This document shows, piece by piece, positions 1 to 64,000 of a stretch of 64,000 nucleotides of DNA; position 1 is the first letter of the stretch; each line of letters starts with the position of its first letter. The notes beneath the pieces were generated by a model that was not told the DNA's origin, did no database searches, and saw only the letters and a program-made list of their open reading frames with translations. Both the position numbers and the translations under genes were made by a program. The stretch spans positions 36,689-100,688 of the forward strand of contig CAZVBE010000002.1 in assembly GCA_964625335.1 (NCBI GenBank), in the 5' to 3' direction. The stretch is from an uncultured Clostridium sp. (GTDB taxonomy: Bacteria > Bacillota > Clostridia > Ch29).

Positions 1-131
1 TAAAGGACAGCATAAACAATGTGATTAACTCGATTAGTCTGCAGGATATGGTTGAGGACTATAAGCGAATAGGCAAGGACAATATTGGTAAAGAGGGGGA
101 CATTAACCATGACAAGAAGAGTTTATGTTGA
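1..131 (+). CDS. Rrf2-family transcriptional regulator (IscR/CymR-like), C-terminal fragment, 5' end outside window
   Basis: Frame 3 is open from the window edge to TGA at 129-131 (..VINSISLQDMVEDYKRIGKDNIGKEGDINHDKKSLC*). The tail resembles Rrf2 C-termini. It overlaps the iscS start, as in iscR-iscS-iscU operons. Confidence 0.45.
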   Translation, partial: KDSINNVINSISLQDMVEDYKRIGKDNIGKEGDINHDKKSLC

Positions 132-1296
132 TAATTCTGCTACCACACCAATACACCCGCAGGTGATTGAGGAAATGCTGCCCTATTTCACCGAAAAGTT
201 TGGTAACCCGTCCAGCATTCATTCCTTTGGAAGGGAAGCCAAACAGGCTATGGATGAGGCAAGGGAAAGGGTAGCCGGGGCAATTGGATCAAGAAACGAT
301 GAGATTTATTTCACTGGCAGCGGCACCGAAGCGGACAACTGGGCTGTAAAGGGAGCAGCATACGCAAACAGGCAAAAGGGCAATCATATAATTACCACAA
401 AAATCGAGCACCACGCAATACTTCATACCTGTGAGTATCTGGAGAAACACGGGTTTGACGTTACCTACCTTGATGTTGACGAATATGGTCAGATAAGCAC
501 AGAGGCTTTAAGGGAAGCAATAAACGACAGGACCATACTTGTTTCGGTCATGTTTGCCAACAATGAATTGGGTACAATACAGCCGGTTGAGGAAATAGGC
601 AGAATTACAAAGGAAAAGGGAATATATTTCCATACCGATGCGGTACAGGCCATGGGGAATATTGCCATCGACGTTAACAAACTAAACATTGACCTTCTTT
701 CCGTGTCGGCTCATAAAATCAGGGGTCCCAAGGGAATAGGAGCGCTGTATATAAGAAAAGGAGTCAGGATTGATAACCTCATCCACGGGGGAGCCCAGGA
801 ACGCAAAAAAAGGTCGGGGACAGAAAACGTTGCCGCAGTGGTTGGCCTGGGCAAAGCAGCCCAGCTTGTCTCGGATAACCTCAGGGAACACGTCGGGCGC
901 ATGACATTTTTGAGGGACAGGCTAATAAGCGGAATCAAAGAAAAAATCGGACATGTCAGGCTGAACGGCCATCCTATCGAAAGGCTTGCAAACAATGTGA
1001 ATTTTTCCTTCGATTTCATTGAGGGGGAAGCACTGCTTTTAAGCCTTGATATGGTCGGTATTGCTGCTTCAAGCGGCTCTGCCTGCACCTCCGGATCGCT
1101 GGACCCTTCCCATGTACTGCTGGCAACAGGTCTTAACCATGAAACGGCGCACGGCTCGCTGAGGATTAGCCTGGGGGAGATTAACACCAGGGAAGATATT
1201 GACTATATTTTAGAGCAGCTTCCGCCGATAGTAGATAGATTAAGGGAATTATCGCCGTTATTTAAACAGTGCGAAGGGGGAAAGGTGAGTGTATAA
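109..1296 (+). CDS. iscS: cysteine desulfurase (IscS/NifS family)
   Basis: The ORF starts VDNSATTP and carries the PLP-lysine region SVSAHKIRGPKG and the active-site loop SSGSACTSG. ATG at 109 follows RBS AAAGAGGGGG; the ORF-track start at 85 is an upstream in-frame TTG. Confidence 0.9.
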   Translation: MTRRVYVDNSATTPIHPQVIEEMLPYFTEKFGNPSSIHSFGREAKQAMDEARERVAGAIGSRNDEIYFTGSGTEADNWAVKGAAYANRQKGNHIITTKIEHHAILHTCEYLEKHGFDVTYLDVDEYGQISTEALREAINDRTILVSVMFANNELGTIQPVEEIGRITKEKGIYFHTDAVQAMGNIAIDVNKLNIDLLSVSAHKIRGPKGIGALYIRKGVRIDNLIHGGAQERKKRSGTENVAAVVGLGKAAQLVSDNLREHVGRMTFLRDRLISGIKEKIGHVRLNGHPIERLANNVNFSFDFIEGEALLLSLDMVGIAASSGSACTSGSLDPSHVLLATGLNHETAHGSLRISLGEINTREDIDYILEQLPPIVDRLRELSPLFKQCEGGKVSV

Positions 1297-1675
1297 CGAG
1301 AAGGTAATGGAGCACTTTATCAATCCAAGGAATGTGGGAGAGATAGAAGACGCGGATGGCATAGGAGAGGTCGGCAGTCCCCAGTGTGGCGACATTATGA
1401 AGATCTTTTTAAAGGTTGAGGATAATAAAATCAAGGATATCAAATTCAAGACCTTCGGCTGCGCCTCCGCTATAGCGTCCAGCAGTATTATGACAGAGAT
1501 GGTTAAGGGAAAGACAATAGAAGAAGCATTAAAACTAACAAATAAGGATGTGGTGGATGAGTTGGGAGGACTACCTGCGCCGAAGATACACTGTTCGGTC
1601 CTGGCCGAGGATGCAATAAGAAAGGCAATCCAGGATTACAGGGAGAAGAAGCAAAAAGTTAAGAACAGCGGGTGA
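1289..1675 (+). CDS. iscU: Fe-S cluster assembly scaffold IscU/NifU
   Basis: 128 aa, [41 protein letters not shown] matches IscU. GTG start overlaps the iscS stop. Confidence 0.9.
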
Positions 1676-1679
1676 TAAA

Positions 1680-2765
1680 ATGCAAAAGGACAGAGTGGTA
1701 ATGGCAATGAGCGGCGGTGTTGACAGCTCGGTGGCTGCTGCGCTGTTGCTGGAGAAAGGTTTTAAAGTGATAGGGGTGACCATGCAGTTATGGCCGGACA
1801 TGGGTGTAACTGAAAGGGAGGGCGGGTGCTGCTCCCTTTCAGCAGTGGAAGATGCCAGACGAGTGGCTGACAAGCTTGGCATACCCTACTATGTAATGAA
1901 CTTTAAGGATTATTTCCAGGAAAAAGTAATTGACTATTTCGTTGATGAATACCTTGAAGGTAAGACACCCAATCCGTGTATAGCATGCAACCGTTATGTC
2001 AAGTTTGAGGAACTCCTTAAGAGGGCCCACGGCCTTGATGCCTGGTATATAGCCACGGGGCACTATGCGAGAATAGAATTTGACAGGGGCAGAAACAGGT
2101 TTGTTATGAAAAAATCCAAAACTGCTGAAAAGGATCAGACCTATGCTTTGTACAATATGACCCAGTACCAGTTGGAGCATACGCTGATGCCCCTTGGGGA
2201 ATACACCAAGGACGAGACAAGGGAGACTGCAAAAAAACTGGGCCTTTCGGTGGCGGATAAACCGGACAGTCAGGAAATATGCTTTGTTGACGACAACAAT
2301 TATGGCAGATTTATCACCGACTGGACTTCAAGAGAAATTCACAGGGGTAATTTTATAGATACAAAGGGGAATGTATTGGGCAGGCACAGAGGAATTGTGC
2401 ACTACACCATAGGACAGAGGAAAGGACTTGGTCTTGCCCTTGGCAAACCGGTATATGTGATTGATATAGATGCGAAAAACAATGTCGTGATAATTGGCGA
2501 AGAGGATGAACTATACGGCAAGGGATTTATTGTTGAGGATGCAAATTACATATCGATTGACAGACTGGAAAAAAGGATGCAGATAAAGGTGAAAATCAGG
2601 TATTCCGCAAAACCGGCAGATGCCGAAATAGTACCCCGGGAGGGTGGCATGGTGGAGGTAAGGTTAAAAATACCACAAAGGGCAATAACACCGGGCCAGT
2701 CGGCGGTTTTCTACATGGATGACCTGGTGGTGGGAGGCGGAATAATAAAAGAACTGATACATTAA
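1680..2765 (+). CDS. mnmA: tRNA-specific 2-thiouridylase MnmA
   Basis: N-terminal PP-loop [15 protein letters not shown] and the conserved CxxC motifs of MnmA. The iscS-iscU-mnmA order is typical of Firmicutes. Confidence 0.9.
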
Positions 2766-2771
2766 TTAACA

Positions 2772-2802
2772 AAAATGCACTTAATTACAGTGCATTTTTG
2801 TT
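2772..2802 (+). terminator. intrinsic terminator after mnmA
   Basis: AAATGCAC-ttaattaca-GTGCATTT hairpin followed by a T-run. Confidence 0.7.
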
Positions 2803-2854
2803 AGTTAATATCTAAAACTATTAAAGAAAGCAAGAATCCGGGGGAGAGGTTTTT

Positions 2855-3388
2855 TTGAAAAGGATTTCGGATATAGTTGGAATGGAAGTCGTGGATTCGA
2901 AGGGCAATCCAATGGGCGAAGTGGAAAAGGTTATATGTTCGAGGACCAGGGAAAGGGTGATGGGCATTATCCTTAAAAGAAAGAGATTTGCCAAGGGTAA
3001 TGCAATGGTACATTATAAGGATATACTGAGTTTTGGGGATGACCTGCTTATAGTTAACGACAGAGTGCTTACAAAGCCCTCTGAGATTCCTCCGGACATA
3101 AGCCGGGCATTGGAAGAGAAGGATATTACCGGATATTCCGTGCTTACCGCCGAAGGTAAAGAGATCGGGGCAATCAGGGATACTGTGATTAGCGAGGCCA
3201 ATGGAAGGTTAGAGGGATACCTTGTGGCCGGGGACCTCTTTGAGGATCTAATGAAAGGAAGGAAGATACTAAAACTGGAAAGGTCGGCGATAGTCGGTAA
3301 CGGGTTTATAACCTTAGAAGATAATAACACAGACGACATGGGAAAGAAGTCAGGAGGGCTTACCAATCTATTAAAAATAAATGAATAA
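2855..3388 (+). CDS. PRC-barrel domain protein
   Basis: 177 aa with the PRC-barrel-like pattern (MEVVDSKGNPMGEVEKV..; SVLTAEGKEIGAIRD). TTG start after GGGGAGAGG. Confidence 0.6.
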   Translation: MKRISDIVGMEVVDSKGNPMGEVEKVICSRTRERVMGIILKRKRFAKGNAMVHYKDILSFGDDLLIVNDRVLTKPSEIPPDISRALEEKDITGYSVLTAEGKEIGAIRDTVISEANGRLEGYLVAGDLFEDLMKGRKILKLERSAIVGNGFITLEDNNTDDMGKKSGGLTNLLKINE

Positions 3389-3414
3389 AACTACAGTTGA
3401 AAAGGGGTGTAAAC

Positions 3415-3588
3415 ATGGATAACAGATTCATACGCGGACTAATAATGGGCGGGATGATTGGAGCTGCAGTCTCTATGATGGTACCGCAGTCGGTGCCCAG
3501 AACCAGAAGACGAATGCAAAGGACAGGCAGGCGTATAGCAGGACGGGCAATGAATCTTATGCACGATGCCAAGGATATGGTAAGGTAG
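3415..3588 (+). CDS. small hypothetical membrane/basic protein
   Basis: ATG 3415 follows RBS AAAGGGGTG. It encodes a hydrophobic N-terminus (LIMGGMIGAAVSMMV) then an Arg-rich tail. No recognisable family. Confidence 0.3.
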   Translation: MDNRFIRGLIMGGMIGAAVSMMVPQSVPRTRRRMQRTGRRIAGRAMNLMHDAKDMVR

Positions 3589-3638
3589 ACTTACAGAAAG
3601 CGACTTTGTCGCTTTCTGTTGTATAGGGAGGATAAAAG

Positions 3639-4685
3639 TTGACAGGCAAAACAAAGAAAATTCTGATTATAATTACAGCATCCTTCCTGGTATTACTGCT
3701 TGGAATGTTTTTTGTTATGAACAGGAATATTATATGGGCTATACTAAAGCCCTTTATCATAGGCGTAACCATTGCCTATTTATTCAACCCTCTTGTTGAA
3801 GCAGCGACAGAAAGGGGCAGCCATAGAATAACAGCTGTTATTCTTGTATATACCGTTGTTTTAGGTTTTGTTGCCGGGACGTCGTACTTTTTTTTGCCCC
3901 AGGTGTACAGGGAAACTTTGAAACTGATGGATATACTGCCGGATTATGCTTTTAAAGCCAAGGATTATCTGGATAATATATATATAAGATTTAGCAAAGC
4001 TCTTACCCCTGAGCTTAAGGAGGCAATCAGGGACAACATTGACGATATCCAGGAGTTAATTATAAATCAGATTAAGAATCTGTCTGAAAAATTCCTGGCT
4101 TTCTTTGGAGGGCTGGTAAATTGGATAATTGCCCTGGTGATTTCATTTTATCTGTTGAAGGATAAAAACTATTTCTTGAATTTGGCCGAGTATATAATAC
4201 CTGTCAGTATGAGACAGGATGCTGCCAGGATAAGCGATGAGATAAACAGCGTGCTTATGAGATTTATACGCGGCCAGCTGCTGGTTTCAATTATAGTAGG
4301 GATTTCGGCCACAATCGGCTTTTTACTTATTGACTTGAACTTTGCAGTATTAATGGGCATAATCACAGGCCTGGGAAACGTTATTCCCTATTTCGGGCCG
4401 GTCTTCGGCGGCATCCCGGTAGCGGTGGTAGGACTTATGGAAAGCCCGACCAAGGCATTATGGGCAGTCATTATAGTGGTAATTGTACAGCAGCTTGAAA
4501 GTGGTATAATAACGCCCAAAATCCTGGGCGACAGCGTTGGGATTCACCCCGTTTTCATAATACTGTCGCTGCTTATCGCGGGTCAGTTTTTCGGATTAAT
4601 AGGACTGTTCTTTGCGGTTCCTGCGGCGGCAATATTAAAGATTTTTGCAGTGTATATTTTCAACAAAATCGTGAATACAACATAA
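3639..4685 (+). CDS. AI-2E family transporter (YtvI/PerM-like permease)
   Basis: 348 aa polytopic membrane protein with the AI-2E signature region GNVIPYFGPVFGGIPVAVVGL. TTG start after GGGAGGA. Confidence 0.75.
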   Translation: MTGKTKKILIIITASFLVLLLGMFFVMNRNIIWAILKPFIIGVTIAYLFNPLVEAATERGSHRITAVILVYTVVLGFVAGTSYFFLPQVYRETLKLMDILPDYAFKAKDYLDNIYIRFSKALTPELKEAIRDNIDDIQELIINQIKNLSEKFLAFFGGLVNWIIALVISFYLLKDKNYFLNLAEYIIPVSMRQDAARISDEINSVLMRFIRGQLLVSIIVGISATIGFLLIDLNFAVLMGIITGLGNVIPYFGPVFGGIPVAVVGLMESPTKALWAVIIVVIVQQLESGIITPKILGDSVGIHPVFIILSLLIAGQFFGLIGLFFAVPAAAILKIFAVYIFNKIVNTT

Positions 4686-4699
4686 ATAATAAATATTAT

Positions 4700-4728
4700 T
4701 TGACAAGGAAGGGCAGTTTATATATAAT
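4700..4728 (+). promoter_or_regulatory. sigma-A type promoter of the alaS leader
   Basis: TTGACA (4700-4705), 17-nt spacer, TATAAT (4723-4728). Confidence 0.65.
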
Positions 4729-4735
4729 TCTATTT

Positions 4736-4985
4736 AAAATTAATAGTTCAGGAAAGACAGTGAAGGGAAGTAGTAATTCGATTCCGTTTCCACAGAAAGA
4801 AAGCCCGCGGCTGAAAGGCTTTTGGAACAGGGCGAATGAAGCAGTCCCGGAGTTGCAGTATCGAAATGAGAGTAGATGCTGCCGGATGTATCCGTTATAT
4901 ATTACAAGAGGCCGTTTTTAGGCAATTAGGGTGGTACCGCGGATTAGTCCCCGTCCCTGACACACGTCAGAGACGGGGTTTTTAT
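4736..4985 (+). promoter_or_regulatory. T-box leader RNA (tRNA-Ala responsive) with terminator
   Basis: Conserved T-box sequence AATTAGGGTGGTACCGCGG at 4924-4942. It is followed by the terminator CCCCGTCCCTGACACACGTCAGAGACGGGG TTTTT (4948-4985). The leader lies upstream of alaS, as in other Firmicutes. Confidence 0.8.
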
Positions 4986-5016
4986 TATCAACGGTGTGTC
5001 CCCCTACCCGAAAGAC

Positions 5017-5035
5017 TATCAATCGGGGACATTCC
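5017..5035 (+). repeat. dispersed short repeat unit TATCAATCGGGGACATTCC (copy A)
   Basis: Near-identical copies at 62009-62035 and 63313-63341. Each is preceded by CCCG-NRAG and flanked by GGTGTGTCCCC/GGGGACATTCC-type inverted units (4987-5003, 5055-5071). Confidence 0.7.
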
Positions 5036-5097
5036 GTAATGAGGAATACCCGAATATCAACGGTGTGTCCCCATACCACTATAGAGGAGGTTATAGA

Positions 5098-7737
5098 ATG
5101 GAACAATTGGGTTTAAATGAAATACGGGAAAGATATCTGAAATTCTTTGAGAGCAAAGAGCATTTGAGACTGCCTAGTTTTCCCCTTGTTCCACAAAACG
5201 ATAAAAGCCTGCTGCTTATTAACAGCGGCATGGCGCCTTTGAAACCGTATTTTACAGGGTCCCAGACACCACCTGCCAACAGGGTGACTACCTGCCAGAA
5301 GTGTATCAGAACCCCGGATATTGAGCGTGTCGGCAAGACAGCGCGGCACGGCACCTTCTTCGAAATGCTGGGTAATTTCTCATTTGGGGATTATTTTAAA
5401 GATGAAGCCATTGCGTGGGCATGGGAGTTTGTTACCGAAGACCTAAAGCTTCCAGAGGACCGGTTATGGATTACCATATATCAGGATGATGACGAGGCCT
5501 TTGATATATGGAATAAATCGATAGGCATACCGGCCGACAGGATAGTGCGAATGGGTAAGGAGGATAATTTCTGGGAAATAGGACTGGGTCCCTGCGGGCC
5601 GTGTTCCGAAATATATTTTGACAGGGGTGAAAAATACGGCTGCGGCAGCGAGGATTGCAAGGTAGGCTGCGACTGTGACAGGTATGTGGAATTCTGGAAC
5701 CTGGTGTTTACACAGTTTGACAGAGATTCGGAAGGCGTATATCACAAATTGGAAAGCCCCAATATTGATACAGGAATGGGCCTGGAAAGAATGGCAGCAA
5801 TAATGCAGGGTGTGGACACCATGTTTGAAGTGGACACCATTGGACATGTCCTTAACTACATTGCCCATATAACCGGTAACAGGTATGGAGAGGATCCGAA
5901 ATCCGATGTATCAATAAGGGTCATTACCGACCATATAAGAGGGGTTACCAACATGATCAGCGACGGAGTACTCCCTTCCAATGAAGGCAGAGGTTATGTA
6001 CTGAGAAGGCTGCTGCGAAGGGCTGCCCGTCACGGAAAGCTGCTTGGTATTGAAGGAAGCTTTTTGTATGACATATCAAGCAAGGTTATAGAGGTGTCCG
6101 GCAAGGCCTATCCGGTGCTGGAGGAAAAAAGGGAATATATACAAAACATTATCAGGCTGGAAGAAGAGAGATTTCAGGAGACTCTGGACCAGGGGTTGTA
6201 TATACTGCAGGAATACATTCTGGAAATACAAAAGGTAAGCGGCAGTATACTGCCCGGGGACAAAGCCTTTAAGCTGTATGATACCTTCGGGTTTCCACTG
6301 GATTTGACCAGAGATATTCTTGAAGATGAGGGCATGACTGTGGATAAGGACGGGTTTGACAAGGCAATGACGGTTCAACGAGACAGAGCAAGAGCTGCCC
6401 GGGCAGAGGCCCAAACTGTGGGATGGAGTGATGAGACATCTTCACAACTGGAGGGGATTGCCGCCACAAGGTTTGAAGGCTATGAGAAATGCAGTAATAA
6501 GACAAGGATTGCGGCGGTATTAAAGGAGAACACCCTGGTGAAAGAGGCAGTTGAAGGAGACCGGGTAGCAGTGGTACTGGATTCTACCCCCTTCTATGCA
6601 GAAAGTGGAGGTCAGGCAGGGGATACGGGAGAAATCAAAGGCGAGACCTTCGTTATAGAGATTAAGGACTGCAAAGCCGTACGGGGAGACATATTTTTGC
6701 ATATAGGCATGGTGAAGACCGGCTCGATAATGCCCGGCATGGAAGCCACTGCAAGCATTGACGTCAGTCAGAGGACCGATGCTGCGCGGAATCACACTGC
6801 CACACACTTGCTGCACAGGGCATTAAGAACTGTGCTGGGTGACCATGTCCAGCAGGCGGGTTCTCTGGTGCAGCCGGACCGACTGCGGTTTGATTTTACA
6901 CACATTTCCCCAATGACAGCCAGGCAGCTGGATGAGGTGGAAAGCATTGTTAACCGGAGGATACTGGACGACCTTGCGGTTGAAACGGTCCAAACCGATA
7001 TGGACAGGGCAAGGGAAATGGGAGCAACGGCTCTTTTCGGTGAAAAGTATGGGGATACTGTCAGGGTGGTAAAAGCCGGCGACTTTTCCATAGAGCTATG
7101 TGGAGGCACGCATGTTAACAGGACTTCAGCCCTTGGAATGTTCGTGCTTGTCGGGGAAAGCGGTATTGCCGCAGGGGTGAGAAGAATAGAGGCTTTGACC
7201 GGAAAAAGAGCTTTTGAGCATATCAAAAACAGGGAAAGGATTTTGATACAGACTGCCCATATACTGAAAACCTCCCCCGATAACTTTGAAGCCAGGATAC
7301 ATGGACTTTTGGAGGAGCTCAAAACAAAGGACAGGGAAATAGGTGCTTTAAGACAAAAACTTGCTGCGCATGAAACCGACAGACTTATTGATGATGCAAG
7401 AGAAATAAAGGGCATAAAGGTGGTTGCAGCCCGGGTGGATAATCTCGATATGAATGCATTGAGGAATTTGGGGGACAGCCTGAGAAACAGGCTGAAATCC
7501 GGAGTGGTGGTATTGGCTTCCAACAAGGATGACAAGATAAATATGGTGGCTATGGCTACCGGGGATGCAGTTTCGGCAGGTGCCCACTCAGGCAGAATTA
7601 TTAAAGAGGTGGCGGCAATTGCCGGGGGCGGCGGTGGAGGAAAACCCGACATAGCCCAGGCCGGAGCAAAGAGGCCTGAAAAAATTCCGGATGCCCTGGA
7701 TAAAGTCTATGCAATCTTACAATCACAGTTGAAATAA
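5098..7737 (+). CDS. alaS: alanine--tRNA ligase
   Basis: 880 aa from ATG 5098 (RBS AGGAGG). Class II aaRS motifs are present, as are the editing-domain HxxxH and the C-terminal DHHA1 GGGGGGK. The ORF-track start at 4996 reads through the leader. Confidence 0.93.
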   Translation: MEQLGLNEIRERYLKFFESKEHLRLPSFPLVPQNDKSLLLINSGMAPLKPYFTGSQTPPANRVTTCQKCIRTPDIERVGKTARHGTFFEMLGNFSFGDYFKDEAIAWAWEFVTEDLKLPEDRLWITIYQDDDEAFDIWNKSIGIPADRIVRMGKEDNFWEIGLGPCGPCSEIYFDRGEKYGCGSEDCKVGCDCDRYVEFWNLVFTQFDRDSEGVYHKLESPNIDTGMGLERMAAIMQGVDTMFEVDTIGHVLNYIAHITGNRYGEDPKSDVSIRVITDHIRGVTNMISDGVLPSNEGRGYVLRRLLRRAARHGKLLGIEGSFLYDISSKVIEVSGKAYPVLEEKREYIQNIIRLEEERFQETLDQGLYILQEYILEIQKVSGSILPGDKAFKLYDTFGFPLDLTRDILEDEGMTVDKDGFDKAMTVQRDRARAARAEAQTVGWSDETSSQLEGIAATRFEGYEKCSNKTRIAAVLKENTLVKEAVEGDRVAVVLDSTPFYAESGGQAGDTGEIKGETFVIEIKDCKAVRGDIFLHIGMVKTGSIMPGMEATASIDVSQRTDAARNHTATHLLHRALRTVLGDHVQQAGSLVQPDRLRFDFTHISPMTARQLDEVESIVNRRILDDLAVETVQTDMDRAREMGATALFGEKYGDTVRVVKAGDFSIELCGGTHVNRTSALGMFVLVGESGIAAGVRRIEALTGKRAFEHIKNRERILIQTAHILKTSPDNFEARIHGLLEELKTKDREIGALRQKLAAHETDRLIDDAREIKGIKVVAARVDNLDMNALRNLGDSLRNRLKSGVVVLASNKDDKINMVAMATGDAVSAGAHSGRIIKEVAAIAGGGGGGKPDIAQAGAKRPEKIPDALDKVYAILQSQLK

Positions 7738-7747
7738 ACACTCCCCT

Positions 7748-7784
7748 TAAACGGCCGGCTGCCTTACCGGCCGTTTATCCTTTA
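7748..7784 (+). terminator. intrinsic terminator after alaS
   Basis: AAACGGCCGG-ctgcctta-CCGGCCGTTT hairpin then a T-rich tract. Confidence 0.65.
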
Positions 7785-7860
7785 AGAATTATTTGTATTT
7801 GTCTGGCATGTGTATTAATATATAATATATGGTAATAAATATTAAAAAGGAGTGTTGAGC

Positions 7861-8118
7861 GTGTTAAAGGATACCGATAAAACTATGAAGTTTAACGTGG
7901 ACAAGGAAGAACTTGACCGGGTAAAGGAAGTACTTTCTTCAGTATACAACGCTCTTAAAGAAAAGGGGTATAATCCCATCAACCAGATTGTGGGTTATAT
8001 AATTTCAGGAGACCCTACATATATTACCAGCCATAATAATGCAAGAAGCCTTATCGGCAAGGTAGAAAGAGACGAAATACTAGAGGAGATTGTTAAGGAA
8101 TATCTTAAAAACCTGTAG
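7861..8118 (+). CDS. ireB: IreB-family (UPF0297, YrzL-like) regulatory protein
   Basis: About 85 aa. The motif [20 protein letters not shown] is characteristic of UPF0297. It sits immediately after alaS, as yrzL does in Bacillus. Confidence 0.75.
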
Positions 8119-8134
8119 GTAAAGTATAAGGCGG

Positions 8135-10321
8135 GTGCTATCCTTTGTGAAACTTGGTAAGGGCATAATATTATCCGGCATTCTAATTTTTTTTGCACTG
8201 TTTTCGACGGCAACGGAGGCTAAAACATATGACGATGCTGCAAAGAAGGCAGTGCTGGTGGTGGTTGACAGGATATCCTTTGAAGATATAGAGGACTTGC
8301 CCGGATTCAGACAAATGATAGACAGCGGCTCTATTGCCCTTATGAACAACAGACCTTCGGGTACCTACAGCGCCAGCAAGGGCTATGTCAACATAGGCAG
8401 CGGAGCAAGAGCCGAGGGTACGGCGTCGGCGCTTGGGGCGCTGGAGGCAGACGAAAGTGTCCGGGAGTTGTTTTACAGCCGTACCGGGCATACTGTAAGT
8501 GAAGGAATGGTAGTTAACCCGAATATAAACAGGCTGATTAACCAGAATAAAAGGGGTGAGTACGGCGCAACAGCGGGTAATATAGGACATTTTCTAAGGG
8601 GTGAGGGATACAGAACGGCGGTACTGGGAAATGCAGATTGCGGGAATAACCAGATACGATGGGCCATATCCATTGCAATGGATAGAAACGGGATAGCGGA
8701 TGATGGAGTGGTTGGGGATGACATATTGCAGGAGGATGAAGGTTTTCCCACCGGAAGGAGAACTGATTTTCCCAGGATGTACACCTGTTTTGAGGAAATA
8801 CAGCAAAGGGCGGATTTCATTGTTATAGAAACGGGAGATTTAACTAGAATAGAAGAAAGCAGGGATATGCTTAATGAGACGATGTATAAAAGTCACAGAC
8901 AGGATTCCCTGCTGAAAATAGATGAATTTATCACACACCTGAAAGAAAGAGCGGATTTGGAAGACTGGCTTGTGCTGATTGCAACGCCCTATCCCTCTGA
9001 AGCCGGTATAGCTCAAGGGGCCAGGCTGACCCCTTTAATAGTTTACGGCGGGGAGTTTTTACCGGGACTGCTTACTTCCGGTACAACCAGAAGGAAAGGA
9101 ATAGTCGGGAGTATAGACATAGCCCCGACGGTGCTTGGTCATTTCGGTGTTCCGGCGCGGGAACTTACCGGACGTCACTTAAGACCGGTGCCGGTATCCG
9201 GCAACCTGGAAGAAGTAAAGAGAATTAATACCGTAACCGTTAACACCTCAAACTTCAGGTATCCGGTACTGTACAACTATGCATTATTTGTTATATTTGT
9301 AGTGCTGTTTGGGCTTTATACAATAATATACCCGGGGTTTTTGCAGGGACGGCTTGTTCCAATGGAGGAGTTTGCACTTATTCTTATAATGCTATTTCCT
9401 GCTATGCTGCTTATACTTCCTCTTCTGGGTCTTAATACTCTTATGGGGAATGTTGCTGCAGCGGTGCTCGGGACCACGGGGATAAGTCTTATGTTATATC
9501 GGCACATAAAGGATGTTAATGACTTGCTTTTTATCGCATCGGGGCTCACTATTCTTTTGATTGTACTTGATATTGTTACAGGGGGCAGAATGATTCAAAG
9601 CTCAATTCTTGGTTACGATCCGATAATCGGAGCCCGGTACTATGGTATAGGAAACGAGTATATGGGGATTGCCGCGGGCAGCGTAATAATTGCCGCCTGT
9701 TCTCTGCTGGAACGGAGGAAAGCCGGATTGAGAATAATCGCGCTTTTGCTGGGAATTGTGGTCATTGTAATTGGCTACCCCGGCCTGGGTGCAAATATGG
9801 GGGGAGCCATAACCTGCCTTTTGGCCTTTGGTTTTTTCATTTTCCGTGTTTTGGGAATACAGATTGGGATTAAGCAGATCGCAACGATTGGTCTTGTAAT
9901 GGCAGCGGTTATATCGGTATTTTTAGTAATGGATGCGGTGTTTCTGGAAGAGCACTCCCACCTGGCGGCAGCAGCCCATGGAGCAGTCCAGGATGGACCT
10001 TTGCATATACTTGCCATAATACAGAGGAAGGTTTCAATGAACCTTAAGCTGTTGAGGTATACCGTTTGGACAAAAGTATTGATAACGGTAATAGCTGTTA
10101 CAGGAATACTGTTTTACAGGCCGGTAGGGATTTTTACGGGAGTATTTGCCAAATATCCTTATTATGCTAAGGGGTGGTCGGCTTTGGTGGTGGCCGCTGC
10201 GGCAGGAATAGCGGTTAACGATTCCGGGGTGGTGACTTCGGCCACCGGAAGCATCTTTTTTATAACGAGTATGCTGTATATATTGATACAGGAAAGAAAA
10301 AAGATAAGGGGGCCGGCATAG
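8135..10321 (+). CDS. hypothetical membrane protein (signal peptide, ~380-aa extracytoplasmic domain, C-terminal polytopic domain)
   Basis: 728 aa. N-terminal hydrophobic segment, a soluble region to about aa 380, then at least 8 predicted TM helices. No family recognised by eye. Confidence 0.55.
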   Translation: MLSFVKLGKGIILSGILIFFALFSTATEAKTYDDAAKKAVLVVVDRISFEDIEDLPGFRQMIDSGSIALMNNRPSGTYSASKGYVNIGSGARAEGTASALGALEADESVRELFYSRTGHTVSEGMVVNPNINRLINQNKRGEYGATAGNIGHFLRGEGYRTAVLGNADCGNNQIRWAISIAMDRNGIADDGVVGDDILQEDEGFPTGRRTDFPRMYTCFEEIQQRADFIVIETGDLTRIEESRDMLNETMYKSHRQDSLLKIDEFITHLKERADLEDWLVLIATPYPSEAGIAQGARLTPLIVYGGEFLPGLLTSGTTRRKGIVGSIDIAPTVLGHFGVPARELTGRHLRPVPVSGNLEEVKRINTVTVNTSNFRYPVLYNYALFVIFVVLFGLYTIIYPGFLQGRLVPMEEFALILIMLFPAMLLILPLLGLNTLMGNVAAAVLGTTGISLMLYRHIKDVNDLLFIASGLTILLIVLDIVTGGRMIQSSILGYDPIIGARYYGIGNEYMGIAAGSVIIAACSLLERRKAGLRIIALLLGIVVIVIGYPGLGANMGGAITCLLAFGFFIFRVLGIQIGIKQIATIGLVMAAVISVFLVMDAVFLEEHSHLAAAAHGAVQDGPLHILAIIQRKVSMNLKLLRYTVWTKVLITVIAVTGILFYRPVGIFTGVFAKYPYYAKGWSALVVAAAAGIAVNDSGVVTSATGSIFFITSMLYILIQERKKIRGPA

Positions 10322-10336
10322 GTGCCGGAAAAATAA

Positions 10337-11287
10337 ATGGAGTATAAGTATTTGGGGCAAACAGGCATTAGGGTATCAAGGCTCTGTTTTGGGAGCCTTA
10401 CCATCAGTCCACTGCAGGTAAACCTTACCGTTGCCGAGGGTACAAAGCTGATAGCAGCGGCAATGGAGCGGGGCATAAATTTTTTGGACACGGCAGAGCT
10501 TTACGATAATTACCGGCATATCAGGGAAGCCTTACGGGGGCAGCCCAGGGAAAGCCTAGTTATAGCCACTAAAACCTATGCCTATACAAAGGAAATGGCA
10601 GAGGACAGCCTTAGGAAGGCATTAAAGGATATAAATGTCGACCATATAGACATATTTCTCCTGCACGAGCAGGAAAGTCAGCTTACATTAAAGGGCCATA
10701 ATGAAGCAATAGAATATTTGCTTAGGGCTAAGGAGAAGGGCTACATTTCCGCCTTTGGGGTGTCCACCCACCATGTTGAATGTGTAAAAGCTGCGGCCCG
10801 GTGGGATGATATACAGGTGGTTCACCCGATAGTAAACATTAAGGGACTGGGTATATCAGACGGCGGTATTGAAGATATGCTTGAGGCTATAAAACTGGCC
10901 GGTAACAATGGGAAGGGAATATACGCAATGAAGCCGTTGGGCGGCGGCAACATAGGCGGAAATTTCAGGGAATGCTTTGATTTCGTGTTAGGTATACCCC
11001 AAATAGATTCAATAGCTGTGGGAATGCAGTGCCGTGAAGAATTGGAAGTTAACCTTGCAATATTCGAAAACCGGCCTGTAGACAGGGATACTGAGAAGAT
11101 ATTGGCCGGCCGGCAGAGGCGCCTCCTTATAGAACCATGGTGTGAGGGATGTGGAAACTGTGTTTTGGCCTGCAGGCAGGGGGCTTTGCATTTAAAGGAC
11201 GGGAAGGCGGTTGTAAGGCAGGATATATGTACATTGTGCGGCTATTGTGCAGCGGGGTGCAAAAACTTTTATATTAAAGTAATGTGA
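10337..11287 (+). CDS. aldo/keto reductase fused to C-terminal 2x[4Fe-4S] ferredoxin domain
   Basis: AKR core (GINFLDTAELY..) plus C-terminal CEGCGNCVLAC and CTLCGYCAAGC cluster motifs. Confidence 0.75.
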   Translation: MEYKYLGQTGIRVSRLCFGSLTISPLQVNLTVAEGTKLIAAAMERGINFLDTAELYDNYRHIREALRGQPRESLVIATKTYAYTKEMAEDSLRKALKDINVDHIDIFLLHEQESQLTLKGHNEAIEYLLRAKEKGYISAFGVSTHHVECVKAAARWDDIQVVHPIVNIKGLGISDGGIEDMLEAIKLAGNNGKGIYAMKPLGGGNIGGNFRECFDFVLGIPQIDSIAVGMQCREELEVNLAIFENRPVDRDTEKILAGRQRRLLIEPWCEGCGNCVLACRQGALHLKDGKAVVRQDICTLCGYCAAGCKNFYIKVM

Positions 11288-11310
11288 GGTAAAACAGGGT
11301 GGTGTTTAAG

Positions 11311-11730
11311 TTGAGGGTTTTGGGACTTGATCTGGGAGACAAAACAATAGGGGTTGCGGTCAGCGATGCTTTCGGTTGGACGGCACAGGGACTTACAACC
11401 ATAAAAAGAAAAGATATAGATTCGGATATAGCGAGGATCAGGGAACTTGTCAGGGAATGGGAGGTATCTGAAATAGTAGTGGGGCTGCCTAAAAATATGA
11501 ATTCAACTATTGGACCCCAGGGCAGAAAATCTGTTGAATTTGCAAAGCTTTTGGAAGAGGCTACAGGGATGGAGATATTGTTGTGGGATGAAAGGCTTTC
11601 TACCGCAGCAGCCGAAAGGATGCTTATAGAGGGTGATGTCAGAAGGGAAAAAAGGAAAAAAGTAATTGACAAGGTTGCCGCTGCATTTATCCTGCAGGGA
11701 TATCTGGACAGCAAAGACAACAAGCGTTGA
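11311..11730 (+). CDS. ruvX: Holliday junction resolvase-like / pre-16S rRNA nuclease YqgF/RuvX
   Basis: [18 protein letters not shown].. has the RNase H-like YqgF signature. TTG 11311 follows RBS AGGGTGGTG. Confidence 0.85.
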
Positions 11731-11782
11731 CAGCATAATTATAATATAATAAAATTTACCTGTAATACGGGAGGTGCTAATC

Positions 11783-12049
11783 TTGGATGAAGAAAGGGAA
11801 ATAATAGTACTATACGACGAAGAGGATAACGAGTGCCGGTTTGAAGTACTGGCGGTTTTAGATGTTGATAAAGGAAGATACGCAATTCTTATGCCGGCAG
11901 AGGTAAATGAAGAAGATGAAGAAGCTTACGTATTAAGGATAGAGCAGGACGAAAACGGTGAGGATATACTGATAGGGATAGACGATGACGAAGTGTTGAA
12001 TACGGTGGTAGAGGCTTATGAGGAACTGGCCAAGCAGGAAAACAATTAG
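11783..12049 (+). CDS. DUF1292 (YrzB-like) small acidic protein
   Basis: Acidic 88-aa protein (DEEREIIVLYDEEDNECRFEVLAVLDVD..) directly after ruvX, as yrzB is in Bacillus. Confidence 0.7.
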   Translation: MDEEREIIVLYDEEDNECRFEVLAVLDVDKGRYAILMPAEVNEEDEEAYVLRIEQDENGEDILIGIDDDEVLNTVVEAYEELAKQENN

Positions 12050-12106
12050 AAAGATTTTGTGATCCGGGAAATAGGAAGAGTTTACCCAATAATGGGAGGA
12101 TAGACA

Positions 12107-13495
12107 ATGAAGAGTTTAATACCACTGGATGAAGCGTTAAACTACAGCAGAAAACAGGTCAGGGAAGGCTACAAACAATATGTCAACCCGGGGCTTGCCA
12201 ATATGCTGGCTCTCCTTGATTTTGACAAAAGGTTTATAAGGGCAGAAGGTGTACAGGTGTGGGACCAACAGGGAGAAGAATATCTTGATTTTCTCGGCGG
12301 TTATGGAGCCCTAAACCTGGGGCATAACCCTGAAGTTGTTATAGAAGCCGTGCAGAGGGTTGCGGACCTGCCTAATATACTGCAGGCTTCGTTAAATCCA
12401 CTTGCCGCCGCTTTGGCAGAGAATCTTGCCCGCATAACACCCGGTGATTTAAAGTATTCTTTTTTTTGCAACAGCGGTACAGAGGCAGTGGAGGCGGCCT
12501 TGAAAATGTCAAGGCTGTGCAGTGGAAAGAGCAGGATTTTGTATTGCAGCAATTCCTTCCACGGAAAATCCTTCGGTTCACTTTCGGTTACAGGCAGAGA
12601 CAAATATAAAACGCCCTTCGGACCAACGCTGCCCGATTGCCAGGGAGTGGAGTACGACAATCTTTCTGCGCTGGAAGAAGGGTTGGCGAAGAAGGACGTT
12701 GCTGCGGTTATAGTAGAGCCAATACAGGGAGAAGGGGGTATTATAGTACCCAGAGCCGGATATTTAAGCGGTGTCAGGGAATTGTGCGACAGGTACCAGG
12801 CGTTGCTCATAATTGACGAAATACAATCCGGACTGGGCAGAACCGGAAAGTATTTTGACTGCGAACACGAAAATGTGGTGCCTGATATTATGTGTCTGGC
12901 TAAATCGTTGGGTGGAGGGATAATGCCCATAGGGGCATGTATTGCTGCCGGAAAGGTGTATGATAAAGCATATGGCAGTATGGACAGGTGTCTGTTGCAT
13001 ACCTCTACCTTTGGGGGCAATTCAAGGGCAATGGCTGCGGGGATTGCAGCCCTCGGATACATAGTTGACAATCGACTGGATTTGAAGGCAAAGGAAATGG
13101 GCGATTATGCTCTGGAAAGGATGCGGGATATGAAGGATCGATACCCGCTTATTAAGGATATAAGGGGCAGAGGGCTGATGCTGGGGATAGAGTTTCACAG
13201 CGGGGAAGGTAGCCTGATTGACAGGCTGTCGGGCGGAACCGCTTCCCGGTTGGGCAGGGAATATATAGGGGCTTTGGTGGCCGGTGAACTGCTTAACAAA
13301 CACAGGATAATTACAGCCTATACCCTTAATAATCCCAATGTAATAAGGCTGGAGCCGCCTCTAATAGTTAGCAGGCAGCAGATAGATTATGTGATTGAAA
13401 GTCTTGCAAGTATTATGCAGGCAAACAAAGGTGCCTTTCAAATGGCTTTATCCGGCGTTAAGAGTTCGGTAACCGGTAAACTAAAGAAAAAGTGA
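12107..13495 (+). CDS. class-III PLP-dependent aminotransferase (ornithine/acetylornithine/putrescine-type)
   Basis: 462 aa with the DEIQSGLGRTGK PLP-lysine region and GG..P motif. Substrate specificity cannot be read from sequence alone. Confidence 0.8.
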   Translation: MKSLIPLDEALNYSRKQVREGYKQYVNPGLANMLALLDFDKRFIRAEGVQVWDQQGEEYLDFLGGYGALNLGHNPEVVIEAVQRVADLPNILQASLNPLAAALAENLARITPGDLKYSFFCNSGTEAVEAALKMSRLCSGKSRILYCSNSFHGKSFGSLSVTGRDKYKTPFGPTLPDCQGVEYDNLSALEEGLAKKDVAAVIVEPIQGEGGIIVPRAGYLSGVRELCDRYQALLIIDEIQSGLGRTGKYFDCEHENVVPDIMCLAKSLGGGIMPIGACIAAGKVYDKAYGSMDRCLLHTSTFGGNSRAMAAGIAALGYIVDNRLDLKAKEMGDYALERMRDMKDRYPLIKDIRGRGLMLGIEFHSGEGSLIDRLSGGTASRLGREYIGALVAGELLNKHRIITAYTLNNPNVIRLEPPLIVSRQQIDYVIESLASIMQANKGAFQMALSGVKSSVTGKLKKK

Positions 13496-13715
13496 CAGGA
13501 GAGAGGCTTTCCTGTCATCTCCGGGTACTTGCAACTGTTGGCAGGTTTTGACCATATAAAAAAGAAAGGTATCCTTTGACGAGAACAGGCGAAAATTAAG
13601 TGCTTCGGATACACAGTAAAATGTTCATAAGAGGATTAAAAACAGGAATAAATACAGATAAATAAGGTATAGTGCTCCCAACTGTTGAAATAATTGAAAA
13701 GTGCAGGTGGTAAAA

Positions 13716-14153
13716 GTGGCTGGTTCCAACGCTATTATGGATTTGTTTAAAGACAAGGGATATAAGTATACTCTGCAAAGGAAAATAGTGGTTGATATGC
13801 TGTTAAAGCACCGGGGCAGGCATATGAGCACTGAGGATATTTATAATCTGGCTAAAAGGAAATGCCCGGAAATCGGCCTTGCTACAGTTTATAGAACCCT
13901 GCAGCTTTTGGAAGAATTGGGAGCCGTTAATAAGCTTAATTTTGACGATGGCTGCAGCAGGTACGAATTGATGGAGGATAATAAGGACCACCAGCATCAC
14001 CATCTAATATGTATATCCTGCGGTCGGGTACAGGAAGTAGAAGAGGATTTACTTGAAAATCTGGAAAAGAAAATTGAGGAGAAAAATCTCTTTAAAGTTA
14101 TAGATCATAGGGTGAAGTTTTTCGGTTTGTGCAGTAGTTGCGCAGATAAATAG
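13716..14153 (+). CDS. Fur-family metalloregulator (PerR/Fur-like)
   Basis: TLQRKIVVDML.. HTH, then HHHLICISCGRV and CSSC metal sites. The start is uncertain (GTG 13716 after AGGTGG, or ATG 13737). Confidence 0.75.
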   Translation: MAGSNAIMDLFKDKGYKYTLQRKIVVDMLLKHRGRHMSTEDIYNLAKRKCPEIGLATVYRTLQLLEELGAVNKLNFDDGCSRYELMEDNKDHQHHHLICISCGRVQEVEEDLLENLEKKIEEKNLFKVIDHRVKFFGLCSSCADK

Positions 14154-14178
14154 ACACCTGTTCGGGTGTTTTTTATTG
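14154..14178 (+). terminator. intrinsic terminator after fur-like gene
   Basis: ACACCTG-ttc-GGGTGT hairpin then TTTTTT. Confidence 0.6.
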
Positions 14179-14289
14179 GTTTATAAATATCGGTTAAGGG
14201 ACGGAAGCCGTAACGGGTATTAACCGAAAATTGTGTTGGGATAAAAAGAACTATAACAACAAAGGGGTAATAAAAAGGAGAGTGAAGAT

Positions 14290-15963
14290 ATGACAAAAGA
14301 GAGGAATAACGAAAAGGTCAGGATTATTCCCCTTGGAGGGCTGCATGAAATAGGCAAGAATATGACGGTAATTGAACAGGGCAACGACATAATTGTGGTG
14401 GATTGCGGATTAACCTTCCCGGAGGAAGAGATGTTGGGGATAGATATTGTTATACCCGACACTTCATACCTTGTGAAAAATAAAGATAAAATAAGGGGTA
14501 TTGTACTGACCCACGGTCATGAGGACCATATAGGGGCTCTGCCCTATGTGCTGCAGCAGTTTAATGTTCCGATTTACGGTACAAGGCTTACGCTGGGGCT
14601 TGTGAAAAACAAGCTGGTCGAATTCAATATTGCCGAAAACAGCAAGATGATAGTAGTGAAACCTGGGGATACAATAGAGCTGGGACATATAAGCGTGGAA
14701 TTCATACGGACCAGCCACAGTATAGCGGATTCCGTGGCATTGGCAATAACCACCGGTGCCGGGGTTATTGTGCATACAAGCGATTTCAAGGTGGATTTTA
14801 CGCCTATAGACGGGGAAATGATGAACCTTCATAAGTTTGCGGAATTGGGCGAAAAAGGTGTCCTGCTTTTATTGGCGGACAGTACTAATGTAGAAAGGCC
14901 GGGGTATACCATGTCCGAAAGCACGGTGGGACAGACCTTTGACGATATCCTCGCCGGCACCAAAGACAGGATAATTGTGGCGACCTTTGCGTCAAATGTA
15001 CACAGGATACAGCAAATAATTAACTCTACCCACAAGGTTGGCAGAAAGCTGGCGGTATGCGGCAGAAGCATGGTTAACGTTGTGGGGGTTGCCCTCGAGC
15101 TTGGCTACCTGAACATACCGGATGGTCTTATGATAGATATAGATGAAATAGGACGGTATCGGAATCATGAACTGACCATTCTTACCACCGGCAGCCAGGG
15201 CGAGCCGATGTCAGCGCTGACCCGGATGGCCAATGCAGATCACAGAAATGTAGAAATACTGCCCGGGGACATGGTAATAATTTCTGCCAGCGCAATCCCG
15301 GGGAATGAAAAGCTGATAGGCAGGGTTATAAACAGGCTGTTTGCCAAAGGAGCAAACGTGATATATGAAGATTTGGCTGACATACACGTGTCGGGTCATG
15401 CATGCCAGGAAGAACTTAAGCTTATACATTCCCTTGTCAGGCCGAAGTTTTTTATACCGGTACATGGTGAGTACAGGCACCTGGAACGTCATGCACGGCT
15501 TGCAAAGTCGTTGGGTATGGCCAGCGACCATATTTTACTGGCCGAGATAGGCAATGTGATAGAACTGACGAAAAATTCGGCCAAGATAACCGGAAATGTT
15601 ACGGCTGGAAAGGTGCTTGTGGATGGTCTGGGAGTTGGAGATGTGGGGAATGTCGTGCTTAGGGACAGGAAACACCTGGCACAGGACGGGCTTATGGTGG
15701 TGGTGGTTACCATATCCAAAGAAAAGGGAGGAATAGTTGGCGGCCCGGACATAATATCAAGGGGATTTGTGTATGTCAGAGAATCCGAGGATTTGATGGA
15801 AGAGGCCCGGGTAGTTGTAAAGGATGCCCTGGCCCGTTGTGAACAAAAGCAAATTACTGAATGGGCCACCCTTAAATCGGGTATCAGGGACAGCCTCAGG
15901 ACCTTTTTGTATGAAAAGACAAAGCGCAAGCCTATGATATTGCCTATAATAATGGAGATATAG
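14290..15963 (+). CDS. rnj: ribonuclease J
   Basis: 557 aa with the MBL HxHxDH motif (THGHEDHIGALP), beta-CASP and C-terminal domains. Overall layout fits RNase J1/J2. Confidence 0.9.
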   Translation: MTKERNNEKVRIIPLGGLHEIGKNMTVIEQGNDIIVVDCGLTFPEEEMLGIDIVIPDTSYLVKNKDKIRGIVLTHGHEDHIGALPYVLQQFNVPIYGTRLTLGLVKNKLVEFNIAENSKMIVVKPGDTIELGHISVEFIRTSHSIADSVALAITTGAGVIVHTSDFKVDFTPIDGEMMNLHKFAELGEKGVLLLLADSTNVERPGYTMSESTVGQTFDDILAGTKDRIIVATFASNVHRIQQIINSTHKVGRKLAVCGRSMVNVVGVALELGYLNIPDGLMIDIDEIGRYRNHELTILTTGSQGEPMSALTRMANADHRNVEILPGDMVIISASAIPGNEKLIGRVINRLFAKGANVIYEDLADIHVSGHACQEELKLIHSLVRPKFFIPVHGEYRHLERHARLAKSLGMASDHILLAEIGNVIELTKNSAKITGNVTAGKVLVDGLGVGDVGNVVLRDRKHLAQDGLMVVVVTISKEKGGIVGGPDIISRGFVYVRESEDLMEEARVVVKDALARCEQKQITEWATLKSGIRDSLRTFLYEKTKRKPMILPIIMEI

Positions 15964-16009
15964 AAGATAAAAACCGAATTAGCTGAATATACATTCTGGG
16001 AGGGCAATT

Positions 16010-16294
16010 ATGTGGCTGTATATGTTGTTTCTTGTTTTCGGAATAGTATTGGGGATAACAGGTAAAATGCCCGGCAAAATAGCGGCAAAAAGTGCCGGCT
16101 TTCAGTTCTGGTCGCTCCTTTTGATTTTGTTTGCAATGGGTGTGGGGATAGGCTCAAACAATGAAATAATAGAAAGCTTTCTGTCAATAGGTCTGCACTC
16201 GGCAGCGTTTGCGGCGGCCGCCATAATAGGAAGCCTGGCCATGGTCAGGATATTCAGGCCGGTTATACAGCGCAAGAGGGAGGAGACCCGATGA
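16010..16294 (+). CDS. DUF340/LysO-family small membrane protein
   Basis: 94-aa, 3-TM protein translationally coupled to the next gene. Confidence 0.5.
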   Translation: MWLYMLFLVFGIVLGITGKMPGKIAAKSAGFQFWSLLLILFAMGVGIGSNNEIIESFLSIGLHSAAFAAAAIIGSLAMVRIFRPVIQRKREETR

Positions 16295-16893
16295 GTTGGA
16301 TAATCATGTCGGCGGTCGTACTGGGAATTGCAGCGGGGATTTTTGTTTTACCCGTATCCCTTTCTCAACACTCCGGAATGTTTATTAATGCCGGCGTGTG
16401 CTTTTTGTTATTTTGGGTTGGAGTGGATATTGGGGGAAACAAGGATAGTTTGATAAAACTTAAAGAGTACGGCTGGCGGATTTTCCTTATCCCGACAGGA
16501 ATAGCTGTGGGAAGCATTGCGGGCACAATTGCGGTGGGAAGCCTCCTTGGGTATACTATCGGCGAGGCCGGAGCCGTAGGAGCCGGACTGGGTTGGTATA
16601 GTCTGTCAGGTGTACTGTTAACAGAGCTTCACAGCATACGCCTTGGGACTGTAGCTTTTGTTACCAACGTCATAAGGGAACTTATTGCCTTTGTGATAAT
16701 CCCTGTGGTGGCAGCCAGAATCGGGCATATAGAGGCTATAACGCCCGGAGGCTCAACTTGTATGGACACAACATTGCCGGTTATATCAAGGTCTACGGGA
16801 CCCGAAACGGCAATACTGGCCTTTCTAAGCGGCGTATTGCTGACGGCGGTTGTACCTGTTCTTGTATCCTTGCTTATAAAACTACCATTCTAA
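16291..16893 (+). CDS. LysO-family (DUF340) membrane protein, putative amino-acid exporter
   Basis: 200-aa polytopic protein paired with the preceding small subunit, an arrangement typical of YbjE/LysO-like two-part exporters. Confidence 0.5.
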   Translation: MSWIIMSAVVLGIAAGIFVLPVSLSQHSGMFINAGVCFLLFWVGVDIGGNKDSLIKLKEYGWRIFLIPTGIAVGSIAGTIAVGSLLGYTIGEAGAVGAGLGWYSLSGVLLTELHSIRLGTVAFVTNVIRELIAFVIIPVVAARIGHIEAITPGGSTCMDTTLPVISRSTGPETAILAFLSGVLLTAVVPVLVSLLIKLPF

Positions 16894-16906
16894 AGGGGGG
16901 AGAGAT

Positions 16907-17239
16907 ATGAATCCATACGATATTGCGCACAGTTTAGCCAAAGCGCTCAAGGAAAGCGCCGAGTATGAAGAATACAGTAAGGCAAAAGAAGCGGTGGACA
17001 AGGACGAATCCAAAAAAACCATAGTAGATGAATTCAGGAAAAAGCAGCTGGAAATGCAGACCATAAAATCCTTTGGGCAGGATGTAAGCGATGAGCAGAT
17101 GGAAGAACTCCATAGGTTGTTTAACCTTGTATCCATGGATGAAGAAGCCAAGGCCCTTATGCAATCTGAACAGAGGCTGGGACAGCTGCTAAGCGATATA
17201 TACAAAATAATCGGAGATGCACTGAAAACCGAGGAGTAG
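16907..17239 (+). CDS. YlbF/YmcA-family (UPF0342) regulatory protein
   Basis: 110 aa helical protein (MNPYDIAHSLAKALKESAEYEEY..) with the size and profile of the YlbF/YmcA family. Confidence 0.6.
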   Translation: MNPYDIAHSLAKALKESAEYEEYSKAKEAVDKDESKKTIVDEFRKKQLEMQTIKSFGQDVSDEQMEELHRLFNLVSMDEEAKALMQSEQRLGQLLSDIYKIIGDALKTEE

Positions 17240-17273
17240 TGCTGATGGGATGAGCGCAAAGGAGTAATTTTGC

Positions 17274-17705
17274 ATGCCATTTGATACCATTTCAAAAGAA
17301 TATTTTATAAAGCGGTTAGTTGATTTATGCTTGCGCAGCGGACTATCGGGATTCCCCACAGATGAGGCGGATAATCATATTTTGTTTAAAAGTGTGATTT
17401 TAATCCTTGATAAATCGGATGTTTTTACCGAGAAAGAAATCAACTATAAACTCGAATACTGGATCAGGCAAATTAGTCATATGAAAAATACAGACCATAT
17501 TACTTTACGGCGCAGTTTGATAGATGCCGGATACTTAACCCGGAATATGGATGGTTCATGTTATCAAGTATCTCCGCTGGCACCTGGGTCCAAATACTTC
17601 GATGATACTATTGAGAAGATTGATATCATTCAGGTTATTAAAACTGCTCAAGAAGAAATTGATAGAAGAAAAAGGGCGTATATGGAAAACACGAGTATTA
17701 GATAA
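17274..17705 (+). CDS. DUF2087 domain protein
   Basis: The ..TDHITLRRSLIDAGYLTRNMDGSCYQV segment matches the DUF2087 core motif. Confidence 0.5.
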   Translation: MPFDTISKEYFIKRLVDLCLRSGLSGFPTDEADNHILFKSVILILDKSDVFTEKEINYKLEYWIRQISHMKNTDHITLRRSLIDAGYLTRNMDGSCYQVSPLAPGSKYFDDTIEKIDIIQVIKTAQEEIDRRKRAYMENTSIR

Positions 17706-18031
17706 TGACATTTTTTTGAGCTTAAATAATTGAATATACAGGCATGAAATAATATAGGTGTGTTTTGTCCGGAAAAGGCGAATACACCTGTATTTTTAAT
17801 AGCGAGAACGGGTATATGCAGACCGGGTAAGACGTTTCGGAGGAAGCCAGCCGACGTACTTGATTTTTATACGAGCAAAACAGAAACCGGTATAAGAATA
17901 CTGCTTACCTGTGATCGTAATTTTGGCAACAGCTGCGCAGCCATACGAGGTAAATGGGAGTAATTAGGGCCCCAAATGCAGGAATGTCTGTGTAACTTTG
18001 CGGACATACTATTTACAGGAGCGTGACCAAC

Positions 18032-18460
18032 ATGAACGGAAATGCCGAACTTTTAAACTTTATATATCAAAATTCCCAAATGGGTGTGGATACAATCAAA
18101 CAATTGCTGTCTATAGTTGAAGACAAAGAGTTTAAAAAGCACTTAGAAGCTCAATATAACGAGTATAAAAGAATTCATAGTGATGCCAGGCTGATGCTGA
18201 ATAAAAACGGATATGATGAAAAAGGCATCGGAAAATTTGATAAGATTAAAACCCATTTAATGATGAATATGGAGACCCTTACCGATAAGACGGTCTCCCA
18301 TATTTCTGAAATGCTTATTATAGGAAGTAATATGGGTGTAATAAACGCAATTAAAAATATCAAAAAGTATCAGGATGCGGAACCGGACATTATAAATCTT
18401 ATGGAAAGGTTGCTAAGGTTTGAGGAAAATAATATCCGGGAATTAAAAGCGTTTCTTTAA
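18032..18460 (+). CDS. hypothetical helical protein
   Basis: ORF of about 143 aa with no recognisable family. The start is uncertain (GTG 18023 or ATG 18032). Confidence 0.4.
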   Translation: MNGNAELLNFIYQNSQMGVDTIKQLLSIVEDKEFKKHLEAQYNEYKRIHSDARLMLNKNGYDEKGIGKFDKIKTHLMMNMETLTDKTVSHISEMLIIGSNMGVINAIKNIKKYQDAEPDIINLMERLLRFEENNIRELKAFL

Positions 18461-18509
18461 AAAAATAACTAGTCTATATGACGAAAGAACACTTTAAGGA
18501 GGCGGGCAA

Positions 18510-19505
18510 TTGTATCCGGATAAAATTTTCTACGAGCCTGCTGTTTTGGGCTACGAGCTTGGCAGAAAGCTGAAAGAAAAGTATAAAAACGTCCCATGGC
18601 TGCCAATCGAAAGCCACAACAATATCGGGCAGTTGCGCCGCAATCCCAATAAAGAATTTGCCAGGATGAAGAAGCATCTTATTATAGGTGTCAGAAAATC
18701 CTTGAAATACACGCCAAACCATAAGGTTTCGGATTTTCTGGTACCGTACACTTCGTCGGGTTGCAGTGCCATGTGTCTTTACTGCTATTTAGTGTGTAAC
18801 TATAACAAATGCTCATACCTCAGACTGTTCGTAAACCGCGAGCGGATGATGGATAAACTGATAAAGACAGCAAACCATTCGGAAAAAGATATTGTTTTTG
18901 AGATTGGCAGCAACAGCGACCTTGTTTTGGAAAACACCATTACGGGAAATCTGGAATGGACTGTAGAAAGCTTTGGCAAAACCTCAAAAGGATTTCTTAC
19001 ATTTCCTACTAAGTTTGACATGGTGGAACCGCTCCTTGGGCTGGAACACAGGGGAAGAGTCATCATGCGTATGAGCGTGAACCCGGAAGAAATCATACGA
19101 AAAGTAGAGTTCGGAACGGCTTCTCTGAAAGCAAGGATAAGTGCACTAAACCGTATGTGCGATGCAGGATACAGAGTAGGGATGCTGATAGCTCCTGTAG
19201 TAATGGCAGAGAACTGGATGGAGCTTTACGGACGGCTGATGGAACAGCTGTCCGACGAGATTTCTCAAAAGGTAAAGGACCAATTACTTATCGAAATTAT
19301 TTTTATGACTTACAGCTACGTACACCGGGCAATCAACCGGGAGGCGTTCCCAAATGCAGTGGAGTTGTTTGACAAATCCCTTATGACCGGCCGGGGCCGG
19401 GGGAAATACTGCTACCGGGAAGATGTAAGAGCTATGGGCGAACAGTTTTTAAGGGAACAGATCTCACAAAAATTAAGCGGTATTCCAATAGTCTATGTGG
19501 TTTAA
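18510..19505 (+). CDS. splB: spore photoproduct lyase (radical SAM)
   Basis: CSAMCLYCY radical-SAM cluster motif and collinear similarity to Bacillus SplB over the whole 331 aa. Confidence 0.85.
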   Translation: MYPDKIFYEPAVLGYELGRKLKEKYKNVPWLPIESHNNIGQLRRNPNKEFARMKKHLIIGVRKSLKYTPNHKVSDFLVPYTSSGCSAMCLYCYLVCNYNKCSYLRLFVNRERMMDKLIKTANHSEKDIVFEIGSNSDLVLENTITGNLEWTVESFGKTSKGFLTFPTKFDMVEPLLGLEHRGRVIMRMSVNPEEIIRKVEFGTASLKARISALNRMCDAGYRVGMLIAPVVMAENWMELYGRLMEQLSDEISQKVKDQLLIEIIFMTYSYVHRAINREAFPNAVELFDKSLMTGRGRGKYCYREDVRAMGEQFLREQISQKLSGIPIVYVV

Positions 19506-19531
19506 CACCGACCAAGCGACCAAGGGAGCAC

Positions 19532-19552
19532 GACCAAGGGGACGGTTCTTGT
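19532..19552 (+). repeat. solo REP unit (same family as the RAYT-flanking REPs)
   Basis: CGACCAAGGGGACGGTTCTTG lies directly after the splB stop. It is preceded by a degenerate CGACCAAG tandem (19508-19525). Confidence 0.7.
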
Positions 19553-19596
19553 GGTTGTTATACTTCCACAGCTGTGATACGTTTAGCCGTGGGGGT

Positions 19597-19655
19597 ATAT
19601 TTTATACCTAGAATAGCAAGAAAGAAAAGCGAAAGTGGGATATTTTATAACAGCG
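19597..19655 (+). pseudogene. 5' remnant of a Y1 (RAYT-like) transposase gene
   Basis: 19532-19655 is about 85% identical to 21254-21385 (REP plus the leader and first codons of the transposase at 21329). The ATG is replaced by ATACCTAG, and similarity ends after about 20 codons. Confidence 0.6.
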
Positions 19656-19845
19656 ATTTTGTATGTCTATCAAAACCTGGTAAAGGCCGGCCATGCAAAG
19701 AAGGTATAGGATTGTAAATGAAGAAGCTATAATGAACGTAAAGAAGCTAGATGTCTTGGAGGGGAGCCTTTATTAGATGAAAAGAATGTTAAATAGCAGT
19801 TTACCGCATGGGGATAGATATTCACTGAGATATGATTATTAGAAA

Positions 19846-20327
19846 TTGCTTTCTATATTTGTTCTTTATGAGCTGATTTTTGATTATGATATGGAGCTTT
19901 TATGGCCAAGACTTATGATTTATCTAATTGTCATAGAGTTGATAAACCTAAAGAATTATAAGCATAAGTCAGCGGAGGAACCAGTTGAGAGTATTGAATA
20001 TATTGTGGTGATTACAGGCTATACAGGTATGAAATTGGCAGAGGAGGAGATCCACAGCTTTTAGTGGATGATCGGGTCTTATCTTATATTGTTACAGACT
20101 ATGGAATATACTATTCTTTACATTCCAAAGATGTGGGTTATCCAGGTGAAGGGCTTTATAAAACAGGGCTTGATGGAACCGGAAAAACCTTATTAGACGA
20201 TACACAAAGAATCGAGAGTATAAGTCAGCTAGGGAATTGGCTATTTTTCATGTCATCTGATGACAACATATACCCAAGTCAAAAGAGACTAGAACTATGG
20301 TCACAAGAGATAACAGTTATGAGTTAA
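19846..20327 (+). pseudogene. frameshifted fragment of a DUF5050-like repeat protein in a low-GC patch
   Basis: Two abutting ORFs in different frames. The second carries the DUF5050-like pattern IYYSLHS..GLYKTGLDGTGKTLL. The region is AT-rich with no credible RBS. Confidence 0.3.
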
Positions 20328-20481
20328 TATGGCATTTTAGCCAAAAGAGATTAAATAGTGTATTATCTTCCGGAGATAGGTTTCGTTAAAGATTCCAAAA
20401 AGAAAAATTGAGCTACTGTTTTATAACCCTTCCTTCAAGGTATTATATAACTATACAAATAGATATAGGGGAGGGTTTTTG

Positions 20482-21234
20482 ATGAGCCAAATGAATGAGA
20501 TGGTACAAAGGCAGCTCGGGCACCGTACAATTCGTGAGTTTAAAGATATAAGAATACCAGGGAAGGTTTTCGACACCCTGATGGAGGTCGCAAGGCGAAC
20601 TGCCACCTCAAACGGAATGCAGTCCTACTCAATTATCCGGGTCACCGATCCATTCATAAAGAAGGAAATTGCAGGGGTTTGTAATCAGGAGTATGTAGGT
20701 AGGGCACCGGAGCTTTTGATATTTGTAGTGGATCAATTCAAGAACAACAGGATTGCAAAGGAAAAGGGAGCCGAAACCGAAAACGCGGCAGATATGGACT
20801 GGTTTTTTCAGGGTTTTACCGATGCGTGCCTGGCGGTTCAAAACGTTGTTAATGCGGCAGAGGCCATGGACCTGGGCGTTGTGTTTTTTGGCAGCATTTT
20901 AAACGATTCGGAAAGGATTTGTAAGGTCCTAAAGCTGCCTAAACTGACATTCCCGGTATTAGGATTAGGGATAGGCTACCCCGATCAAGACCCGCAACTA
21001 AAACCCAGGTTTGAAAACAGGATCAGGGTTTTCGAAAACAGCTATAGGATATTCGAAAATTATTTGGAGGAAATTAAAGATTATGATCAGGAAATGACAA
21101 CCTACTACGACTTAAGAAATAAAAACAGAAAGGTAGACAGCTTTAGCGACCAGGTGGTGGCCAAACTAAGCACTTCCATACCCAACAGGCAGGGGATACT
21201 TAAGGTTATTAGGCAGCAGGGTTTTAAGGTATAA
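20482..21234 (+). CDS. oxygen-insensitive NAD(P)H nitroreductase (NfsA-like)
   Basis: 250 aa with the nitroreductase fold signature (RHTIREFKD.. early, GVFFGS near the middle). ATG 20482 follows GGGGAGGG. Confidence 0.75.
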   Translation: MSQMNEMVQRQLGHRTIREFKDIRIPGKVFDTLMEVARRTATSNGMQSYSIIRVTDPFIKKEIAGVCNQEYVGRAPELLIFVVDQFKNNRIAKEKGAETENAADMDWFFQGFTDACLAVQNVVNAAEAMDLGVVFFGSILNDSERICKVLKLPKLTFPVLGLGIGYPDQDPQLKPRFENRIRVFENSYRIFENYLEEIKDYDQEMTTYYDLRNKNRKVDSFSDQVVAKLSTSIPNRQGILKVIRQQGFKV

Positions 21235-21276
21235 CCAAGGGGACGGTTCTTGTATAACCAAGGGGACGGTTCTTGT
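21230..21276 (+). repeat. REP doublet (direct tandem 2x ATAACCAAGGGGACGGTTCTTGT), left flank of transposase
   Basis: Two 23/24-bp tandem copies. The first overlaps the nitroreductase stop codon. Confidence 0.85.
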
Positions 21277-21328
21277 GGTTGATATACTATCGCGGCTGTG
21301 ATACGATTAGCTGCAGGGGTGGTATTTT

Positions 21329-22087
21329 ATGCCAAGAGGAGCAAGAAAGAAAAGCGAAAGCGGGATATATCATATTTTGTTGCGAGGGCAAAACAGGCAG
21401 ATAATTTTCGAAGATGATGAGGATAAAGAAAGGTTTATACAAACATTAAAAGACTGTAAAAACAAAAGCGGATGGAAAATATACGGATATTGCCTAATGG
21501 GAAACCATATTCATTTGTTGCTGCACGAATTTGACGAAGAAACAGGAATAATAATGCGGCGGATTGGCGCGAGTTATGTATACTGGTATAACTGGAAGTA
21601 TAAACGCTGTGGACACTTGTTTCAGGACCGTTATAAAAGTGAAGCGGTTGAAACAGAAAAGTATTTTTTAACAGTCCTTCGATACATACATCAAAACCCG
21701 GTAAAGGCTGGTCACGCAAAGAAGGCCCTGGATTATAAATGGAGCAGCTATAATGAATATATGAATAATAACGGGATAACGGATACCGGCTTTGCACTGG
21801 GCATTTTCAATGAGGACAGGGAAAAGGCGATTCAGAATTTCATAGATTTTCATAATGAACAAAAAGAAGCTAATTGCCTTGAAATGGAAGAGCGCTTCAG
21901 GCTGACAGATGAAGAAGCAATGGCCATCATAAAGGAGGAGTATTGCGTATCCAGTAGTTTGCAGCTAAAGGATTTTGAAAAAAAGAAAAGAGACATATGT
22001 ATAAAAGAGCTAAAAGATAAAGGTCTGTCGACAAGGCAAATAGAGCGGCTGACGGGGATAAGCAGATACATTATTCTGAAAATGTAA
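21329..22087 (+). CDS. Y1/HUH transposase, REP-associated tyrosine transposase-like (IS200/IS605 TnpA superfamily) with C-terminal HTH
   Basis: HuH motif GNHIHLLLHE and a downstream catalytic-Tyr region (DRYKSEAVE). The C-terminal LSTRQIERLTGISRYIILKM looks like an HTH. The gene is flanked by inverted REPs. Confidence 0.75.
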   Translation: MPRGARKKSESGIYHILLRGQNRQIIFEDDEDKERFIQTLKDCKNKSGWKIYGYCLMGNHIHLLLHEFDEETGIIMRRIGASYVYWYNWKYKRCGHLFQDRYKSEAVETEKYFLTVLRYIHQNPVKAGHAKKALDYKWSSYNEYMNNNGITDTGFALGIFNEDREKAIQNFIDFHNEQKEANCLEMEERFRLTDEEAMAIIKEEYCVSSSLQLKDFEKKKRDICIKELKDKGLSTRQIERLTGISRYIILKM

Positions 22088-22139
22088 CCGTAAGAACCGT
22101 CCCCTTGGTTATCAACCGTAAGAACCGTCCCCTTGGTTA
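22088..22139 (+). repeat. REP doublet, right flank (inverted orientation)
   Basis: 2x CCGTAAGAACCGTCCCCTTGGTTA, the reverse complement of the left-flank unit, starting the base after the transposase stop. Confidence 0.85.
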
Positions 22140-22641
22140 CATTTGCGGATCATATAACAACACCATGGGGGGCGCATTATATTGACAGATTATGAAAATT
22201 AGTGTATAATATTTATGCATTAAAATCGGTTCTATATTAGGTGAAGTACACTCAAGCAGTAGCTTATACAATGCGAGCTGGTACACGTTATCTTAGTGGG
22301 TGTGAGTAAGCGTTAAATAATTTTGAAAGTGAAACTTGAGCTGGAAAAATCTTTAACAATGGAGAACTGGGATCTTTATTAGTTCAGGATTAAACGGGCT
22401 GATAATAGGCTATACTGAATAATGTATGGCTTAAGGTGAGTTGAGAGGCGAAACCTAGATACTCTAACTCTCTTTCTGAATAAAGGCAGAAAGGGTTAGA
22501 GTGCCTGGGTATTTTTATGACTATAAAAAGTTATAAATTGACTTATGTAGAAAATTATGGAGGGAGTGAGGGTTGTATTTTTCGGGCATTATCTATATGA
22601 GAGTATTGGAAATTTAAAATAAAGAGGAGTGTTTTAATTAA

Positions 22642-23496
22642 ATGTTAAAGAAAAAAGGATTGCTTATAACAATAGTATTGATGCTGATTTTGTCATTGGC
22701 TTTAGTGGGGTGTACTGAAGACCCTGCAGAAGAAAATGGTAATGATGTAAATGGTGATGATCCATCTGAAGCGGCAGAAGATGTTGATGATAGTTTGGAC
22801 AGGGTATTGGAAGCAGGAGTAATCACTGTTGTTGGCAGCGGCGACTATCCTCCATTTAACTTTTATGATGATAATGATGACGTAGTAGGATTCGATGTGG
22901 ACACAGGCGAAGAAATTGCAAAGCGTTTAGGGGTTGAACTCAATTATGAAACATCAGCCTGGGACGGACTGCCTGACGGGTTAAGAACGGGTCGCTATGA
23001 TGCTATTTTAGGTAGTATGGCTATAAATGAAGAAAGACTTAAAATTGTCAGCTTTACTACTCCGTACTATTATTCAGGAGCACAACTAATCGTACGAGCT
23101 GATTCCGGTATTACTGATACAGACCAGATGGAAGGCAAGGAAATAGGAGTGGTAACAGGAGAAACATTTATGGAAGATGCCGAAGGCCTGGGCGCAGAGG
23201 TTGTTCTGTACGAAGGCGTTAACCAGATTCTTTTGGAACTTCTAAATGGCAGGGTGGATGGTATGATTACTGACCGTTTGGTTGCCTTAAATGGAATGAG
23301 TCAAATAGCAGATGGTGATGAATTAGTATTTGCCGGGGACTTGCTGCGGCTGGAAGAAATGGCGTTGGCAGTCAGGCAGGAGGATAATGAGTTGAGAGAG
23401 AAGCTTGATGAAATACTTGAGGAAATGCATGCTGACGGCACTCTGGCAGAGATAAGCAAAAAATGGCATGACGGAGAGGATATTACAATTAAGTAA
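22642..23496 (+). CDS. polar amino-acid ABC transporter substrate-binding lipoprotein
   Basis: Lipobox LALVGC and an acidic linker. The periplasmic binding fold type II is present (GFDVD..AKRLG..YDAILGSMAI). Confidence 0.8.
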   Translation: MLKKKGLLITIVLMLILSLALVGCTEDPAEENGNDVNGDDPSEAAEDVDDSLDRVLEAGVITVVGSGDYPPFNFYDDNDDVVGFDVDTGEEIAKRLGVELNYETSAWDGLPDGLRTGRYDAILGSMAINEERLKIVSFTTPYYYSGAQLIVRADSGITDTDQMEGKEIGVVTGETFMEDAEGLGAEVVLYEGVNQILLELLNGRVDGMITDRLVALNGMSQIADGDELVFAGDLLRLEEMALAVRQEDNELREKLDEILEEMHADGTLAEISKKWHDGEDITIK

Positions 23497-23504
23497 CCTG
23501 ATAG

Positions 23505-23538
23505 GGCACGGTTCCCTCAGGAACCGTGCCTTTTTTAT
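23505..23538 (+). terminator. intrinsic terminator after the SBP gene
   Basis: GCACGGTTCC-ctcag-GGAACCGTGC then TTTTTT. Confidence 0.7.
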
Positions 23539-23558
23539 TTAGAAGAGGAGATGGGCGA

Positions 23559-24230
23559 ATGTCTGAATTACCGTGGGATTTTACAGTTATACCTTTCTAT
23601 TTTCCCAGGTTTTATCAAGCCGCATGGTTGACTTTGCAGATTACTGTTCTTGGGATTGGTTTAGGTCTGGTACTGGGATTAATTACTTCACTAATGAGAA
23701 TATCAAAAAGTAAGATTATTCAGGGGCCTGCTCTGTTTTATATTTGGATAATCCGGGGCACCCCGCTATTATTGCAGCTTTTTATTATCTATTTTGGTCT
23801 TGCGGAATTTATTGATATCCCTAGATTAACTTCGGCTGTTATAGGGCTGGGTATTCATAACGGAGCCTATATGGCGGAGATTTTTCGCGGAACTATTCAG
23901 TCTATTGACCGCGGACAAAGAGAAGCTGCTTATAGCTTGGGAATGACAAAGACGCAGGCCATGAGAAGGATAATTTTACCTCAGGCTTTTAAAAGGTCGG
24001 TGCCTCCATTGGGGAACCAATTTATTATAGCGTTAAAGGATTCATCTTTGGCCAGTGCAATTGCAGTACGTGAGCTGTTATTAACAGCAAGACAGATTGG
24101 CTCATCTAACTTGATGATGCTGGAGATGTTCGTGGTGGTTGGAATTTATTATTTGCTAATGACTTCCGTTTTAACTGTTTTGGTAGGCAAGGTGGAGAAA
24201 CGTCTAAAAGTCAGTGACTATAGGAGCTAG
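23559..24230 (+). CDS. polar amino-acid ABC transporter permease
   Basis: HisM/GlnP-type permease with the EAA loop (..EAAYSLGMTKTQAMRRIILPQA). ATG 23559 follows GAGGAG. Confidence 0.8.
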   Translation: MSELPWDFTVIPFYFPRFYQAAWLTLQITVLGIGLGLVLGLITSLMRISKSKIIQGPALFYIWIIRGTPLLLQLFIIYFGLAEFIDIPRLTSAVIGLGIHNGAYMAEIFRGTIQSIDRGQREAAYSLGMTKTQAMRRIILPQAFKRSVPPLGNQFIIALKDSSLASAIAVRELLLTARQIGSSNLMMLEMFVVVGIYYLLMTSVLTVLVGKVEKRLKVSDYRS

Positions 24231-24245
24231 GGAGGTAAGCCGTTA

Positions 24246-24968
24246 ATGATAGAAGTAAAAAAACTGAACAAATGGTATGGAAAGCTTCATGTTCTTAAGG
24301 ATGTAGATATGTCTGTAAAGGAAAAGGAAGTTGTAGTTATAATTGGAGCCAGTGGCTCAGGTAAAAGTACTTTGCTAAGGTGTATTAACTTTTTGGAAAA
24401 AGCGCAGAAAGGGCAAATATTTATTGAGGGAAAAGAGGTTAAGCCTAAGGGAAAGGATTTGCATCTTATAAGGCAGGAAGTGGGTATGGTCTTTCAGCAT
24501 TTTAATCTTTTCCCTCATATGACGGTTTTGCAAAATGTTATTGAGGGGCCAACTCAGGTAAAAAAAATGCCTAAGGATGATGCAGAAGAGTTAGGCTACG
24601 AGCTTTTAGAAAAAGTAGGCCTGGAGGATAAGGCTTACTCCTATCCGAGCATGATATCCGGTGGTCAAAAGCAAAGGGTTGCCATAGCAAGGGCACTGGC
24701 CATGCAACCAAAGGTATTGCTTTTTGACGAGCCTACATCTGCACTCGATCCTGAACTGGTTGGAGAGGTATTAGTGGTAATGGAGGGTTTGGCAAAAGAA
24801 GGGATGACAATGGTTGTTGTAACTCATGAGATGTGGTTTGCTGAAGAAGCAGCCGACAGGGTGATTTATATGGATGAAGGCAGGATAATTGAAGAAGGAA
24901 CGCCTGAAAAAATATTTAGCCAACCAGAAAATGAACGAACGAGGGCTTTTTTGAAGCAAATACTATAA
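24246..24968 (+). CDS. polar amino-acid ABC transporter ATP-binding protein
   Basis: Walker [10 protein letters not shown], signature [14 protein letters not shown], Walker [12 protein letters not shown]. Confidence 0.9.
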
Positions 24969-24991
24969 AAAGCAGAACATCCATGACCTTA

Positions 24992-25021
24992 TTGACGTAA
25001 TACCCAGGTATGAGTTATCAT
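24992..25021 (+). promoter_or_regulatory. putative promoter of the riboswitch-GGDEF transcript
   Basis: TTGACG (24992-24997), 18-nt spacer, TATCAT (25016-25021). Confidence 0.45.
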
Positions 25022-25032
25022 AGTGGTTAGTT

Positions 25033-25116
25033 GCATGAAAAAGGCAAACCTGACGAAAGTCAGGGACGCAAAGCTGCGAGTCTACGGTAATCTTACTACG
25101 ACAGTCGGGCTGCCAT
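25033..25116 (+). promoter_or_regulatory. c-di-GMP-I (GEMM) riboswitch aptamer
   Basis: GGCAAACC-TGAC-GAAA-GTCA-GGGACGCAAAGC..CGGGCTGCC matches the GEMM-I core. That core is GGCAAACC, a P2 stem with GAAA tetraloop, GGGACGCAAAGC, and a 3' G-rich closing strand. Compare the V. cholerae Vc2 segment GGGCAAACCAUUCGAAAGAGUGGGACGCAAAGCC. Confidence 0.75.
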
Positions 25117-25142
25117 AAGACATAATACATTAGTTTATGGCT

Positions 25143-25171
25143 GTCGTAGTTTAAGTGGCTACGACTTTTTT
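25143..25171 (+). terminator. riboswitch expression-platform intrinsic terminator
   Basis: GTCGTAG-tttaagtgg-CTACGAC then TTTTTT, ending one base before the ORF ATG. Upstream CTACGACAGTCGGGCTGCCATAAG can pair alternatively with CTTATGGCTGTCGTAG as an antiterminator. Confidence 0.7.
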
Positions 25172-25207
25172 ATGTTATTTCCGGACTATATGGAAGGGGA
25201 AAAAATC

Positions 25208-26323
25208 TTGCTACAGTTGGCTAGAACTCTTGTTTTTATGGAAATGCTGTTTATAAATTTGATAACCACGCACCGCTGTTCGCGGACAAGATATTCACAA
25301 AAGAGTATTACAGCAGGATTAATTTTTTATACGGCTTTGGTGATGTTGACTTCTTTTTTAATCAAGCGTAATCTTAGACTGGAGTTTCTTAACGGCAGTA
25401 TAATCATCTTACTGGGATTTACTTATTTTTTTCCATTAAAGTACTTGTATGATGAATCTTCAGGTAAAATTTTGGCTATCATGTTTTTTTCCTGGATTCA
25501 CACAATGGCTGTGACCTCTATATCTATACAGATTTCTATGCTGTTTGAATTGGACAATTATTTTTATCTGGCTCTTATATTACAAACCATAATCTATTTA
25601 GTCAGCACCCGGGCTGTAATACGTTTTGTAAAGAATAAGTTTATACCTATTTTGAAGAACATTCCGAAGGAAATGAACAAACACCTTATCGTACTAAGCC
25701 TGATGGAATTCACGTCTGTGACGATAGTCTATCTATTCTTTAACGAAAACGCAAATCCTTACTGGACAATAATAATAGTGGCACTGATAGCGTCAATAGC
25801 AGCGATAAACTACCATTTAATCTATGTAGTAGTTAAAAACTATAAAAGTATAAGCTTTTTAAAACTGCTTGCTTATTCGGATACTCTAACCGGTATCAAA
25901 AACAGACTGGCACTTTTTCTTGATTGCGATAAACTGATTTCCCAAAATAAGCCCTTCACTTATATATATATGGACCTGGATGATTTCAAAAAAGTAAATG
26001 ATACATACGGTCACTCTGTCGGGGATGATTATCTGAAGCAGTTTACCAAAGCAGCAATAGAAACGATAGGGGATAAAGGAAGCATCTACAGAATGTCAGG
26101 CGATGAATTTGTCTGTATATATAACGAAGACAAAATAGATTTATTACTGGCAACATTTGATGAAAAAGTTATGAACCTGTTTGAAATGAGCGTACCGTTC
26201 TTAGGAGTTAGTATTGGCTATGCAAAGTTTCCTGAAGATGCCGATTCGTTGGATAAACTTGTGAATAAAGCAGATAAAATCATGTATAAAGTCAAAAAAA
26301 CCAATAAACTCAAACCGATTTAG
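25208..26323 (+). CDS. membrane-anchored GGDEF-domain protein with SGDEF variant motif
   Basis: About 6 N-terminal TM helices, then a GGDEF domain whose signature reads RMSGDEFV (SGDEF). The start is uncertain: ATG 25172 has no RBS, TTG 25208 follows GGAAGGGG. Confidence 0.7.
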   Translation: MLQLARTLVFMEMLFINLITTHRCSRTRYSQKSITAGLIFYTALVMLTSFLIKRNLRLEFLNGSIIILLGFTYFFPLKYLYDESSGKILAIMFFSWIHTMAVTSISIQISMLFELDNYFYLALILQTIIYLVSTRAVIRFVKNKFIPILKNIPKEMNKHLIVLSLMEFTSVTIVYLFFNENANPYWTIIIVALIASIAAINYHLIYVVVKNYKSISFLKLLAYSDTLTGIKNRLALFLDCDKLISQNKPFTYIYMDLDDFKKVNDTYGHSVGDDYLKQFTKAAIETIGDKGSIYRMSGDEFVCIYNEDKIDLLLATFDEKVMNLFEMSVPFLGVSIGYAKFPEDADSLDKLVNKADKIMYKVKKTNKLKPI

Positions 26324-26436
26324 GCTATAATGAATATCTGCCACAAGGGAGATTACTGCCTTAATTTATCGGAGGCAGCAATGATATAATAATACTTAAA
26401 GATGGCTAATTCTTGTTTATGAAGGAGTGCCTGGCT

Positions 26437-28917
26437 TTGTTAACACAGCAGCATATTCTAAAACGTGAGCATATAATTACAGAGCTTGACAATGTTTTTG
26501 ACTATCCGATGACGGTGGCAGTAGCGGCTATGGGCTATGGGAAAACCACAGCGGCAAAAGCCTTCTTAAACGAGACCGGTGCAAAATATGCGTGGGTATC
26601 TGTCGAAGGTGACGAATCTTCACCCCAGTATATATGGAATTCCCTGGCGGGACAACTGGCAAAAACCATACCGGAGCTTGGTAATCAGTTTCGTGCTTTG
26701 GGCTTTCCCGCCGATGCACCGCAGAGGGATAAGATTTTAAAGATGATAGAAGATTATACTTATTTGACCAATACAGTACTGGTAATTGACGACTATCATT
26801 TTTCTCATTCTCCTGAGTTTGACAGGTTGCTTGAAAGAATTGTCCGATCAGGTATAGATGGTTTCCATATTCTATTGCTTTCAAGGACAATTCCCGAAAT
26901 GAATATTGATGAATTAATGCTTAAAGGTTATTGTTATATTATAAAGAATGGCTTGTTTGAGCTTAACAGGGATGAAATTAAGGAGTATTTTAAGCTATAC
27001 GGCTGCAATCTTTCTGAAGATACGGCAAGACGGATTCATGAGATATCGGAGGGATGGATATCGGCTGTATATCTGATTATGCAAAGATATATCGAAATAG
27101 GCAGGCTGGAGCCGGGGAGAAGCATTGAAAAACTGATTGAAACGGCCGTTATATCACGGTATACAGCCAGGGAAGTAATGTTATTAAAATCACTGTGCAT
27201 ACTTGACAGTTTCACTCCACAGCAAGCGGTGTATGTGACAGGCGATATGGAAGCAAAAAAAATTATTCAAAAACTGAGCAGTGGGAATTCCTTTATTCGT
27301 TATGATGCACAAGGTGATACATACAGGATTCATAATATTTTCAGCAATTATTTAAGGCAACTGATTGAGGAACAGCCATCTGATGTGCAGCTTGATAAAC
27401 TATATAAGCGTTCCGGTCAGTGGTGCATTCTTAATAATGATATTATTTCAGGGCTTAAGTATCTGTTGAAAGCAAAGGAATATGACCTTATACTGACCCA
27501 ATTTGAGAAGAGCAGTATAAACTTAGTTATAGACAACAATCCCGGATTTATATTGGAATTGTTTGAGAATATTCCTGTTGAGATAAAATACCGTCATCCC
27601 ATTGCCTATCTTGCCTATACAGGTTTCTACGTTACCAATGTTGACAAGGAAGCCGGTGCGCGCCTTTTGTCAAGAATCGAGCGGTATTACCAGAATGATG
27701 ATGGTATATCCCCTGAGATGAAAAAACGCATTTCAGGAGAGATAGAGCTAATAAAGGCCTACATTGGTTTTAATGATGCTGCCCTGATGCGGGAAAAGCT
27801 TGCCAAGGCCCACCGGATGCTGGAGGGACGTTCCTTTATCGCCAATAAGGATAAGATTATTACCTTTGGCTCTCCCCATTCATTATACCTTTATTACCGT
27901 GAAAAGGGTAAATTGATGTGGACCAGGGATTGCGTCGAGGAGATGTTTCCTTTTTACATGGAGATGGCAGATGGTTGTGGCAAAGGGTTTGATTGTCTGC
28001 TAAATGCTGAATACTACCTGGAAACCGGAAATGTCGCCAAGGCTGAACTTTACGCCTACAAAGCCATGTACAAAGCTAAAAGCATGGAACAGGTATCTGT
28101 CATTATATGTGCACAGTTGACACTTGCAAGGGTTTGTACTGCAAGGGGCAAGTTTAATGAAGCACTTGAAATCATGGATGATTTAAGCGAAGAGGTGGAT
28201 GCGTGCAACAGCCCTATTCTTAGCAGTGCATTTGATTTATGTACCGGTTATATGGGCGGGATAACCGGAAATGATACTTATTTTGCCAAATGGCTCAGGT
28301 CCGGGGATGTGGAGCAGAGTGAGGTTTTATATCAAGGTATGGGTTTTAATCATATTATCCATGGGAAATACCTTCTGCTAGAAAAAGAATATGTAAAACT
28401 AGAGGTTCTCTGTGAAGAAATGAGGCAGATTTTTTCTTCGTTCAACAACTTGTTAGGACATCTTCATATCCAAATATTGGATGCAGCTGCCAAATATAAG
28501 CTTTATGGCATGGAGAGTGCAAAATCCGCGATATTTCCTGCCCTTGGCATAGGCAAGACAGATGACATTGTACTTCCCTTTGCGGAATATGGAAAGTATA
28601 TTCTGGAAGTATTGAAAGAGCTGCAAAAGGATGACGGCAAAGACGAATATCTCAACAGGCTTGTGGCCTGTGCATCTCAGTATTGTGACAACCTGAAAAA
28701 TATGGAAGATATGCAATCGACAGCGTCTATGCTGACAAATCGTGAAAAGGAAATACTTGAACTAGTCGTAGAGGGCAAAACCAATAGGGAAATAGCATCA
28801 GGGCTTTTCATAGCCGAGGTTACTGTCAGAAAAAATATTACCTCTATCTACAGGAAACTGGATGTAACCGGGCGGGCATCTGCCGTTAAAAAAGCCATTG
28901 AACAGAAAATTATCTGA
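26437..28917 (+). CDS. MalT/LuxR-type STAND ATPase transcriptional regulator
   Basis: N-terminal P-loop AAMGYGKTT, a long helical/TPR-like middle, and a C-terminal LuxR HTH (EIASGLFIAEVTVRKNITSIYRKL). The start is uncertain (ATG 26419 or TTG 26437 after GAAGGAG). Confidence 0.75.
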   Translation: MLTQQHILKREHIITELDNVFDYPMTVAVAAMGYGKTTAAKAFLNETGAKYAWVSVEGDESSPQYIWNSLAGQLAKTIPELGNQFRALGFPADAPQRDKILKMIEDYTYLTNTVLVIDDYHFSHSPEFDRLLERIVRSGIDGFHILLLSRTIPEMNIDELMLKGYCYIIKNGLFELNRDEIKEYFKLYGCNLSEDTARRIHEISEGWISAVYLIMQRYIEIGRLEPGRSIEKLIETAVISRYTAREVMLLKSLCILDSFTPQQAVYVTGDMEAKKIIQKLSSGNSFIRYDAQGDTYRIHNIFSNYLRQLIEEQPSDVQLDKLYKRSGQWCILNNDIISGLKYLLKAKEYDLILTQFEKSSINLVIDNNPGFILELFENIPVEIKYRHPIAYLAYTGFYVTNVDKEAGARLLSRIERYYQNDDGISPEMKKRISGEIELIKAYIGFNDAALMREKLAKAHRMLEGRSFIANKDKIITFGSPHSLYLYYREKGKLMWTRDCVEEMFPFYMEMADGCGKGFDCLLNAEYYLETGNVAKAELYAYKAMYKAKSMEQVSVIICAQLTLARVCTARGKFNEALEIMDDLSEEVDACNSPILSSAFDLCTGYMGGITGNDTYFAKWLRSGDVEQSEVLYQGMGFNHIIHGKYLLLEKEYVKLEVLCEEMRQIFSSFNNLLGHLHIQILDAAAKYKLYGMESAKSAIFPALGIGKTDDIVLPFAEYGKYILEVLKELQKDDGKDEYLNRLVACASQYCDNLKNMEDMQSTASMLTNREKEILELVVEGKTNREIASGLFIAEVTVRKNITSIYRKLDVTGRASAVKKAIEQKII

Positions 28918-29017
28918 AATTCAACAAAAAAGTATCGCATGAGATAATATATTGTTTTTATAAACTCTGCTATGATTTTTATAGTGGGTTTTTTATTTGC
29001 ATTAAGGGGGAACAGAT

Positions 29018-29251
29018 GTGTCCAGGATTATAAGTATCATTCCTAATGACGACCATACACTGACTATAGAACTCGATAATTCCCATAAAATTGTCTACGA
29101 TATGAAGTCCAGGCTGGAGTCGGCCAGGTTCTGTGAACTTGCTGATATTAAAAAGTTCAAATCTGTAAAGATTGAAAACGGGAATACCCTTGTATGGAAT
29201 TACCTATGCCAGATTACAATTGATGAAATTATCAACATTGTTGAGAGATAG
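29018..29251 (+). CDS. DUF2442-like small protein
   Basis: 77 aa (..LTIELDNSHKIVYDMKS..). GTG start after AAGGGGGAA. Confidence 0.4.
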   Translation: MSRIISIIPNDDHTLTIELDNSHKIVYDMKSRLESARFCELADIKKFKSVKIENGNTLVWNYLCQITIDEIINIVER

Positions 29252-29305
29252 TGTTTTAATGCCAGGTCTGTTTTTAGGTGCGATCAATCTTTTGAAGGGT
29301 GATGA

Positions 29306-32300
29306 ATGATGAAAAAAAAGCTATTATGTATTTTGGGATTTTTATTATTCTTTGTTCTTATTAAACCTGTTTTTGCTTCCGGATCAGGTATCATAACCTT
29401 TAAATATGATGATTTTGCAAATCCCGGTTTAATTAAACTGGATGGTACGGATGGTTATGCCAGAATAATACACGATTCTTCTACAGGGAAAGATGTGATT
29501 AGGCTGACTCCTGCAGATAGTATTACAGCTGTCAGAGGTACTGCGTATTATAAAAATTATGTTTCTCTTGCAAACGATCGCTCTTTCAGTACTTATTTTA
29601 CTTTTAAAATAATTCCGATTGGCGAGGGTGCAGATGGTATTGTCTTTATATTAAATAACGATACCAACGAATTAGGTGGCGGTGGTGGCGGCATGGGGTA
29701 TGCCAATATGGATAATAGCATAGGTATTGAATTTGATACCTACGATAATAGCTACAATTGGGGGGGAGGTACGCCTTCCAATACGTATGGGGATGACGGA
29801 CTTGGTAATGGGCGGTATGGATTTAGTCATATGGCTGTCAATGTTAATGGTGATATCGATAAGCCGGTTGCTACTGCTTCTAATACGCAAATAGCCGATT
29901 ATACCGGCGAACCATGTAATTTCAAGAATGGACAATTACATCATGTGTGGATTGATTACGATGGCCCAAATTCTACTATAGAAGTGCGAATAAGCAAGGA
30001 TATAAACAGGCCTGATGAGGCTCTTATTACTTATGATGATCTTGACCTTAATAATATTTTGAAGCAAGACGAAGTTTATGTGGGATTTTCTGCATCAACC
30101 GGCGGAAGCAAGGAATCCCATGATATTTACCAGTGGTATTTTAATAATGATTTTACCCCTATAGACACAGCAGATAAAACTTATGTCTCTGCGCCATCAG
30201 TTAGTCTAACTGCTACTCCCGTTACTGATATAGAAACCACTCTTACTGCTGTATTGACAAACGCTGACGGTTCTTTGTCGCCCAATGAACAAGTGGCGTT
30301 TAGCACAAATTTAGGAACGCTTAGTGATACATCAGCTACTACTAATGAAGATGGCGAAGCAAGTGTTACCTTGATAAATGATACTAATGGCGGGGCTTAT
30401 GTCAAAGCAGCAGCAGCATACGGGGCTTATGATGAAGTTATAATGCCGCCCAATGTGCCGACACTTGAAGTCAGTACCACCACTTCCATTACCCTTTCCC
30501 CGATAGTTGATGCCGAATATAAAATGGATGATGGAGAGTGGCAGGACAGTAATCACTTTTCTGATCTTTCTATGAATACCGAGTACACATTTTATGCCAG
30601 AATGAAGGAAACCCCAACAAGTGCAGCGTCAATCGAAACCACCGGTGTAACTTTTGCGACATTGCCATATACAGTTACCTATAAAGGAAATGGTAATACA
30701 GGTGGCACAGCACCCAATGATTCCAGTCAATATGAATATGGAGCAACTGTAACTGTATTAGGACAGGGTGATCTGGAAAGGGCTGGTTATACATTTTCTG
30801 GTTGGGCTACCAATGCTGACGGAACCGGAACCACATATAAAGAAGATGATACTTTTTCTATGGGATCAGGAAATATTAACCTCTGGGCTAAATGGATAAT
30901 CAATGGGTACACTGTAACCTTCCTGGATCATGATGGAACACAATTAAAAACAGAAACAGTAGCACATGGAAACAGTGCAACGGCACCGGATGCTCCGACA
31001 AGAGAAGGTTATACCTTTACAGGCTGGGACAAAGCGTATGATAACGTAATATCTGATTTGGAGGTAACAGTCCAATACAATATTAATGAATACAAAGTAA
31101 GTTTCGCAAGTACTGGTGGAAGTGCAGTTGATTTCATCAAAGCGGATTATGGAACAACTATAACGGAACCAACAGTGCCATCAAAAGAAGGTTATACCTT
31201 TGGAGGTTGGTATAAGGAAGCGGGATTAATAAACCGGTGGAATTTTGAGAGCGATACAATTCCCGCAGAGGATATATCTCTATATGCGAAATGGGATACA
31301 GTTGACTATAGTATTACCTACAATCTTGATGGTGGGGCAAATAACGGAATCAATCCGTCAAGCTATACAATAGAAACTGATACAATAACCCTGTGTACAC
31401 CGACCAGGACCGGATACACATTTCTAGGGTGGTATGATGCACAGACAGATGGCAATAAGATATCAGATATAGTGAAAGGCAGCACCGGCGACAAGACTTT
31501 GTGGGCACGATGGATATCCAATGAAAGCCTCTGGATATCTGTTAACCCTGACATAGTTGCCGGCAGCATTAACTTTAGCCAGGAATTTGAACTAGCCCTC
31601 AATAATGATACAGTGGCAGGAACAGTTTATGCATCTGACATAACCCTTGGGGGTGTATTTGCAGGACTGGATATATCAGCGGTTGATAATACAAGCACAA
31701 CAGTTACTGCAGAGGTTTATGGTAACCTGAATAGCGAAGGGACAGGTACAATCACATTAAACGGCAGCAGGCTTAAAATAAGTACGAACGCATTAGCATC
31801 AGAAGTAACAGTTGGCCTTAATAAGGTAACCTATGACAGTAACGAAAGTACAGGGGGAAGCGTACCAACCGACAATAATAAATATGCACAAGAAGCAAGT
31901 GTTACAGTGCTTGGTAACATAGGCGGTTTAGAAAAAAGAGGATATAGTTTTGATGGATGGAATACAAAAAGTGATGGAAGTGGATATTCCTATAAAGCTG
32001 ATGATGTATTTAGTATGGGCGCAAACAATGTAAACTTGTACGCAATATGGAAACCGGCTATAGTAACGCGTCATAGGCCGTCAAGCAGAGGAAGTAGTAA
32101 TACGCCTTCGGCAGAAATACTCATCAATGGAAAAACAGAGGCTGCGGCTACTTCCAGTACAAAAACAGTTGATGATAAAACTGTTACGACTGTAGCATTA
32201 GACGACAGGATAGTAGAAGAAAAGCTTCAAAATGAAGGCAATAACGCTATGGTGACCATACCTGTCAAAAATACTTCAGATATAGTGATTGGACAGCTAA

Positions 32301-33358
32301 ATGCGCAGACCGTTAAAAATATGGAGGAGAAGGAGGGCGCACTGGAAATAAAAACCTGGAACGTGACTTATACGATTCCGGCATCGCAGATAAATATTGA
32401 TAAGGTTTCAGAACAGATTGGCAGAGAGGTTGCATTAGATGACATTTTAGTCAATATAGAAATATCCGTTCCGCCCGACGAAACAGTAGAAATTATTGAG
32501 GATACGTCAAACGCCGGCGGCTTTATGCTTGTGGCGGAGCCGGTGGGGTTTGAAATCAACTGTAGGTATGGAGACAGGGCTGTGGAGGTGTCGAGATTTA
32601 ACAGCTATGTGGAGCGCACCATTGCCATCCCTGAAGGGGCTGATACTTCAAAGATTACCACCGCCGTAGTGTTGAATCCTGACGGAAGCTTTTCCCATGT
32701 TCCGACAGCTATTGTTGAAATCGAAGGTAAATACTATGCAAAAATCAACAGCTTGACTAACAGCATCTACTCTGTCATCTATAATCCCAAGATATTCAAG
32801 GATGTTGAAAATCACTGGGCAAAAGATGCAGTGAACGATATGGGCTCAAGATTGGTTATCAGTGGAGTTGGTAAAGACAGGTTTGAGCCGGACAGGAATA
32901 TCACAAGAGCAGAGTTTACAGTAGTTGTAGTCAGGGCACTTGGTCTTATGCAGTATGAAACCGGAGAGGATGTCTTCAACGATGTTCCGAATAATGCATG
33001 GTATCACGATGCAGTTTCAGCAGCCTATGAATATGGCATAATAACCGGTTACGGAGACGGAAGGTTCGACCCTAACGACAAGATAACCCGCGAACAGGCT
33101 TTTACCATGATATCAAGAGCAATGAACATTACCAGACAAAAAGTTGAATTTCCATCCGGCGAGGTCGAAAAGCTTCTTGCAGGCTTCAGGGATTCTGACA
33201 AATCGGCAGCTTATGCGAAAAACAGTATTGCTTCATGCATTAAATCCGGAATTGTTTCCGGCAGGAATGGCAATCTGATAGCCCCAACAGATAACATCAC
33301 CAGGGCGGAAACTGCGGTGATGGTCAGAAGGCTGCTGCAGAAATCGAATTTGATATAA
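29306..33358 (+). CDS. S-layer homology surface protein with N-terminal legume-lectin-like domain, Ig-like region, Flg_new (Listeria-Bacteroides) repeats and three C-terminal SLH domains
   Basis: Signal peptide, then a concanavalin-like lectin region. At least five YTF[ST]GW..DGTG..Y..DD repeats follow. Three SLH repeats are present (FKDVENHWAKDAVNDM.., FNDVPNNAWYHDAVSAAYEYGIITGY.., FRDSDKSAAYAKNSIA..). Confidence 0.85.
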   Translation: MMKKKLLCILGFLLFFVLIKPVFASGSGIITFKYDDFANPGLIKLDGTDGYARIIHDSSTGKDVIRLTPADSITAVRGTAYYKNYVSLANDRSFSTYFTFKIIPIGEGADGIVFILNNDTNELGGGGGGMGYANMDNSIGIEFDTYDNSYNWGGGTPSNTYGDDGLGNGRYGFSHMAVNVNGDIDKPVATASNTQIADYTGEPCNFKNGQLHHVWIDYDGPNSTIEVRISKDINRPDEALITYDDLDLNNILKQDEVYVGFSASTGGSKESHDIYQWYFNNDFTPIDTADKTYVSAPSVSLTATPVTDIETTLTAVLTNADGSLSPNEQVAFSTNLGTLSDTSATTNEDGEASVTLINDTNGGAYVKAAAAYGAYDEVIMPPNVPTLEVSTTTSITLSPIVDAEYKMDDGEWQDSNHFSDLSMNTEYTFYARMKETPTSAASIETTGVTFATLPYTVTYKGNGNTGGTAPNDSSQYEYGATVTVLGQGDLERAGYTFSGWATNADGTGTTYKEDDTFSMGSGNINLWAKWIINGYTVTFLDHDGTQLKTETVAHGNSATAPDAPTREGYTFTGWDKAYDNVISDLEVTVQYNINEYKVSFASTGGSAVDFIKADYGTTITEPTVPSKEGYTFGGWYKEAGLINRWNFESDTIPAEDISLYAKWDTVDYSITYNLDGGANNGINPSSYTIETDTITLCTPTRTGYTFLGWYDAQTDGNKISDIVKGSTGDKTLWARWISNESLWISVNPDIVAGSINFSQEFELALNNDTVAGTVYASDITLGGVFAGLDISAVDNTSTTVTAEVYGNLNSEGTGTITLNGSRLKISTNALASEVTVGLNKVTYDSNESTGGSVPTDNNKYAQEASVTVLGNIGGLEKRGYSFDGWNTKSDGSGYSYKADDVFSMGANNVNLYAIWKPAIVTRHRPSSRGSSNTPSAEILINGKTEAAATSSTKTVDDKTVTTVALDDRIVEEKLQNEGNNAMVTIPVKNTSDIVIGQLNAQTVKNMEEKEGALEIKTWNVTYTIPASQINIDKVSEQIGREVALDDILVNIEISVPPDETVEIIEDTSNAGGFMLVAEPVGFEINCRYGDRAVEVSRFNSYVERTIAIPEGADTSKITTAVVLNPDGSFSHVPTAIVEIEGKYYAKINSLTNSIYSVIYNPKIFKDVENHWAKDAVNDMGSRLVISGVGKDRFEPDRNITRAEFTVVVVRALGLMQYETGEDVFNDVPNNAWYHDAVSAAYEYGIITGYGDGRFDPNDKITREQAFTMISRAMNITRQKVEFPSGEVEKLLAGFRDSDKSAAYAKNSIASCIKSGIVSGRNGNLIAPTDNITRAETAVMVRRLLQKSNLI

Positions 33359-33540
33359 CCGCGTCTTAAAAAGAGAATAGATAGCGTTTAAATAAAAGGT
33401 GTGTGAGTGTTTTAAACATACAGCATAGCATATTTTAAGTAAGAAGAAACAAAAATTTATAGAAAAAAGCAAACACGATGAAGGTAATGAGCACAAAGCT
33501 GCAACTGAAATTGGACAAAAGAATAGTAATATGGGCATAT

Positions 33541-33590
33541 AAATAACCGGCCAGGATGGTCTTTGCACATCCCGGCCGGTTATTTGTTTT
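33541..33590 (+). terminator. intrinsic terminator after the S-layer protein gene
   Basis: AAATAACCGGCC..GGCCGGTTATTT long hairpin then GTTTTT. Confidence 0.7.
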
Positions 33591-33721
33591 TGTACCGATA
33601 TTCTTTTTTTATGTTTATAACAGGTATATAACGGATATAAGTTCTTATGTGAAGAATAATTTCCCAAAATAATGATAATATTTAAAACTGCATTCAAACG
33701 ATATCTGTAAGGGGGCATACC

Positions 33722-35410
33722 ATGAAAATATCAACAAAGTTTGGCGGCATCATGCTGAGTATTGTATTGCTAACCGGATTTCTTATGATTTTTACAATTA
33801 ATTCCTTAAGTAGTATAAGCGGTATTATAAGTGAGCACCGGGACAGAAATACGCCTTTAATGATTACCTCGTTATCTTTACAAAAAGATATAATTCAGAT
33901 ACAGCAGTGGCTCACGGATATATCGGCCACCCGGGGAATGCCGGGCTTTGACGACGGGTTTGATATGGCATCGGATTACTATAATAGTGCAAAAGACAAA
34001 ATTAAAGTATTAAGGGAACTGGGAGTTGAAACTGAACTTGCAGATACTATTTCTAATGATTTGGATGAATTCTACCAGACAGGTATAGAAATGGCGAATA
34101 CATATATCGATGAGGGAACCGATGCCGGCAACATATTTATGGATATATTCGATCCCTATGCCGCAAGGATTGAAGATAGTGTCGGTGTTCTTTTGAATGA
34201 GGCGGATGAAGCTTTTAACAATGGAAACAGCATGATAGTTTTGAGTATTAATGATTTATATCAAAAATCTATAATCCTTTTCGGTATTGTTATTTTAATA
34301 AGTATCCTCTCTTTCTTTATTATTCAAAACCTTGTAATAAAACGTTTAAAAACGATGACCGGAATCTTTAAGGATATTTCAGAAGGAGAAGGGGATTTAA
34401 CCAAACGGGTTGACGTTAAATCAAAGGATGAAATCGGAAGCATGGCAGTTTATTTTAATAATTTCTCAGACACTATTCATAGAATTGTTTCTACGGTCAA
34501 AGAAGTTTCCGAAAAAGTAAGCAGGGCTTCAGAAGAGTTAACGGATAACTCTCATCACTCGGCTGCGGCTGCAGAAGAAGTGGCGCAGACCATAGACGAA
34601 ATTGCCAAGGGTGCAACAAGTCAGGCAGAAAATACTGTTGGAGGTTCCGAAGAATTGATGCATCTTGGAGAACTTATCGAAGAAAACAAAAGACACATCG
34701 AAGTATTTATGCAATTATCAAGCAGGATAAATGGACTGGTAAGCCAGGGGCTCAATATAATTGATAAACTGACATTGACGACTGAAGAAAGCAGCAGCGC
34801 GGCAAACAGTGTCTATCAGAGCATAATGAAGACCAATAAGAGTTCTGAGAAAATAAGCGAAGCAAGCAGCCTTATCACATCTATTGCAGAGCAGACAAAT
34901 CTGCTTGCATTAAATGCGGCTATTGAAGCAGCCCGGGCAGGGGAACACGGGAAGGGTTTTGCTGTGGTGGCGGAAGAAATAAGGAAGCTTGCCGAAGAGT
35001 CGACGGATTCCACAAAGGTTATTGATGATATGATAAAGAACTTGCGTCAGGACGCAGCCCAGGCGGTGGAAATCATGAAAAGGGTGGAAAAGATTCTTAA
35101 GGAGCAGTTTGAGAGTGTTAGTACCACCGAAAGCAAATACAGGGAGATTGCTGAGGAAATGGACAAGTCAAAAGAAACCGTGCAAACAATAAACCAGACC
35201 GGCATACAAATGGAACAAAAGAAGAATGGAGTGCTGGATACCATTCAAATGCTTTCATCAATAGCGGAAGAAAACGCAGCAGCAACCGAGCAGGTTTCCG
35301 CATCTATACAGGAACAAACAGCTTCCATTGAAAAAATCGCAAACGCAAGTGAAAGTCTGTCCGAGTTGTTCCGGGAGCTTCACTCGACAATCGAAAGATT
35401 TAAAGTATAA
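33722..35410 (+). CDS. methyl-accepting chemotaxis protein
   Basis: Two TM helices bracketing a periplasmic domain of about 150 aa, then HAMP and the MCP signalling domain (..[32 protein letters not shown]..). Confidence 0.85.
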
Positions 35411-35657
35411 TGATACGCAGAAACTGAGGCGGAAGGCTGGGCAGGCAATTTTTATAAGAACAGATTTGACAAAGATTAAAAGGCATTCCAACCGAATATA
35501 TGGTTTGAAAATGGCGTCCCAAACGGGAGGCTCTTTCATGTCTGTTTTCCCATAGCTATAAAGGATCACGTCTTGATGTTTTACAAGTAGTATGATATAT
35601 ATACTTTAAATCGCTTATGAATTTTGAACCTCAAATTGACATTGAGGAGGCGTTGTA

Positions 35658-38039
35658 ATGGGAAAAGACTATTTGGAACGTATAGAATACCTGAAAAGGC
35701 GGGTAGTAAACACCAGACCCGAAATAGACCTTGAGAATGCCAGGATCCTGACAAAAAGCTTTATAGAAACCGCAGGAGAGCCTCTGGCTGTTCGTAAGGC
35801 AAAGGCATTTCGCAGGCAGTGCGAGGAAAAGACGGTTAAAATATGGGAAGAAGAGCTTATAGTCGGCTGTTCGGGAAGTAAGATGCGGGCAGGGATTTTG
35901 TGCGCCGATACATGCTGGTCGATACTTGACGATGAACTTGATACAATCAGCACCAGGAAATATGATCCGTTTTATTTAACCGACCAGGACAGAAAAACAT
36001 TTCAAGAAGAAATTAAACCCTTCTGGAAAGGACGTTCCAATTATGAAGCTTGGCAAAAACAGATTCCTGAGGATACGAAGGTTCTAAGGGATAACGGTGT
36101 GGTTTATATAAACCGCAAGGCGGTACGCGGCTGGGGCGAAACAACCGCCGGCTATAGTCAAATCATTGAAGAAGGCGTTGTGGGTATCCGCAAAAACATT
36201 GAAAAGCGGAAAGCCGGGCTGGACCTTACAGTGCCGGGGGATTATGAAAGGGACTGTTATTTGGAGGCTATGCTTATTTCGGCAGAGGGGATTGAAATTT
36301 TAGCGAAGCGGTATGCAAAAGAAGCCGAAAGGCTGGCTGTTCTTGAAGAAGACCCGGTCAGAAAAGCTGAGCTGGAGATAATCGCGAGAACATGCTATCA
36401 CGTGCCCAAGTATCCTGCGAGAACTTTCAGGGAAGCGCTTCAGTCTCTATATCTATATCAAATATGTATTTTTATGGAGCAAAACGCCGCCAGCTACAAC
36501 CCCGGAAGAATGGACCAATACCTGTATCCATATTACAAAGCCGATTTGGATGAAGGAAGGATTACCCGGGATAAGGCCCAGGAGCTGCTTGACTGTCTGT
36601 GGGTCAAGTTCAGCGAGCCGTGCCTGTTCCAGGATGCACAAACTGCGGAGTTTGCCGCCGGATATCCCATGTTCCAGAACGTATGCGTGGGCGGGGTGGA
36701 TTCTACCGGCAGAGATGCCGTGAACGATTTGTCATATATGATTTTGCAGGCGACGATGGATGTAAGGCTATACCAGCCGTCCCTGTCGGTCAGGTACAGT
36801 CTTTCAAAAAATCCGAACAAGTTTTTGAGAAAGGTGATAGAGCTTATAAGGTTAGGCACAGGATTTCCGGCGTTCCATAACGACGATATCGGAATCCGCA
36901 TGGTTATGAATAAAGGAATCCCGTTAAAAGAAGCCTACGATTGGAATCCCTGCGGCTGCGTTGAAACCAATCTGGAGGGGCGGCTGCGCCACTATACCGC
37001 TTTGGCGGATATTAATCTGGGAAGTATCATTGAATTTGTAATGCTAAACGGCCGCAACAAAAAGAGCGGATTATATATTTCTGAACAAACCGGCAATCCT
37101 GTCACGTTTAAAACCTATAAAGAGTTTGAAGACGCAGTCAAAAAACAGCTTTCCTATGCCGTACGTGCAGTTGTTAAAGGAAGCCACGTTATAGATGAGG
37201 TATGTATGGATAGGCCCGTTCCGGCACTGTCTCTTACATTCAGGGAATGTGTGGAAAAGGCAAAGGATTATGCGCACGGCGGTGCCAAATATAACACCGG
37301 CAACGGCATAATACTGATTGGAGTAGCCGATTTAATCAACAGCTTAGCCGCCGTAAAAAGTATGGTATACGATACCAAACAGGTAACTATGGAACAGCTT
37401 GTTACGGCATTAGAATCTGACTTTGAAGGATATGAACGAATCCATAAATTGTGCAAGGACGCACCGAAATACGGAAATGATGACGACACGGCAGATGATA
37501 TAGCCGGTGAAATCTTTACCTTTATTGCAGACGAGATTGAAAAATATCACAGTAAATTTGGCCGTATGACACCGGGTATTCTGCCGGTTTCGGGGAATAC
37601 GCCCTTTGGCCTGGAAGTAGGTGCACTGCCTTCGGGACGCCGCGCATGGAAACCCCTGGCGGATGGGGTAAGTCCCAATGGCGGTACTGATTTCAACGGG
37701 CCCGGAGCAGTTCTTAAATCCGTTGCCCACATTCCCCATGACCGTTTTGTACAGGGAACATTACTGAATATGAAAATAGAGCCGGCGCTGTTGGCAAGCG
37801 AAAACGGTATTATTCAGATGATGGCACTTTTAAAGAGCATGTGCAGCCTGGGTATCTTTCATGTCCAGTTCAACGTAATTGACCGCGATGTATTGATTGA
37901 GGCGCAAAAGCATCCGGAAAAGTACAAGGGGCTTTTAATCCGGGTTGCGGGATACACCGCATATTTTGTAGAGCTCGGGAAGGACGTTCAGGACGAGATT
38001 ATCGGCAGGACTGTCCAATCGGGAATTTCGGCGGGATAG
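35658..38039 (+). CDS. glycyl radical enzyme, single-Cys eliminase type (glycerol dehydratase / HypD / CutC clade), substrate unknown
   Basis: 793 aa. Gly-radical motif LIRVAGYTAYFVEL near the C-terminus. Active-site loop NPCGCVETN has Cys-x-Glu rather than the PFL Cys-Cys. Confidence 0.85.
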   Translation: MGKDYLERIEYLKRRVVNTRPEIDLENARILTKSFIETAGEPLAVRKAKAFRRQCEEKTVKIWEEELIVGCSGSKMRAGILCADTCWSILDDELDTISTRKYDPFYLTDQDRKTFQEEIKPFWKGRSNYEAWQKQIPEDTKVLRDNGVVYINRKAVRGWGETTAGYSQIIEEGVVGIRKNIEKRKAGLDLTVPGDYERDCYLEAMLISAEGIEILAKRYAKEAERLAVLEEDPVRKAELEIIARTCYHVPKYPARTFREALQSLYLYQICIFMEQNAASYNPGRMDQYLYPYYKADLDEGRITRDKAQELLDCLWVKFSEPCLFQDAQTAEFAAGYPMFQNVCVGGVDSTGRDAVNDLSYMILQATMDVRLYQPSLSVRYSLSKNPNKFLRKVIELIRLGTGFPAFHNDDIGIRMVMNKGIPLKEAYDWNPCGCVETNLEGRLRHYTALADINLGSIIEFVMLNGRNKKSGLYISEQTGNPVTFKTYKEFEDAVKKQLSYAVRAVVKGSHVIDEVCMDRPVPALSLTFRECVEKAKDYAHGGAKYNTGNGIILIGVADLINSLAAVKSMVYDTKQVTMEQLVTALESDFEGYERIHKLCKDAPKYGNDDDTADDIAGEIFTFIADEIEKYHSKFGRMTPGILPVSGNTPFGLEVGALPSGRRAWKPLADGVSPNGGTDFNGPGAVLKSVAHIPHDRFVQGTLLNMKIEPALLASENGIIQMMALLKSMCSLGIFHVQFNVIDRDVLIEAQKHPEKYKGLLIRVAGYTAYFVELGKDVQDEIIGRTVQSGISAG

Positions 38040-38088
38040 AAAAACATTACAGCTGTCCGAAAACAATAATAAAAGTAAGGAGAAAAGA

Positions 38089-38874
38089 ATGGACATATCA
38101 GGCAGAGTATTGCGGATAGAAAAAACTTCAATATATGACGGGCAGGGGCTTCGGACGGTTGTATTCCTGAAGGGGTGTCCGTTAAGGTGTAAATGGTGCT
38201 CGACGCCGGAGGCACAAAACTTCGAAGCCGAATTCGGATATGGAACAGATATGACTGTATCAGAGGTGGTTGAGGAGATTTCCAAGGATGAAATATTCTT
38301 TTTCCATTCCGGCGGCGGCGTGACCATAAGCGGCGGTGAAGTATTGGTCCAGGAGGATTTTGCAGCAGAAATACTGAAAGAATGTTTAAAAAGAGGAATT
38401 CATACTGCGATTGAATCCAGTTTCTACTCAGACTATGGACGAATTGAAAAACTAATGCCGTACCTGAAAGCTGTCTATGTGGATATAAAGCATATGGACG
38501 ATAAAGCCCACAGGGCATGGACCGGCGTTTCCAATACAAAAATCCTGGAAAACATACACCGGCTGGACCGATCGTGTTATCCTGCAGAAGTCCATGTGCG
38601 CATACCTGTTATTCCGGGGATTAATAATGGCGAGGAAAACCTGTTGGCGGTTACAGGATTTTGTCAGGGCCTTAAAAAATTACGTGATATTGAACTGCTG
38701 CCCTATCACAGGCTCGGAATCAATACTTACAAGAAAATGGGTAAAGAATATGAACTGATGGATGTGAAGCCCCCTTCAAAGGAAACCCTGCATAAGTGTG
38801 CAGAATTTATGGCAAATCACGCAAAGGGTTTAGAAATCATAGCAGGCGAAAAAGTCTTTGCGTCTAGGGATTGA
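38089..38874 (+). CDS. glycyl-radical enzyme activating enzyme (radical SAM), short PflA-like form
   Basis: CPLRCKWC radical-SAM motif at the N-terminus and a glycine-rich SAM motif (GGGVTISGGE). Only 261 aa, with no additional CxxCxxCxxxC ferredoxin insert. Confidence 0.85.
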   Translation: MDISGRVLRIEKTSIYDGQGLRTVVFLKGCPLRCKWCSTPEAQNFEAEFGYGTDMTVSEVVEEISKDEIFFFHSGGGVTISGGEVLVQEDFAAEILKECLKRGIHTAIESSFYSDYGRIEKLMPYLKAVYVDIKHMDDKAHRAWTGVSNTKILENIHRLDRSCYPAEVHVRIPVIPGINNGEENLLAVTGFCQGLKKLRDIELLPYHRLGINTYKKMGKEYELMDVKPPSKETLHKCAEFMANHAKGLEIIAGEKVFASRD

Positions 38875-39041
38875 TTTTGACCATTAAAAAGGCCGTAGTA
38901 TTCCAGCGGATTAAAAACTTAAAAAGAAGGGTTGACTCTCCGGTTAGGGGAGAGAGTAGACTTGATGTATCCGGAGAAAGTGAGGCAAGTAATATGTATC
39001 GCATTGGCCTGTTTTCAAAGATTTCAAAGACTACCGTTTTA

Positions 39042-39072
39042 CAAAACCACACCCTAAATAGTGTGGTTTTTT
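39042..39072 (+). terminator. intrinsic terminator after the activase gene
   Basis: AAAACCACAC-cctaaata-GTGTGGTTTTTT. Confidence 0.7.
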
Positions 39073-39181
39073 GTTATATGGCGGTGCATGTAATTGATAT
39101 TGATTGTTATACCGGGGCCCTGTGCCCGGTACTTAACCATAAGAATTTTATTGTCACCGGCTGTCTTTTTGACTTAGTCTA

Positions 39182-39237
39182 TTGACATGCGGCATAGAAA
39201 GTTATATATTTATAACATAAAGTTATAAATATATAAC
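39182..39237 (+). promoter_or_regulatory. promoter with overlapping inverted-repeat operator (GTTATATATTTATAAC / GTTATAAATATATAAC)
   Basis: TTGACA (39182-87), 17 nt, TATATT. Two 16-mers that are mutual reverse complements (39201-39216 and 39222-39237) cover the -10 and +1 region. Confidence 0.55.
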
Positions 39238-39242
39238 GGGAG

Positions 39243-39572
39243 ATGGTTAAATTGAAGAACAAAATTAGTTTGTTGGGGTTGTTTGGTTTTCTGGGGTTAT
39301 TGGGGCTTACAACCCAAAATCCTGGCTTTTACGGGTTTTTTGGTTTTTTTGGTTTTTTCGGGTTTGCGAAGGTTTTGCCGGATGAAATGTTCAGGCTTAA
39401 TGTCAACAAAGCGTCCAGAAACGCTTTTTTTACAGGATTAGTATTGTACCCGGCAGTTGTGGTTATAGGAGCATTTACTTCCATTTCTGCAGCTTACGCT
39501 TTTGGGTTCGCAATAAACTTTGCCGTTCAAATTCTAGTGTTCAGCATATCTTTATCAATATATGAAAGATAG
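39243..39572 (+). CDS. small polytopic membrane protein with (GFF)n repeat
   Basis: 109 aa with at least 3 hydrophobic segments. Residues 28-41 read [14 protein letters not shown], encoded by three tandem 9-bp GG(T)TTTTTT units. Confidence 0.55.
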
Positions 39573-39583
39573 GTGACAGGTTG

Positions 39584-39787
39584 ATGAAAATGATAACAAA
39601 AATAAAGGAGTACAGAGCCAAAAACAACATGACGCAGGAGAATTTGGCGGCTATTGCCGGGGTCAGACGGGAAACCATAGTACACCTGGAAAACGGAAGG
39701 TATAATCCTTCCCTTAAGCTTGCTTTTGATATAGCAAAGGCGCTTAATACAACGATTGAAGAACTATTTAGTTTTGTAGAAGAATAA
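39584..39787 (+). CDS. YozG-like XRE-family HTH transcriptional regulator
   Basis: [47 protein letters not shown] matches the short Cro/C1-type YozG pattern. Confidence 0.75.
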
Positions 39788-39817
39788 GTAATAACTAAAC
39801 GTTTTATATTGCACTGA

Positions 39818-40786
39818 TTGTTGACTGCTGCTTCAGTTTTGTTATTGGGAGCATCACTGGTTGTTATTCTAGTTACGATAAAATTTGCAGGAGACAAAAG
39901 ACTTGAAGAAAAATCCTGGAAAGAAAACAAACCCGAAAAAATTGAAAATCCGGGTAGCTTTAAGGATCTGAGAATACTACCATTAATTGATTATTACACA
40001 GATAATGATGACTTGGAAGGTGAGCCGGGGGTAGCCTATTTAATCAGTGCGGATAATAAAAGGATTCTTTTTGATGTGGGGTATAATCCAGCAAATGAAC
40101 ACCCGTCACCGCTCTTGGGGAATATGGGTAAGCTGGGCATAGAAACGACCGACATTGACGGTATTGTAATATCTCACAAACATGTTGATCATGTGGGCGG
40201 AATTAAGGCGGTAAGAAATAATACTTTTTTGATATCCGGGGAGGATATTGACCTGAATGGCGTGAAAGCCTTTGTGCCGGGGAAAATGTCTCATTTAACT
40301 GCGGAAATAGAGGTTACGGAAAAGCCAAAGAAAATAGCCATGGGTATTGCAACCATTGGAACTATAAACAGAGCTCTCTGGCTGATGGGGCTTACGACAG
40401 AGCAGGCACTGGCAGTAAATGTAGAAGGCAAAGGGCTTGTACTGATTGTAGGATGCGGTCATCAGAGAATAGAAAGAATTATCAAGAGAACGCAGGAGAT
40501 ACTTGACATACCGATTTACGGGGTGATAGGGGGGCTCCACTATCCAGTCCAGGCTTCAAGGATGAAGTTTGATATGCAAAGAATGCTGGGTACCGGCAAA
40601 CTGCCCTGGCAGAGGATAAAAAGAGACGAAGTGCAAGTAAGCATCGATGAATTAAAAAAGCTTGACCTAAAGCTTGTAGGATTATCGGCCCACGACAGTT
40701 GTGATTGGTCTCTGACAAAGTTCAGGGATGAATTTAAGGATAAGTATACGGATATTGTTGTAGGTAAGGAGATAGATATTTATTAA
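39818..40786 (+). CDS. membrane-anchored MBL-fold metallo-hydrolase
   Basis: N-terminal TM helix, then an MBL fold with HKHVDHVGG (HxHxDH) plus a downstream His and Asp. The start is weak (TTG, no SD). Confidence 0.6.
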   Translation: MLTAASVLLLGASLVVILVTIKFAGDKRLEEKSWKENKPEKIENPGSFKDLRILPLIDYYTDNDDLEGEPGVAYLISADNKRILFDVGYNPANEHPSPLLGNMGKLGIETTDIDGIVISHKHVDHVGGIKAVRNNTFLISGEDIDLNGVKAFVPGKMSHLTAEIEVTEKPKKIAMGIATIGTINRALWLMGLTTEQALAVNVEGKGLVLIVGCGHQRIERIIKRTQEILDIPIYGVIGGLHYPVQASRMKFDMQRMLGTGKLPWQRIKRDEVQVSIDELKKLDLKLVGLSAHDSCDWSLTKFRDEFKDKYTDIVVGKEIDIY

Positions 40787-40821
40787 TATGTCGGGTAAAA
40801 TAGTATAAAAGTAAAATATAT

Positions 40822-40852
40822 TTGACATAGTATCAAGTATATGATACTATGT
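40822..40852 (+). promoter_or_regulatory. promoter overlapping a perfect palindrome ACATAGTATC-N8-GATACTATGT
   Basis: TTGACA at 40822-27. A 10-bp inverted repeat with an 8-bp spacer lies at 40825-40852, between the -35 and -10. Confidence 0.55.
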
Positions 40853-40885
40853 GTCTGAACCAAATGATAAAGACGGGGTGATATA

Positions 40886-41095
40886 TTGAGTAAAAATCTA
40901 AAGCTTAAATCGGCCCGGGCAGCCAAGGATATGTCACAAAAGGATGTTGCCAATGCCGTGGGAGTGACAAGACAAACCATAAATGCGATAGAAAATGGAG
41001 ATTATAACCCGTCCATTAACTTATGTATCGCCATTTGCAAAGCACTGGACAAAACGCTGAATGATATTTTCTGGGAGGATGATGTCAATGAATAA
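40886..41095 (+). CDS. YozG-like XRE-family HTH transcriptional regulator
   Basis: MSQKDVANAVGVTRQTINAIENGDYNPSINLCIAICKALDKTLNDIF. TTG start after GGGGTGA. Confidence 0.75.
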   Translation: MSKNLKLKSARAAKDMSQKDVANAVGVTRQTINAIENGDYNPSINLCIAICKALDKTLNDIFWEDDVNE

Positions 41096-41534
41096 AAAGG
41101 GCTTGGATGAAATGCAGCTTCAAAGGAAGTACAAAATTGGGAACCAGGGTTTCGTGATGCTTTTATATCTTTTATTGCTCGATACGGGGCTTTACGGTTT
41201 TGGATTTAGATGGATCAGTTATCCCGCCAATGTCATGATTATTCTGACCCTTTGCTCGGGTATATATGTTGTTCGTTTGATATCTGGCAATGCTTTCGTG
41301 GGACCCTTTGCCAAAAATGAAAAGCCGGTATTAAAAGCTGTTCTTACAGCTTTATGTTCGGTTTCTGTTGCGGCGGTTATCATAGTCTTGTTAAAAAACG
41401 CAGGTTTCAGTAACGCTGGTCAGATTGATGACATGAGTGCGCCGATACTATTTATTACCGCAGCCACAGGGTTAATCATTGCGGCTGTGACAGGTGTCAT
41501 AAAAAGAAAACAGAATAGAGACGATGGGAAATAA
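41088..41534 (+). CDS. small polytopic membrane protein overlapping the regulator gene end
   Basis: About 148 aa with 4 hydrophobic helices. ATG 41088 follows GGGAGGA and overlaps the last codons of the HTH gene. Confidence 0.55.
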   Translation: MNKKGLDEMQLQRKYKIGNQGFVMLLYLLLLDTGLYGFGFRWISYPANVMIILTLCSGIYVVRLISGNAFVGPFAKNEKPVLKAVLTALCSVSVAAVIIVLLKNAGFSNAGQIDDMSAPILFITAATGLIIAAVTGVIKRKQNRDDGK

Positions 41535-41884
41535 TCCGATAATTGAAATGATGGGATCCTCATGGTACACCGAGGCATATGAAGTAGTGTCAGGCCAGTT
41601 TGTTCAGGGCTGGCATCTTGGGGGGAATGGTTTCTTGCCCTTAACGGATTGGCGTGCATAATTGGTTTATAATCTGCGAATAAACTCAATAAGGTCTGAT
41701 AAAGAAAGTATTTGAAAGGCTTCTTTTTTTGCTGCCGTAGATACCGGGACAATTATGTGCAGAATGATAATAGATGAATAGTATGCGTAATATTGTTTTG
41801 TAACCTCAAATATATTATGATTGTTTTAGATATGGTATTTTAAAGAATTGTAAATTATTAATAAAACGAGAGGGAGGCCGATAA

Positions 41885-42922
41885 ATGTACAGTTTTAAGG
41901 ACGATTACAGCGAAGGGGCACATCCGAGAATACTGAATGCTTTGACCCAATCAAACTTTGAGCAGGCCAAAGGCTATGGAGAAGACAGCTATACGCAAAA
42001 AGCGGTTGAAATGTTAAAGCAAAGGATAGGGTGTGATAACATAGATATTCACCTGATCCCGGGGGGTACTCAAACAAACCTTACTGCTATTTCAGCCTTT
42101 TTAAGACCCCACCAAGCCGCAATTGCTGCCAATACCGGCCATATACTGGTGCATGAGACAGGGGCGGTTGAAGCCACAGGGCACAAAATTATTTCGATGA
42201 AATCAGACGACGGAAAACTAACCCCTTCGCACATCAAAGCTGCACTCGATGCACATACCGACGAGCATATGGTAAAGCCAAAGCTGGTTTATATATCCAA
42301 CTCGACAGAAATCGGGTCAATATATAAAAAAGCCGAATTGGAGCAGTTAAGCAGGTTCTGCAGGGAGAACAATCTGTTTTTATACATGGACGGCGCCAGG
42401 CTGGGCTCGGCTTTGAGCTGTGAAGAGAATGACCTGGAGCTTTCCGATATTAGTACACTAGTTGATGCTTTTTATATAGGGGGAACCAAGAATGGAGCAC
42501 TCATTGGGGAAGCGCTGGTAATTTGCTGTGATTTACTCAAAGAGGATTTCCGTTTTCATATGAAACAGAAAGGCGCGCTTCTTGCCAAAGGAAGACTGCT
42601 GGGGATACAGTTTCTGGAGCTTTTCAGGGATAACCTGTATTTTGAACTGGCAAAGCACGCAAATAAAATGGCAGGTTTAATAAGAGATGAAATAGAAAAA
42701 GCAGGTTTCGGGTTTGTGACAGACTCACCGTCAAATCAGATTTTTCCAATTTTACCCGACCGTGTAGTCGCCGAGCTCCAGGAAAACTATGCTTTTTATG
42801 TCTGGGCGAAGATGGATGCGGACAGCTCTGCAATCCGCCTGGTAACCTCATGGGCGACAAAAGAGGAAGCGGTGTCTGCTTTTATAAGGGACATGAAGAA
42901 AGCACTGGAAAAGTATAGATAG
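41885..42922 (+). CDS. ltaE: low-specificity L-threonine aldolase (PLP)
   Basis: 345 aa. It starts FKDDYSEGAHPRILNAL and shows the threonine-aldolase fold-type I pattern, including a PLP-lysine region (YIGGTKNGA). Confidence 0.75.
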   Translation: MYSFKDDYSEGAHPRILNALTQSNFEQAKGYGEDSYTQKAVEMLKQRIGCDNIDIHLIPGGTQTNLTAISAFLRPHQAAIAANTGHILVHETGAVEATGHKIISMKSDDGKLTPSHIKAALDAHTDEHMVKPKLVYISNSTEIGSIYKKAELEQLSRFCRENNLFLYMDGARLGSALSCEENDLELSDISTLVDAFYIGGTKNGALIGEALVICCDLLKEDFRFHMKQKGALLAKGRLLGIQFLELFRDNLYFELAKHANKMAGLIRDEIEKAGFGFVTDSPSNQIFPILPDRVVAELQENYAFYVWAKMDADSSAIRLVTSWATKEEAVSAFIRDMKKALEKYR

Positions 42923-43017
42923 AAAAGGCATATTGCATATAAGGATATCCTGCAGTCGCCGTTTTATGCAAAAACAATTATAATTTTTACCGGTTGTGGG
43001 GAAGGAAGGAGTTAATT

Positions 43018-43419
43018 ATGAAAAGAAGGCGGGTAGTATTGTTAACTATCTTGATAATTGTTATAGGATTTGTCATTGCTGCGGCGGGAATTATGACATT
43101 TGCGAAAAAAGGGCTGGAACAACTTGCGCATACAACCATTTCAGACGTAGACCTTGCCGGGATGGAGGATGGTGTTTATACCGGCAGTTATAAAGCGTTT
43201 CCGGTTGCCGCCGAAGTCACGGTCAATGTAAACAACCACAAAATAACCGGAATTGAGCTGGTAAAACATAATAACGGCCAGGGAGCCCCGGCAGAGGTGA
43301 TACCCGAAAGAGTTGTAAAAGCTCAAACCCTGGATGTCGATATGGTTTCCGGTGCCACTTACAGCAGCAGGGTAATCCTGAAGGCCATAGAAAACGCGCT
43401 GGAAAGCGCCGGCAAATAA
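43018..43419 (+). CDS. FMN-binding domain membrane-anchored protein
   Basis: N-terminal TM helix, then the FMN_bind motif VDMVSGATYSSRVILKAIENAL. ATG 43018 follows GGGAAGGAAGGAG. Confidence 0.65.
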   Translation: MKRRRVVLLTILIIVIGFVIAAAGIMTFAKKGLEQLAHTTISDVDLAGMEDGVYTGSYKAFPVAAEVTVNVNNHKITGIELVKHNNGQGAPAEVIPERVVKAQTLDVDMVSGATYSSRVILKAIENALESAGK

Positions 43420-43441
43420 GAATTTGTTTAAGGAGGCTGTC

Positions 43442-43918
43442 ATGAAGATAGGTATGATAGTTCATTCCCATACCGGCAATACCTACTCGGTTGCCCGGAA
43501 GCTCGAGGAGAAGCTGTTAATGGCCGGACATTCGGTGAGGATAGAGCAGATAGCTCCTGTCGGTGGTGAGAAGACCAATGAAAGGGATACAACAAAAATT
43601 CAATTGATAACACATCCGGATTTATGTAGATACGATGCGCTGATATTTTGTGGCCCGGTCCGCGGAGCTTCTATTTCCCCTGTGTTAGCCGCCTGCCTGG
43701 CACAGGTTACATCATTAAAGAATAAAAAGGTAGCCTGTTTGGTCACCGAAGCCTTTCCCTACCCGTGGATGGGCGGAAACCGTGCAGTCGCACAGATGAA
43801 AAATATCTGCCAGTCCAAAGGCGGGGAAGTCTGTGGTACAGGAATAGTGAACTGGATGGGTAAGGGACGCGAAAAAAGGATCGCCAATGTGATTGAAGAT
43901 TTAAGCGGATTGTTTTAG
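43442..43918 (+). CDS. flavodoxin-like protein
   Basis: MKIGMIVHSHTGNTYSVA is a flavodoxin phosphate-binding loop. About 158 aa. Confidence 0.6.
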   Translation: MKIGMIVHSHTGNTYSVARKLEEKLLMAGHSVRIEQIAPVGGEKTNERDTTKIQLITHPDLCRYDALIFCGPVRGASISPVLAACLAQVTSLKNKKVACLVTEAFPYPWMGGNRAVAQMKNICQSKGGEVCGTGIVNWMGKGREKRIANVIEDLSGLF

Positions 43919-43971
43919 ATTGTGGCAGCTTGGGGCAGTTCTAACTAATAAAAAGTGGCATGTGCCACTTT

Positions 43972-44451
43972 TTATTGAGGGGAGTACATTCCCTTGCTTT
44001 CCATGTATTTAAAGACCGCTTCCCCGTGTTTTTGCTCCTCCTTTTGTATATGATTTAACACATCCCGGACCTGTGTATCCCTGAATTCAAATATTGCTGT
44101 GTCGTAGGTTCCCGAAACATATTTTTCCGTCATCAGTATATCGGTGCACAGGTCCTTATCGGAAGTCTGAAGGTTTACAGCGGTATTTTGCGGTTGTTGG
44201 GACTGCTGCTGTTGCTGATTTCCGCTGCCTCCGCCCTGTTGGCTGTTCAGAGCCGGGACCTGGCCGCTAAGAAGCTGATTGATTGAGTTCAGGTGCTCCT
44301 GTTCAATTTTGGCATGGTTATTGAACATATCCCTTAACTGTTGGTCGGATGCCTGATTGGCATAATTTGAATACTTTTGGATACAAATCTCCTCATGGCT
44401 TTTTTGGTCCTCAAGCAGGGTTCTTTCTTTTGAAGTTAAATTTATATTCAT
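43972..44451 (-). CDS. spore coat protein F-like (Coat_F domain) with Q-rich tract
   Basis: The Coat_F pattern is present in two half-repeats (LTSKERTLLEDQ..ICIQKYSNYANQASDQQLRDMFNNH..). The start is set at the second ATG, which has RBS GGAGGTG. Confidence 0.55.
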   Translation of the reverse strand: MNINLTSKERTLLEDQKSHEEICIQKYSNYANQASDQQLRDMFNNHAKIEQEHLNSINQLLSGQVPALNSQQGGGSGNQQQQQSQQPQNTAVNLQTSDKDLCTDILMTEKYVSGTYDTAIFEFRDTQVRDVLNHIQKEEQKHGEAVFKYMESKGMYSPQ

Positions 44452-44571
44452 AATTAACACCTCCATGATTAGTATTTTCTAAAGCAAAAAATATATCCGA
44501 ACACAAAAATAATGGTTAAATATGTTATAATATTGTACACATAAATAGCCAGGAAGGGTTGTGCATCATGC

Positions 44572-44967
44572 ATGGAGCACGAAATAAAAACTGCAAGGCC
44601 TGATGAGTTTGTAAACATTACAGGTATTGTAAGGCTGGAAGTTGAAAAAAGCGGAATCAGAGACGGGATTGCGGTTGTTTTCATTCCTCACACAACAGCC
44701 GGTGTGACTATTAATGAAAACGCGGATCCCGATGTAGTGTATGATATATTATCGGGGCTTGGAAAGGTTTTCCCGGAAAACGGGGGGTACAGGCATACTG
44801 AAGGCAATTCCCATGCACATATTAAGGCTTCGTTGATGGGTTCATCCTGTACAGTACCCATTGAGAACGGGATACTAATGCTTGGAACATGGCAGGGTAT
44901 ATATTTTTGTGAGTTTGACGGGCCGAGAATTAGGAAAATCCAAATAAGGATTATGGGAGACTGCTAA
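44572..44967 (+). CDS. yjbQ: YjbQ-family (UPF0047) protein, secondary thiamine-phosphate synthase-like
   Basis: 131 aa. ITGIVRLEVEKSGIRDGIAVVFIPHTTAGVTINENADPDV matches the YjbQ signature. Confidence 0.75.
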   Translation: MEHEIKTARPDEFVNITGIVRLEVEKSGIRDGIAVVFIPHTTAGVTINENADPDVVYDILSGLGKVFPENGGYRHTEGNSHAHIKASLMGSSCTVPIENGILMLGTWQGIYFCEFDGPRIRKIQIRIMGDC

Positions 44968-45070
44968 ATGAGCGGCCAGGGACAGCCTTTAAGTATTGCA
45001 CCCTATGTTCTGTTGCTTACCTGTTCCCGGCAAAAATATACTGCAAGCGGGAATAAAAAGGAGAGATAAA

Positions 45071-45778
45071 ATGTCACCACAAAGGCTTGATACAATAATT
45101 AAAGACTATGAGAAACTGGTAAAGGGTATTAATCAAGAGGCTATTAATAATGAGGACCGTGCCTATGGCGGAATAATCCGTGCAGGGAAGGGTAAACTTG
45201 TAGAAAGTATCACACAGGCTTTGGTGGAGATAGCATGGATTACGGTGCTTAAACAGGACCCTAATCGCCTGCGTACGGATAAGAACAAGATGAAAATAGG
45301 CATTAAAGAAGGTTATGAAAATAAAATAAAAAATAATGCGGTAAGGGAATACATTAACTTAAACAGAGATAAGCTGTTTTATAGATTTGGTACAGATGTT
45401 CATGTCTATATTGATGACAAACTGGTATTGCCCATTGAATGTAAAGCGTATACCGAAAACGCCATGCTAAAAAGAATATTGTTTGATGCTGTGCTGATGA
45501 AAGAAGCCAAGGGAATTAACAAGTATTTTTTGCTCCAGCTTGAAAGCCAGCTTGGAGGAGACTATAGTAAACATAATGGTATTACTTATGGGAGCGCGTC
45601 AACCCATGTGCTTATGTCACATGTTAATGTGGATTTGGAAATAATAACCTTGCTTGAAGGGGAGCGAAAAGTTGACAGACCGATCCATAAAGCCGAATAT
45701 TACAAGCCGTTAACCGTGGAAAGCCTGAATTATGCCGTCAATGTCTTTTCTGACGCTCTTAAATACTATATAAAATAA
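45071..45778 (+). CDS. Type II restriction endonuclease, PD-(D/E)xK fold
   Basis: GTDVHVYIDDKLVLPIECKAY has the D..(D)..E-C-K architecture. It is convergent with a DNA methyltransferase gene. ATG 45071 follows AAAGGAGAG. Confidence 0.55.
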   Translation: MSPQRLDTIIKDYEKLVKGINQEAINNEDRAYGGIIRAGKGKLVESITQALVEIAWITVLKQDPNRLRTDKNKMKIGIKEGYENKIKNNAVREYINLNRDKLFYRFGTDVHVYIDDKLVLPIECKAYTENAMLKRILFDAVLMKEAKGINKYFLLQLESQLGGDYSKHNGITYGSASTHVLMSHVNVDLEIITLLEGERKVDRPIHKAEYYKPLTVESLNYAVNVFSDALKYYIK

Positions 45779-45792
45779 GGATAGAAGGTTAC

Positions 45793-45828
45793 GACTGCCG
45801 GAGTTTCGACCCCGGCAGTTTTTTTCCT
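45793..45828. terminator. bidirectional terminator between convergent R and M genes
   Basis: ACTGCCGG-agtttcgacc-CCGGCAG then TTTTTTT. The opposite strand carries an A-run for the M gene. Confidence 0.65.
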
Positions 45829-46987
45829 ATTCAAAAATGGAAATTTGTTTGGAAATGTTTAAAAGCCGCTGCTCCGCCGTTTTGCAGTATTCCTCAGAGA
45901 TGTCAATTCCTATATAATTTCTGTCCAGCCTGTGGGCCACTGCTGTAGCCGTACCCACCCCGTTAAACGGGTCTAAAACAACGTCTCCCTTATAGCTGAA
46001 TAGCTTCAGTGCCCTTTCAACCAATTGCTCGGGAAACATTGCCGGGTGCCCGTATTCTTTCATTCGTCTTTCGGGCGCAATGCTCCATTTGGCAACAACC
46101 CATTGTTTGAATTCCTCGGCGGATATGTCGATTTTGCCGGTATCTCCCTTTTTTTTCAGGTCACCCTTGCAGAAAATCTCGATAAATTCCCAGGTATATT
46201 TCAGATATGGACTTGAAGGGCTTTTCCAGCTGCCCCATGCGGTATACTTGCAGTTATAGTTGTTCTTTTCCCAAAGGATTTCGCCCTTCCAGAGCATTCC
46301 CTTTTGAAGGAAAAAATTGCTTATAATATGATGTGTTGGTATATAATCCGAAAACAAAGGCTGTACGTTTACTATAACCCTGCCGCCATATTTCAGAACA
46401 CGGATGCATTCATTAAAAATGTCAAACAGTTTCTTAAAGTATGTATCCCAGTGTTTTGCATCATGATGATTATCATAGGACAAACCGAAATTGTACGGGG
46501 GTGAAGTGATAACTATGTCAATACAGTTATCGGGCAGCTTTTTCAAAAACTCTTCACTGTCTTCACAAAGGATTTCGTTCAGATATTCTGCCGGAACAGC
46601 GGTATTCTCATTTGAAAATATATTTGGATTGGCATTATTAATGCGCTGTTTCTCCTTTTCCTTTCTGTTTGTTACTTTTCGCTCCCTGTTAAAACCAACA
46701 AACACTCTTTTTTTGCCCTTTACCCCATAGCTGCCGATGTTTTTTATGCGTTGGATTAATTCCTGTGAAAATACCGGCTCTTCAGAACCAACCGTTTTCA
46801 TATAATCCGAAAATGCTTCAACATCCAGCTGCTTCAGATGAATCAACACTTTGTTATCCGAAATCTCTGCATAAATATCTTTTTTTAGGTATTTTGAATT
46901 TATATCATCAACAATACTTTGTATATTTAAGACATTTGATGTTTCATCCAGTTCTATTGAAATCTCTTTGTAGGATGGTTTTTCCAT
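45827..46987 (-). CDS. beta-class DNA methyltransferase (SPPY motif IV before FxGxG motif I; N4-cytosine or N6-adenine)
   Basis: DIVITSPPYNFG (motif IV) is followed C-terminally by DPFNGVGTATAVA (motif I), the beta-class order. An N-terminal extension of about 140 aa is present. The start is placed at the internal ATG 46987 (RBS AGAGAGGAA), because the ORF-track start at 47173 would overlap the divergent gene. Confidence 0.75.
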   Translation of the reverse strand: MEKPSYKEISIELDETSNVLNIQSIVDDINSKYLKKDIYAEISDNKVLIHLKQLDVEAFSDYMKTVGSEEPVFSQELIQRIKNIGSYGVKGKKRVFVGFNRERKVTNRKEKEKQRINNANPNIFSNENTAVPAEYLNEILCEDSEEFLKKLPDNCIDIVITSPPYNFGLSYDNHHDAKHWDTYFKKLFDIFNECIRVLKYGGRVIVNVQPLFSDYIPTHHIISNFFLQKGMLWKGEILWEKNNYNCKYTAWGSWKSPSSPYLKYTWEFIEIFCKGDLKKKGDTGKIDISAEEFKQWVVAKWSIAPERRMKEYGHPAMFPEQLVERALKLFSYKGDVVLDPFNGVGTATAVAHRLDRNYIGIDISEEYCKTAEQRLLNISKQISIFE

Positions 46988-47158
46988 ACTGATAATTCCT
47001 CTCTTTTTGATATAATTTATAAACTGCACTGAGTATGCCGGCAACCGCTCACTTCTATATTTTATCACAGCAAAATATGTAATACAAAGCAACAGGCAGA
47101 CTAGTAAGAATTGATTAATAATAGTATAATACCTTAAAAGGGAGAAAGAGGTGGAAGC

Positions 47159-48277
47159 GTGGTTAAACTTCAAAAACCGGGTCTGTTTTTTATTTTTTCA
47201 CTGATTGTTGCGATTACGCTGGCATCTGTTCTTCCTAACCGGATTTCCGGACAGGCCCGGCCTGTTGCAGAGGCTCAGCAGAAGCTTAAGGGGATTTCCG
47301 AAAACGAAAAGTCTGCTCTTGAAGGTCTCTTTATCCTTTTGCAGGAGATTGAAGAGATGGATAGGGAGCAGGCGGAGATTGAACCGGAAATACAAGCCAT
47401 GCAGGTGCAAATCCAAGACGTTCAAAGGAGGATTGAGCACAGGGAAAGGGATTATGATAATCAATTGGACATTTTAAAACAGGTTCTTGTAAGCTATCAA
47501 AGACAGGGGCCTGCCTCTTATCTGAAAATTCTATTAAGCGCAGAGGACCTGACTTCTTTTCTGCGCAGCATTAATATTATAAGGGACCTTACCCGGAACA
47601 CAGGTGGACTTTTGGCTTCGCTGGAGGAAGGTAAAAAGAAATTGACGGCAGAAAAGAAAAGCCTGGCGAATAGTATGGCGTTGCTGGAAGCTAAAAGGGA
47701 AGAGTTTGGAGAAGCTTTGGCCAAAAAGCTGCAGTTAAAGGAAGAGCAGGAGGCATACCTGGAATCTTTGGAGGGAGAAAGAGAGTATTACCGGGGATTG
47801 CTGGGCGATTTACAAAGCATGTGGGATGATATAAAGATTTTATTTTCGGAGATTGTGGGAGAGTTTACCAAAATTATCGGGGATGGTAAATTCCCTGTGC
47901 AGGATTTGAATTTAAGCTTTGGCTTTCTTACTGTAAAGGGAACCATTCATGAGAAAACACTAAATGATATGCTGAAAGAGCACTCAAGTCTTCCGGAGAT
48001 GATATTCCACTTTTATCCCGGAAAAACTGAAATAGAAGTTCCGGAGAAGCATCTTATCCTGACGGGAACATTTTCCGTTGAGAAGGGAAGCGCTTTGAAA
48101 TTCGAGGCGGAGGAGGGCAGCTTCTACGGTATGGAGCTGGGACCGGCATCCATTGAAGAACTGTTCCGGGACGGGTATTTATTGATTGACTTTAGCGGGT
48201 TAATGGGAGATATTACCTTGCAATCGGTAAAGGTTTATGAAGGTTATATGGAGTTTGTGGTAAAACCCGGCTTTTAG
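47159..48277 (+). CDS. membrane-anchored coiled-coil protein upstream of ftsEX
   Basis: N-terminal TM helix, an E/Q/K/L-rich heptad-like region of about 200 aa, and a C-terminal domain of about 130 aa with no family recognised. Confidence 0.55.
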   Translation: MVKLQKPGLFFIFSLIVAITLASVLPNRISGQARPVAEAQQKLKGISENEKSALEGLFILLQEIEEMDREQAEIEPEIQAMQVQIQDVQRRIEHRERDYDNQLDILKQVLVSYQRQGPASYLKILLSAEDLTSFLRSINIIRDLTRNTGGLLASLEEGKKKLTAEKKSLANSMALLEAKREEFGEALAKKLQLKEEQEAYLESLEGEREYYRGLLGDLQSMWDDIKILFSEIVGEFTKIIGDGKFPVQDLNLSFGFLTVKGTIHEKTLNDMLKEHSSLPEMIFHFYPGKTEIEVPEKHLILTGTFSVEKGSALKFEAEEGSFYGMELGPASIEELFRDGYLLIDFSGLMGDITLQSVKVYEGYMEFVVKPGF

Positions 48278-48301
48278 AAAACTGTTATGAGGGGGCAAAA
48301 T

Positions 48302-48994
48302 ATGATTGAGGCAAAGGGGGTTTCTTTAAGATACCCGGACGGAACGCTGGCGTTAAAAGGTATTGACCTGGAGGTGAAGCCTGGCGAGCTGGTGTATATT
48401 ACGGGGCCCAGCGGTTCAGGAAAGACCAGCCTTTTAAAGGTTATTATGGCAATGGAATATCCCACATCCGGTTCTCTAAAGGTACTGTGGCAGCCCGTTA
48501 CCAAAGGACAAACCGGGAGAATTAACCAAATGCGGAGGAGAATCGGCCCTGTCTTTCAGGAGTTTAAGCTTATTCGCGGCAGAACCGTATTGGAAAATGT
48601 CATGATGGGTATGCGGTTTTTAGAGGTTTCACCCCGGCAGATGAAGGAAAATGCCGGAAGTGCAATTGCCAGGCTGGGCCTGGCGCATAAGACCCATTCA
48701 TCGGTGGAAAACCTGTCCTGGGGCGAGGCCCAAAGGGCAGCCATCGCCCGGGCGGTGGCCAGGAAGCCTGTAATCATTTTGGCGGATGAACCCACAGGCA
48801 ATTTGGACCATGCCAATGCATTGAACATATTGGAGCTATTGACTTCCTTCAGGGACAAAAACACAGCTGTCATTATAACTACCCATGCAACCCATTTGAT
48901 TGAAAAGCAAAACAATGCTACCTTTATACGAATGGATGGAGGAAATATTACTATAGAACGGCGGGGAAAAGCGAATGAAGAATGCCTTGTATAA
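48302..48994 (+). CDS. ftsE: cell-division ABC ATPase FtsE
   Basis: Walker A GPSGSGKTS, signature LSWGEAQRAAIARA, Walker B ILADEPTGNLD. It is followed by ftsX. Confidence 0.85.
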   Translation: MIEAKGVSLRYPDGTLALKGIDLEVKPGELVYITGPSGSGKTSLLKVIMAMEYPTSGSLKVLWQPVTKGQTGRINQMRRRIGPVFQEFKLIRGRTVLENVMMGMRFLEVSPRQMKENAGSAIARLGLAHKTHSSVENLSWGEAQRAAIARAVARKPVIILADEPTGNLDHANALNILELLTSFRDKNTAVIITTHATHLIEKQNNATFIRMDGGNITIERRGKANEECLV

Positions 48995-49862
48995 TACAGG
49001 TTATTTCCTGAAAGAGGCAAAGAATATTATCCGGTTGAACTGGCTTTCCAACATTTTTTCCTTTATAAGTACAGGCCTCATTCTGTTCATTTTGGCAATG
49101 GTTGTTTTCGGTTGGGGTGTCAGTAATCTATTAGTTGAAATGCTTCAGGATGAGGCGGAAATAAGCGCATACCTTGACGGGAATACCGACATTCAGCAAG
49201 CAGCCGGATTGGTTGAAACCATAAAAGGCATAGACGGGGTATGGGATGTCCGGTTGGTTGACCAAACTGAGGCCTATGGAAGGATGGAGGAAATCCTGGG
49301 GGAAGAAGCCCGCGTTTTAGAGCTTTTTGAGGAAAACCCCTTTGAAGCATTTATTGAGGTGAGGATACACCCGGATGAACTGGAACCGGCTCTGGAAAAG
49401 GTGGGAAGCCTCAAAGGCATCGGGCATATAAAGGAGAACAGAGAGGTTTTGGGGCGCATTCAAAGCATTACGGAAGGGTTAAAGAATCTAGGATATCTGG
49501 TTATGGCTGCGGTGGGCATCAGTACCATGGTCATAATATCCCATATGATACGTCAGGGAATATATAATAACAGGGTTCAAATAGACACCCTGAGGCTTCT
49601 GGGGGCCCCCGGCAGTTTTATCGGATTCCCCTTTGTGTTGGTGGGGTTGCTGCTGACCCTGGGAGGAGGCGTACTGGCGAGCGCTCTTATAGTGCTCCTG
49701 ATAAACCGGGGGTATGGATATATCAGCGGTTTGATGCCCTTTATCCCGCTGCCGCCCGTGGGTGAATTGGTTTCCGGTATTATTATACTCATTGTGGCTG
49801 TCAGTGTGGTTCTTGGAATCCTTGGAAGCCTTTTCGGCCTGTCCTCCACAAAAAACACATAG
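48975..49862 (+). CDS. ftsX: cell-division permease-like protein FtsX
   Basis: 295 aa with 4 TM helices and a large first extracellular loop, overlapping the ftsE end. Confidence 0.8.
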   Translation: MKNALYNTGYFLKEAKNIIRLNWLSNIFSFISTGLILFILAMVVFGWGVSNLLVEMLQDEAEISAYLDGNTDIQQAAGLVETIKGIDGVWDVRLVDQTEAYGRMEEILGEEARVLELFEENPFEAFIEVRIHPDELEPALEKVGSLKGIGHIKENREVLGRIQSITEGLKNLGYLVMAAVGISTMVIISHMIRQGIYNNRVQIDTLRLLGAPGSFIGFPFVLVGLLLTLGGGVLASALIVLLINRGYGYISGLMPFIPLPPVGELVSGIIILIVAVSVVLGILGSLFGLSSTKNT

Positions 49863-49889
49863 GTGGCAGGTTTCCCCTTTTACCTTTTG

Positions 49890-52037
49890 CTATACCAGCC
49901 CGAGCAGCCTTGCTCCCTGGGCAACAATAAAGCATACGGCGATACCGGTTATGGAAGGGACCAGCAGGGAAAACCAGGTCCATTTCCAACTCTGCGTTTC
50001 TTTGCGGATGGTCCAAAGGGTGGTACCGCAGGGCCAGTGGTTTAATGAAAAGAGCATCATGCAAACCGCTGTCAGCCAGGTCCAGCCGTTGTCCACAAAT
50101 AGTTGCCTCATTTCATCCAGGCTGCCCAACTCCAACATAGACCCCTTGGACATATAACTCATTATCAAAATTGGGATGACTATTTCATTGGCAGGCAGGC
50201 CCAAAATGAATGCCATTAAAATATATCCGTCCAATCCCAACAGACGGGCAAATGGGTCTAAAAGCTGCGCGCCGTGCGCAAGCAGGCTTGCACCGGAAAT
50301 TACAGTGTTAGCCATAACCCATATAAGCAGACCGGCGGGTGCAGCAATTACAACTGCACGGCCCAATACGAATAAAGTACGGTCAAAAATGGAACGGAGG
50401 ATAATTCTTCCCACCTGAGGTTTCCTGTAGGGCGGCAGTTCCAAAGTAAAGGAGGAGGGCAGTCCTTTCAAAATCGTTTTTGACAACAGTCTGGATATAA
50501 AGAGTGTAATAGCAACGCCCAATACAATGGCAGATAGTACCGATAACGCAGCGGCAAGGGAATTGAAAGAGCCTGCGGTACCGGCGATGAAAATACTTGC
50601 AAGGGCAATCAATGTGGGGAACCGTCCGTTGCAGGGTACAAAATTATTGGTAATGGTTGCGATTAACCGTTCCCTTGGAGAATCAATAATTCTGCAGGCA
50701 ATAACTCCGGCGGCATTGCAGCCAAACCCCATGCACATGGTTAATGCCTGCTTTCCATGGGCACAGGCCTTCTTGAAATAATGGTCCAGGTTAAATGCAA
50801 CCCTCGGCAAATAGCCTAAGTCCTCCAGAAGAGTGAATAATGGAAAAAAAATCGCCATTGGTGGAAGCATTACCGATACAACCCATGCCAATGTACGGTA
50901 CATGCCGTATATTAGAATATCATGAACCCACTGGGGTGTGCCAAGCCAGCCAAAAAAAACGGTGAGTTGTCCTTCAATCCGAAACAGGCCGTCCGCCAGC
51001 ATGGCTGAGGGAATATTGGCTCCTTGGATGGTAATCCAGAAAACAATTCCCAAAAGGGCAATCATAATTGGAATGCCAAAGGTTTTTGAGGTTAATACGC
51101 TGTCAATTCTATAGTCCAGGCCGTTATGGGTTTTGTTTTCCGAAGAAACAACTTCCAAGCTTATATTTTCAGCGGCTTTGACAATGCATGAAACAATCCG
51201 GTCCCGTAAATCTTCCGGTAAAAGATATTCCTCCTGCAATCCCGCACGAATATCCTCCGCTTTTTTTTGCAGTGGTTTGTTTCCCGACAAACCGAGATTC
51301 AGGTAATTGTCCATTGCTTCCAAAAGAGGAATGTCTCGGTCAATAAGGCGAAGGGCTGTCCATCTGCTGTTAATCTTATCGCCTGCCAAATTATTAATGT
51401 AAGGCTTTAATTCATCAATGGCTTTTTCAAGGGTTTGACCGTAATTGACTTTGGCAGGGGCAACCTTGATTTCTCCGCGGGCAACCCTTTCAACCGTGTC
51501 CTTTAATTCTTCTAACCCCTTCCCGTTCCTTGCAGAGGTGCCTACCACCGGTACTCCCAACAGTCCGGACAGTTTATTAAGATTAATGTTAATCTTCTTT
51601 CTCTTCGCTTCATCCATAAGATTTACACATACTACAACTTTATCGGTAATCTCCATTATCTGAAGAACCAGATTTAAGTTTCTTTCCAGGCATGTTGCAT
51701 CGGATACAACCACCGTTGCATGGGGGCTTCCAAAGCATACAAAATCCCTGGCTACCTGTTCGTCCACAGAATTAGCCAGCAGCGAATAGGCGCCCGGCAG
51801 ATCCACCAATATATATTTTCTGTCTTTGTGTGTGTATTTACCCTGGGCGCATGTAACGGTCTTGCCGGGCCAGTTTCCGGTGTGTTGATTAAGGCCTGTA
51901 AGAACGTTAAACAGTGTGCTCTTACCGGTATTAGGGTTGCCCGCCAGTGCGATGACAATATCATCGGGTGATTTCAATTCTACCTGGTACATGTCCTTTA
52001 ATGCACCAAGGCATGTAGCCTGCTTTGTTAAACCCAT
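49890..52037 (-). CDS. feoB: ferrous iron transport protein B
   Basis: G-domain ALAGNPNTGKSTLFN..DLPG followed by a permease domain of about 450 aa. ATG 52037 follows RBS GGGGG. Confidence 0.9.
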   Translation of the reverse strand: MGLTKQATCLGALKDMYQVELKSPDDIVIALAGNPNTGKSTLFNVLTGLNQHTGNWPGKTVTCAQGKYTHKDRKYILVDLPGAYSLLANSVDEQVARDFVCFGSPHATVVVSDATCLERNLNLVLQIMEITDKVVVCVNLMDEAKRKKININLNKLSGLLGVPVVGTSARNGKGLEELKDTVERVARGEIKVAPAKVNYGQTLEKAIDELKPYINNLAGDKINSRWTALRLIDRDIPLLEAMDNYLNLGLSGNKPLQKKAEDIRAGLQEEYLLPEDLRDRIVSCIVKAAENISLEVVSSENKTHNGLDYRIDSVLTSKTFGIPIMIALLGIVFWITIQGANIPSAMLADGLFRIEGQLTVFFGWLGTPQWVHDILIYGMYRTLAWVVSVMLPPMAIFFPLFTLLEDLGYLPRVAFNLDHYFKKACAHGKQALTMCMGFGCNAAGVIACRIIDSPRERLIATITNNFVPCNGRFPTLIALASIFIAGTAGSFNSLAAALSVLSAIVLGVAITLFISRLLSKTILKGLPSSFTLELPPYRKPQVGRIILRSIFDRTLFVLGRAVVIAAPAGLLIWVMANTVISGASLLAHGAQLLDPFARLLGLDGYILMAFILGLPANEIVIPILIMSYMSKGSMLELGSLDEMRQLFVDNGWTWLTAVCMMLFSLNHWPCGTTLWTIRKETQSWKWTWFSLLVPSITGIAVCFIVAQGARLLGLV

Positions 52038-52064
52038 TAAATAACCCCCCAATATTTCTGCTGT

Positions 52065-52304
52065 TCAGTTGATTTCAATAAGAATCTTTGATGCTTCTTC
52101 CGAGCGTAAAGCTATCACGGCTCCCCTTATCTGGTATGCCACAGGGTCCCCGGCGGGACTTTTTCTTAATGATTCTATGGTTGTATCGTATATCATTCCC
52201 AGGTCCAGCATCCTCCTTCGGGTGTTTCCCCGGGCAGTAAGTTTTTTAACTTTACCAAAACCGCCCACCGGCAATTGGTCCAGTGGAATTAAATTTGAAT
52301 TCAT
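52065..52304 (-). CDS. feoA: FeoA family protein
   Basis: 79 aa with the SH3-like FeoA pattern (LPVGGFGKVKKL..RRRMLDLGM..G..V). Confidence 0.8.
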   Translation of the reverse strand: MNSNLIPLDQLPVGGFGKVKKLTARGNTRRRMLDLGMIYDTTIESLRKSPAGDPVAYQIRGAVIALRSEEASKILIEIN

Positions 52305-52514
52305 ATAAAAAAACCCCCTTTTATTAACTTTTCAACAGGTTATGTCATAAGTTAGTCGTAGGAAACTTTATTTGCCAAACCTAATAACTAGGATATGAAC
52401 CGTTATTATTTCTTGTTACATGTAAAAAGGCAAAAAGGTGGGGTGAGGTATTTGAAAAAGGAAAGGGAATTTCGCACCGTCCGGGGGTATCAAATATTAA
52501 ATGCAGGTAGTAGG

Positions 52515-52955
52515 ATGTTAACTTCAAGTATGGAGGATTATCTCGAAATGATATATAGGACCTGTATAAAAAAAGGTTATGCACGTATTAACCAATTGGC
52601 GGAAAAATTAAATGTCCGTCCGTCATCAACGACTAAGGTGATCCAGAAATTAAGGGAACTGGGGCTGGTGGATTATCACAAATACGGGATTATCCAGTTG
52701 ACAGAGGAGGGCAAGGCCATAGGGGATTTCCTTTTGCAAAGACATGAGATAATTGAAGAGTTTTTGGAAAATCTTGGAATAGAAGAAACCCGGCTTAAAG
52801 ATACCGAAATGATAGAACACGATGTAAGTCTTAACACACTGCAGAGCATATATGTTCTCAATAGGTTCCTGTCTGAAAATCCTGATGTAAGGAAGCAGTA
52901 TGAATTATTTAAATCAGGGTTCAATAAAAGTATTGACCTTATATATCCGCAATGA
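52515..52955 (+). CDS. mntR: DtxR/MntR-family metal-dependent transcriptional regulator
   Basis: MLTSSMEDYLEMIYRTCIKKGYARINQLAEKLNVRPSSTTKVIQKL is collinear with B. subtilis MntR (MTTPSMEDYIEQIY..). It is divergent from feoAB. ATG 52515 is chosen inside the longer ORF. Confidence 0.7.
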   Translation: MLTSSMEDYLEMIYRTCIKKGYARINQLAEKLNVRPSSTTKVIQKLRELGLVDYHKYGIIQLTEEGKAIGDFLLQRHEIIEEFLENLGIEETRLKDTEMIEHDVSLNTLQSIYVLNRFLSENPDVRKQYELFKSGFNKSIDLIYPQ

Positions 52956-53325
52956 TATACAAAAACCGTCATGATTAACGGCTTTATCCACAGTTTTGAT
53001 TGAAATTGGGAATTTTTTGTTATATAATGGCTTTATTTAAACTATGCATTTTGTCAGAATATGTTTATAATAATTATTGCCGGGTATTAATGGAGCAACA
53101 TTATCTAAAAAGACTGTTTATTAATTAAAACACAGCTATAACCATCTGATCTAAAGGCTTGCGGAACAGTCACAATCACGAAGACCTCCTTCAACATCAC
53201 AGGGACGAACATATAAAAATGCGGTCTGGTATAAAGTCGAATGTGCTCTTAACAGGTAAGATACTTAAAGTTAGATTATTGAGTGCCTGCGTTCTGTGCT
53301 ATGGCACGAAGGGGCTGGTCAAACA

Positions 53326-55533
53326 ATGTCAAAGGATTTTTCAAGGTCAATCATTGAAATGAGCCCGATTGCCTATGCTTATCACAAGCTCATATGTAAT
53401 GAAAACGGAGACCCCTGTGATTATGAATTTTTGGATGCGAATGCTGCCTACGAAAATTTCACCGGACTTAAGGCATGTGATATTATCGGCAAAAGGGCTG
53501 CGGAGATTTTTCCCCGCATCAGAGACGGGGAATCAGACTGGATAGAAATGTTTGGCGAGATTGCCATTAATGGCGGAATCAAAGAGTTTGAACAGTATTC
53601 ATATCTCTTAGAGGGATATTACAGGATAACGGCATTTTCTCCCCGAGAATTCTATTTTGTGACCTTTTTCATTGAGATTGGCAAATCAGAACAAAGGCAG
53701 GAATTGAAGGCATTAAAAAGGAGCGGAGAACATCTTCGCCACATTTTGGACTCCACTGCTGAAGGGATATACGGTATTGACACCGAAGGGAAATGTACCC
53801 TGTGCAATGCCAGCTGTTTGACTTTACTGGGATATCAATACGAACATGAACTGCTAGGAAAAAACATGCATGAGATGATACATAAAAAACACCGGGATGG
53901 TACGCATTATCCGGAGGATGAGTGCAGAATATATCAGGCATTTAAAAGGGGAAAGGGAACCAATGTGGATGATGAAGTGTTCTGGAGGTCGGACGGCACA
54001 TGCTTTCCGGTCGAATACTTTTCATATCCACAGTATCGTGATGGCGTCATTATAGGCGCGGTAGTAACGTTCGTTGATATCACCGATCGAAAAAAGGCGG
54101 AGCACGAGCTACGGGAAAGCGAACGCAGCAAGGCTGTGCTGCTGTCCAATTTACCCGGAATGGCCTATAGATGCAATTATGACAGGGATTGGACAATGCA
54201 GTTTGTTTCGGACGGGTGTTTTGAGCTTACAGGCTATCATCCGGAAAGCTTGCTGCATAACAGGGAAATTTCCTTTAATTCATTGATTGAACCGGAATAC
54301 AGGGATGTTATATGGGATAAATGGGCTATGATACTTGCCTCAAAAAAGGTTTTTAAATTCGAGTATCCTATAATAACTGCCTCAGGAGAACTAAAATGGG
54401 TATTCGAGCAGGGGCAGGGCATTTATGACGAAGCTGGGGAGGTTAAAGCCCTTGAGGGACTGATTATCGATATAACGGATCGTAAAGCAAAGGAAGAAGA
54501 AATCCAATATTTGAGTTATCATGATTTTCTGACAGACCTGTATAATCACAGATTTTTTGAAGAGGCAAAGAAACGGTTTGATGATCAAAGCTTCCTGCCG
54601 TTATCAATAATTATCGGAGATATTAACGGTGTCAAGCTTATCAATGACGCTTTTGGTCATGGGGCAGGAGACGACCTCATTGCTAAAACTGCAAAGATTA
54701 TAAGGGGCTGCTGCCGGGAGGGAGATATACTGGCCAGAACCGGAGGAGATGAATTCAGCATACTATTGCCTAAAACAGATTCCGAAACCGCCTTTGAAAT
54801 AATGGAAAACATAAAAGCAGCATGTGAGGATTATAACAGCAGTATTTCGAATGATATATTCCGCCTTAACATGTCTTTGGGATACAGCACAAGGGATTCT
54901 ATGGGTGAGGATGTCGATAAGGCAATAAAAGCGGCGGAAGATTATATGTACAAGCGCAAGCTTTTAGAGCACAAGAGTTCGCACAGTGCTATTTTAGCAT
55001 CAATAAGGGCGACCATGCTTGAGAGAAGTCAGGAAACCGAAGAGCACGCGGAGAGGCTGATTAAGCTGACAAAAAAAGTTGGCGCACACCTTGGCCTTTC
55101 CCAGATAGAGCTTGATGAGCTGGAATTATTGGCTACACTGCACGATATCGGGAAGGTAGGCATTGATGACAGAATATTGAACAAGCCAGGAAAGCTAAAC
55201 GAAGAAGAATGGGTCGAGATGAAAAAGCATCCGGAAATCGGGTACAGGATTGCAATGTCGTCCCCGGACCTTGTGTCCATTGCAGAATATATTCTGTGTC
55301 ATCATGAAAGGTGGGATGGCAAAGGATATCCCCAGGGCCTGAAAGGCGAAGAGGTTCCATTGATTTCACGTATCCTTGCAGTTGTCGATGCGTATGATGC
55401 TATGACGGAGGACAGGCCATACCGAAAAGCAATGGGTAAAGAAGATGTCATTATGGAAATCCTGAACAATGCCGGTTCCCAGTTTGATTCCGATATTGTT
55501 GATATTTTTATTGATATACTTAAACATGAATAG
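53326..55533 (+). CDS. PAS/PAC - GGDEF - HD-GYP multidomain c-di-GMP turnover protein
   Basis: At least two PAS-like segments, an intact RTGGDEFSILL GGDEF signature, and C-terminal HD-GYP motifs (LHDIGKV.. and HHERWDGKGYP). Confidence 0.85.
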   Translation: MSKDFSRSIIEMSPIAYAYHKLICNENGDPCDYEFLDANAAYENFTGLKACDIIGKRAAEIFPRIRDGESDWIEMFGEIAINGGIKEFEQYSYLLEGYYRITAFSPREFYFVTFFIEIGKSEQRQELKALKRSGEHLRHILDSTAEGIYGIDTEGKCTLCNASCLTLLGYQYEHELLGKNMHEMIHKKHRDGTHYPEDECRIYQAFKRGKGTNVDDEVFWRSDGTCFPVEYFSYPQYRDGVIIGAVVTFVDITDRKKAEHELRESERSKAVLLSNLPGMAYRCNYDRDWTMQFVSDGCFELTGYHPESLLHNREISFNSLIEPEYRDVIWDKWAMILASKKVFKFEYPIITASGELKWVFEQGQGIYDEAGEVKALEGLIIDITDRKAKEEEIQYLSYHDFLTDLYNHRFFEEAKKRFDDQSFLPLSIIIGDINGVKLINDAFGHGAGDDLIAKTAKIIRGCCREGDILARTGGDEFSILLPKTDSETAFEIMENIKAACEDYNSSISNDIFRLNMSLGYSTRDSMGEDVDKAIKAAEDYMYKRKLLEHKSSHSAILASIRATMLERSQETEEHAERLIKLTKKVGAHLGLSQIELDELELLATLHDIGKVGIDDRILNKPGKLNEEEWVEMKKHPEIGYRIAMSSPDLVSIAEYILCHHERWDGKGYPQGLKGEEVPLISRILAVVDAYDAMTEDRPYRKAMGKEDVIMEILNNAGSQFDSDIVDIFIDILKHE

Positions 55534-55595
55534 CAGGCAAATCAGGCGTACCTATACTTATTATGGTATTTGCTATTATTAGCAGCACAGCCTGC

Positions 55596-56375
55596 CTATT
55601 TGGCGGCCATGCCACCATCGATTCTATACATATTTCCTGTAAGATATTTTGCATGATCCGAAGCCAGAAAAAGAATTAGATTAGCTACCTCCTCCGATTC
55701 TGCATACCTTTTCAGGGGAATAGCCTCGGTAAATGCAGACTGAACCGTTTCCGGATGCTCCGGTGAGGCCCCTGCTTCAATAGACCTCATCATACGGTTA
55801 TTTACCGGTCCGGGGCACACGGCATTTATGCGTATTCCCATATCAGCGCATTCTAATGCAGCGGTTTTTGTAATGCCGTTCACTGCATGTTTTGATGCTA
55901 TATAGGGAGCCATGCCGGGTGAACCAATAAAACCTGCAACAGAGGATACATTTATGATAGAGCCGGATTTTTGCGATTCCATGACCGGTATTACATATTT
56001 TAAACCGAATAATACTCCCTTTATATTTACATCCAACACCCACTGAAGGTCTTCCTGCCGGATTGATGGTATGGGAGCAACCTTACCTTCGGTGCCTGCA
56101 TTATTTACAAAAATATCTATCCTGCCAAATCTGGATACAGTTTCTTGTGTGCCGGCCTTTACTTCTTCTTCCTGCCTGACGTCCACTGCCATATTTATGT
56201 AGTCTTCTTCAGGCAGCCCCAAACTTTCAGCCAGACAATTAAGTTTTTCCAGGTTGCTTTGGCGGGAGGTAACAAGGGCCAGTTTGGCACCTTGTCTTGC
56301 AAACAATGCAGCGGAAGCGCCCCCTATACCGCCTGTAGCACCGGTTATAAATACAACCTTGCCTTTAAAATCCAT
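55596..56375 (-). CDS. short-chain dehydrogenase/reductase (SDR)
   Basis: TGATGGIG cofactor motif, NNAG, and the catalytic YxxxK (YIASKHAV). Confidence 0.85.
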   Translation of the reverse strand: MDFKGKVVFITGATGGIGGASAALFARQGAKLALVTSRQSNLEKLNCLAESLGLPEEDYINMAVDVRQEEEVKAGTQETVSRFGRIDIFVNNAGTEGKVAPIPSIRQEDLQWVLDVNIKGVLFGLKYVIPVMESQKSGSIINVSSVAGFIGSPGMAPYIASKHAVNGITKTAALECADMGIRINAVCPGPVNNRMMRSIEAGASPEHPETVQSAFTEAIPLKRYAESEEVANLILFLASDHAKYLTGNMYRIDGGMAAK

Positions 56376-56512
56376 GTTATTACCCCTTTTCCTGCAGAAT
56401 TTTCTTCTTTAGACTTTCCATCGATGAGCTTGTTTATTCACACTCTCCGCTGACAGAGAAGGGTGTTTTAAAACTCCGTTTATTGTGCTGATTCCCGGGA
56501 CATGGCTATATA

Positions 56513-56542
56513 TTGACGTCAATCTATGTATAATAATATAAT
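56513..56542 (+). promoter_or_regulatory. putative arsC promoter containing palindrome TTGACGTCAA
   Basis: TTGACG then 18 nt then TATAAT. The -35 lies within the perfect 10-bp palindrome TTGACGTCAA. Confidence 0.4.
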
Positions 56543-56600
56543 TGATATATGTATGACAGGATAATATATGATAAGAATACGCAGTATTGGAGGCGCTATT

Positions 56601-57008
56601 ATGGTAAATGCCAAGCCGAAGGCAGCTTTTATTTGTGTCCACAATTCATGCCGCAGTCAAATAGCCGAGGCGCTGGGAAAACATTTTGCCGGTGATGTTT
56701 TTGACAGCTATTCGGCAGGCACCGAAATCAGACCGCAGATAAACCAGGATGCGGTAAGGCTGGTTAAGGAGATATATTCAATAGATATGGAAAAAACGCA
56801 GTATCCAAAGCTTTTGACGGACATTCCAACCGTGGATATAGTCATCACCATGGGATGTAATGTGAGCTGTCCTTTCCTGCCTTGTAAGCATCGGGAGGAT
56901 TGGGGACTTGACGATCCAACGGGAAAAAATGATGAGGAATTCAAAGCTGTAATTGTCCAGATAGAAAAGAAAGTCAGGAAACTTGCGAAAAACATACGCT
57001 TTAATTAA
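56601..57008 (+). CDS. arsC: arsenate reductase, thioredoxin-coupled LMW-PTP family
   Basis: CVHNSCRSQIAEA P-loop, downstream Cys in MGCNVSCP. Collinear with B. subtilis ArsC. ATG 56601 follows GGAGG. Confidence 0.8.
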   Translation: MVNAKPKAAFICVHNSCRSQIAEALGKHFAGDVFDSYSAGTEIRPQINQDAVRLVKEIYSIDMEKTQYPKLLTDIPTVDIVITMGCNVSCPFLPCKHREDWGLDDPTGKNDEEFKAVIVQIEKKVRKLAKNIRFN

Positions 57009-57089
57009 AACCCATGCTGTGTTATATTAAGAAAGACGAGCTAAAAAATTGCTGGTATAAACAGGACAGGCATAAACGGGGGGATAAGA

Positions 57090-57278
57090 GTGAGCGTCTT
57101 CATTAAGAGAATACTGGGATCGATGTTGATACTACTGGGTCTAAGCGGTATTGTACTTCCAATACTTCCCGGCTGGGTTTTCATCTTTGCCGGAATATAC
57201 TTAATTAGCCCCCGAAGGCATAAAAGCATTAAGAGATGGTTAATGAAAACTTTAAAGATCAGAGGAAATGTTACTTGA
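57090..57278 (+). CDS. DUF454/YbaN-like small inner-membrane protein
   Basis: 62 aa with two TM segments (ILGSMLILLGLSGIVLPILPGWVFIFAGIYLISP). Confidence 0.5.
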   Translation: MSVFIKRILGSMLILLGLSGIVLPILPGWVFIFAGIYLISPRRHKSIKRWLMKTLKIRGNVT

Positions 57279-57329
57279 TAAAACACAGGGACAAACACAG
57301 GGACAGGCACCTTGTTTATCCCTTTGACA

Positions 57330-58007
57330 TTACTCCTTCCCCGAGTACAATCCGTAGATTTTGTTAATATTAAGTACAAACATTATCCCCTTTCCGGGTT
57401 CATCAATTTTCATGGTCTCTCTGACGGAGGATACAATAGTATCGGTCAGGTCTTTTTCGGTTAGTATCATTACAATTTCCTTTTCCGGCTCCACAACTAT
57501 AGAGAACAAAACGCTCTTTTCATCGATTCCCGAACCCCTTGCATTGATTATGGTAGCTCCTTTAGACCCGGCCGAAATCGCTGCATCTACAACAGCTTCG
57601 GCTTTGCCCCTATCCACAATCGTAAAAACTGCATTATACATTATATTTTTCACACCTCTTCCTTCATAGGTTTTATTATATTCACAATTGCCGGCTCCCA
57701 GGAAACTCATAACAGTAGTAGAAAAGGCTATTCCACTATCTGGCTTTTTAAAATCAAACCTTTCATTTAGTCCTTCAAGGGCTTTCATGGCGGTTTTCTC
57801 CTCCGCTATCATCAATACTATCTCTCTTTTAATATTATTGACGCCAAGAATTTCTAACAGGTGGTTTCTGACTGTCCCTTTTGCTAATAGTATCGTACCG
57901 CCGGGCACCCCACTTTTTTTTGCTGTTTTCAAAACTTTGCTTCCCAAGCCGCAGTCAACTATGACAAAGATGAGCTCGTACTTTGGCATATTGATATTAT
58001 TTTCCAT
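57330..58007 (-). CDS. tandem P-II-like (nitrogen regulatory protein P-II family) protein
   Basis: Two repeated ferredoxin-like halves of about 100 aa (YELIFVIVDCGLGSKVL.. / YNAVFTIVDRGKAEAVV..) immediately downstream of a DUF1538 membrane protein. Confidence 0.6.
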   Translation of the reverse strand: MENNINMPKYELIFVIVDCGLGSKVLKTAKKSGVPGGTILLAKGTVRNHLLEILGVNNIKREIVLMIAEEKTAMKALEGLNERFDFKKPDSGIAFSTTVMSFLGAGNCEYNKTYEGRGVKNIMYNAVFTIVDRGKAEAVVDAAISAGSKGATIINARGSGIDEKSVLFSIVVEPEKEIVMILTEKDLTDTIVSSVRETMKIDEPGKGIMFVLNINKIYGLYSGKE

Positions 58008-58011
58008 AGTG

Positions 58012-59487
58012 TTACTCTCCTTCCTTTACTGTTTGCCTCTTAAAAACGAGTCCCAGAATTTGCAGGGCAATCAATGGAGTTAACGCTACCATTGCAATTA
58101 CACCAAACCCGTCAATCAATACGTCTGCCCCTTCAATGGCTCTGGCAGCGCCCTGGGCAAATGCTAATACAAAGGTTGCAGTCATAGGTCCCGAGGCCAC
58201 CCCTCCCGAGTCAAAGGCTATTCCTACGAATAGCTTTGGAACAAAAAAGGTCAGGGCAATTGCTGCTGTATATCCGGGCAGTAAATAATGCCATAGCTGT
58301 ATCCCGGGTATTATTATTCTTAACATGGACAGGGCTACCGCAAATGCAACGCCTATGGCCAGGGCAGATATTATTATTTTCCTTCTTATGAAGCCGCTGG
58401 TGACCTCTTCTATTTGATTTGTCAGTACATACAGCGCCGGCTCTGCCAGAATTACAACCAAGCCAAGCATAAACCCTACCGGGACAATTACCCATTTGCT
58501 TCCAAGGGATGCAATGCCGTAGCCCACTGCGCTGCCAACCTCCATAAACCCTGCATTAACTCCGGTAAGGAATAATACCAAACCGACAAAGGCATATAAA
58601 AGCCCCTTTAGTATTCTGAACAGTGCTTTATTTGAGAGCTTTAAATATATAATCTGAAGAATAATGAATAGCATTAGTAAAGGCAGCAGAGCCAAGAAAA
58701 CCTCCGGAATAACAGTTGGTAATTTTTCGAAAAATGGCCCGATAACCGAAACTGAATAGGCCGCGTCCATCTCTGTGCTGCCGGTGATTCTGTCCGGTTT
58801 TGACAGAATACTCATAATAATAACTGATAAAATGGCTCCCGATGAGGCTATGGCAACCAGTCCAAAGCTGTCTTCCTCGGATGCAACCCCGCCTTTTAAA
58901 GAAGATACTCCCAGGCCCAGAGCCAGTATAAAGGGTACCGTCATGGCACCGGTGGTGGCGCCCGAGGCATCAAAGGATATGGCTAAAAACTCGGGGGATG
59001 TGAAAAAAGCTGCAGCGAAAATTAGCAAATATACTATTGTCAGAACCTTGCGCAGGGATATATTGTACACAATTCTCAATAAACCCAGGGATAACATTAC
59101 TGCAATCCCTATCGATACAACAATTACTATGCTATGTTTAGATGCCATACCGCCCGTTACATTACCAACCTGTCCGGCCAATATATGCAAATCAGGTTCG
59201 GCAATCGAGATAAAAAAACCAAGTATAAGGCCGGCTATACCTATTATCCATACCTTGTTGCTTTTGGTGAGGGATGCTCCCATCAGGGCACCTATAGGCC
59301 CTACACCGATATCCGCGCCAAACAGAAATACCGAAAGTCCGAGTGTGATTAGTATTGCGCCTAATAGAAATCTTATTAATAAATGGGTTGCGAGGGGGGC
59401 AATTGTAAAATTTAATACCAATACTATTATTGTTATTGGAAGTACCGAATATAGAACTTCTTTAAATTTTCCGATAAGAATGTTCAA
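58012..59487 (-). CDS. DUF1538-family polytopic membrane protein (two homologous halves)
   Basis: 491 aa with about 12 TM helices and internal duplication. Co-oriented with, and 4 bp from, the P-II-like gene. Confidence 0.6.
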   Translation of the reverse strand: MNILIGKFKEVLYSVLPITIIVLVLNFTIAPLATHLLIRFLLGAILITLGLSVFLFGADIGVGPIGALMGASLTKSNKVWIIGIAGLILGFFISIAEPDLHILAGQVGNVTGGMASKHSIVIVVSIGIAVMLSLGLLRIVYNISLRKVLTIVYLLIFAAAFFTSPEFLAISFDASGATTGAMTVPFILALGLGVSSLKGGVASEEDSFGLVAIASSGAILSVIIMSILSKPDRITGSTEMDAAYSVSVIGPFFEKLPTVIPEVFLALLPLLMLFIILQIIYLKLSNKALFRILKGLLYAFVGLVLFLTGVNAGFMEVGSAVGYGIASLGSKWVIVPVGFMLGLVVILAEPALYVLTNQIEEVTSGFIRRKIIISALAIGVAFAVALSMLRIIIPGIQLWHYLLPGYTAAIALTFFVPKLFVGIAFDSGGVASGPMTATFVLAFAQGAARAIEGADVLIDGFGVIAMVALTPLIALQILGLVFKRQTVKEGE

Positions 59488-59919
59488 AAGCCCTCGCCTT
59501 CTTTCATTGTATTAGAATCCCACTTGTGTTCCTGCCTTCCGCACGGCAAATTAAGCTGTATTCACAGTTTAATTCTATAAGTTCCAAGACTGTTTTGCAA
59601 GCATGTTAAGAGCCTGCCCCCGGCACTTTTCACTATATGAACATGAACGTCAGTAAATGTTTACAATGTGAATAAAAGGAATAAAAAACCTGTACATAAA
59701 CCGCCGTTAATGGACGGGTAAAACCGCAAAGCCCTTGACCCACGTGGGAAAGGAATATTTTTAGTTATAGAGGGAGAACACGGGATTTATGGCATATAAA
59801 TTGCGTGACTGTATAGTACATTCCCCAAACTGAAATTACAGTACAAACCGGATCTGCAAGGATCTGTTTATTGTGTTTTACATTAACTGCGAAACATATT
59901 TGAGGGAAGGAGAGGCAAA

Positions 59920-60705
59920 ATGGAGATAATTGTATGTATCAAGCAGGTGCCCGATACCACCGAAGTAAGGATTGACCCTGAAAAGGGGACATTGATAAGG
60001 GAAGGAATCCCCAGTATTGTCAATCCCTTTGACGAGTATGCGGTGGAAGCGGCATTGAGGATCAAAGAGGAAATGGGGGGCAGGGTTACAGTCATTACCA
60101 TGGGGCCGTCCCAGGCGGTTGAAGCCTTGAGGAAGTGTGTTGCCATGGGGGCGGACCAGGCAGTACTGGTAAGCGATAAGGCCTTCGCCGGTTCGGATAC
60201 ATGGAGTACCTCCTATACCCTCGCCGGTGCCATTAAAGCCCTGGGCAAATTCGATTTGGTACTTTGCGGCAAGCAAGCCATTGACGGCGATACCGCCCAG
60301 GTGGGTCCGGGGATTGCCGAGCATTTAAAAATATCCCAGGTAACCTATGTACAGAAGGTATTGAATGTACACCAGGATGCGATAGAGGTTGAAAGGGGTG
60401 TTGAGGCGGGATATGAGCTGATTGAAACCCCGTTGCCCGCTGTTTTAACAATAGACAAGTCTGCCAATGAGCCCCGGCTGCCTTCCATGATGGGGACCAT
60501 GAAAGCACTGAAAAAGGAGATACCGACGCTGGCTGCAGGGGATATCGGTGTTAAGGAAGGCCTGTTCGGTATGGAGGGTTCCCCTACCCGGGTCAAGCGT
60601 ACCTTTACACCCCAACCGAGAAAAGGCGGCAGGATGCTGCAGGGTGAGATGGAAGAGGTATTGAATGAGCTTGTTAAAATACTCAGAGAAGAAAAAATCG
60701 TTTAG
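59920..60705 (+). CDS. etfB: electron transfer flavoprotein beta subunit
   Basis: MEIIVCIKQVPDT..VNPFDEYAVEAALR.. N-terminal EtfB signature. ATG follows GGAAGGAGAGG. Confidence 0.9.
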   Translation: MEIIVCIKQVPDTTEVRIDPEKGTLIREGIPSIVNPFDEYAVEAALRIKEEMGGRVTVITMGPSQAVEALRKCVAMGADQAVLVSDKAFAGSDTWSTSYTLAGAIKALGKFDLVLCGKQAIDGDTAQVGPGIAEHLKISQVTYVQKVLNVHQDAIEVERGVEAGYELIETPLPAVLTIDKSANEPRLPSMMGTMKALKKEIPTLAAGDIGVKEGLFGMEGSPTRVKRTFTPQPRKGGRMLQGEMEEVLNELVKILREEKIV

Positions 60706-60719
60706 GGGAGGATTAGGAT

Positions 60720-61916
60720 ATGGCTATTAGTATCAATAAAGACGACTGTATAGGTTGTGGGCTTTGCCTTGACTCCTGCCCCTATCCCGGTGCGGTTGAA
60801 ATTCTGGAGGGCATCGCCGTTATTACGGATAAATGCGTTGAATGCGGCGCATGTGTTGATTCCTGCAATGCCGGAGCCATAGAGTTTGAAGAGGGAAAAA
60901 GAGAAACAGGAATTGACCTGGAGCAGTATAAAGGCGTATGGGTATTTGTTGAACACAGGAAGGACAGGATTGCAAATGTCACGTTGGAACTGCTGGGCGA
61001 AGGCAAAAAACTGGCAGACCAATTGGGGCAGCAGCTGTCAGGCGTTCTGATAGGAGACAACGTGGAAGACCTGGTAAGGGAATGCTTCGCCTATGGAGGC
61101 GATAAGGTTTACCATGTGGATGGGGCGGTATACGGACACTATTCGACCGGACCCTATACAGCAGCCTTTTCACAGCTGATCAAGAAATATAAGCCTAACA
61201 TTGTGCTGTTTGGTGCTACCCATGACGGAAGGGATTTTGCCGCCAGGATTGCAGTCAGAATTTATACAGGTCTTACCGCCGACTGCACAGAGCTAACCAT
61301 AGACCCCGAGACCGGACTGCTCAATCAAACCCGGCCGGCCTTTGGCGGTAATGTCATGGCAACTATTCTGACACCAGAGCACAGGCCGCAGATGGCTACC
61401 GTAAGACCTAATGTAATGAAGAAACCAGAGCCGGACTATGGCAGGACCGGCGAAATAATAAAATTTGACGCTGAAATCACCCGGAAGGATATTTTTTACC
61501 AAATCAAGGAAGTGGTGGAGCATACCGCAAAGACGGTGAACCTTGAAGAGGCAGACATAATAGTTTCGGGAGGCAGGGGGATTGGCGGTCCCGAACATTA
61601 CCATCTTATAGAGGAATTGGCCGAGATTCTGGGCGGTGCCGCCGGCGCATCCCGAGCGGTGGTGGACGCCGGATGGGTGCCTCATTACAGGCAGGTTGGC
61701 CAAACCGGAAAAACAGTAGCCCCCAAGCTATACATAGCCTGCGGGATTTCGGGGGCAATCCAGCACCTTGCAGGAATGCAGACCTCGGATTTTATCGTGG
61801 CTATTAACAAGGACCCGGAGGCCCCGATTTTTAAGGTGGCGAATATAGGGATTTGCGCTGATCTTCATCAGGCTCTGCCTTACCTGAAGGAACGCTTTAA
61901 GGAGCTGCTGGGCTAA
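60720..61916 (+). CDS. etfA: electron transfer flavoprotein alpha subunit with N-terminal 2x[4Fe-4S] ferredoxin domain
   Basis: N-terminal [12 protein letters not shown] and [11 protein letters not shown] motifs precede the EtfA domains, including the C-terminal FAD-binding region. Confidence 0.9.
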
Positions 61917-62008
61917 ACCGGGAACACCCCGGCAATGCGACAGAGGGACGGTTTTAGATTGCCGCGCTGCTGTAACAGCGATGAGTGGTCAGAAGAGAAG
62001 ACGTCCTG

Positions 62009-62035
62009 ACCCGAGAGCTTATCAATCGGGGACAT
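62009..62035 (+). repeat. dispersed short repeat unit (copy B) between etfA and thl
   Basis: CCCGAGAGCTTATCAATCGGGGACATT. Confidence 0.7.
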
Positions 62036-62071
62036 TTTAGAAAGGAGGTGCCCGGATAATCCGGGGAAATT

Positions 62072-63253
62072 ATGAAAAAGTCTGTAATCGTCAGTGCTGT
62101 CAGGACACCGGGAGGTAAATTCGGAGGAAAAATGGCAGGTCTGGAAGCGCCGAAACTGGGTGCACTGGTTGTAAATGAAGCGGTAAAAAGGGCTGGAATA
62201 CCGGCGGAGGCAGTTGATGAGCTTATCTTCGGCTGCGGATGGCAGGCCGGGATTGGTGCCAATGTGGCCAGGATATCCAGTGTAAACGGAGGACTGCCCC
62301 ATGGAACAACCGCCTATACAGTCAACTTAAGGTGCGGCTCCAGCCTTAAGGCAGCAATTATCGGAGCATCTGCAATCATAAGCGGAGATGCGGATGTCTT
62401 GGTTGTAGGCGGGACGGAATCATCTTCCAACGTTCCCTATGTCCTTAAGGATGCCCGCTGGGGGCAAAGGATGGGGGATAAGCAGGTTTATGACGTACTT
62501 CACAAAGATGGTTTTATGTGTCCGCTGGCCGGGATGCTGATGGGGAATACCGCCGAGCTGCTGGTGGATAAATACCAAATATCCAGAGAGGAGCAGGATG
62601 CCTTTGCGGTGGATAGTCACCTCAAAGCCCTTAAGGCTATGGGGGAAGGCAAATTCAAGGAGGAGGCTATGCCGGTTGAAGTAAAGGCTGGAAAGACAAC
62701 CGAGATATTTGATCAGGAGGAGATACCCAGAAGCAACATTTCTTTGGAAAAAATGGCCAAACTCCCGCCGGTCTTCAAAAAGGATGGAACTATTACGGCG
62801 GGCAACAGCTGCGCAATGTGCGATGCGGCATCGGCTATGGTAATGATGTCGCAGGAAAAGGCCGGAGAGCTGGGTATTAAACCTATGGCAGCCATTCGCT
62901 CATACGCAACGGCGGGTGTTGATCCCAAATATATGGGTATAGCTCCGGTGGAGGCTGTCCCGATGGCTTTGAAAAAGGCAGGGATGACCCTTAAGGACAT
63001 CGACCTCATAGAGCTTAATGAAGCCTTCGCCGCACAATATCTGGCGGTGGAGCGGGAGCTGAAATGGGATAGGAGTAAGGTGAATGTTCATGGTGGCGCT
63101 ATCGCCCTTGGTCATCCCGTTGGAGCAACAGGAGCCAAAATACTAACTACGCTTCTCTATGCGCTTAAGACCTATGACAAGCAGGTGGGTATGGCCACCC
63201 TGTGCGTTGGCGGTGGCCAGGGTGTAGCCATTATCGTGGAAAGAGTTAATTAG
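62072..63253 (+). CDS. thl: acetyl-CoA C-acetyltransferase (thiolase II)
   Basis: 393 aa with an active-site Cys in VNLRCGSSLKA, a C-terminal NVHGGAIALGHPVGATG, and a final CVGGGQG. Confidence 0.9.
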   Translation: MKKSVIVSAVRTPGGKFGGKMAGLEAPKLGALVVNEAVKRAGIPAEAVDELIFGCGWQAGIGANVARISSVNGGLPHGTTAYTVNLRCGSSLKAAIIGASAIISGDADVLVVGGTESSSNVPYVLKDARWGQRMGDKQVYDVLHKDGFMCPLAGMLMGNTAELLVDKYQISREEQDAFAVDSHLKALKAMGEGKFKEEAMPVEVKAGKTTEIFDQEEIPRSNISLEKMAKLPPVFKKDGTITAGNSCAMCDAASAMVMMSQEKAGELGIKPMAAIRSYATAGVDPKYMGIAPVEAVPMALKKAGMTLKDIDLIELNEAFAAQYLAVERELKWDRSKVNVHGGAIALGHPVGATGAKILTTLLYALKTYDKQVGMATLCVGGGQGVAIIVERVN

Positions 63254-63312
63254 TTGGCAGTTGGTAGTTGGTATAGCGGCATCCATCATCTGCACTGCGT
63301 AAAGCACGCCGA

Positions 63313-63436
63313 CCCGTAAGGATATCAATCGGGGACATTCCGCAGCAAGGAATTCTAATGGGGACATTCCTTGGCCATAAAGGAATACCAACTATGAAGG
63401 TATGTCCCCTGACCTTATTGAAAGCGGTGTGTCCCC
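63313..63436 (+). repeat. dispersed short repeat cluster (copy C plus GGGGACATTCC / GGTATGTCCCC / GGTGTGTCCCC units) between thl and hbd
   Basis: CCCGTAAGGATATCAATCGGGGACATTCC at 63313-63341. Further units at 63360-63370, 63389-63399 and 63426-63436 in both orientations, each able to form short ATTCC/GGAAT hairpins. Confidence 0.7.
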
Positions 63437-63626
63437 TTTCCGCTAATTGAACTCGATGGCTCCGGGAACTCCGAAAACTCGCCTAACGGCTCAGACACTT
63501 GGAAATTCTACTCCTTCGCCATCTGCGTTCCTTTTAACTTTGCGTGTCAATACTCCGTTTCAGATGATTAGATGCCTTTTGTAAGACAGCTAGCAACTGA
63601 TAATTGTTAATGAGGAGGATGGTAAA

Positions 63627-64000
63627 TGGATATTAAAAAGGGATTAGTTCTGGGTGCCGGGACCATGGGCAGCGGAATTGCCCAGGTTATGGCCCAGAAC
63701 GGTATTGATGCCGTACTTGTAGACGTTAAGCAGGAGATTGTACAGGGAGCATTAAACAAAGTTGAAAATGGGATGATGAGAAGGGTAGAAAAGGGCAAGA
63801 TGACCCGGGAGCAGGTTAGAGATATAATGTCAAGAATTACCGCTTCCACCGATATTGAGGCTGCCGCAGGCTGCGATTTTGTAATTGAAGCGGTGCTCGA
63901 AGACGTAAAGCTCAAGAAGGAGGTATTTTCCAAGCTGGATAAGCTCACCAGGGAAGATGTCATCCTTGCAACCAACACAACTGCATGCTCCATTTCCGAG
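63627..64000 (+). CDS. hbd: 3-hydroxybutyryl-CoA dehydrogenase, N-terminal part (continues past window end)
   Basis: MDIKKGLVLGAGTMGSGIAQV.. Rossmann GxGxxG start typical of Hbd. The ORF is open to the window edge. Confidence 0.8.

Follow-up and report, generated by a model that had tools for sequence, protein, structure and literature searches.

HpyG and HpzG are glycyl radical enzymes (GREs) with solved structures (8ID1 and 8IOF, respectively; PMC13450708) that share 50% identity and differ only in substrate stereochemistry. HpyG is a dehydratase of N-methyl-hydroxyproline, and through its family of N-methyl-hydroxyproline dehydratases, hydroxyproline betaines from plants and algae enter anaerobic metabolism. 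The roles of Cys435 and Glu437 of HpyG, both positioned on the substrate, have been reviewed (PMC13450708), and the CXE motif is defined in the same review and in PMC7077986. In HypD, the residue equivalent to Ser334 is essential and binds the substrate carboxylate (PMC7077986). What the ferredoxin-like domain does in GRE activases is acknowledged to be an open question (PMC13450708; PMC10239695), and in IbsAE and 4-Hpad-AE, activation did not strictly require auxiliary clusters (PMC10239695). Here we describe an oxygen-sensitive GRE and its activase encoded in a 64-kb stretch of DNA from an uncultured Clostridium sp. (hereafter the window). We classify the GRE as a newcomer to the HpyG family and its activase as a variant that has been little described (Table 1).

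Table 1. Features of the GRE-activase locus and its upstream gene (window coordinates)
Feature	Position	Strand	Basis
Methyl-accepting chemotaxis protein (MCP) gene, HAMP and MCPsignal domains	33722-35410	same as GRE	Pfam
Promoter-like site TCGACA-16-TATAAT, the stronger candidate, just 5' of and outside the conserved block	35384-35411		putative assignment
Conserved leader 5' of the GRE and activase genes, with GAGGAGG ribosome-binding site ahead of the GRE ATG	35559..35657	+	blastn, sequence reading
GRE ORF, 793 aa	35658-38039	+	ORF calling, translation, Pfam
Cys loop CGCVE, residues 432-436 (C432-G-C434-V-E436)	36951..36965	+	translation; aligns with HpyG Cys435/Glu437
Glycyl radical motif RVAGYTAYF, residues 762-770 (Gly765)	37941..37967	+	translation, Pfam
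Activase ORF, 261 aa, single-domain, eliminase-type lineage minus ferredoxin-like insert	38089..38874	+
Radical-SAM motif CPLRCKWC, residues 30-37 (Cys30, Cys34, Cys37)	38176..38199	+	translation
Site of the missing insert, residues 44-52 (NFEAEFGYG)	38218..38244	+	alignment to long activases
Terminator-like hairpin (10-bp stem, T-run) 3' of the activase, putative 3' end of the two-gene unit	39043..39070	+

Family placement and substrate pocket of the GRE

The GRE carried the features of a 1,2-eliminase. Pfam matched a PFL-like barrel (E 2e-202) and a Gly_radical domain (E 7e-31; residues 668-771), the C-terminal signature RVxG[FY] was present as RVAGY (residues 762-766), and the active-site loop was of the single-Cys CXE type (G-C434-V-E436), unlike the Cys-Cys of PFL. 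In relatives, the loop reads PAGCVE or PGGCVE, so that the first Cys of CGC is variable and Cys434 alone is taken as the catalytic Cys, and alignment to Cys435 and Glu437 of HpyG identifies Cys434 as the thiyl-radical Cys and Glu436 as the CXE glutamate. Translation, Pfam and the CXE alignment agreed with the initial annotation, which had read the protein from its glycyl motif and single-Cys loop as an eliminase-type enzyme and not a true PFL.

In a phmmer search of the PDB, the top solved relative was HpyG with 1279.8 bits for an end-to-end, gap-free alignment, followed by HpzG with 955 bits, while CutC, GD and HypD scored 690 bits or less. HpyG and HpzG had both been missing from the comparators of the initial annotation. 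The identity of the window GRE was 68.5% to HpyG versus 52.2% to HpzG, and in a tree rooted on HpzG (all trees in this study were built by neighbour-joining only) it nested in the HpyG family. HpyG fell in clade A, sister to the clade of the window (clade B, 55 loci), and a basal branch included two Desulfobacteraceae. No NCBIfam equivalog model reached its cutoff, with the HypD equivalog at 646.5 against a cutoff of 1100, and the broad PFL2-3 subfamily model alone passed. By sequence comparison, the window GRE is a member of the HpyG family.

We mapped the substrate pocket via D. alaskensis CutC, whose numbering was calibrated with the help of eleven CutC pocket residues already known and of the HypD/CutC equivalences stated in PMC7077986. 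In the resulting list of 16 positions, which is an alignment transfer from CutC and HypD and may miss residues contacting the N-methyl group, 15 positions matched HpyG. All four positions separating HpyG from HpzG followed HpyG (R153, A278, F339 and D451) and were almost invariant across 71 family members. The initial annotation had considered the specificity unassignable. This view does not hold, as the GRE clusters with the characterised HpyG and shares 15 of the 16 mapped pocket residues with it; the specificity appears largely assignable, probably to the dehydration of N-methyl-hydroxyproline.

The sole pocket mismatch with HpyG was Ala333 in place of Ser334. Ala occupied this position in 49 of the 55 members of the window's clade, and also in two basal Desulfobacteraceae members that both had MttB methyltransferase neighbours, so that enzymes of the Ala type are found in betaine-demethylation contexts as well. 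Since the equivalent Ser is essential in HypD, the exchange could alter binding, and the Ala333 clade might retain family and chemistry while dehydrating a 4-hydroxyproline-type compound that is taken up directly and not derived from a betaine, such as unmethylated cis-4-hydroxy-L-proline, another stereoisomer or another N-alkyl derivative. Besides the clade-wide Ser-to-Ala difference at a position that binds the carboxylate in HypD, such a substrate would fit the distribution of MttB neighbours, which were found in clade A and the basal branch and at 0 of the 55 clade-B loci. Some clade-B loci in Desulfosporosinus and Desulfocapsaceae also contained branched-chain-type amino-acid ABC transporters, a proline-racemase-family gene, OCD/mu-crystallin and a second GRE of 785 aa, gene sets that point to general hydroxyproline catabolism, and HpyG itself accepts non-native substrates (PMC13450708). 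On the other hand, two of the 15 shared residues are Ala277 and Ala278, which in HypD are replaced by Trp277 and Asp278, the latter a catalytic residue required when the substrate is a secondary amine. Both basal Ala-type members have MttB genes as neighbours, and 68.5% identity is high for GREs differing in substrate, HpyG and HpzG being only 50% identical. We consider a change of substrate in this clade rather unlikely.

Lineage and recurrence of the short activase

The activase carried the CX3CX2C motif (C30-X3-C34-X2-C37) and a SAM-binding GGE motif (S81-G-G-E84). Among 50 short homologues, Cys34, Cys37 and SGGE were invariant and Cys30 was at least 90% conserved. There were seven Cys in total (30, 34, 37, 99, 163, 192 and 237), no CX2CX2CX3C motif was found in the 261-aa translation, and Pfam detected Radical_SAM and Fer4_12 only, with no Fer4 dicluster domain. 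Alignment to long activases revealed a clean, in-frame gap of 54 aa with conserved flanks (CPLRCKWCSTPE), where the segment at the insert site was 10 aa in the window activase versus 64 aa in the long forms. The missing block comprises two CX2CX2CX3C motifs and is present in the 313-aa activase of HpyG itself. The insert was found at 50 of the 71 related species loci and the short form at the other 21. The initial annotation was right in that the window activase lacks the ferredoxin-like insert.

A hidden insert or frameshift, which had been offered as an alternative, was ruled out, as the ORF was continuous, the gap was in-frame and the same short form was found at two related loci (L008 and L069). 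The short form also occurred in dozens of database clusters, and among the best 120 database homologues, 64 were 249-280 aa long without a Fer4 domain. We also ruled out that the ferredoxin domain is encoded as a separate small gene; the following 104-aa ORF (38871-39185) had no Cys motif or family match and was not conserved in the closest relative (L088), and the ORF after it encodes a DUF3796 membrane protein. The short activase is genuine. With dN/dS of 0.048 for the GRE (against L008) and 0.116 for the activase, both genes are under purifying selection.

The activase had been described as PflA-like, which holds for its architecture, whereas by sequence it is an activase of the eliminase type from which the insert has been deleted, as indicated by TIGR02494, alignment, tree and identity. 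TIGR02494 (GRE activase, PFLE_PFLC) matched with 263.8 bits against a cutoff of 174, as two segments on either side of the insert, whereas TIGR02493 (PFLA) scored 199.6, under its cutoff of 231.75, and PRK11145 scored 177.6 versus 375. The HpsH, HypD-AE and CutD models scored 256, 249 and 231, respectively, and no equivalog cutoff was reached. Core identity was 48-57% to the long activases of the family and 34% to Escherichia coli PflA, which was the outgroup to all activases of the GRE family, long and short, in the tree. A derivation of the activase from PflA was thus ruled out by model scores, tree and identity.

The same data bear on the reading that the 261-aa protein is an ordinary PflA orthologue lying beside the GRE by chance, or that the pair is a decaying remnant. 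The single-domain architecture, a predicted fold like that of PFL-AE (AlphaFold model with pLDDT of 91.3) and the JGI annotation 'pyruvate formate lyase activating enzyme' would agree with it. The PFLA equivalog score and the higher identity to long activases point the other way; moreover, the activase lay directly 3' of the GRE at each of the related loci that could be scored, the activase tree was largely congruent with the GRE tree, and no PFL gene was found within the 64-kb window. The dN/dS values of about 0.05 for the GRE and 0.12 for the activase speak against decay. We regard this reading as hardly probable at all.

That the short activases all go back to one origin was likewise ruled out. 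Their monophyly was recovered in 0 of 100 bootstraps and that of the main short group in 16. One short form (L056) fell inside clade A in 85 of 100 bootstraps, and another (L034) grouped with long forms of Desulfocapsaceae in 83. The insert was lost independently at least three times among the 71 related loci. When the family GREs were compared, the short activase showed no correlation with an altered Gly loop in the partner enzyme; the motif was the same in GREs with short and with long activases.

Transcription unit and genomic neighbourhood

The two ORFs lie on the same strand with 49 nt between them. In a blastn comparison of the closest relative (L088, GRE 90% identical) with the window, a block at 9902-13155 of L088 aligned with window positions 35559-38859, so that DNA similarity begins about 100 bp 5' of the GRE start codon. 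The terminator-like hairpin is likely the 3' end of the two-gene unit; it falls in the spacer 38860-39200, which is not conserved with L088, and inside the 104-aa ORF. No riboswitch or other known RNA was found in the leader with Rfam, whose gathering hits in the window were only at 4751-4961 and 25034-25118.

The MCP gene ends 247 nt upstream of the GRE on the same strand, and the initial annotation had taken this chemoreceptor as a hint to a sensed or metabolised small molecule. An eliminase of new, unassignable specificity whose substrate is sensed by the neighbouring receptor would also be in line with the lack of a known pathway partner in the window and with the failure of the GRE to reach any NCBIfam equivalog cutoff. 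This proposal is very improbable in view of the close clustering of the GRE with the characterised and structurally solved HpyG, and the neighbourhood gives the hint no backing either. In L088, a spore-photoproduct-lyase (SPL) gene, not an MCP gene, directly precedes the pair; in the window, the SPL gene is separated from the GRE by a block of ~16 kb (about 19.5-35.5 kb) holding the MCP gene and an IS200-type transposase gene. No MCP recurred beside the GRE at any of the 71 loci. Functional links to the MCP, to an upstream MalT-type regulator or to an S-layer lectin protein were ruled out, as none of them was conserved.

BMC shell, Fe-ADH/dhaT-like and P5C-reductase domains were absent from the genes within 10 kb on either side and from every ORF of 150 aa or more in the 64-kb window, and also from several smaller ORFs, those more than 10 kb from the pair being covered in part. 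This agrees with the initial annotation, with the qualification that the absence of proC is a local one. Nor did the window contain an MttB gene, a transporter or a dedicated regulator for the pair. The association with P5CR and MttB genes is a matter of genomic context and says nothing of the protein as such. Among the relatives, a P5CR-like gene adjoins the GRE in L091 (83% identity), T. mayombei (78%), and L062 and L047 (70%), as well as in Formimonas and on the contig of HpyG itself. Clade A members all had Ser334, often with MttB, MFS and P5CR neighbours.

Proposed function and relation to known systems

We propose that the two genes form a self-contained unit of an HpyG-family 1,2-eliminase and a functional cognate activase that lost its insert, and put the probability of this reading at roughly 0.6. 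It draws on results obtained here, namely the placement in the family, the conserved pocket, the clean deletion, the nesting in the trees, purifying selection and the recurrence of the short form in other genomes. Which substrate is used and that the short activase is active are inferred, the latter from sequence conservation only, as is the chemistry, by analogy to published work on HpyG and HypD. Activation would generate a radical on Gly765 and from it a thiyl radical on Cys434, which would abstract the C5 hydrogen of the substrate, a derivative of 4-hydroxyproline; the C4 hydroxyl, presumably held by Glu436, would be lost as water. The expected product is (N-methyl-)pyrroline-5-carboxylate, which would be reduced to N-methylproline by a P5C reductase whose gene lies at another site in the genome. 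The activase probably descends from the three-cluster, ferredoxin-domain activases of the HpyG-type GRE family and lost the 54-aa two-cluster insert, and the remaining PFL-AE-like single domain would still install the glycyl radical. In a bolder version, which we hold to be rather doubtful, the Ala333 clade would act on a substrate that HpyG does not use, such as a directly imported hydroxyproline isomer or N-substituted form, and the ferredoxin-less activases would be fully competent.

The window GRE and thousands of its relatives are labelled in public databases as 'formate C-acetyltransferase', 'choline trimethylamine-lyase' or 'pyruvate formate-lyase', and such entries can be placed in the HpyG family. 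With an insert-less activase in about 30% of species, this one GRE family offers matched natural pairs of short and long forms. Where the GREs are near-identical and the Gly loops identical, such pairs would allow the contribution of the domain to be compared in terms of electron donor, radical yield and radical persistence. Being small and having one cluster, such an activase may moreover prove easier to express than the three-cluster activases, which are often insoluble. If the short activases are competent, the enigmatic two-cluster domain would be dispensable in vivo, having been discarded at least three times in one enzyme family.

Compared with known systems, the window GRE most resembles HpyG, with a full-length gap-free alignment (793 versus 792 aa), identical Cys and Gly loops, the same order of GRE then activase and the same family clade relative to HpzG. 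It differs from HpyG in having Ala333 where HpyG has Ser334, and the P5CR-like gene, HTH-cupin regulator and 313-aa ferredoxin-domain activase on the HpyG contig are absent from the window. HpzG belongs to the same eliminase super-clade and has the same CXE and Gly loops at 52% identity, but differs at 5 of the 16 pocket positions; four are K153 versus R, S279 versus A, T340 versus F and E452 versus D, and at the fifth HpzG has Ser334, as in HpyG, versus Ala333 in the window. HypD (trans-4-hydroxy-L-proline dehydratase, 6VXC/6VXE) shares the eliminase class, nearly the same numbering around Cys434 and Glu436 and, by analogy, abstraction of the C5 hydrogen with elimination of the C4 hydroxyl, and its pathway also uses a P5C reductase. 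It reached only 528 bits in the PDB phmmer search, and most of its pocket residues are replaced; His160, Trp277/Asp278, Lys326, Asp339, Tyr450 and Thr645 correspond to Glu161, Ala277/Ala278, Asp326, Met338, Asp451 and Val644 in the window GRE.

For the activase, the modelled structure superposed on E. coli PflA (3C8F/3CB8) with TM of 0.87/0.93 and an rmsd of about 2 Å, suggesting the same single-domain, one-cluster fold, and the two align end to end with a length difference of only 4 residues after the cluster motif. Their identity was nevertheless 31-34%, and PflA stands outside the activases of the GRE family. The best family-level matches, with shared flanking motifs, were the three-cluster GRE activases (that of HpyG, HypD-AE, CutD and HpsH), from which the window activase differs in having no 54-aa two-motif insert; it shares their lineage but not their architecture.

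A two-gene unit and its surroundings

The genes for the glycyl radical enzyme (GRE) and its activase are co-directional and separated by 49 nt, with a GAGGAGG ribosome-binding site ahead of the GRE ORF. In translation, the Cys loop of the GRE reads C432-G-C434-V-E436 and the RVAGYTAYF motif occupies residues 762–770. The CPLRCKWC motif of the activase lies at residues 30–37 and its other cysteines are just four, all scattered; neither a CX2CX2CX3C motif nor a Fer4 dicluster domain was found in this protein by sequence inspection and Pfam scan. Domains of microcompartment shells, iron alcohol dehydrogenases and P5C reductases (P5CRs) were likewise not found in three checks of the window, covering the called genes up to 10 kb on either side of the pair, every ORF in the 64 kb with 150 aa or more, and several smaller ORFs. 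The ORF, Pfam and neighbour checks thus agree with the initial annotation in its description of the GRE loops, the one-cluster activase, the chemoreceptor (MCP) neighbour and the lack of BMC, dhaT or proC partners.

Features of the window
Feature	Position	Strand	Remarks
T-box leader	4751–4961	+	124 bits; upstream of alanyl-tRNA synthetase gene
Alanyl-tRNA synthetase gene	4996–7737
728-aa ORF	8135–10321	+	no Pfam hit at E ≤ 0.001
Aldo/keto reductase	10337–11287		follows the 728-aa ORF; C-terminal 4Fe-4S dicluster motif
Spore-photoproduct-lyase (SPL) orthologue	18488–19503
IS200/Y1 transposase gene	21329–22087		within the 16-kb block
c-di-GMP-I-GGC riboswitch aptamer	25034–25118	+	75.5 bits, E 4e-16
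GGDEF diguanylate cyclase gene	25172–26323		immediately downstream of the aptamer
Surface protein	29306–33358	+	1350 aa; N-terminal legume-type lectin, Big_1, five Listeria-Bacteroides repeats, three C-terminal SLH domains
Chemoreceptor (MCP)	33722–35410		HAMP/MCPsignal; upstream of GRE
GRE ORF	35658–38039	+	793 aa; PFL-like barrel and glycyl-radical domain (Pfam)
Activase ORF	38089–38874	+	261 aa; radical-SAM protein
104-aa ORF	38871–39185	+	called in public annotations; overlaps activase stop codon
Terminator-like hairpin	39043–39070		within the spacer 3' of the activase
FMN_bind protein and small FMN-reductase/flavodoxin-like protein	42994–43918	+	4–5 kb downstream of activase

The extent of the unit was delimited by comparison with L088, one of the closest related loci. 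DNA similarity runs from position 35559, ∼100 bp before the GRE start, to 38859, and synteny resumes from 39201 with genes for DUF3796, HTH, beta-eliminating lyase, FMN_bind, CotF, DNA methylase, PcsB, FtsEX and FeoB. Given these bounds and the hairpin, which lies 3' of the activase in a spacer outside the conserved DNA, the pair appears to be an autonomous bicistronic unit. The 104-aa ORF in this spacer, which spans the hairpin, has no family match and no conserved counterpart in L088, and is probably not a gene. Of the two flavin genes further downstream, synteny with L088 extends to the FMN_bind gene alone; in E. coli, flavodoxin is what physiologically reduces PFL-AE (PMC13450708).

On the upstream side, the pair in L088 directly follows the SPL gene, whereas in the window a block of ∼16 kb (∼19.5–35.5 kb) lies between the two. 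This block carries genes for a nitroreductase, the IS200/Y1 transposase, an amino-acid ABC transporter, the riboswitch-controlled GGDEF protein, a MalT/LuxR-type regulator, the S-layer lectin protein and the MCP; the nitroreductase gene is relocated, being upstream of SPL in L088. The block looks like an insertion or rearrangement. The adjacent chemoreceptor had been taken as a hint of a sensed or metabolised small molecule, which was not borne out: the MCP is absent at the L088 pair, does not recur beside the GRE in the other loci, and is a chance neighbour. Within the same block, the aptamer would place a leader that senses c-di-GMP on the gene of an enzyme that makes it, judging from its sequence match and position.

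Membership in the HpyG family

When all solved structures were searched, the best match of the window GRE was HpyG (PDB 8ID1; 1279.8 bits, end-to-end and gap-free), followed by HpzG (8IOF; 955 bits), with far lower matches to choline TMA-lyases (690 bits or less) and to propanediol and glycerol dehydratases and the trans-4-hydroxy-L-proline dehydratase HypD (∼530–550 bits). Using PDB sequences rebuilt from the printed alignments, the window GRE was 68.5% identical to HpyG and 52.2% to HpzG, and these two were 50.4% identical to each other. The depositor names of the two structures, ‘formate C-acetyltransferase’ and ‘benzylsuccinate synthase alpha’ (8ID1, 8IOF), are uninformative. In NCBIfam, the broad PFL2-3 subfamily model was alone in exceeding its cutoff; the equivalogs for CutC, HypD and HpsG did not reach theirs. 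Since NCBIfam contains no HpyG model and only PFL2-3 passes, the enzyme looked unassignable and is named a formate acetyltransferase or choline lyase in databases.

We took 80 related loci, one genome per species, with further loci from exact-protein look-ups, and paired each GRE with its downstream activase to obtain 71 scorable pairs. A neighbor-joining (NJ) tree of the GREs rooted on HpzG comprised three groups: a basal Desulfobacteraceae pair; clade A, with HpyG itself (source protein P0121, contig L005), Eubacterium maltosivorans and Lachnospiraceae members; and the large clade B, which holds the window GRE with members from Clostridium, Faecalicatena, Blautia, Terrisporobacter and Enterococcus as well as Desulfosporosinus, Formimonas, Synergistota and Desulfocapsaceae. 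With this placement, the identity to HpyG and the match to it at 15 of 16 mapped pocket positions, the window GRE adds a new member to a known family whose characterisation is recent, and the initial reading of its specificity as unassignable therefore falls. With a probability that we put at about 0.9, it dehydrates a hydroxyproline derivative and belongs to the HpyG/HpzG group. The placement also corrects a widespread mis-annotation.

The neighbourhoods of relatives were consistent with such a role. On its own contig, HpyG is preceded by a P5CR-like gene and an HTH-cupin regulator and followed by a 313-aa activase gene, and the E. maltosivorans locus has in addition an MttB-family methyltransferase and an MFS transporter. 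This arrangement fits production of N-methyl-hydroxyproline by demethylation of a hydroxyproline betaine, a pathway link reportedly made in the primary HpyG paper. P5CR-like genes also adjoin clade-B GREs, including those of L091 (83% identical to the window GRE), T. mayombei (78%), L062 and L047 (both 70%), Formimonas and others. Desulfosporosinus and Desulfocapsaceae loci also carry branched-chain-type amino-acid ABC transporters, a proline-racemase-family gene, OCD/mu-crystallin and a second, 785-aa GRE. Together, the P5CR-like, MttB, transporter, racemase and OCD neighbours point to catabolism of hydroxyproline derivatives. In the sub-clade of the window the most common unit is an AraC-type regulator, the GRE and a short activase, and the GRE and activase stand alone in the window and its closest relatives L008 and L088 (90%) and L069 (87%).

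In four Desulfosporosinus loci (L004, positions 14305–16662; L022; L027; L033), the second GRE, with its own long activase, comes right after the HpyG-family pair and adjoins the proline-racemase-family and OCD/mu-crystallin genes; its length equals that of HplG (7VUA).

An activase that lost its ferredoxin-like insert

The GRE-activase subfamily model TIGR02494 matched the window activase in two stretches with 263.8 bits (cutoff 174), residues 51–243 aligning to profile positions 100–291. The HpsH, HypD, CutD and IAD activase models all outscored the PflA equivalog, which remained below its cutoff (199.6 versus 231.75 bits). In a MAFFT alignment, the window activase has 10 residues (NFEAEFGYGT) where that of HpyG and the other long activases of the family have 64. 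The missing 54 residues are the site of both CX2CX2CX3C motifs, and the flanks, CPLRCKWCSTPE... and ...YG.DMTV.EV, are conserved. Over shared columns, the long activases of the family were 48–57% identical to the window activase (that of HpyG 47.9%), the other short ones 47–77% and E. coli PflA 34%. A confident AlphaFold model (pLDDT 91.3), for which 50 short homologues were used, superposed on PFL-AE with TM scores of 0.87/0.93 and an rmsd of ∼2 Å. From the model scores, deletion, identities and fold, we therefore conclude that the window activase has a PflA-like architecture but an eliminase-type activase ancestry. The initial annotation had held that alignment with full-length PFL2-type activases would mean a missed insert or frameshift; the protein does align with them, but across a clean in-frame deletion, with no missed insert, frameshift or annotation error.

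Short activases recurred in 21 of the 71 species loci, the other 50 being long. Cultured organisms with a short activase include T. mayombei DSM 6539 and Faecalicatena contorta. The 120 best database homologues of the window activase comprised 64 of 249–280 aa without any Fer4 and 56 of 304–354 aa with Fer4, and short (single-stretch) and long (two-stretch) matches were interleaved in a search of 50%-identity representatives. The NJ trees of GRE and activase were largely congruent. The short activase of L056 fell inside clade A (85/100 bootstraps) and that of L034 among long Desulfocapsaceae activases (83/100), while monophyly of all short activases was recovered in 0/100 bootstraps and the main short group in 16/100. 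This nesting of short forms among long ones therefore supports at least three independent losses of the insert within the HpyG family. The initial remark on an unusual minimal activase accordingly stands and generalises to a recurrent, independently derived, ferredoxin-less variant of the eliminase-type activase.

Comparison of the window with L008 gave the activase a dN/dS of 0.116 and the GRE one of 0.048 (dS ∼1.1), so the short gene has been kept by selection, and its product is very probably functional. The Gly loop of the partner GRE did not differ between short- and long-activase pairs. The ferredoxin-like domain occurs in the vast majority of GRE activases, PFL-AE and RNR-AE being exceptions, and its function is unknown (PMC13450708). 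IbsAE and 4-Hpad-AE do not strictly depend on their auxiliary clusters for activation, but with 4-Hpad-AE the radical became less persistent (PMC10239695). No account of eliminase-type GREs whose activases naturally lack the insert turned up in our literature search, which does not prove that there is none. The locus is of value mainly as a naturally occurring system for testing the role of this domain and for correcting the mis-annotation noted above.

Two further loci had fragmented genes. In Desulfosporosinus sp. SB140 (CP144211.1; L004, positions 12394–14266), each of two long activase genes in tandem is split into two called ORFs (143+179 and 141+164 aa), the breaks falling just after the ferredoxin-like insert; these could be sequencing frameshifts or real disruption, and the L022 and L027 orthologues are intact. 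In L090, a relative at 85% GRE identity, the GRE is followed by a gene (12372–13168) that is called as two fragments of 124 and 155 aa with no Pfam hits and may be a disrupted activase.

Substrate pocket and proposed reaction

Pocket positions were transferred by alignment from the choline TMA-lyase CutC of D. alaskensis, together with the HypD pocket and the HypD/CutC equivalences (PMC7077986), after the CutC chain numbering had been calibrated with Y208, D216, T334, F389, F395, C489, E491, T502, Y506, L698 and I700 on the expected residues. The 16 mapped positions of the window GRE are R153, R157, E161, A277, A278, D326, A333, M338, F339, C434, V435, E436, T447, D451, L642 and V644, of which 15 equal those of HpyG, the sole difference being A333 for Ser334. 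These positions are nearly invariant over the 71 family members; a systematic split occurs at the Ser/Ala position only, with Ser in 14/14 clade-A members and Ala in 49/55 clade-B and 2/2 basal members. The HypD residue equivalent to Ser334 is essential and binds the carboxylate (PMC7077986). Over the 71 pairs, MttB neighbours occur in clade A and beside both basal Ala-type members and at no clade-B locus. The clade-wide Ser334-to-Ala change combined with the lack of MttB in clade B is the main doubt on the substrate; against it, the basal Ala-type enzymes do adjoin MttB genes.

The co-conserved two-gene unit, the intact catalytic loops, the HpyG-type pocket and the one-cluster activase under selection form the basis of a proposed reaction, the steps of which follow published work on HpyG and HypD. 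In HpyG and HpzG, Cys435 lies beside the substrate C5 and Glu437 hydrogen-bonds the substrate hydroxyl (PMC13450708). In the window pair, SAM would be reductively cleaved at the single [4Fe-4S] cluster of the activase and the pro-S hydrogen of Gly765 abstracted, and the glycyl radical would turn Cys434 into a thiyl radical. Glu436 would hold the C4 hydroxyl, which would then depart as water, and the hydrogen would go back to C4 to give N-methyl-pyrroline-5-carboxylate, which a P5C reductase encoded elsewhere would reduce to N-methylproline.

Compared with the characterised enzymes, the window GRE follows HpyG at all four positions at which HpzG (K, S, T, E) differs from HpyG (R, A, F, D). In contrast, Ala stands in place of both Trp277 and the catalytic Asp278 of HypD, Glu in place of His160 and Asp in place of Tyr450, so that the pocket is very unlike that of HypD and would fit a tertiary-amine, cis-configured substrate.

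Follow-up and report, generated by a model that had tools for sequence, protein, structure and literature searches.

Positions 39182 to 41534 of the DNA analyzed here, a 64-kb stretch of an uncultured Clostridium sp. genome (the window), hold five open reading frames, all on the plus strand: membrane protein 1, HTH1, an MBL-fold hydrolase, HTH2, and membrane protein 2. The question raised by this locus is whether these genes make up one system or several. An earlier note had described two modules, each an XRE regulator with a small membrane protein, around the hydrolase; every gene, promoter, and palindrome that it listed was found in the sequence, and the open reading frames and Pfam families bear out both modules. 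The locus is two unrelated, similarly built pairs of a repressor and a four-helix membrane protein that flank an exported metal-dependent hydrolase. It lies in an ordinary chromosomal setting, syntenic with relatives, and its neighbors are a glycyl-radical enzyme and its activase, a beta-eliminating lyase, and an FMN-binding protein. The best plus-strand promoter-like sites in the region were P1, ahead of pair 1, and P2, ahead of pair 2. No terminator-like sites were found between 39070 and 41534, and a search for RNA elements upstream (38875 to 39180) returned only a subthreshold rimP-leader match.

The membrane protein of pair 1 is a member of the DUF3796 family (PF12676). Its open reading frame opens at 39243 (39243 to 39572, plus strand), and the true start is likely the TTG at 39252, giving a protein of 106 aa (39252 to 39572), since this start agrees with the N termini of homologues and with the JGI gene call. 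Residues 6 to 108 aligned to positions 1 to 112 of the 120-position model with a score of 53.8 bits against a cutoff of 24.8, and the 340 homologues are named "DUF3796 domain-containing protein." The protein has four helices, with a glycine at every third residue in TM1 and TM2 (alignment A1), and an invariant D44-E45 that starts a cytoplasmic helical extension of TM3 (alignment A1 and the AlphaFold2 model). The model itself is a compact, confidently predicted four-helix bundle (pLDDT 92.8) for which no structural relatives were found in the PDB (best E value, 3.9). Three DUF3796 proteins carry long N-terminal extensions; these are of low complexity and contain no recognized domain, and Rosetta-stone fusions were accordingly rejected.

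Directly after the DUF3796 gene lies the gene for HTH1 (39584 to 39787, plus strand), a 67-aa single-domain XRE repressor of the CylR2 type (Pfam HTH_3). An HTH1-type gene directly followed the DUF3796 gene at all 16 genome loci, which span the Clostridia, Chloroflexota, Aminicenantes, Dehalococcoidia, and one archaeal metagenome-assembled genome, and the loci designated L034 and L047 have the same arrangement. The profile search that the earlier note had proposed for this membrane protein thus placed it in a family strictly linked to its own HTH subfamily. The phylogenetic distribution of the pairs is patchy, and most stand alone among variable neighbors, with no conserved downstream gene. 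In Clostridioides difficile, a DUF3796-HTH pair is reported to be variable cargo of a Tn6189-like transposon (PMC11983580). Our literature search found no functional data on DUF3796, DUF6773, K06897, COG1237, or 7DCK, and no experiments on any DUF3796 or DUF6773 protein.

Promoter P1 (39182 to 39210, plus strand) consists of a -35 element, TTGACA (39182 to 39187), a 17-nt spacer, and a -10 element, TATATT (39205 to 39210), an 11/12 consensus match. The two mutually reverse-complementary 16-mers that had been reported at this promoter were located at 39201 to 39216 and 39222 to 39237; they are perfectly complementary, lie 5 nt apart, and also form a 19-nt direct repeat with a 21-bp offset. Since the 16-mers are both inverted and direct repeats, each must itself be a GTTATA-N4-TATAAC palindrome. 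Candidate operator site 1a (GTTATATATTTATAAC, 39201 to 39216) contains the P1 -10 element, and candidate site 1b (GTTATAAATATATAAC, 39222 to 39237), 21 bp or two helical turns farther downstream, is placed between the -10 element and the ribosome-binding site. No other perfect short-range inverted repeat in the window is as long as this 16-nt one. In first-order Markov simulations, repeats with arms of at least 11 nt arose 0.075 times per 64 kb and those with 16-nt arms never did, so that a chance origin of the repeat was excluded.

Conservation across phyla strongly backs the putative operator of pair 1. The promoter-operator block, TTGACA-N14-15-(T)GTTATATATTTATAAC-ATAAA-GTTATAAATATATAAC, is preserved almost letter for letter, with at least 34 of 37 positions identical and the 21-bp site spacing kept at eight loci (L003, L004, L005, L009, L016, L017, L034, and L047). 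The TTGACA element and its spacing are also kept upstream of the DUF3796 genes of other genomes, and L003 and L017 have a third operator site a further 21 bp downstream. Among the 51 loci searched, the exact GTTATA-N4-TATAAC sequence occurred solely upstream of DUF3796 genes. Within the 64-kb window there were no additional exact copies of the operator and no wider regulon was seen.

Pair 2 is built from the same kinds of parts in the opposite order. HTH2 (40886 to 41095, plus strand) is a 69-aa single-domain XRE repressor of the CylR2 type, assigned by its HTH_3 and 1utx matches, and its gene end is overlapped by 8 nt by the start of the gene for a 148-aa membrane protein with four predicted helices (41088 to 41534, plus strand). 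This protein scored below the gathering threshold of PF20563 (22.8 bits versus a cutoff of 27, with residues 1 to 134 aligned to positions 1 to 135 of 163); we nonetheless place it in the DUF6773 family, because PF20563 is present in homologues that are 50 to 81% identical over 98 to 100% of the length, for which NCBI and UniRef give the name "DUF6773 family protein." Residues L6-D7-E8 and Q10 are invariant in DUF6773 and begin a cytoplasmic helical extension of TM1 (alignment A2). The structure model was of low confidence (pLDDT 61), and there was a faint, subthreshold match to a phage holin family (E value, 0.0044). An HTH2-type gene overlapped the DUF6773 gene in all 10 informative contexts, namely, 7/7 metagenome loci having upstream sequence and three further lineages, so that DUF6773, too, keeps strictly to one HTH subfamily. 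The HTH1 and HTH2 families have different recognition helices, each of which does not vary across its own family (alignment A3). The HTH proteins end in a conserved tail of aromatic and acidic residues.

The upstream region of pair 2 was less straightforward. Promoter P2 (40822 to 40850, plus strand) comprises a -35 element, TTGACA (40822 to 40827), a 17-nt spacer, and an extended -10 element, TGaTACTAT (40842 to 40850), a 10/12 consensus match, and both elements are kept in relatives. The perfect palindrome that the earlier note had placed between -35 and -10 is present as ACATAGTATCA-N6-TGATACTATGT (40825 to 40852), spanning the P2 -35 to -10 elements with arms of 11 nt each (40825 to 40835 and 40842 to 40852) and a 6-nt gap; 0.03 such patterns are expected in the window. 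As a shared operator, however, it did not hold up: the palindrome is specific to this genome and was not conserved as such at 10 related loci, despite their invariant recognition helix. A different element, GTAAnATATAnTTGACA, which overlaps the P2 -35 sequence, is conserved in relatives in its place. By column conservation over 11 loci, this family-conserved element (GTAAAATATATTTGACA, 40811 to 40827) overlaps the -35 and extends upstream of it, and it is the best candidate for an operator shared by HTH2-type proteins. Its degenerate pattern was found at HTH2 promoters only among the 51 loci and once in the window against 0.01 expected, although the pattern had been derived from the same loci. 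The conserved element could in part be a promoter UP element rather than a binding site. As far as the sequence goes, P1 and P2 are alike in being overlapped by palindromes or conserved symmetric elements.

We then considered to which known systems the pairs might be related. The earlier note had called the regulators YozG-like; they are indeed XRE helix-turn-helix proteins, but the label is imprecise, since in the Pfam profile search both scored 63 bits with HTH_3 versus 36 to 37 bits with HTH_26 and the closest solved relative is CylR2. HTH1 and HTH2 are full-length homologues of CylR2 from the Enterococcus faecalis cytolysin operon (PDB 1UTX), which was the best solved-structure match for HTH1 (E value, 3e-11; residues 4 to 65) and for HTH2 (E value, 9e-10; residues 7 to 64), and the HTH2 recognition helix, GVTRQTINAIE, is close to the VSRQTINGIE of CylR2. 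The YoaS-YozG pair (DUF2975 plus a Cro/C1-like HTH protein) is likewise an operon of a small membrane protein and a small HTH protein, conserved in Bacillota, with upstream inverted repeats that are diverse in sequence and interpreted as autoregulatory operators (bioRxiv 10.64898/2026.09.15.751765). The pairs described here differ in having no DUF2975 match and HTH domains that fit HTH_3/CylR2 over HTH_26, and the DUF3796 operator is conserved in sequence whereas the YoaS-YozG repeats are diverse.

Two experimentally studied systems offer closer parallels. In Staphylococcus aureus, AyrR binds a palindrome overlapping its own -35 element and represses its own operon, AyrA (DUF3169) is required to relay the inducing membrane signal, and AyrRA, which also occurs where ayrBC is missing, was put forward by the authors as a general two-protein unit for signaling from membrane to transcription (PMC4542188, PMC5727409). 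As in AyrR/AyrA, a small XRE repressor adjoins a dedicated polytopic membrane protein in both modules here; the AyrR palindrome overlaps -35 as the conserved HTH2 element does; and AyrA, like both membrane partners here, has a conserved acidic motif, which in its case is D-E(a/g)E in a loop (PMC5727409). The AyrR/AyrA gene order, HTH first, is that of module 2, and module 1 is reversed. In contrast to AyrA, a six-TM DUF3169 protein, the partners described here are four-helix DUF3796 (106 aa) and DUF6773 (148 aa) proteins; neither matched DUF3169 in the profile search, and no ABC transporter (ayrBC-like) genes follow either pair. At L003, an AyrR-like HTH gene and a DUF3169 gene (E value, 4.6e-43) lie divergently beside the DUF3796-HTH pair, indicating that different modules of this kind cluster elsewhere as well. 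In the cytolysin system, CylR1 is required for signaling to CylR2 (PMC3709268). The cylR1-cylR2 order, with the small membrane protein directly 5' of the HTH gene, is that of module 1, and the cyl promoter region also bears palindromes, including TTGACAA half-sites. The cylR genes are transcribed away from the operon that they control, whereas the sole sure target here is the pair itself, and no lanthipeptide genes were found near the pairs. CylR1 has 94 aa, three predicted TM helices, and a KKDER sequence before TM2; it matched no Pfam family itself and had no significant similarity to DUF3796 or DUF6773 (hhalign probabilities of 0.2% with A1 and 1.6% with A2).

No significant similarity was detected between the two membrane proteins either, or with DUF3169 (hhalign probabilities of at most 2%). 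Homology between the two membrane proteins, and of either one to CylR1, was rejected, as the hhalign result was insignificant and the DE[RM] motif alone was aligned.

The hydrolase between the pairs (39818 to 40786, plus strand) is, as the earlier note had it, an MBL-fold protein with an N-terminal anchor. The 322-aa protein (Pfam Lactamase_B, 42 bits) has a hydrophobic N-terminal anchor and an intact HxHxDH motif, and H120, H122, D124, H125, H215, H241, H292, and D293 are invariant in 15 homologues. Its gene begins 30 nt past the HTH1 stop codon with no intervening promoter or terminator; P1 therefore probably drives its transcription, in this genome only, and the hydrolase is probably an opportunistic output of module 1 here. 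The usual home of this MBL family is an operon with a PaaX-like regulator and an Rce1-like (CPBP) protease: in all five homologue contexts there was a PaaX-like regulator, joined by the protease in four and by a 2TM protein in one. The window MBL is 52 to 74% identical to the MBLs of those operons over 92 to 100% of its length and has the N-terminal anchor and all metal-ligand motifs in common with them, but the PaaX-like and CPBP genes are missing here and the MBL gene stands behind an XRE/DUF3796 pair.

These contexts bear on the suggestion of the earlier note that the arrangement could be a small signaling or immunity-like cassette, considered here as one integrated five-gene unit with the MBL as the common effector of both pairs. 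The tight packing of the genes on one strand and the lack of terminator-like sites across the region would fit such a cassette, as would an MBL-fold gene that lies ahead of the HTH2-DUF6773 pair in a Syntrophomonadaceae lineage. That MBL, however, belongs to a different, cytoplasmic subfamily and is only 26% identical over 76 residues, and an MBL linkage to HTH2-DUF6773 was rejected on this ground. Moreover, the nearest relatives, L047 (DUF3796 protein 87% identical) and L002 (78% identical), have the same flanking genes but hold DUF3796-HTH1 alone, with HTH1 leading directly to the beta-eliminating lyase and both the MBL and pair 2 absent. None of the 16 DUF3796 loci has an MBL of this type or a DUF6773 gene within 4 kb, and at L034 a distance of 4.3 kb separates the MBL operon from the DUF3796 pair, which is on the other strand. 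On synteny and the contexts of 16 DUF3796, about 12 DUF6773, and 5 MBL loci, the five-gene cassette was rejected, and we regard it as very improbable. The MBL is a conserved partner of neither pair, and comparison of the loci indicates that the hydrolase and the two pairs became adjacent by local insertion or deletion and do not form a conserved system. The intergenic DNA was too diverged from that of L002 for insertion or deletion breakpoints to be placed.

The reading that we favor, and consider reasonably probable, is that the locus comprises two autorepressed modules of the AyrR/AyrA and CylR2/CylR1 type, independent of and insulated from each other, each combining an XRE repressor with a membrane signal relay. 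We infer DNA binding, autorepression, a relay role for the membrane proteins, and cotranscription of the MBL gene. In each module, an XRE protein of 65 to 70 aa with little beyond its DNA-binding domain would bind a symmetric site over its own promoter and keep the operon off. The same operon would supply a small polytopic membrane protein dedicated to that repressor, and, as the two genes abut or overlap, the two proteins would be made at a fixed ratio. The membrane partner would relay a membrane or extracellular cue to the repressor, possibly capturing or inactivating it at the cytoplasmic face through an invariant membrane-proximal Asp-Glu helix, and repression would then be relieved. In both families the invariant Asp-Glu pair (D44-E45 in DUF3796, D7-E8 in DUF6773) is the beginning of a helix that continues into a TM segment at the Lys/Arg-rich side (alignments and models). 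The modules would be insulated from each other by their differing recognition helices and operators. That each regulator controls its own pair, as the earlier note had proposed, is the natural reading, since recognition helices and upstream elements differ between the modules, although the module 2 palindrome is not the conserved operator that the proposal assumed.

Some observations fit the two-module reading less well: the most operator-like feature of pair 2, its palindrome, is the one that is not conserved, and the membrane proteins lack significant similarity to CylR1, DUF3169, or each other. In addition, the variable neighbors of the mostly stand-alone pairs mean that the membrane protein could be the controlled product. 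We therefore considered the possibility that it is regulated cargo and not a sensor, i.e., a small effector (for example, stress protective, transport related, or involved in peptide immunity) kept off by a dedicated autorepressor that senses some other cue. With most pairs standing alone, the only product that they have in common apart from the repressor is the membrane protein, and the glycine-striped TM1-TM2 hairpin and compact bundle of DUF3796 could belong to an effector. However, an HTH protein of 65 to 69 aa has no room for a ligand-sensing domain, so some partner must supply the input; signaling depends genetically on the membrane partner in both systems studied (PMC5727409, PMC3709268); and the invariant residues are at the cytoplasmic face, beside the presumed position of the repressor, not within the membrane or outside the cell. 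Cargo seems to us an unlikely account of the pairs.

A toxin-antitoxin-like or abortive-infection role, in which the XRE protein would act as an antitoxin that checks a small membrane-damaging toxin and also represses the operon, appears to us most improbable. The small, overlapping, probably autoregulated genes, the patchy phylogenetic spread, reported carriage by a Tn6189-like transposon in C. difficile (PMC11983580), and the faint holin match of DUF6773 are features that such a module could have. Yet searches of 2.9 million viral contigs and 72,556 plasmids turned up no relatives, the membrane proteins matched no PADLOC or PHROG family, and the window locus is chromosomal and syntenic with relatives. 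Type II antitoxins typically bear an extra toxin-binding domain; HTH1 and HTH2 consist of the DNA-binding domain only, with no toxin-binding extension, and no recognized toxin family was present. A phage, plasmid, or defense origin was rejected on the same viral, plasmid, PADLOC, and PHROG searches, and these left the immunity-like role raised by the earlier note without support.

The two-module reading invites a broader proposal, which we offer tentatively and hold to be rather doubtful, that DUF3796, DUF6773, DUF3169 (AyrA), CylR1, and similar proteins are divergent versions of one widespread device in which a CylR2-type minirepressor is reversibly captured by an Asp-Glu helix that lies in the cytoplasm close to the membrane. 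If true, membrane signals would reach the DNA without phosphorylation, by a logic comparable to that of anti-sigma factors, and the near-invariant 37-bp operator of the DUF3796 system would recommend it as an exceptionally clean and portable model of the mechanism. LytTR regulatory systems (HdrRM and BrsRM of Streptococcus mutans) also encode a DNA-binding protein together with a small membrane protein, and the latter regulates the former without phosphotransfer. Their DNA-binding fold is LytTR and not XRE, and we know of no sequence relationship to the pairs described here.

Pairs of a small XRE repressor and a small membrane protein are common in the genomes of Gram-positive bacteria and anaerobes, and to our knowledge only AyrRA and CylR12 have been studied among them. 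The present analysis removes the misleading impression that the hydrolase and the two pairs form one conserved system. It gives the DUF3796 and DUF6773 pairs a strict partner rule and defined, family-specific recognition helices and gives DUF3796, in addition, a promoter and operator in which nearly every base is kept from phylum to phylum, so that binding, repression, and relay become directly testable.

Five genes, all on the + strand, occupy positions 39243 to 41534. A profile search of the membrane proteins, as suggested in an earlier note on this DNA, placed the product of the first gene (ORF 39243-39572) in Pfam family DUF3796 (53.8 bits against a cutoff of 24.8); from the N termini of homologues and the JGI gene call, translation was taken to begin at a TTG codon (39252), for a product of 106 aa. 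It is followed by HTH1 (39584-39787; 67 aa), an MBL-fold hydrolase with an N-terminal hydrophobic anchor (39818-40786; 322 aa), HTH2 (40886-41095; 69 aa), and a 148-aa DUF6773-family membrane protein (41088-41534) whose gene overlaps the end of HTH2 by 8 nt. The last of these scored 22.8 bits against Pfam DUF6773, just below the cutoff of 27, in a full-length alignment, and its homologues (50 to 81% identity) contain the DUF6773 domain and bear that family name. HTH1 and HTH2 are single-domain XRE/HTH_3 proteins whose best solved-structure match, over the full length, was CylR2, the Enterococcus faecalis cytolysin repressor (E values of 3e-11 and 9e-10, respectively). The metal-ligand motifs of the hydrolase (H120, H122, D124, H125, H215, H241, H292, and D293) are all invariant among its homologues. 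Upstream, about 300 nt of noncoding DNA (38875-39180) separate a glycyl-radical activase gene from the first promoter; this stretch contains a terminator-like hairpin (39043-39070), and its only RNA-family match was a subthreshold rimP leader (E = 0.02). ENA and JGI both call a 104-aa ORF there, which lacks a Pfam match and may be spurious. Elsewhere in the window, a c-di-GMP-I-GGC riboswitch (25034-25118; 75.5 bits) and a T-box leader (4751-4961; 124 bits) scored above the Rfam gathering thresholds.

Each membrane protein family has its own regulator. When one genome per species was scanned with a DUF3796 alignment, 16 loci were recovered from Clostridia, Syntrophomonas, Lachnospiraceae, Romboutsia, Chloroflexota, Dehalococcoidia, Aminicenantes, and one Woesearchaeota-labelled MAG, and in all 16 a small HTH gene directly followed the DUF3796 gene, overlapping it or a few nucleotides away. 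These HTH proteins are mostly 64 to 77 aa long, each far nearer to HTH1 than to HTH2, and two further contexts outside the 16 loci show the same order. Likewise, an HTH2-type gene overlaps the start of the DUF6773 gene in seven of the seven metagenome loci with upstream sequence, as well as in Syntrophomonadaceae, Serpentinicella, and Geosporobacter contigs. The two HTH subfamilies share about 40% identity, and the recognition helix is invariant within each: GVRRETI(V/G)HLE for HTH1 and GVTRQTINAIE, near the VSRQTINGIE of CylR2, for HTH2. The proposal of two regulator-membrane protein modules was thus borne out. The DUF3796 family is of modest size (442 clusters at 50% identity), and in C. difficile a DUF3796 gene and its adjoining HTH gene are reported as one variable segment of a Tn6189-like element (PMC11983580).

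Several DUF3796 loci had features of their own. In a Lachnospiraceae MAG (L007, 3382-6427), the genes flanking the pair encode an Rce1-like protease and two XRE-domain proteins of greater length (146 and 204 aa). The pair in the Woesearchaeota-labelled MAG (L015, 3983-4527, on a 72-kb contig of this nominal archaeon) has a TGTTA...TAACA palindrome upstream and could reflect lateral transfer or a binning error. In proteins P0466, P0483, and P0497 (423 to 557 aa), the DUF3796 domain is C-terminal to long, charged, low-complexity regions that carry repeated CVIEEVDCK.SL motifs and lack known domains.

The arrangement of the five genes was compared with that in other genomes. In the nearest relative, L047, which is from the same sample series and has an 87% identical DUF3796 protein, the order is glycyl-radical enzyme, activase, methyltransferase, DUF3796, HTH1, beta-eliminating lyase, FMN-binding protein, CotF, DNA methyltransferase, and PcsB-like protein, i.e., the window's locus without the MBL, HTH2, and DUF6773 genes; the methyltransferase gene stands where the window has its noncoding stretch. 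In L002 (78% identical), HTH1 is likewise followed directly by the beta-eliminating lyase, and neither this MBL gene nor a DUF6773 gene was found within 4 kb of the DUF3796 gene in the 16 loci. The neighbors of DUF6773 pairs are unrelated from locus to locus, and homologues of the MBL protein (52 to 74% identical) adjoin a PaaX-like regulator in every one of five distinct contexts, four of which also have an Rce1-like (CPBP) membrane protease and the fifth a 2TM protein. The MBL gene and these companions constitute a conserved, uncharacterized operon; in L034 a distance of 4.3 kb separates it from a DUF3796-HTH pair on the opposite strand. Taken together, these contexts indicated that the roughly 1.9-kb MBL-HTH2-DUF6773 block is, as judged by synteny, a local insertion or deletion difference and that the five-gene arrangement is accidental, not conserved, contrary to the cassette first envisaged. 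The MBL gene starts 30 nt past HTH1, no promoter-like or terminator-like site was found in that gap, and the gene is probably transcribed from the first promoter, in this genome only. Members of this membrane-anchored family (L030, L031, L032/L034, and L035) are labelled methanopterin-pathway synthases by JGI. A cytoplasmic MBL-fold gene unrelated to that of the window directly precedes the HTH2-DUF6773 pair in Syntrophomonadaceae (L039 to L043, 1650-3444), an abundant lineage (290 collection blocks); MBL-fold neighbors of such pairs, of different subfamilies, thus number two among about 12 contexts and may be a coincidence.

The two best + strand sigma-70-like sites of the region are P1 (TTGACA-17-TATATT; 39182-39210), before the DUF3796 gene, and P2 (TTGACA-17-TACTAT with an upstream TG; 40822-40850), before HTH2. 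Two mutually complementary 16-mers, site 1a (39201-39216) and site 1b (39222-39237), overlap and then follow P1; since they also form a direct repeat of 19 nt whose copies are offset by 21 bp, each alone is a GTTATA-N4-TATAAC palindrome. Within P2 lies a perfect palindrome of 11+11 nt (40825-40852). No other perfect short-range inverted repeat in the 64-kb window is as long as the 16-nt one, and first-order Markov simulations predicted only 0.075 repeats with arms of at least 11 nt per 64 kb, confirming the promoters and palindromes originally described. Five further such repeats (arms of 11 to 15 nt; positions 2767, 3593, 7748, 23505, and 43947), a count far above the Markov expectation, are presumably terminators or other operators.

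Conservation backed the candidate operator of module 1. Before DUF3796 genes, a block TTGACA-N14-15-(T)GTTATATATTTATAAC-ATAAA-GTTATAAATATATAAC is identical at 34 or more of 37 positions in eight loci and recognizable in Chloroflexota and Aminicenantes; two loci have a third operator-like site another 21 bp downstream. Exact GTTATA-N4-TATAAC occurred only at this block, upstream of DUF3796 genes, among 51 fetched loci and only at P1 in the window. Because the -10 element sits inside site 1a, occupation of the site would be predicted to block RNA polymerase, and a distance of two helical turns between sites points to dimers that would bind cooperatively on the same face of the DNA.

For module 2, the P2 palindrome proposed as operator was not kept in 10 related loci, although the HTH2 recognition helix is invariant. 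What is kept is an extended -10 and a quasi-symmetric block, ATGTAAtATATAtTTGACAT, that overlaps the -35 (window copy GTAAAATATATTTGACA, 40811-40827). A degenerate pattern of this block, derived from the same loci, matched HTH2 promoters only among the 51 loci and once in the window (0.01 expected). The verified operator of the Staphylococcus aureus repressor AyrR, TTTGACAAATATAGTTGTCAAA, likewise overlaps its -35 (PMC4542188), and the cyl promoter region has a palindrome, TTGTCAAGTG/CACTTGACAA. On these grounds, the conserved -35 element is the more likely candidate for the family operator, and the palindrome specific to the window may represent an extra site or a strengthened one.

The DUF3796 protein was modelled confidently as four helices (pLDDT, 92.8), with a glycine at every third residue in TM1 and TM2 and invariant D44-E45 beginning a long helix that continues into TM3. 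The DUF6773 model also has four helices, at low confidence (pLDDT, 61), and invariant L6-D7-E8 and Q10 begin a helix continuing into TM1. Both acidic motifs are predicted by the positive-inside rule to be cytoplasmic, and they were set beside the KKDER right before TM2 of CylR1 (sequence from an E. faecalis plasmid) and the conserved D-E(a/g)E loop motif of AyrA (PMC5727409). Profile comparisons aligned exactly these motifs, at scores far below significance, so a common origin of the membrane proteins can only be hypothesized.

AyrR represses its own operon via an upstream palindrome, AyrA is needed to relay a membrane signal, a point mutation in AyrA leads to constitutive derepression, and AyrRA was proposed as a general two-protein signaling unit (PMC4542188, PMC5727409); CylR1 is also needed for signaling to CylR2 (PMC3709268). 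The best-supported reading, which we consider reasonably probable, is that the pairs are two insulated modules in which each HTH would repress its own promoter from a promoter-overlapping operator and each membrane partner would act as a relay to its repressor. It draws on CylR2 homology, strict pairing, coupled translation, candidate operators matched to invariant recognition helices, and the size of the HTHs, which at 65 to 69 aa have no sensor domain; autorepression is held with more confidence than the whole, and the relay step with less. In L003 (2719-4533), a divergent AyrR-like HTH gene (81 aa) and a DUF3169/AyrA-family gene (E = 4.6e-43) lie beside a DUF3796-HTH pair, so that clustering of distinct XRE-membrane modules is not confined to this genome, and this proximity of an AyrRA-type pair also favors the repressor-relay reading.

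The membrane protein might instead be the controlled effector and not the sensor, which is possible but unlikely. An integrated cassette of all five genes, suggested by their adjacency in the window, is quite improbable given the loci that lack three of them. A toxin-antitoxin-like role for each pair is similarly improbable, being disfavored by the lack of viral, plasmid, PADLOC, or PHROG matches.

No published function for DUF3796 or DUF6773 was found in the literature, and a 2026 preprint (bioRxiv 10.64898/2026.09.15.751765) notes inverted repeats upstream of the YoaS-YozG operon, an analogous case. The pairs add to an existing class of system and do not form a new kind. What is added here is the rule of partners, an unusually conserved candidate operator for DUF3796 genes, a corrected candidate operator for module 2, and the demonstration, from other loci, of the accidental nature of the cassette.

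Follow-up and report, generated by a model that had tools for sequence, protein, structure and literature searches.

Previously undescribed REP/BIME-like mosaic palindromic repeats of uncultured Bacillota, with arrays in an alaS leader and an etfBA-thl-hbd operon

Mosaic repeats of the REP/BIME type are best known in Proteobacteria. Enterobacterial REPs typically lie 3' of stop codons, and the BIMEs of E. coli, which occur singly or in tandem, are transcribed in operons and can act as mRNA-stabilising hairpins. mRNA decay of the Bacillus type runs 5' to 3', and the 5' stabiliser hairpins of Bacillus (the ermC and aprE leaders) and the cry3A STAB-SD place structure just 5' of a ribosome-binding site. 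BOX elements form stable RNA folds, are frequent in 5' regions and are co-transcribed; no mobilising enzyme is known for them. In Streptococcus pneumoniae they are reportedly built of boxA-boxB(n)-boxC modules (work attributed to Martin et al. in 1992 and Croucher et al. in 2011), and enterobacterial BIMEs are said, following Gilson, Bachellier and co-workers, to be extragenic mosaics of REP arms in opposite orientations, joined by few fixed-length linkers.

In REPIN-RAYT systems, a short repeat occurs as inverted pairs that fold into a larger hairpin (Bertels and Rainey, PMC3116915; Nunvar and co-workers). GTAG/CGTC REPs have an unpaired terminal tag, stems of 8-9 bp and loops of 4-5 nt; no dedicated transposase goes with the CGTC-tagged class, in which the tag sometimes reads TGTC (Di Nocera et al. 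2013, PMC3733652). The main text of that paper mentions neither Firmicutes nor "Clostridi", and neither is among the five phyla named there as carriers of CGTC repeats.

The repeats described here are a previously undescribed family of REP/BIME-like mosaic palindromes found in a few uncultured Bacillota and in metagenomes of the anaerobic digester type. In the 64,000-nt stretch of DNA analysed (the window), the exact 17-mer TATCAATCGGGGACATT occurs three times (5017-5033, 62020-62036, and 63323-63339), each time preceded by CCCG-NNAG-NN; these are the copies that the initial annotation had placed in the alaS leader, upstream of thl, and downstream of thl. Allowing up to three mismatches adds a single match, a three-mismatch one within alaS. 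The chance expectation is 0.22 even at three mismatches, and four matches were attained in 0 of 100 shuffles. The partner arm GGTRTGTCCCC is present at 4993, 5062, 63399, and 63426, and with one mismatch it is found 10 times in the window against 1.4 expected. A search tolerating two mismatches, as had been suggested, does not separate the family from background: the L arm GGGGACATTCC then gives 22 matches in the window versus 17.7 expected, which is not above chance. The repeat stands out by its exact or nearly exact copies and by the constant way in which these are arranged, not by two-mismatch arm matches.

The proposal of a genuine dispersed palindromic family, as opposed to three isolated sites, is borne out by 69 non-identical arrays in seven Bacillota MAGs and many metagenome contigs. 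A genome collection and metagenomes were scanned with one pattern each, the exact 17-mer; copies lacking it were recorded only where they lie near a copy that bears it. The genome collection returned 45 loci, about 32 of them, in 7 Bacillota MAGs, with family context, and the metagenomes 106; many of these loci come from one metagenome series and the counts include orthologous sites of related strains, so they are not independent. One MAG holds 21 exact 17-mers and another 10, and contigs of 80-330 kb carry 2-5 copies each. Many dispersed extragenic copies, as seen across the MAGs and contigs scanned, are a hallmark of REPs and REPINs.

Each array is a mosaic built from two kinds of 11-nt arm, L (GGGGACATTCC) and R (GGTGTGTCCCC), which are imperfect inverted copies of one another. 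An array has between 2 and 14 arms, arranged as single, tandem, or nested hairpins, and the arms are separated by four linker classes with sharply modal lengths. The R-to-L linker, (T)GACCCGAAAGNNTATCAATC, is highly conserved at 19-21 nt; the L-to-R linker is variable, with three main subtypes and lengths of 25 or 27-28 nt; modal lengths of the L-to-L and R-to-R linkers are 18 and 16 nt. The L arm is exact in 116 of 126 copies. Arrays end on the right in a tail with the consensus WTWCCWYTAA and have ragged left boundaries; degenerate or truncated copies occur, for example at 62007-62036 and in loci L003, L024, and L035. Two arm types, few fixed-length linkers, and tandem repetition are together the architecture of a BIME.

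Pairing of L with R gives a 12-bp stem, in which one G-U pair and one U-U mismatch are always present. As befits a REP-type imperfect palindrome, 99.3% of cells are paired over 71 distinct units, and the two innermost pairs covary (GC 36 versus UA 33; CG 42 versus UA 24). The observed covariation score, percentage of paired cells, and number of cells changed on both sides were reached in 0 of 500 shuffles. One unit has a predicted folding energy of -24 kcal/mol, and the nested unit one of -45 kcal/mol (z about -2.5). An unpaired GTAG or CGTC tag at the palindrome end was not found by the arms, where TGTC is internal to the stem.

Rfam searches of the whole window at gathering thresholds match only a T-box and a c-di-GMP-I-GGC riboswitch, with no match for the units, and at E values up to 10 the interval 61900-63640 yields only chance snoRNA and lncRNA matches. 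Viral contigs searched with the 17-mer gave chance matches only; three viral contigs, two of which are the same sequence context, contain an L...R hairpin that lacks the linker. BLAST against cultured phages and plasmids returned no matches, and a literature search for the arm sequences returned chance primer matches only and no paper with the arms in this context.

Table 1. Features of the repeat arrays in the window and of the adjoining T-box
Feature	Position	Strand	Remark
T-box	4751-4961		Rfam match
R arm GGTGTGTCCCC	4993..5003	+	Opens the R-L-R array of the alaS leader, just 3' of the T-box terminator
R-to-L linker CTACCCGAAAGACTATCAATC	5004..5024	+	Conserved; holds the CCCG-NNAG-NN-TATCAATC motif of the initial annotation
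L arm GGGGACATTCC	5025..5035	+	
L-to-R linker	5036..5061	+	Variable, type A-like; includes conserved GGAATACC
R arm and tail	5062..5082	+	R arm 5062-5072; 10-nt tail ATACCACTAT
Half unit upstream of thl	62007..62036	+	Linker TGACCCGAGAGCTTATCAATC and truncated L arm GGGGACATT (62028-62036)
Larger inverted-repeat envelope	63278..63576	+	Surrounds the L-L-R-R array
Left flank of the thl-hbd array	63311..63330	+	Linker-type, GACCCGTAAGGATATCAATC
Outer L arm	63331..63341	+	
L-to-L linker GCAGCAAGGAATTCTAAT	63342..63359	+	18 nt; commonest L-to-L linker of the family
Inner hairpin unit	63360..63409	+	Covariance-model match, 69.1 bits
R-to-R linker TGACCTTATTGAAAGC	63410..63425	+	16 nt; commonest R-to-R linker of the family
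Outer R arm and tail	63426..63446	+	R arm 63426-63436; tail TTTCCGCTAA

The window copies are listed in Table 1. That upstream of thl exists, as annotated, but only as a half unit with a truncated L arm and no downstream R arm. A degenerate R-like GACGTCC lies on its 5' side (62000-62006), and on the other side TTAGAA leads into the thl Shine-Dalgarno sequence (62043-62048); the covariance model matches over 62006-62059 with 19.2 bits. In locus L019, from a relative, the etfA-thl spacer holds two full units. The thl-hbd spacer of the window (63254-63625, 372 nt) does contain multiple arms, four in number, but their order is the nested L-L-R-R (starting at 63331, 63360, 63399, and 63426), which gives two concentric hairpins, and not the alternation of orientations claimed initially. 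The inner unit comprises an L arm (63360-63370), a type B linker of 28 nt, and the R arm GGTATGTCCCC (63399-63409). The surrounding envelope is closed by pairing of GGCATCCATCATCTG (63278-63292) with CAGATGATTAGATGCC (63561-63576); with it, the predicted fold reaches -114 kcal/mol (z -2.3), and its left part is found again in loci L003 and L038. The orthologous spacer of L019 is 55 nt long and repeat-free, lacking the bulk of the 372-nt spacer. The arrays account for the long structured spacers of the etfBA-thl-hbd operon.

In the alaS leader, the array tail stops 2 nt from the Shine-Dalgarno sequence (AGGAGG, 5085-5090), ahead of the alaS ATG at 5098. At this orthologous site the linker and L arm are identical at 30 of 30 positions in three species; in the same comparison the T-box is 80-86% identical and the variable linker 29-65%.

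Arrays are extragenic: none of the 35 checked lies within a long ORF. They occur in 5' UTRs, between cistrons, 3' of a T-box terminator, in 23S-5S spacers, and between convergent genes. The genes downstream include trxB-like, PNP, mogA, ptb, fba, tsaE, murC, dinB, pyrG, kamA, alaS, and thl; Pfam annotation of ten downstream genes underlies the statement that these neighbours are functionally unrelated. Relative to the downstream gene or rRNA, about 43 arrays are in sense and about 17 in antisense orientation, counts that are approximate, having been made on six-frame gene calls with five sites adjusted by Shine-Dalgarno/start evidence and JGI gene calls. Sense orientation is not obligatory: in 23S-5S spacers and at about 10 other sites, the array runs antisense to the transcript around it. 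GC skew taken in array orientation is above zero in 35 arrays and below zero in 34; replication strand as the cause of the orientation bias is thus rejected, and orientation tracks the adjacent gene, not GC skew.

About 40% of the arrays abut a Shine-Dalgarno sequence at their 3' end. A Shine-Dalgarno sequence, start codon, and long ORF follow within 45 nt downstream in 29 of 69 arrays, and for 22 of those 29 the distance from the end of the R arm to the start codon is 21-27 nt; in the mirror-image test the count is 8 of 69, with about half of these cases doubtful, and by distinct genes the contrast is roughly 21 versus 3. The 3' gap to the Shine-Dalgarno sequence is tight and the 5' gap to the upstream stop codon loose. 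By partition function, predicted Shine-Dalgarno accessibility is only weakly higher, at 0.43, than the 0.34 obtained with shuffled upstream sequence (17 of 26 cases; p = 0.06). Scans of the window units found no promoter- or terminator-like site. Intrinsic termination was considered and rejected: the units contain no terminator-like site, and their tails read WTWCCWYTAA and are not T runs.

Comparison of orthologous sites demonstrates gain, loss, or remodelling of arrays. Depending on the relative, the trxB-like site has a solo L, LR, LRLR, or LLR, and the linker at the mogA site is of type A or type B; across the family, copy number per site ranges from a half unit up to 14 arms. Syntenic DNA among relatives is 75-80% identical, and the arms and linker are conserved far above the surrounding DNA. 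It is presence or absence and remodelling that suggest mobility of the units. Occupied and empty thl-hbd sites are about 77% identical, and the relatives are too diverged for a target-site duplication or a clean empty-site junction to be defined; of the traits of a MITE, inverted arms are present, and no parent element with a transposase turned up in the collected loci. The high conservation could alternatively stem from gene conversion among copies, counter to which copies at one orthologous site agree in the variable dinucleotide of the linker (AC at alaS, CT at thl).

On balance, we favour the view that the units are REP/BIME-like mosaic repeats that spread as DNA elements and have been retained as mRNA hairpins. 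By analogy with REPs and REPINs, they would have begun as non-autonomous hairpin elements and multiplied as DNA, and arrays may expand, contract, and swap linkers through recombination. Because they are located in 5' UTRs and intercistronic spacers, the arrays are probably co-transcribed with the neighbouring genes as mRNA hairpins. Such stable hairpins might keep exonucleases away from the cistrons on either side or insulate the ribosome-binding site, and a role at the RNA level would explain the retention and conservation of copies that are sense-oriented and abut a Shine-Dalgarno sequence. The etfA-thl and thl-hbd units would then be intercistronic hairpins of one beta-oxidation operon, and in the alaS leader a hairpin would separate the ribosome-binding site from the T-box terminator. 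The initial suggestion of transcript hairpins in etfBA-thl-hbd agrees with the orientation bias, the intercistronic and 5'-UTR positions, and the lack of sites resembling promoters or terminators.

The window also encodes a RAYT-like protein with a Y1_Tnp domain (21329-22087), homologues of which are labelled "REP element-mobilizing transposase RayT" by some sources, and the initial annotation proposed that this transposase might mobilise both its flanking repeats and the units described here, on the strength of a common GGGGAC core. That core is real (GGGGACATTCC and GGGGACGGTTC match at 8 of 11 positions) and is only a lead. Repeats of the GGGGACGGTTC type occur on 13 of the collected loci, so that the two families coexist in these organisms, and the conserved imperfection of the L/R stem is a trait of REP hairpins. 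Doublets of AACCAAGGGGACGGTTCTTG lie on either side of the gene itself; its homologues (63-71% identical) have GGGGACGGTTC-type flanks in three of four distinct contexts (L155; L157/L158, one place on two contigs; and L162), with no flanking repeat in L160, and L or R arms are absent beside the Y1 genes of the window and of all four homologue contexts. A tblastn search of the collected loci with the Y1 protein yielded, beyond the window copy, just a remnant (19641-19736), and 1.29 Mb of these loci, most of them centred on 17-mer matches, contain no Y1 homologue. The designs are also opposite: the RAYT repeats have a conserved loop and variable stems, the L/R family conserved stems and variable loops. 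Since the GGGGACGGTTC-core repeat, and not L/R, accompanies the transposase and three of the four homologue contexts, mobilisation by that transposase is unsupported, and we consider it unlikely that the units are its REPs or REPINs.

Only slightly less unlikely is that the arrays are primarily a cis-acting RNA module, with repeat behaviour secondary; a dedicated RNA-binding protein or ribonuclease would read the invariant linker and L arm and thereby govern how the downstream transcript is processed, kept stable, or translated. The stricter conservation of the 30-nt linker and L arm than of the adjoining T-box in three species, conservation of arm sequence beyond what pairing demands, orientation with the gene and not with GC skew, fixed spacing to the Shine-Dalgarno sequence, and tolerance of the G-U pair on the sense strand only all speak for such a module; up to 14 arms, linker swaps, and presence or absence are traits of repeat elements and not of regulatory leaders, the neighbours have no common function, about a quarter of the arrays are antisense, Rfam has no match, and the effect on Shine-Dalgarno accessibility is not significant. 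That the arrays are instead neutral, decaying remnants of a selfish hairpin element, their position and orientation reflecting tolerated insertions, would accommodate the degenerate copies at several sites, the ragged left boundaries, and the fact that array function is so far a prediction; this is also unlikely given a 30/30 match between species that share 75-80% identity in coding DNA and the contrast between the tight 3' and the loose 5' gap. An operator for a DNA-binding transcription factor, with a regulon including thl/hbd and alaS, is highly improbable. The motif is conserved, partly palindromic, and upstream of genes, as an operator should be, but the units lie 3' of a T-box terminator, between cistrons, between 23S and 5S genes, and in convergent regions, not at promoters, and single sites vary from a half unit to 14 arms. 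The regulator box for functionally related genes that the initial annotation had left as an alternative can be rejected, because the housekeeping genes that the arrays adjoin are unrelated and arrays are also found in 23S-5S spacers.

It is conceivable, if rather doubtful, that the invariant 30-nt linker and L arm form the recognition site of a dedicated protein on RNA or single-stranded DNA and that the arrays have been domesticated. If so, a portable 5'-UTR or intercistronic module, set right against ribosome-binding sites, would determine how the transcripts of dozens of functionally unrelated housekeeping genes are processed, stabilised, or translated, and a mobile repeat family would have turned into a genome-wide layer of post-transcriptional control in these syntrophic Clostridia. 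The arrays should be masked when these genomes are searched for regulatory motifs.

Among described systems, the GTAG/CGTC REPs are similar in being short palindromes, often dimers, and the CGTC class, as the L/R family, is without a dedicated transposase; the TGTC of the L/R arms is internal to the stem, however, and L/R loops are 19-28 nt long. REPIN-RAYT systems likewise have tens of extragenic copies per genome, long persistence, vertical inheritance at orthologous sites, and a RAYT gene in the same genome, but the RAYT gene here is flanked by the other repeat (GGGGACGGTTC core) and not by L/R. BOX elements are also modular small repeats of a Firmicute with variable module number, and differ in sequence, lineage, and logic (here two inverted arms and four linkers). 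Bacillus stabilisers and STAB-SD suggest a possible functional analogy, a stable structure just upstream of the ribosome-binding site; they are single, gene-specific leader features, whereas L/R is a dispersed repeat family. With BIMEs the family shares the extragenic two-arm mosaic, fixed-length linkers, and single or tandem occurrence. It differs from them in its apparently unrelated sequence (on inspection, the arms do not look like the REP consensus of enterobacteria), its Bacillota host, the absence of a GTAG tag, and an arrangement in which arrays are mostly 5' of a gene with the tail against the Shine-Dalgarno sequence and nested L-L-R-R is common. The mosaic logic of REP/BIME recurs in uncultured Bacillota with an unusual gene-following orientation and tails that, also unusually, frequently abut Shine-Dalgarno sequences, and a 30-nt module more strictly conserved than a nearby riboswitch makes the family a good test of whether such repeats are tolerated or used as mRNA hairpins.

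The palindromic motif that the initial annotation placed upstream and downstream of thl and in the alaS leader is present at all three sites, each with an exact copy of a 17-mer, TATCAATCGGGGACATT (the end of the R-to-L linker and most of the L arm), directly preceded by CCCG-NNAG-NN (see table). In dinucleotide-preserving shuffles of the window the 17-mer is expected 0.22 times even at up to three mismatches; the complementary arm GGTRTGTCCCC has 10 matches at up to one mismatch, against 1.4 expected. A looser pattern put forward in the same annotation, GGGGACATTCC with two mismatches, gives a count in the window not above chance. Run over the 64 kb, a covariance model based on 26 units detects the three known sites and no others. 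The copy upstream of thl is real, but is a half unit without a downstream partner arm, and the units of the thl-hbd spacer, although present, do not alternate in orientation, their four arms being nested. All three sites are plus oriented, and the GC skew of this strand is strongly positive; the sequence forms part of a 111.8-kb JGI metagenome contig (3300033162 / Ga0334901_1000152).

A scan for the 17-mer in one genome per prokaryotic species returned 45 loci. About 32 share extended context, all from seven Bacillota MAGs ("uncultured Clostridium sp." CAZGUG01; JAENYX01, labelled Clostridium thermobutyricum; two Clostridiales MAGs; two Bacillota MAGs; and Peptococcaceae BICA1-7); the rest are isolated chance matches in unrelated phyla. 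Metagenomes added 106 loci, many from the window's own sample series, and removal of identical contexts left 69 different arrays, all ascertained via the one exact 17-mer and many from a single metagenome series. Long contigs carry 2-5 exact 17-mers per 80-330 kb, which suggests tens of sites per genome. The proposal of a dispersed repeat family is thereby borne out, and the mosaic hairpin units very probably constitute a family of the REP/BIME type. Hairpins with exact L and R arms that lack the conserved TATCAATC linker occur on three IMG/VR viral contigs of higher GC, two of them with the same sequence context, so the distribution of the arms may extend beyond the full mosaic family.

Positions of repeat sites and neighboring features in the window and in compared loci
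Sequence	Feature	Position	Remarks
Window	alaS leader, R-L-R	4993 (R), 5017 (17-mer), 5062 (R)	
Window	upstream of thl, half unit	62020 (17-mer)	
Window	thl Shine-Dalgarno (SD), AGGAGG	62043-62048	23 nt 5′ of ATG at 62072
Window	hairpin CCCGG-ATAAT-CCGGG	62051-62065	between thl SD and ATG
Window	thl-hbd spacer, L-L-R-R	63323 (17-mer); 63331 (L), 63360 (L), 63399 (R), 63426 (R)	
Window	outer envelope of thl-hbd array	63254-63292, 63561-63605	GGCATCCATCATCTG pairs with CAGATGATTAGATGCC
Window	Y1 transposase gene	21329-22087	Y1_Tnp domain
Window	AACCAAGGGGACGGTTCTTG copies	21237-21272, 22094-22134	two per side, inverted orientation
Window	solitary AACCAAGGGGACGGTTCTTG copy	19536-19548	
Window	remnant of second Y1 gene	19641-19736	adjoins solitary copy
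Window	palindrome AGGGCACGGTTCCCTCAGGAACCGTGCCTTTTTT	23502-23533	terminator-like, 3′ of solute-binding protein gene
Window	c-di-GMP-I-GGC riboswitch aptamer	25034-25118	75.5 bits
Window	GGDEF-domain protein gene	25172-26323	directly 3′ of aptamer
L018	group II intron D1-D4 domain	4219-4391	155 bits
L001	long hairpin	2477-2614	
L009	long hairpin		
L028	long hairpin	3054-3223	
L032	long hairpin	4129-4400	
L167 (viral)	L...R hairpin	1355-1396	same context as L169
L168 (viral)	L...R hairpin	1271-1313	reverse orientation, directly 5′ of SD and start codon
L169 (viral)	L...R hairpin	920-961	same context as L167

Two kinds of arm make up the arrays: L (GGGGACATTCC, 116 of 126 copies exact) and R (GGTGTGTCCCC, 88 of 132 exact, with 34 of the 44 variants deviating at the last base only). 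Linkers of four classes join them: R to L (19-21 nt, (T)GACCCGAAAGNNTATCAATC, the originally annotated motif); L to R (25 or 27-28 nt, variable, of three main types, GGAATACC being conserved in most and GGCATACC present in type C); L to L (18 nt, GCAGCAAGGAATTCTAAT); and R to R (16 nt, TGACCTTATTGAAAGC). A 10-nt tail, WTWCCWYTAA, directly follows the last R arm. Common architectures are LR (n = 16), LRLR (n = 14), and RLR (n = 8), and the largest array has 14 arms over 420 nt; the 114-nt L-L-R-R composite of the thl-hbd spacer is itself a recurrent unit, with 84-97% identity on at least 10 other contigs. In some members the variable linker after L is replaced by a long hairpin of 100-250 nt, composed of tandem repeats of about 14 nt (e.g., GGGAGGTGTGAAGT) and their complement, and runs of CTGTGATCTATGAC-like short repeats lie 3′ of other arrays (L024, L003, and L037).

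L and R form a 12-bp stem broken by an unpaired U-U position, with standard pairs in 99.3% of cells across 71 distinct units. The ten outer pairs, one of them G-U, are invariant or nearly so; the two inner pairs show covariation from one linker subtype to another (GC 36 vs UA 33; CG 42 vs UA 24). None of 500 shuffles matched the observed covariation score, percentage paired, or number of cells changed on both sides. This covariation follows a small number of subfamilies and so represents few independent events. Folding is predicted at -24 kcal/mol for a lone unit and at -45 kcal/mol for the nested unit of the window (z about -2.5), and the opposite strand folds about equally well, as palindromes should.

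Among relatives whose syntenic loci are 75-80% identical to the window, arrays at orthologous sites differ. In the window the thl-hbd spacer measures 372 nt and holds the nested array, vs 55 nt without a repeat in one relative (L019), which has two full tandem units in the etfA-thl spacer where the window has the half unit; the site before a trxB-like gene varies among five relatives (solo L arm, LR, LRLR, or LLR), and that before mogA has a type A linker in one relative and type B in another. Arrays are thus gained, lost, multiplied, and remodelled. Retained copies are extremely conserved: the alaS leader has the same order in three species (T-box, terminator, array, SD), with identities of 30/30 for linker plus L arm and 10-11 of 11 for the R arm, 80-86% from T-box to terminator, and 29-65% in the variable linker. 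Orthologous copies have a variable-linker dinucleotide in common (AC at alaS, CT at thl), which, at these two sites, argues for vertical inheritance under constraint over repeated re-insertion.

L019 also keeps the hairpin between the thl SD and ATG, with another loop (CCCGG-ACGAA-CCGGG); this hairpin may bring the SD near the start codon, or the annotated thl start may be wrong. Within the thl-hbd spacer, a TTGGCAGTTGGTAGTTGG stretch pairs with the region just 5′ of the hbd ribosome-binding site. Copies of the envelope's left part are also present in L003 and L038, and L020 and L028 contain TAGTTGGTAGTTGG-like runs; the envelope may thus represent a second repeat family.

Scored against the gene or rRNA that follows, about 43 arrays run in the sense direction and about 17 in the antisense direction (approximate, gene calls being crude). 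The latter include five rRNA-spacer arrays antisense to the rRNA; four of the antisense arrays occupy convergent regions, where they are sense to the gene upstream. With GC skew taken as a proxy for the direction of replication, flanks read in array orientation are positive for 35 and negative for 34 of the 69 arrays, so orientation is not tied to skew; seven of the arrays that abut an SD are located where the skew is negative or near zero, yet are sense to their own gene. A same-strand SD, start codon, and long ORF occur within 45 nt 3′ of 29 of the 69 arrays, and in 22 of these the start codon follows the end of the R arm by 21-27 nt, which puts the tail in contact with the SD. In mirror image the arrangement was scored for 8 of the arrays, roughly half of them with doubtful ORFs; collapsing orthologous sites leaves roughly 21 distinct genes on the SD side vs 3 in mirror image. 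The distance from the upstream stop codon varies widely (-5 to 55 nt), so tight spacing is specific to the 3′ side.

A binding site for a regulator, as the initial annotation had offered, would place the arrays before related genes. Those found 3′ of arrays are functionally unrelated (among them thioredoxin-reductase-like oxidoreductase, purine nucleoside phosphorylase, MogA, phosphate butyryl/acetyl-transferase, class II aldolase, TsaE, MurC, DinB, CTP synthase, lysine 2,3-aminomutase, and, in the window, AlaRS and thiolase), and 23S-5S spacers also carry arrays, which excludes the regulator box of a regulon. The same evidence, with no Rfam family matching the units, excludes a riboswitch-type leader. 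One of the rRNA operons with an array in its 23S-5S spacer, that of L018, also contains the group II intron domain, about 130 nt 3′ of its 5S gene.

Mobilization of the repeats by the RAYT-like (IS200-like) Y1 transposase of the window, also suggested there, is unlikely. The gene is flanked by AACCAAGGGGACGGTTCTTG copies, and its homologs on other contigs (63-71% identical) by GGGGACGGTTC-core repeats in three distinct contexts, a fourth being without them; neither L nor R arms lie beside the homologs in the four contexts examined. No Y1 homolog occurs in 1.29 Mb of fetched loci, most of them centered on 17-mer matches, and the association defining REP-RAYT systems does not hold for the L/R family. 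The RAYT-associated repeats have a conserved loop and variable stems, which covary among dispersed copies, a design opposite to that of the L/R family; their presence on 13 of the fetched loci shows that the two families coexist. The two cores share 8 of 11 positions, so cross-recognition by the RAYT is possible. The terminator-like palindrome AGGGCACGGTTCCCTCAGGAACCGTGCCTTTTTT is two mismatches from the RAYT-associated core and may be a derived copy or a coincidence.

The units most likely originated and spread at the DNA level as non-autonomous hairpin elements, with recombination between copies then lengthening and shortening arrays and exchanging linkers; inner units seem to have been inserted at the apex of outer hairpins. 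The location of the arrays, in 5′ UTRs or intercistronic spacers that lack promoter and terminator features, makes it probable that they are transcribed with their neighbors; at the window units there is neither a promoter-like nor a terminator-like site. Bacillota degrade mRNA mostly in the 5′-to-3′ direction; a stable hairpin placed just before the ribosome-binding site protects the message that follows, and hairpins behind a cistron stop 3′ exonucleases. By analogy, array hairpins would shield neighboring mRNA, which would account for the bias toward sense orientation, the placement against the SD, and the conservation. In predicted folds the mean unpaired probability of the SD is 0.43 with the array vs 0.34 with shuffled upstream sequence (p = 0.06). 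We regard an RNA-level role as a tentative reading, somewhat short of an even chance.

A literature search for the arm sequences found no description, and a survey of tagged REPs leaves Firmicutes unmentioned in its main text (PMC3733652). The L/R family is real and new, and the kind of element is already known. Its closest analog in architecture is the enterobacterial BIME and, in lineage and behavior, the pneumococcal BOX element; for mechanism the best model is the REPIN-RAYT system, although the transposase association that defines it was not found in the loci examined. Among such elements, the family is notable for its gene-oriented, SD-abutting placement and unusually strict conservation.
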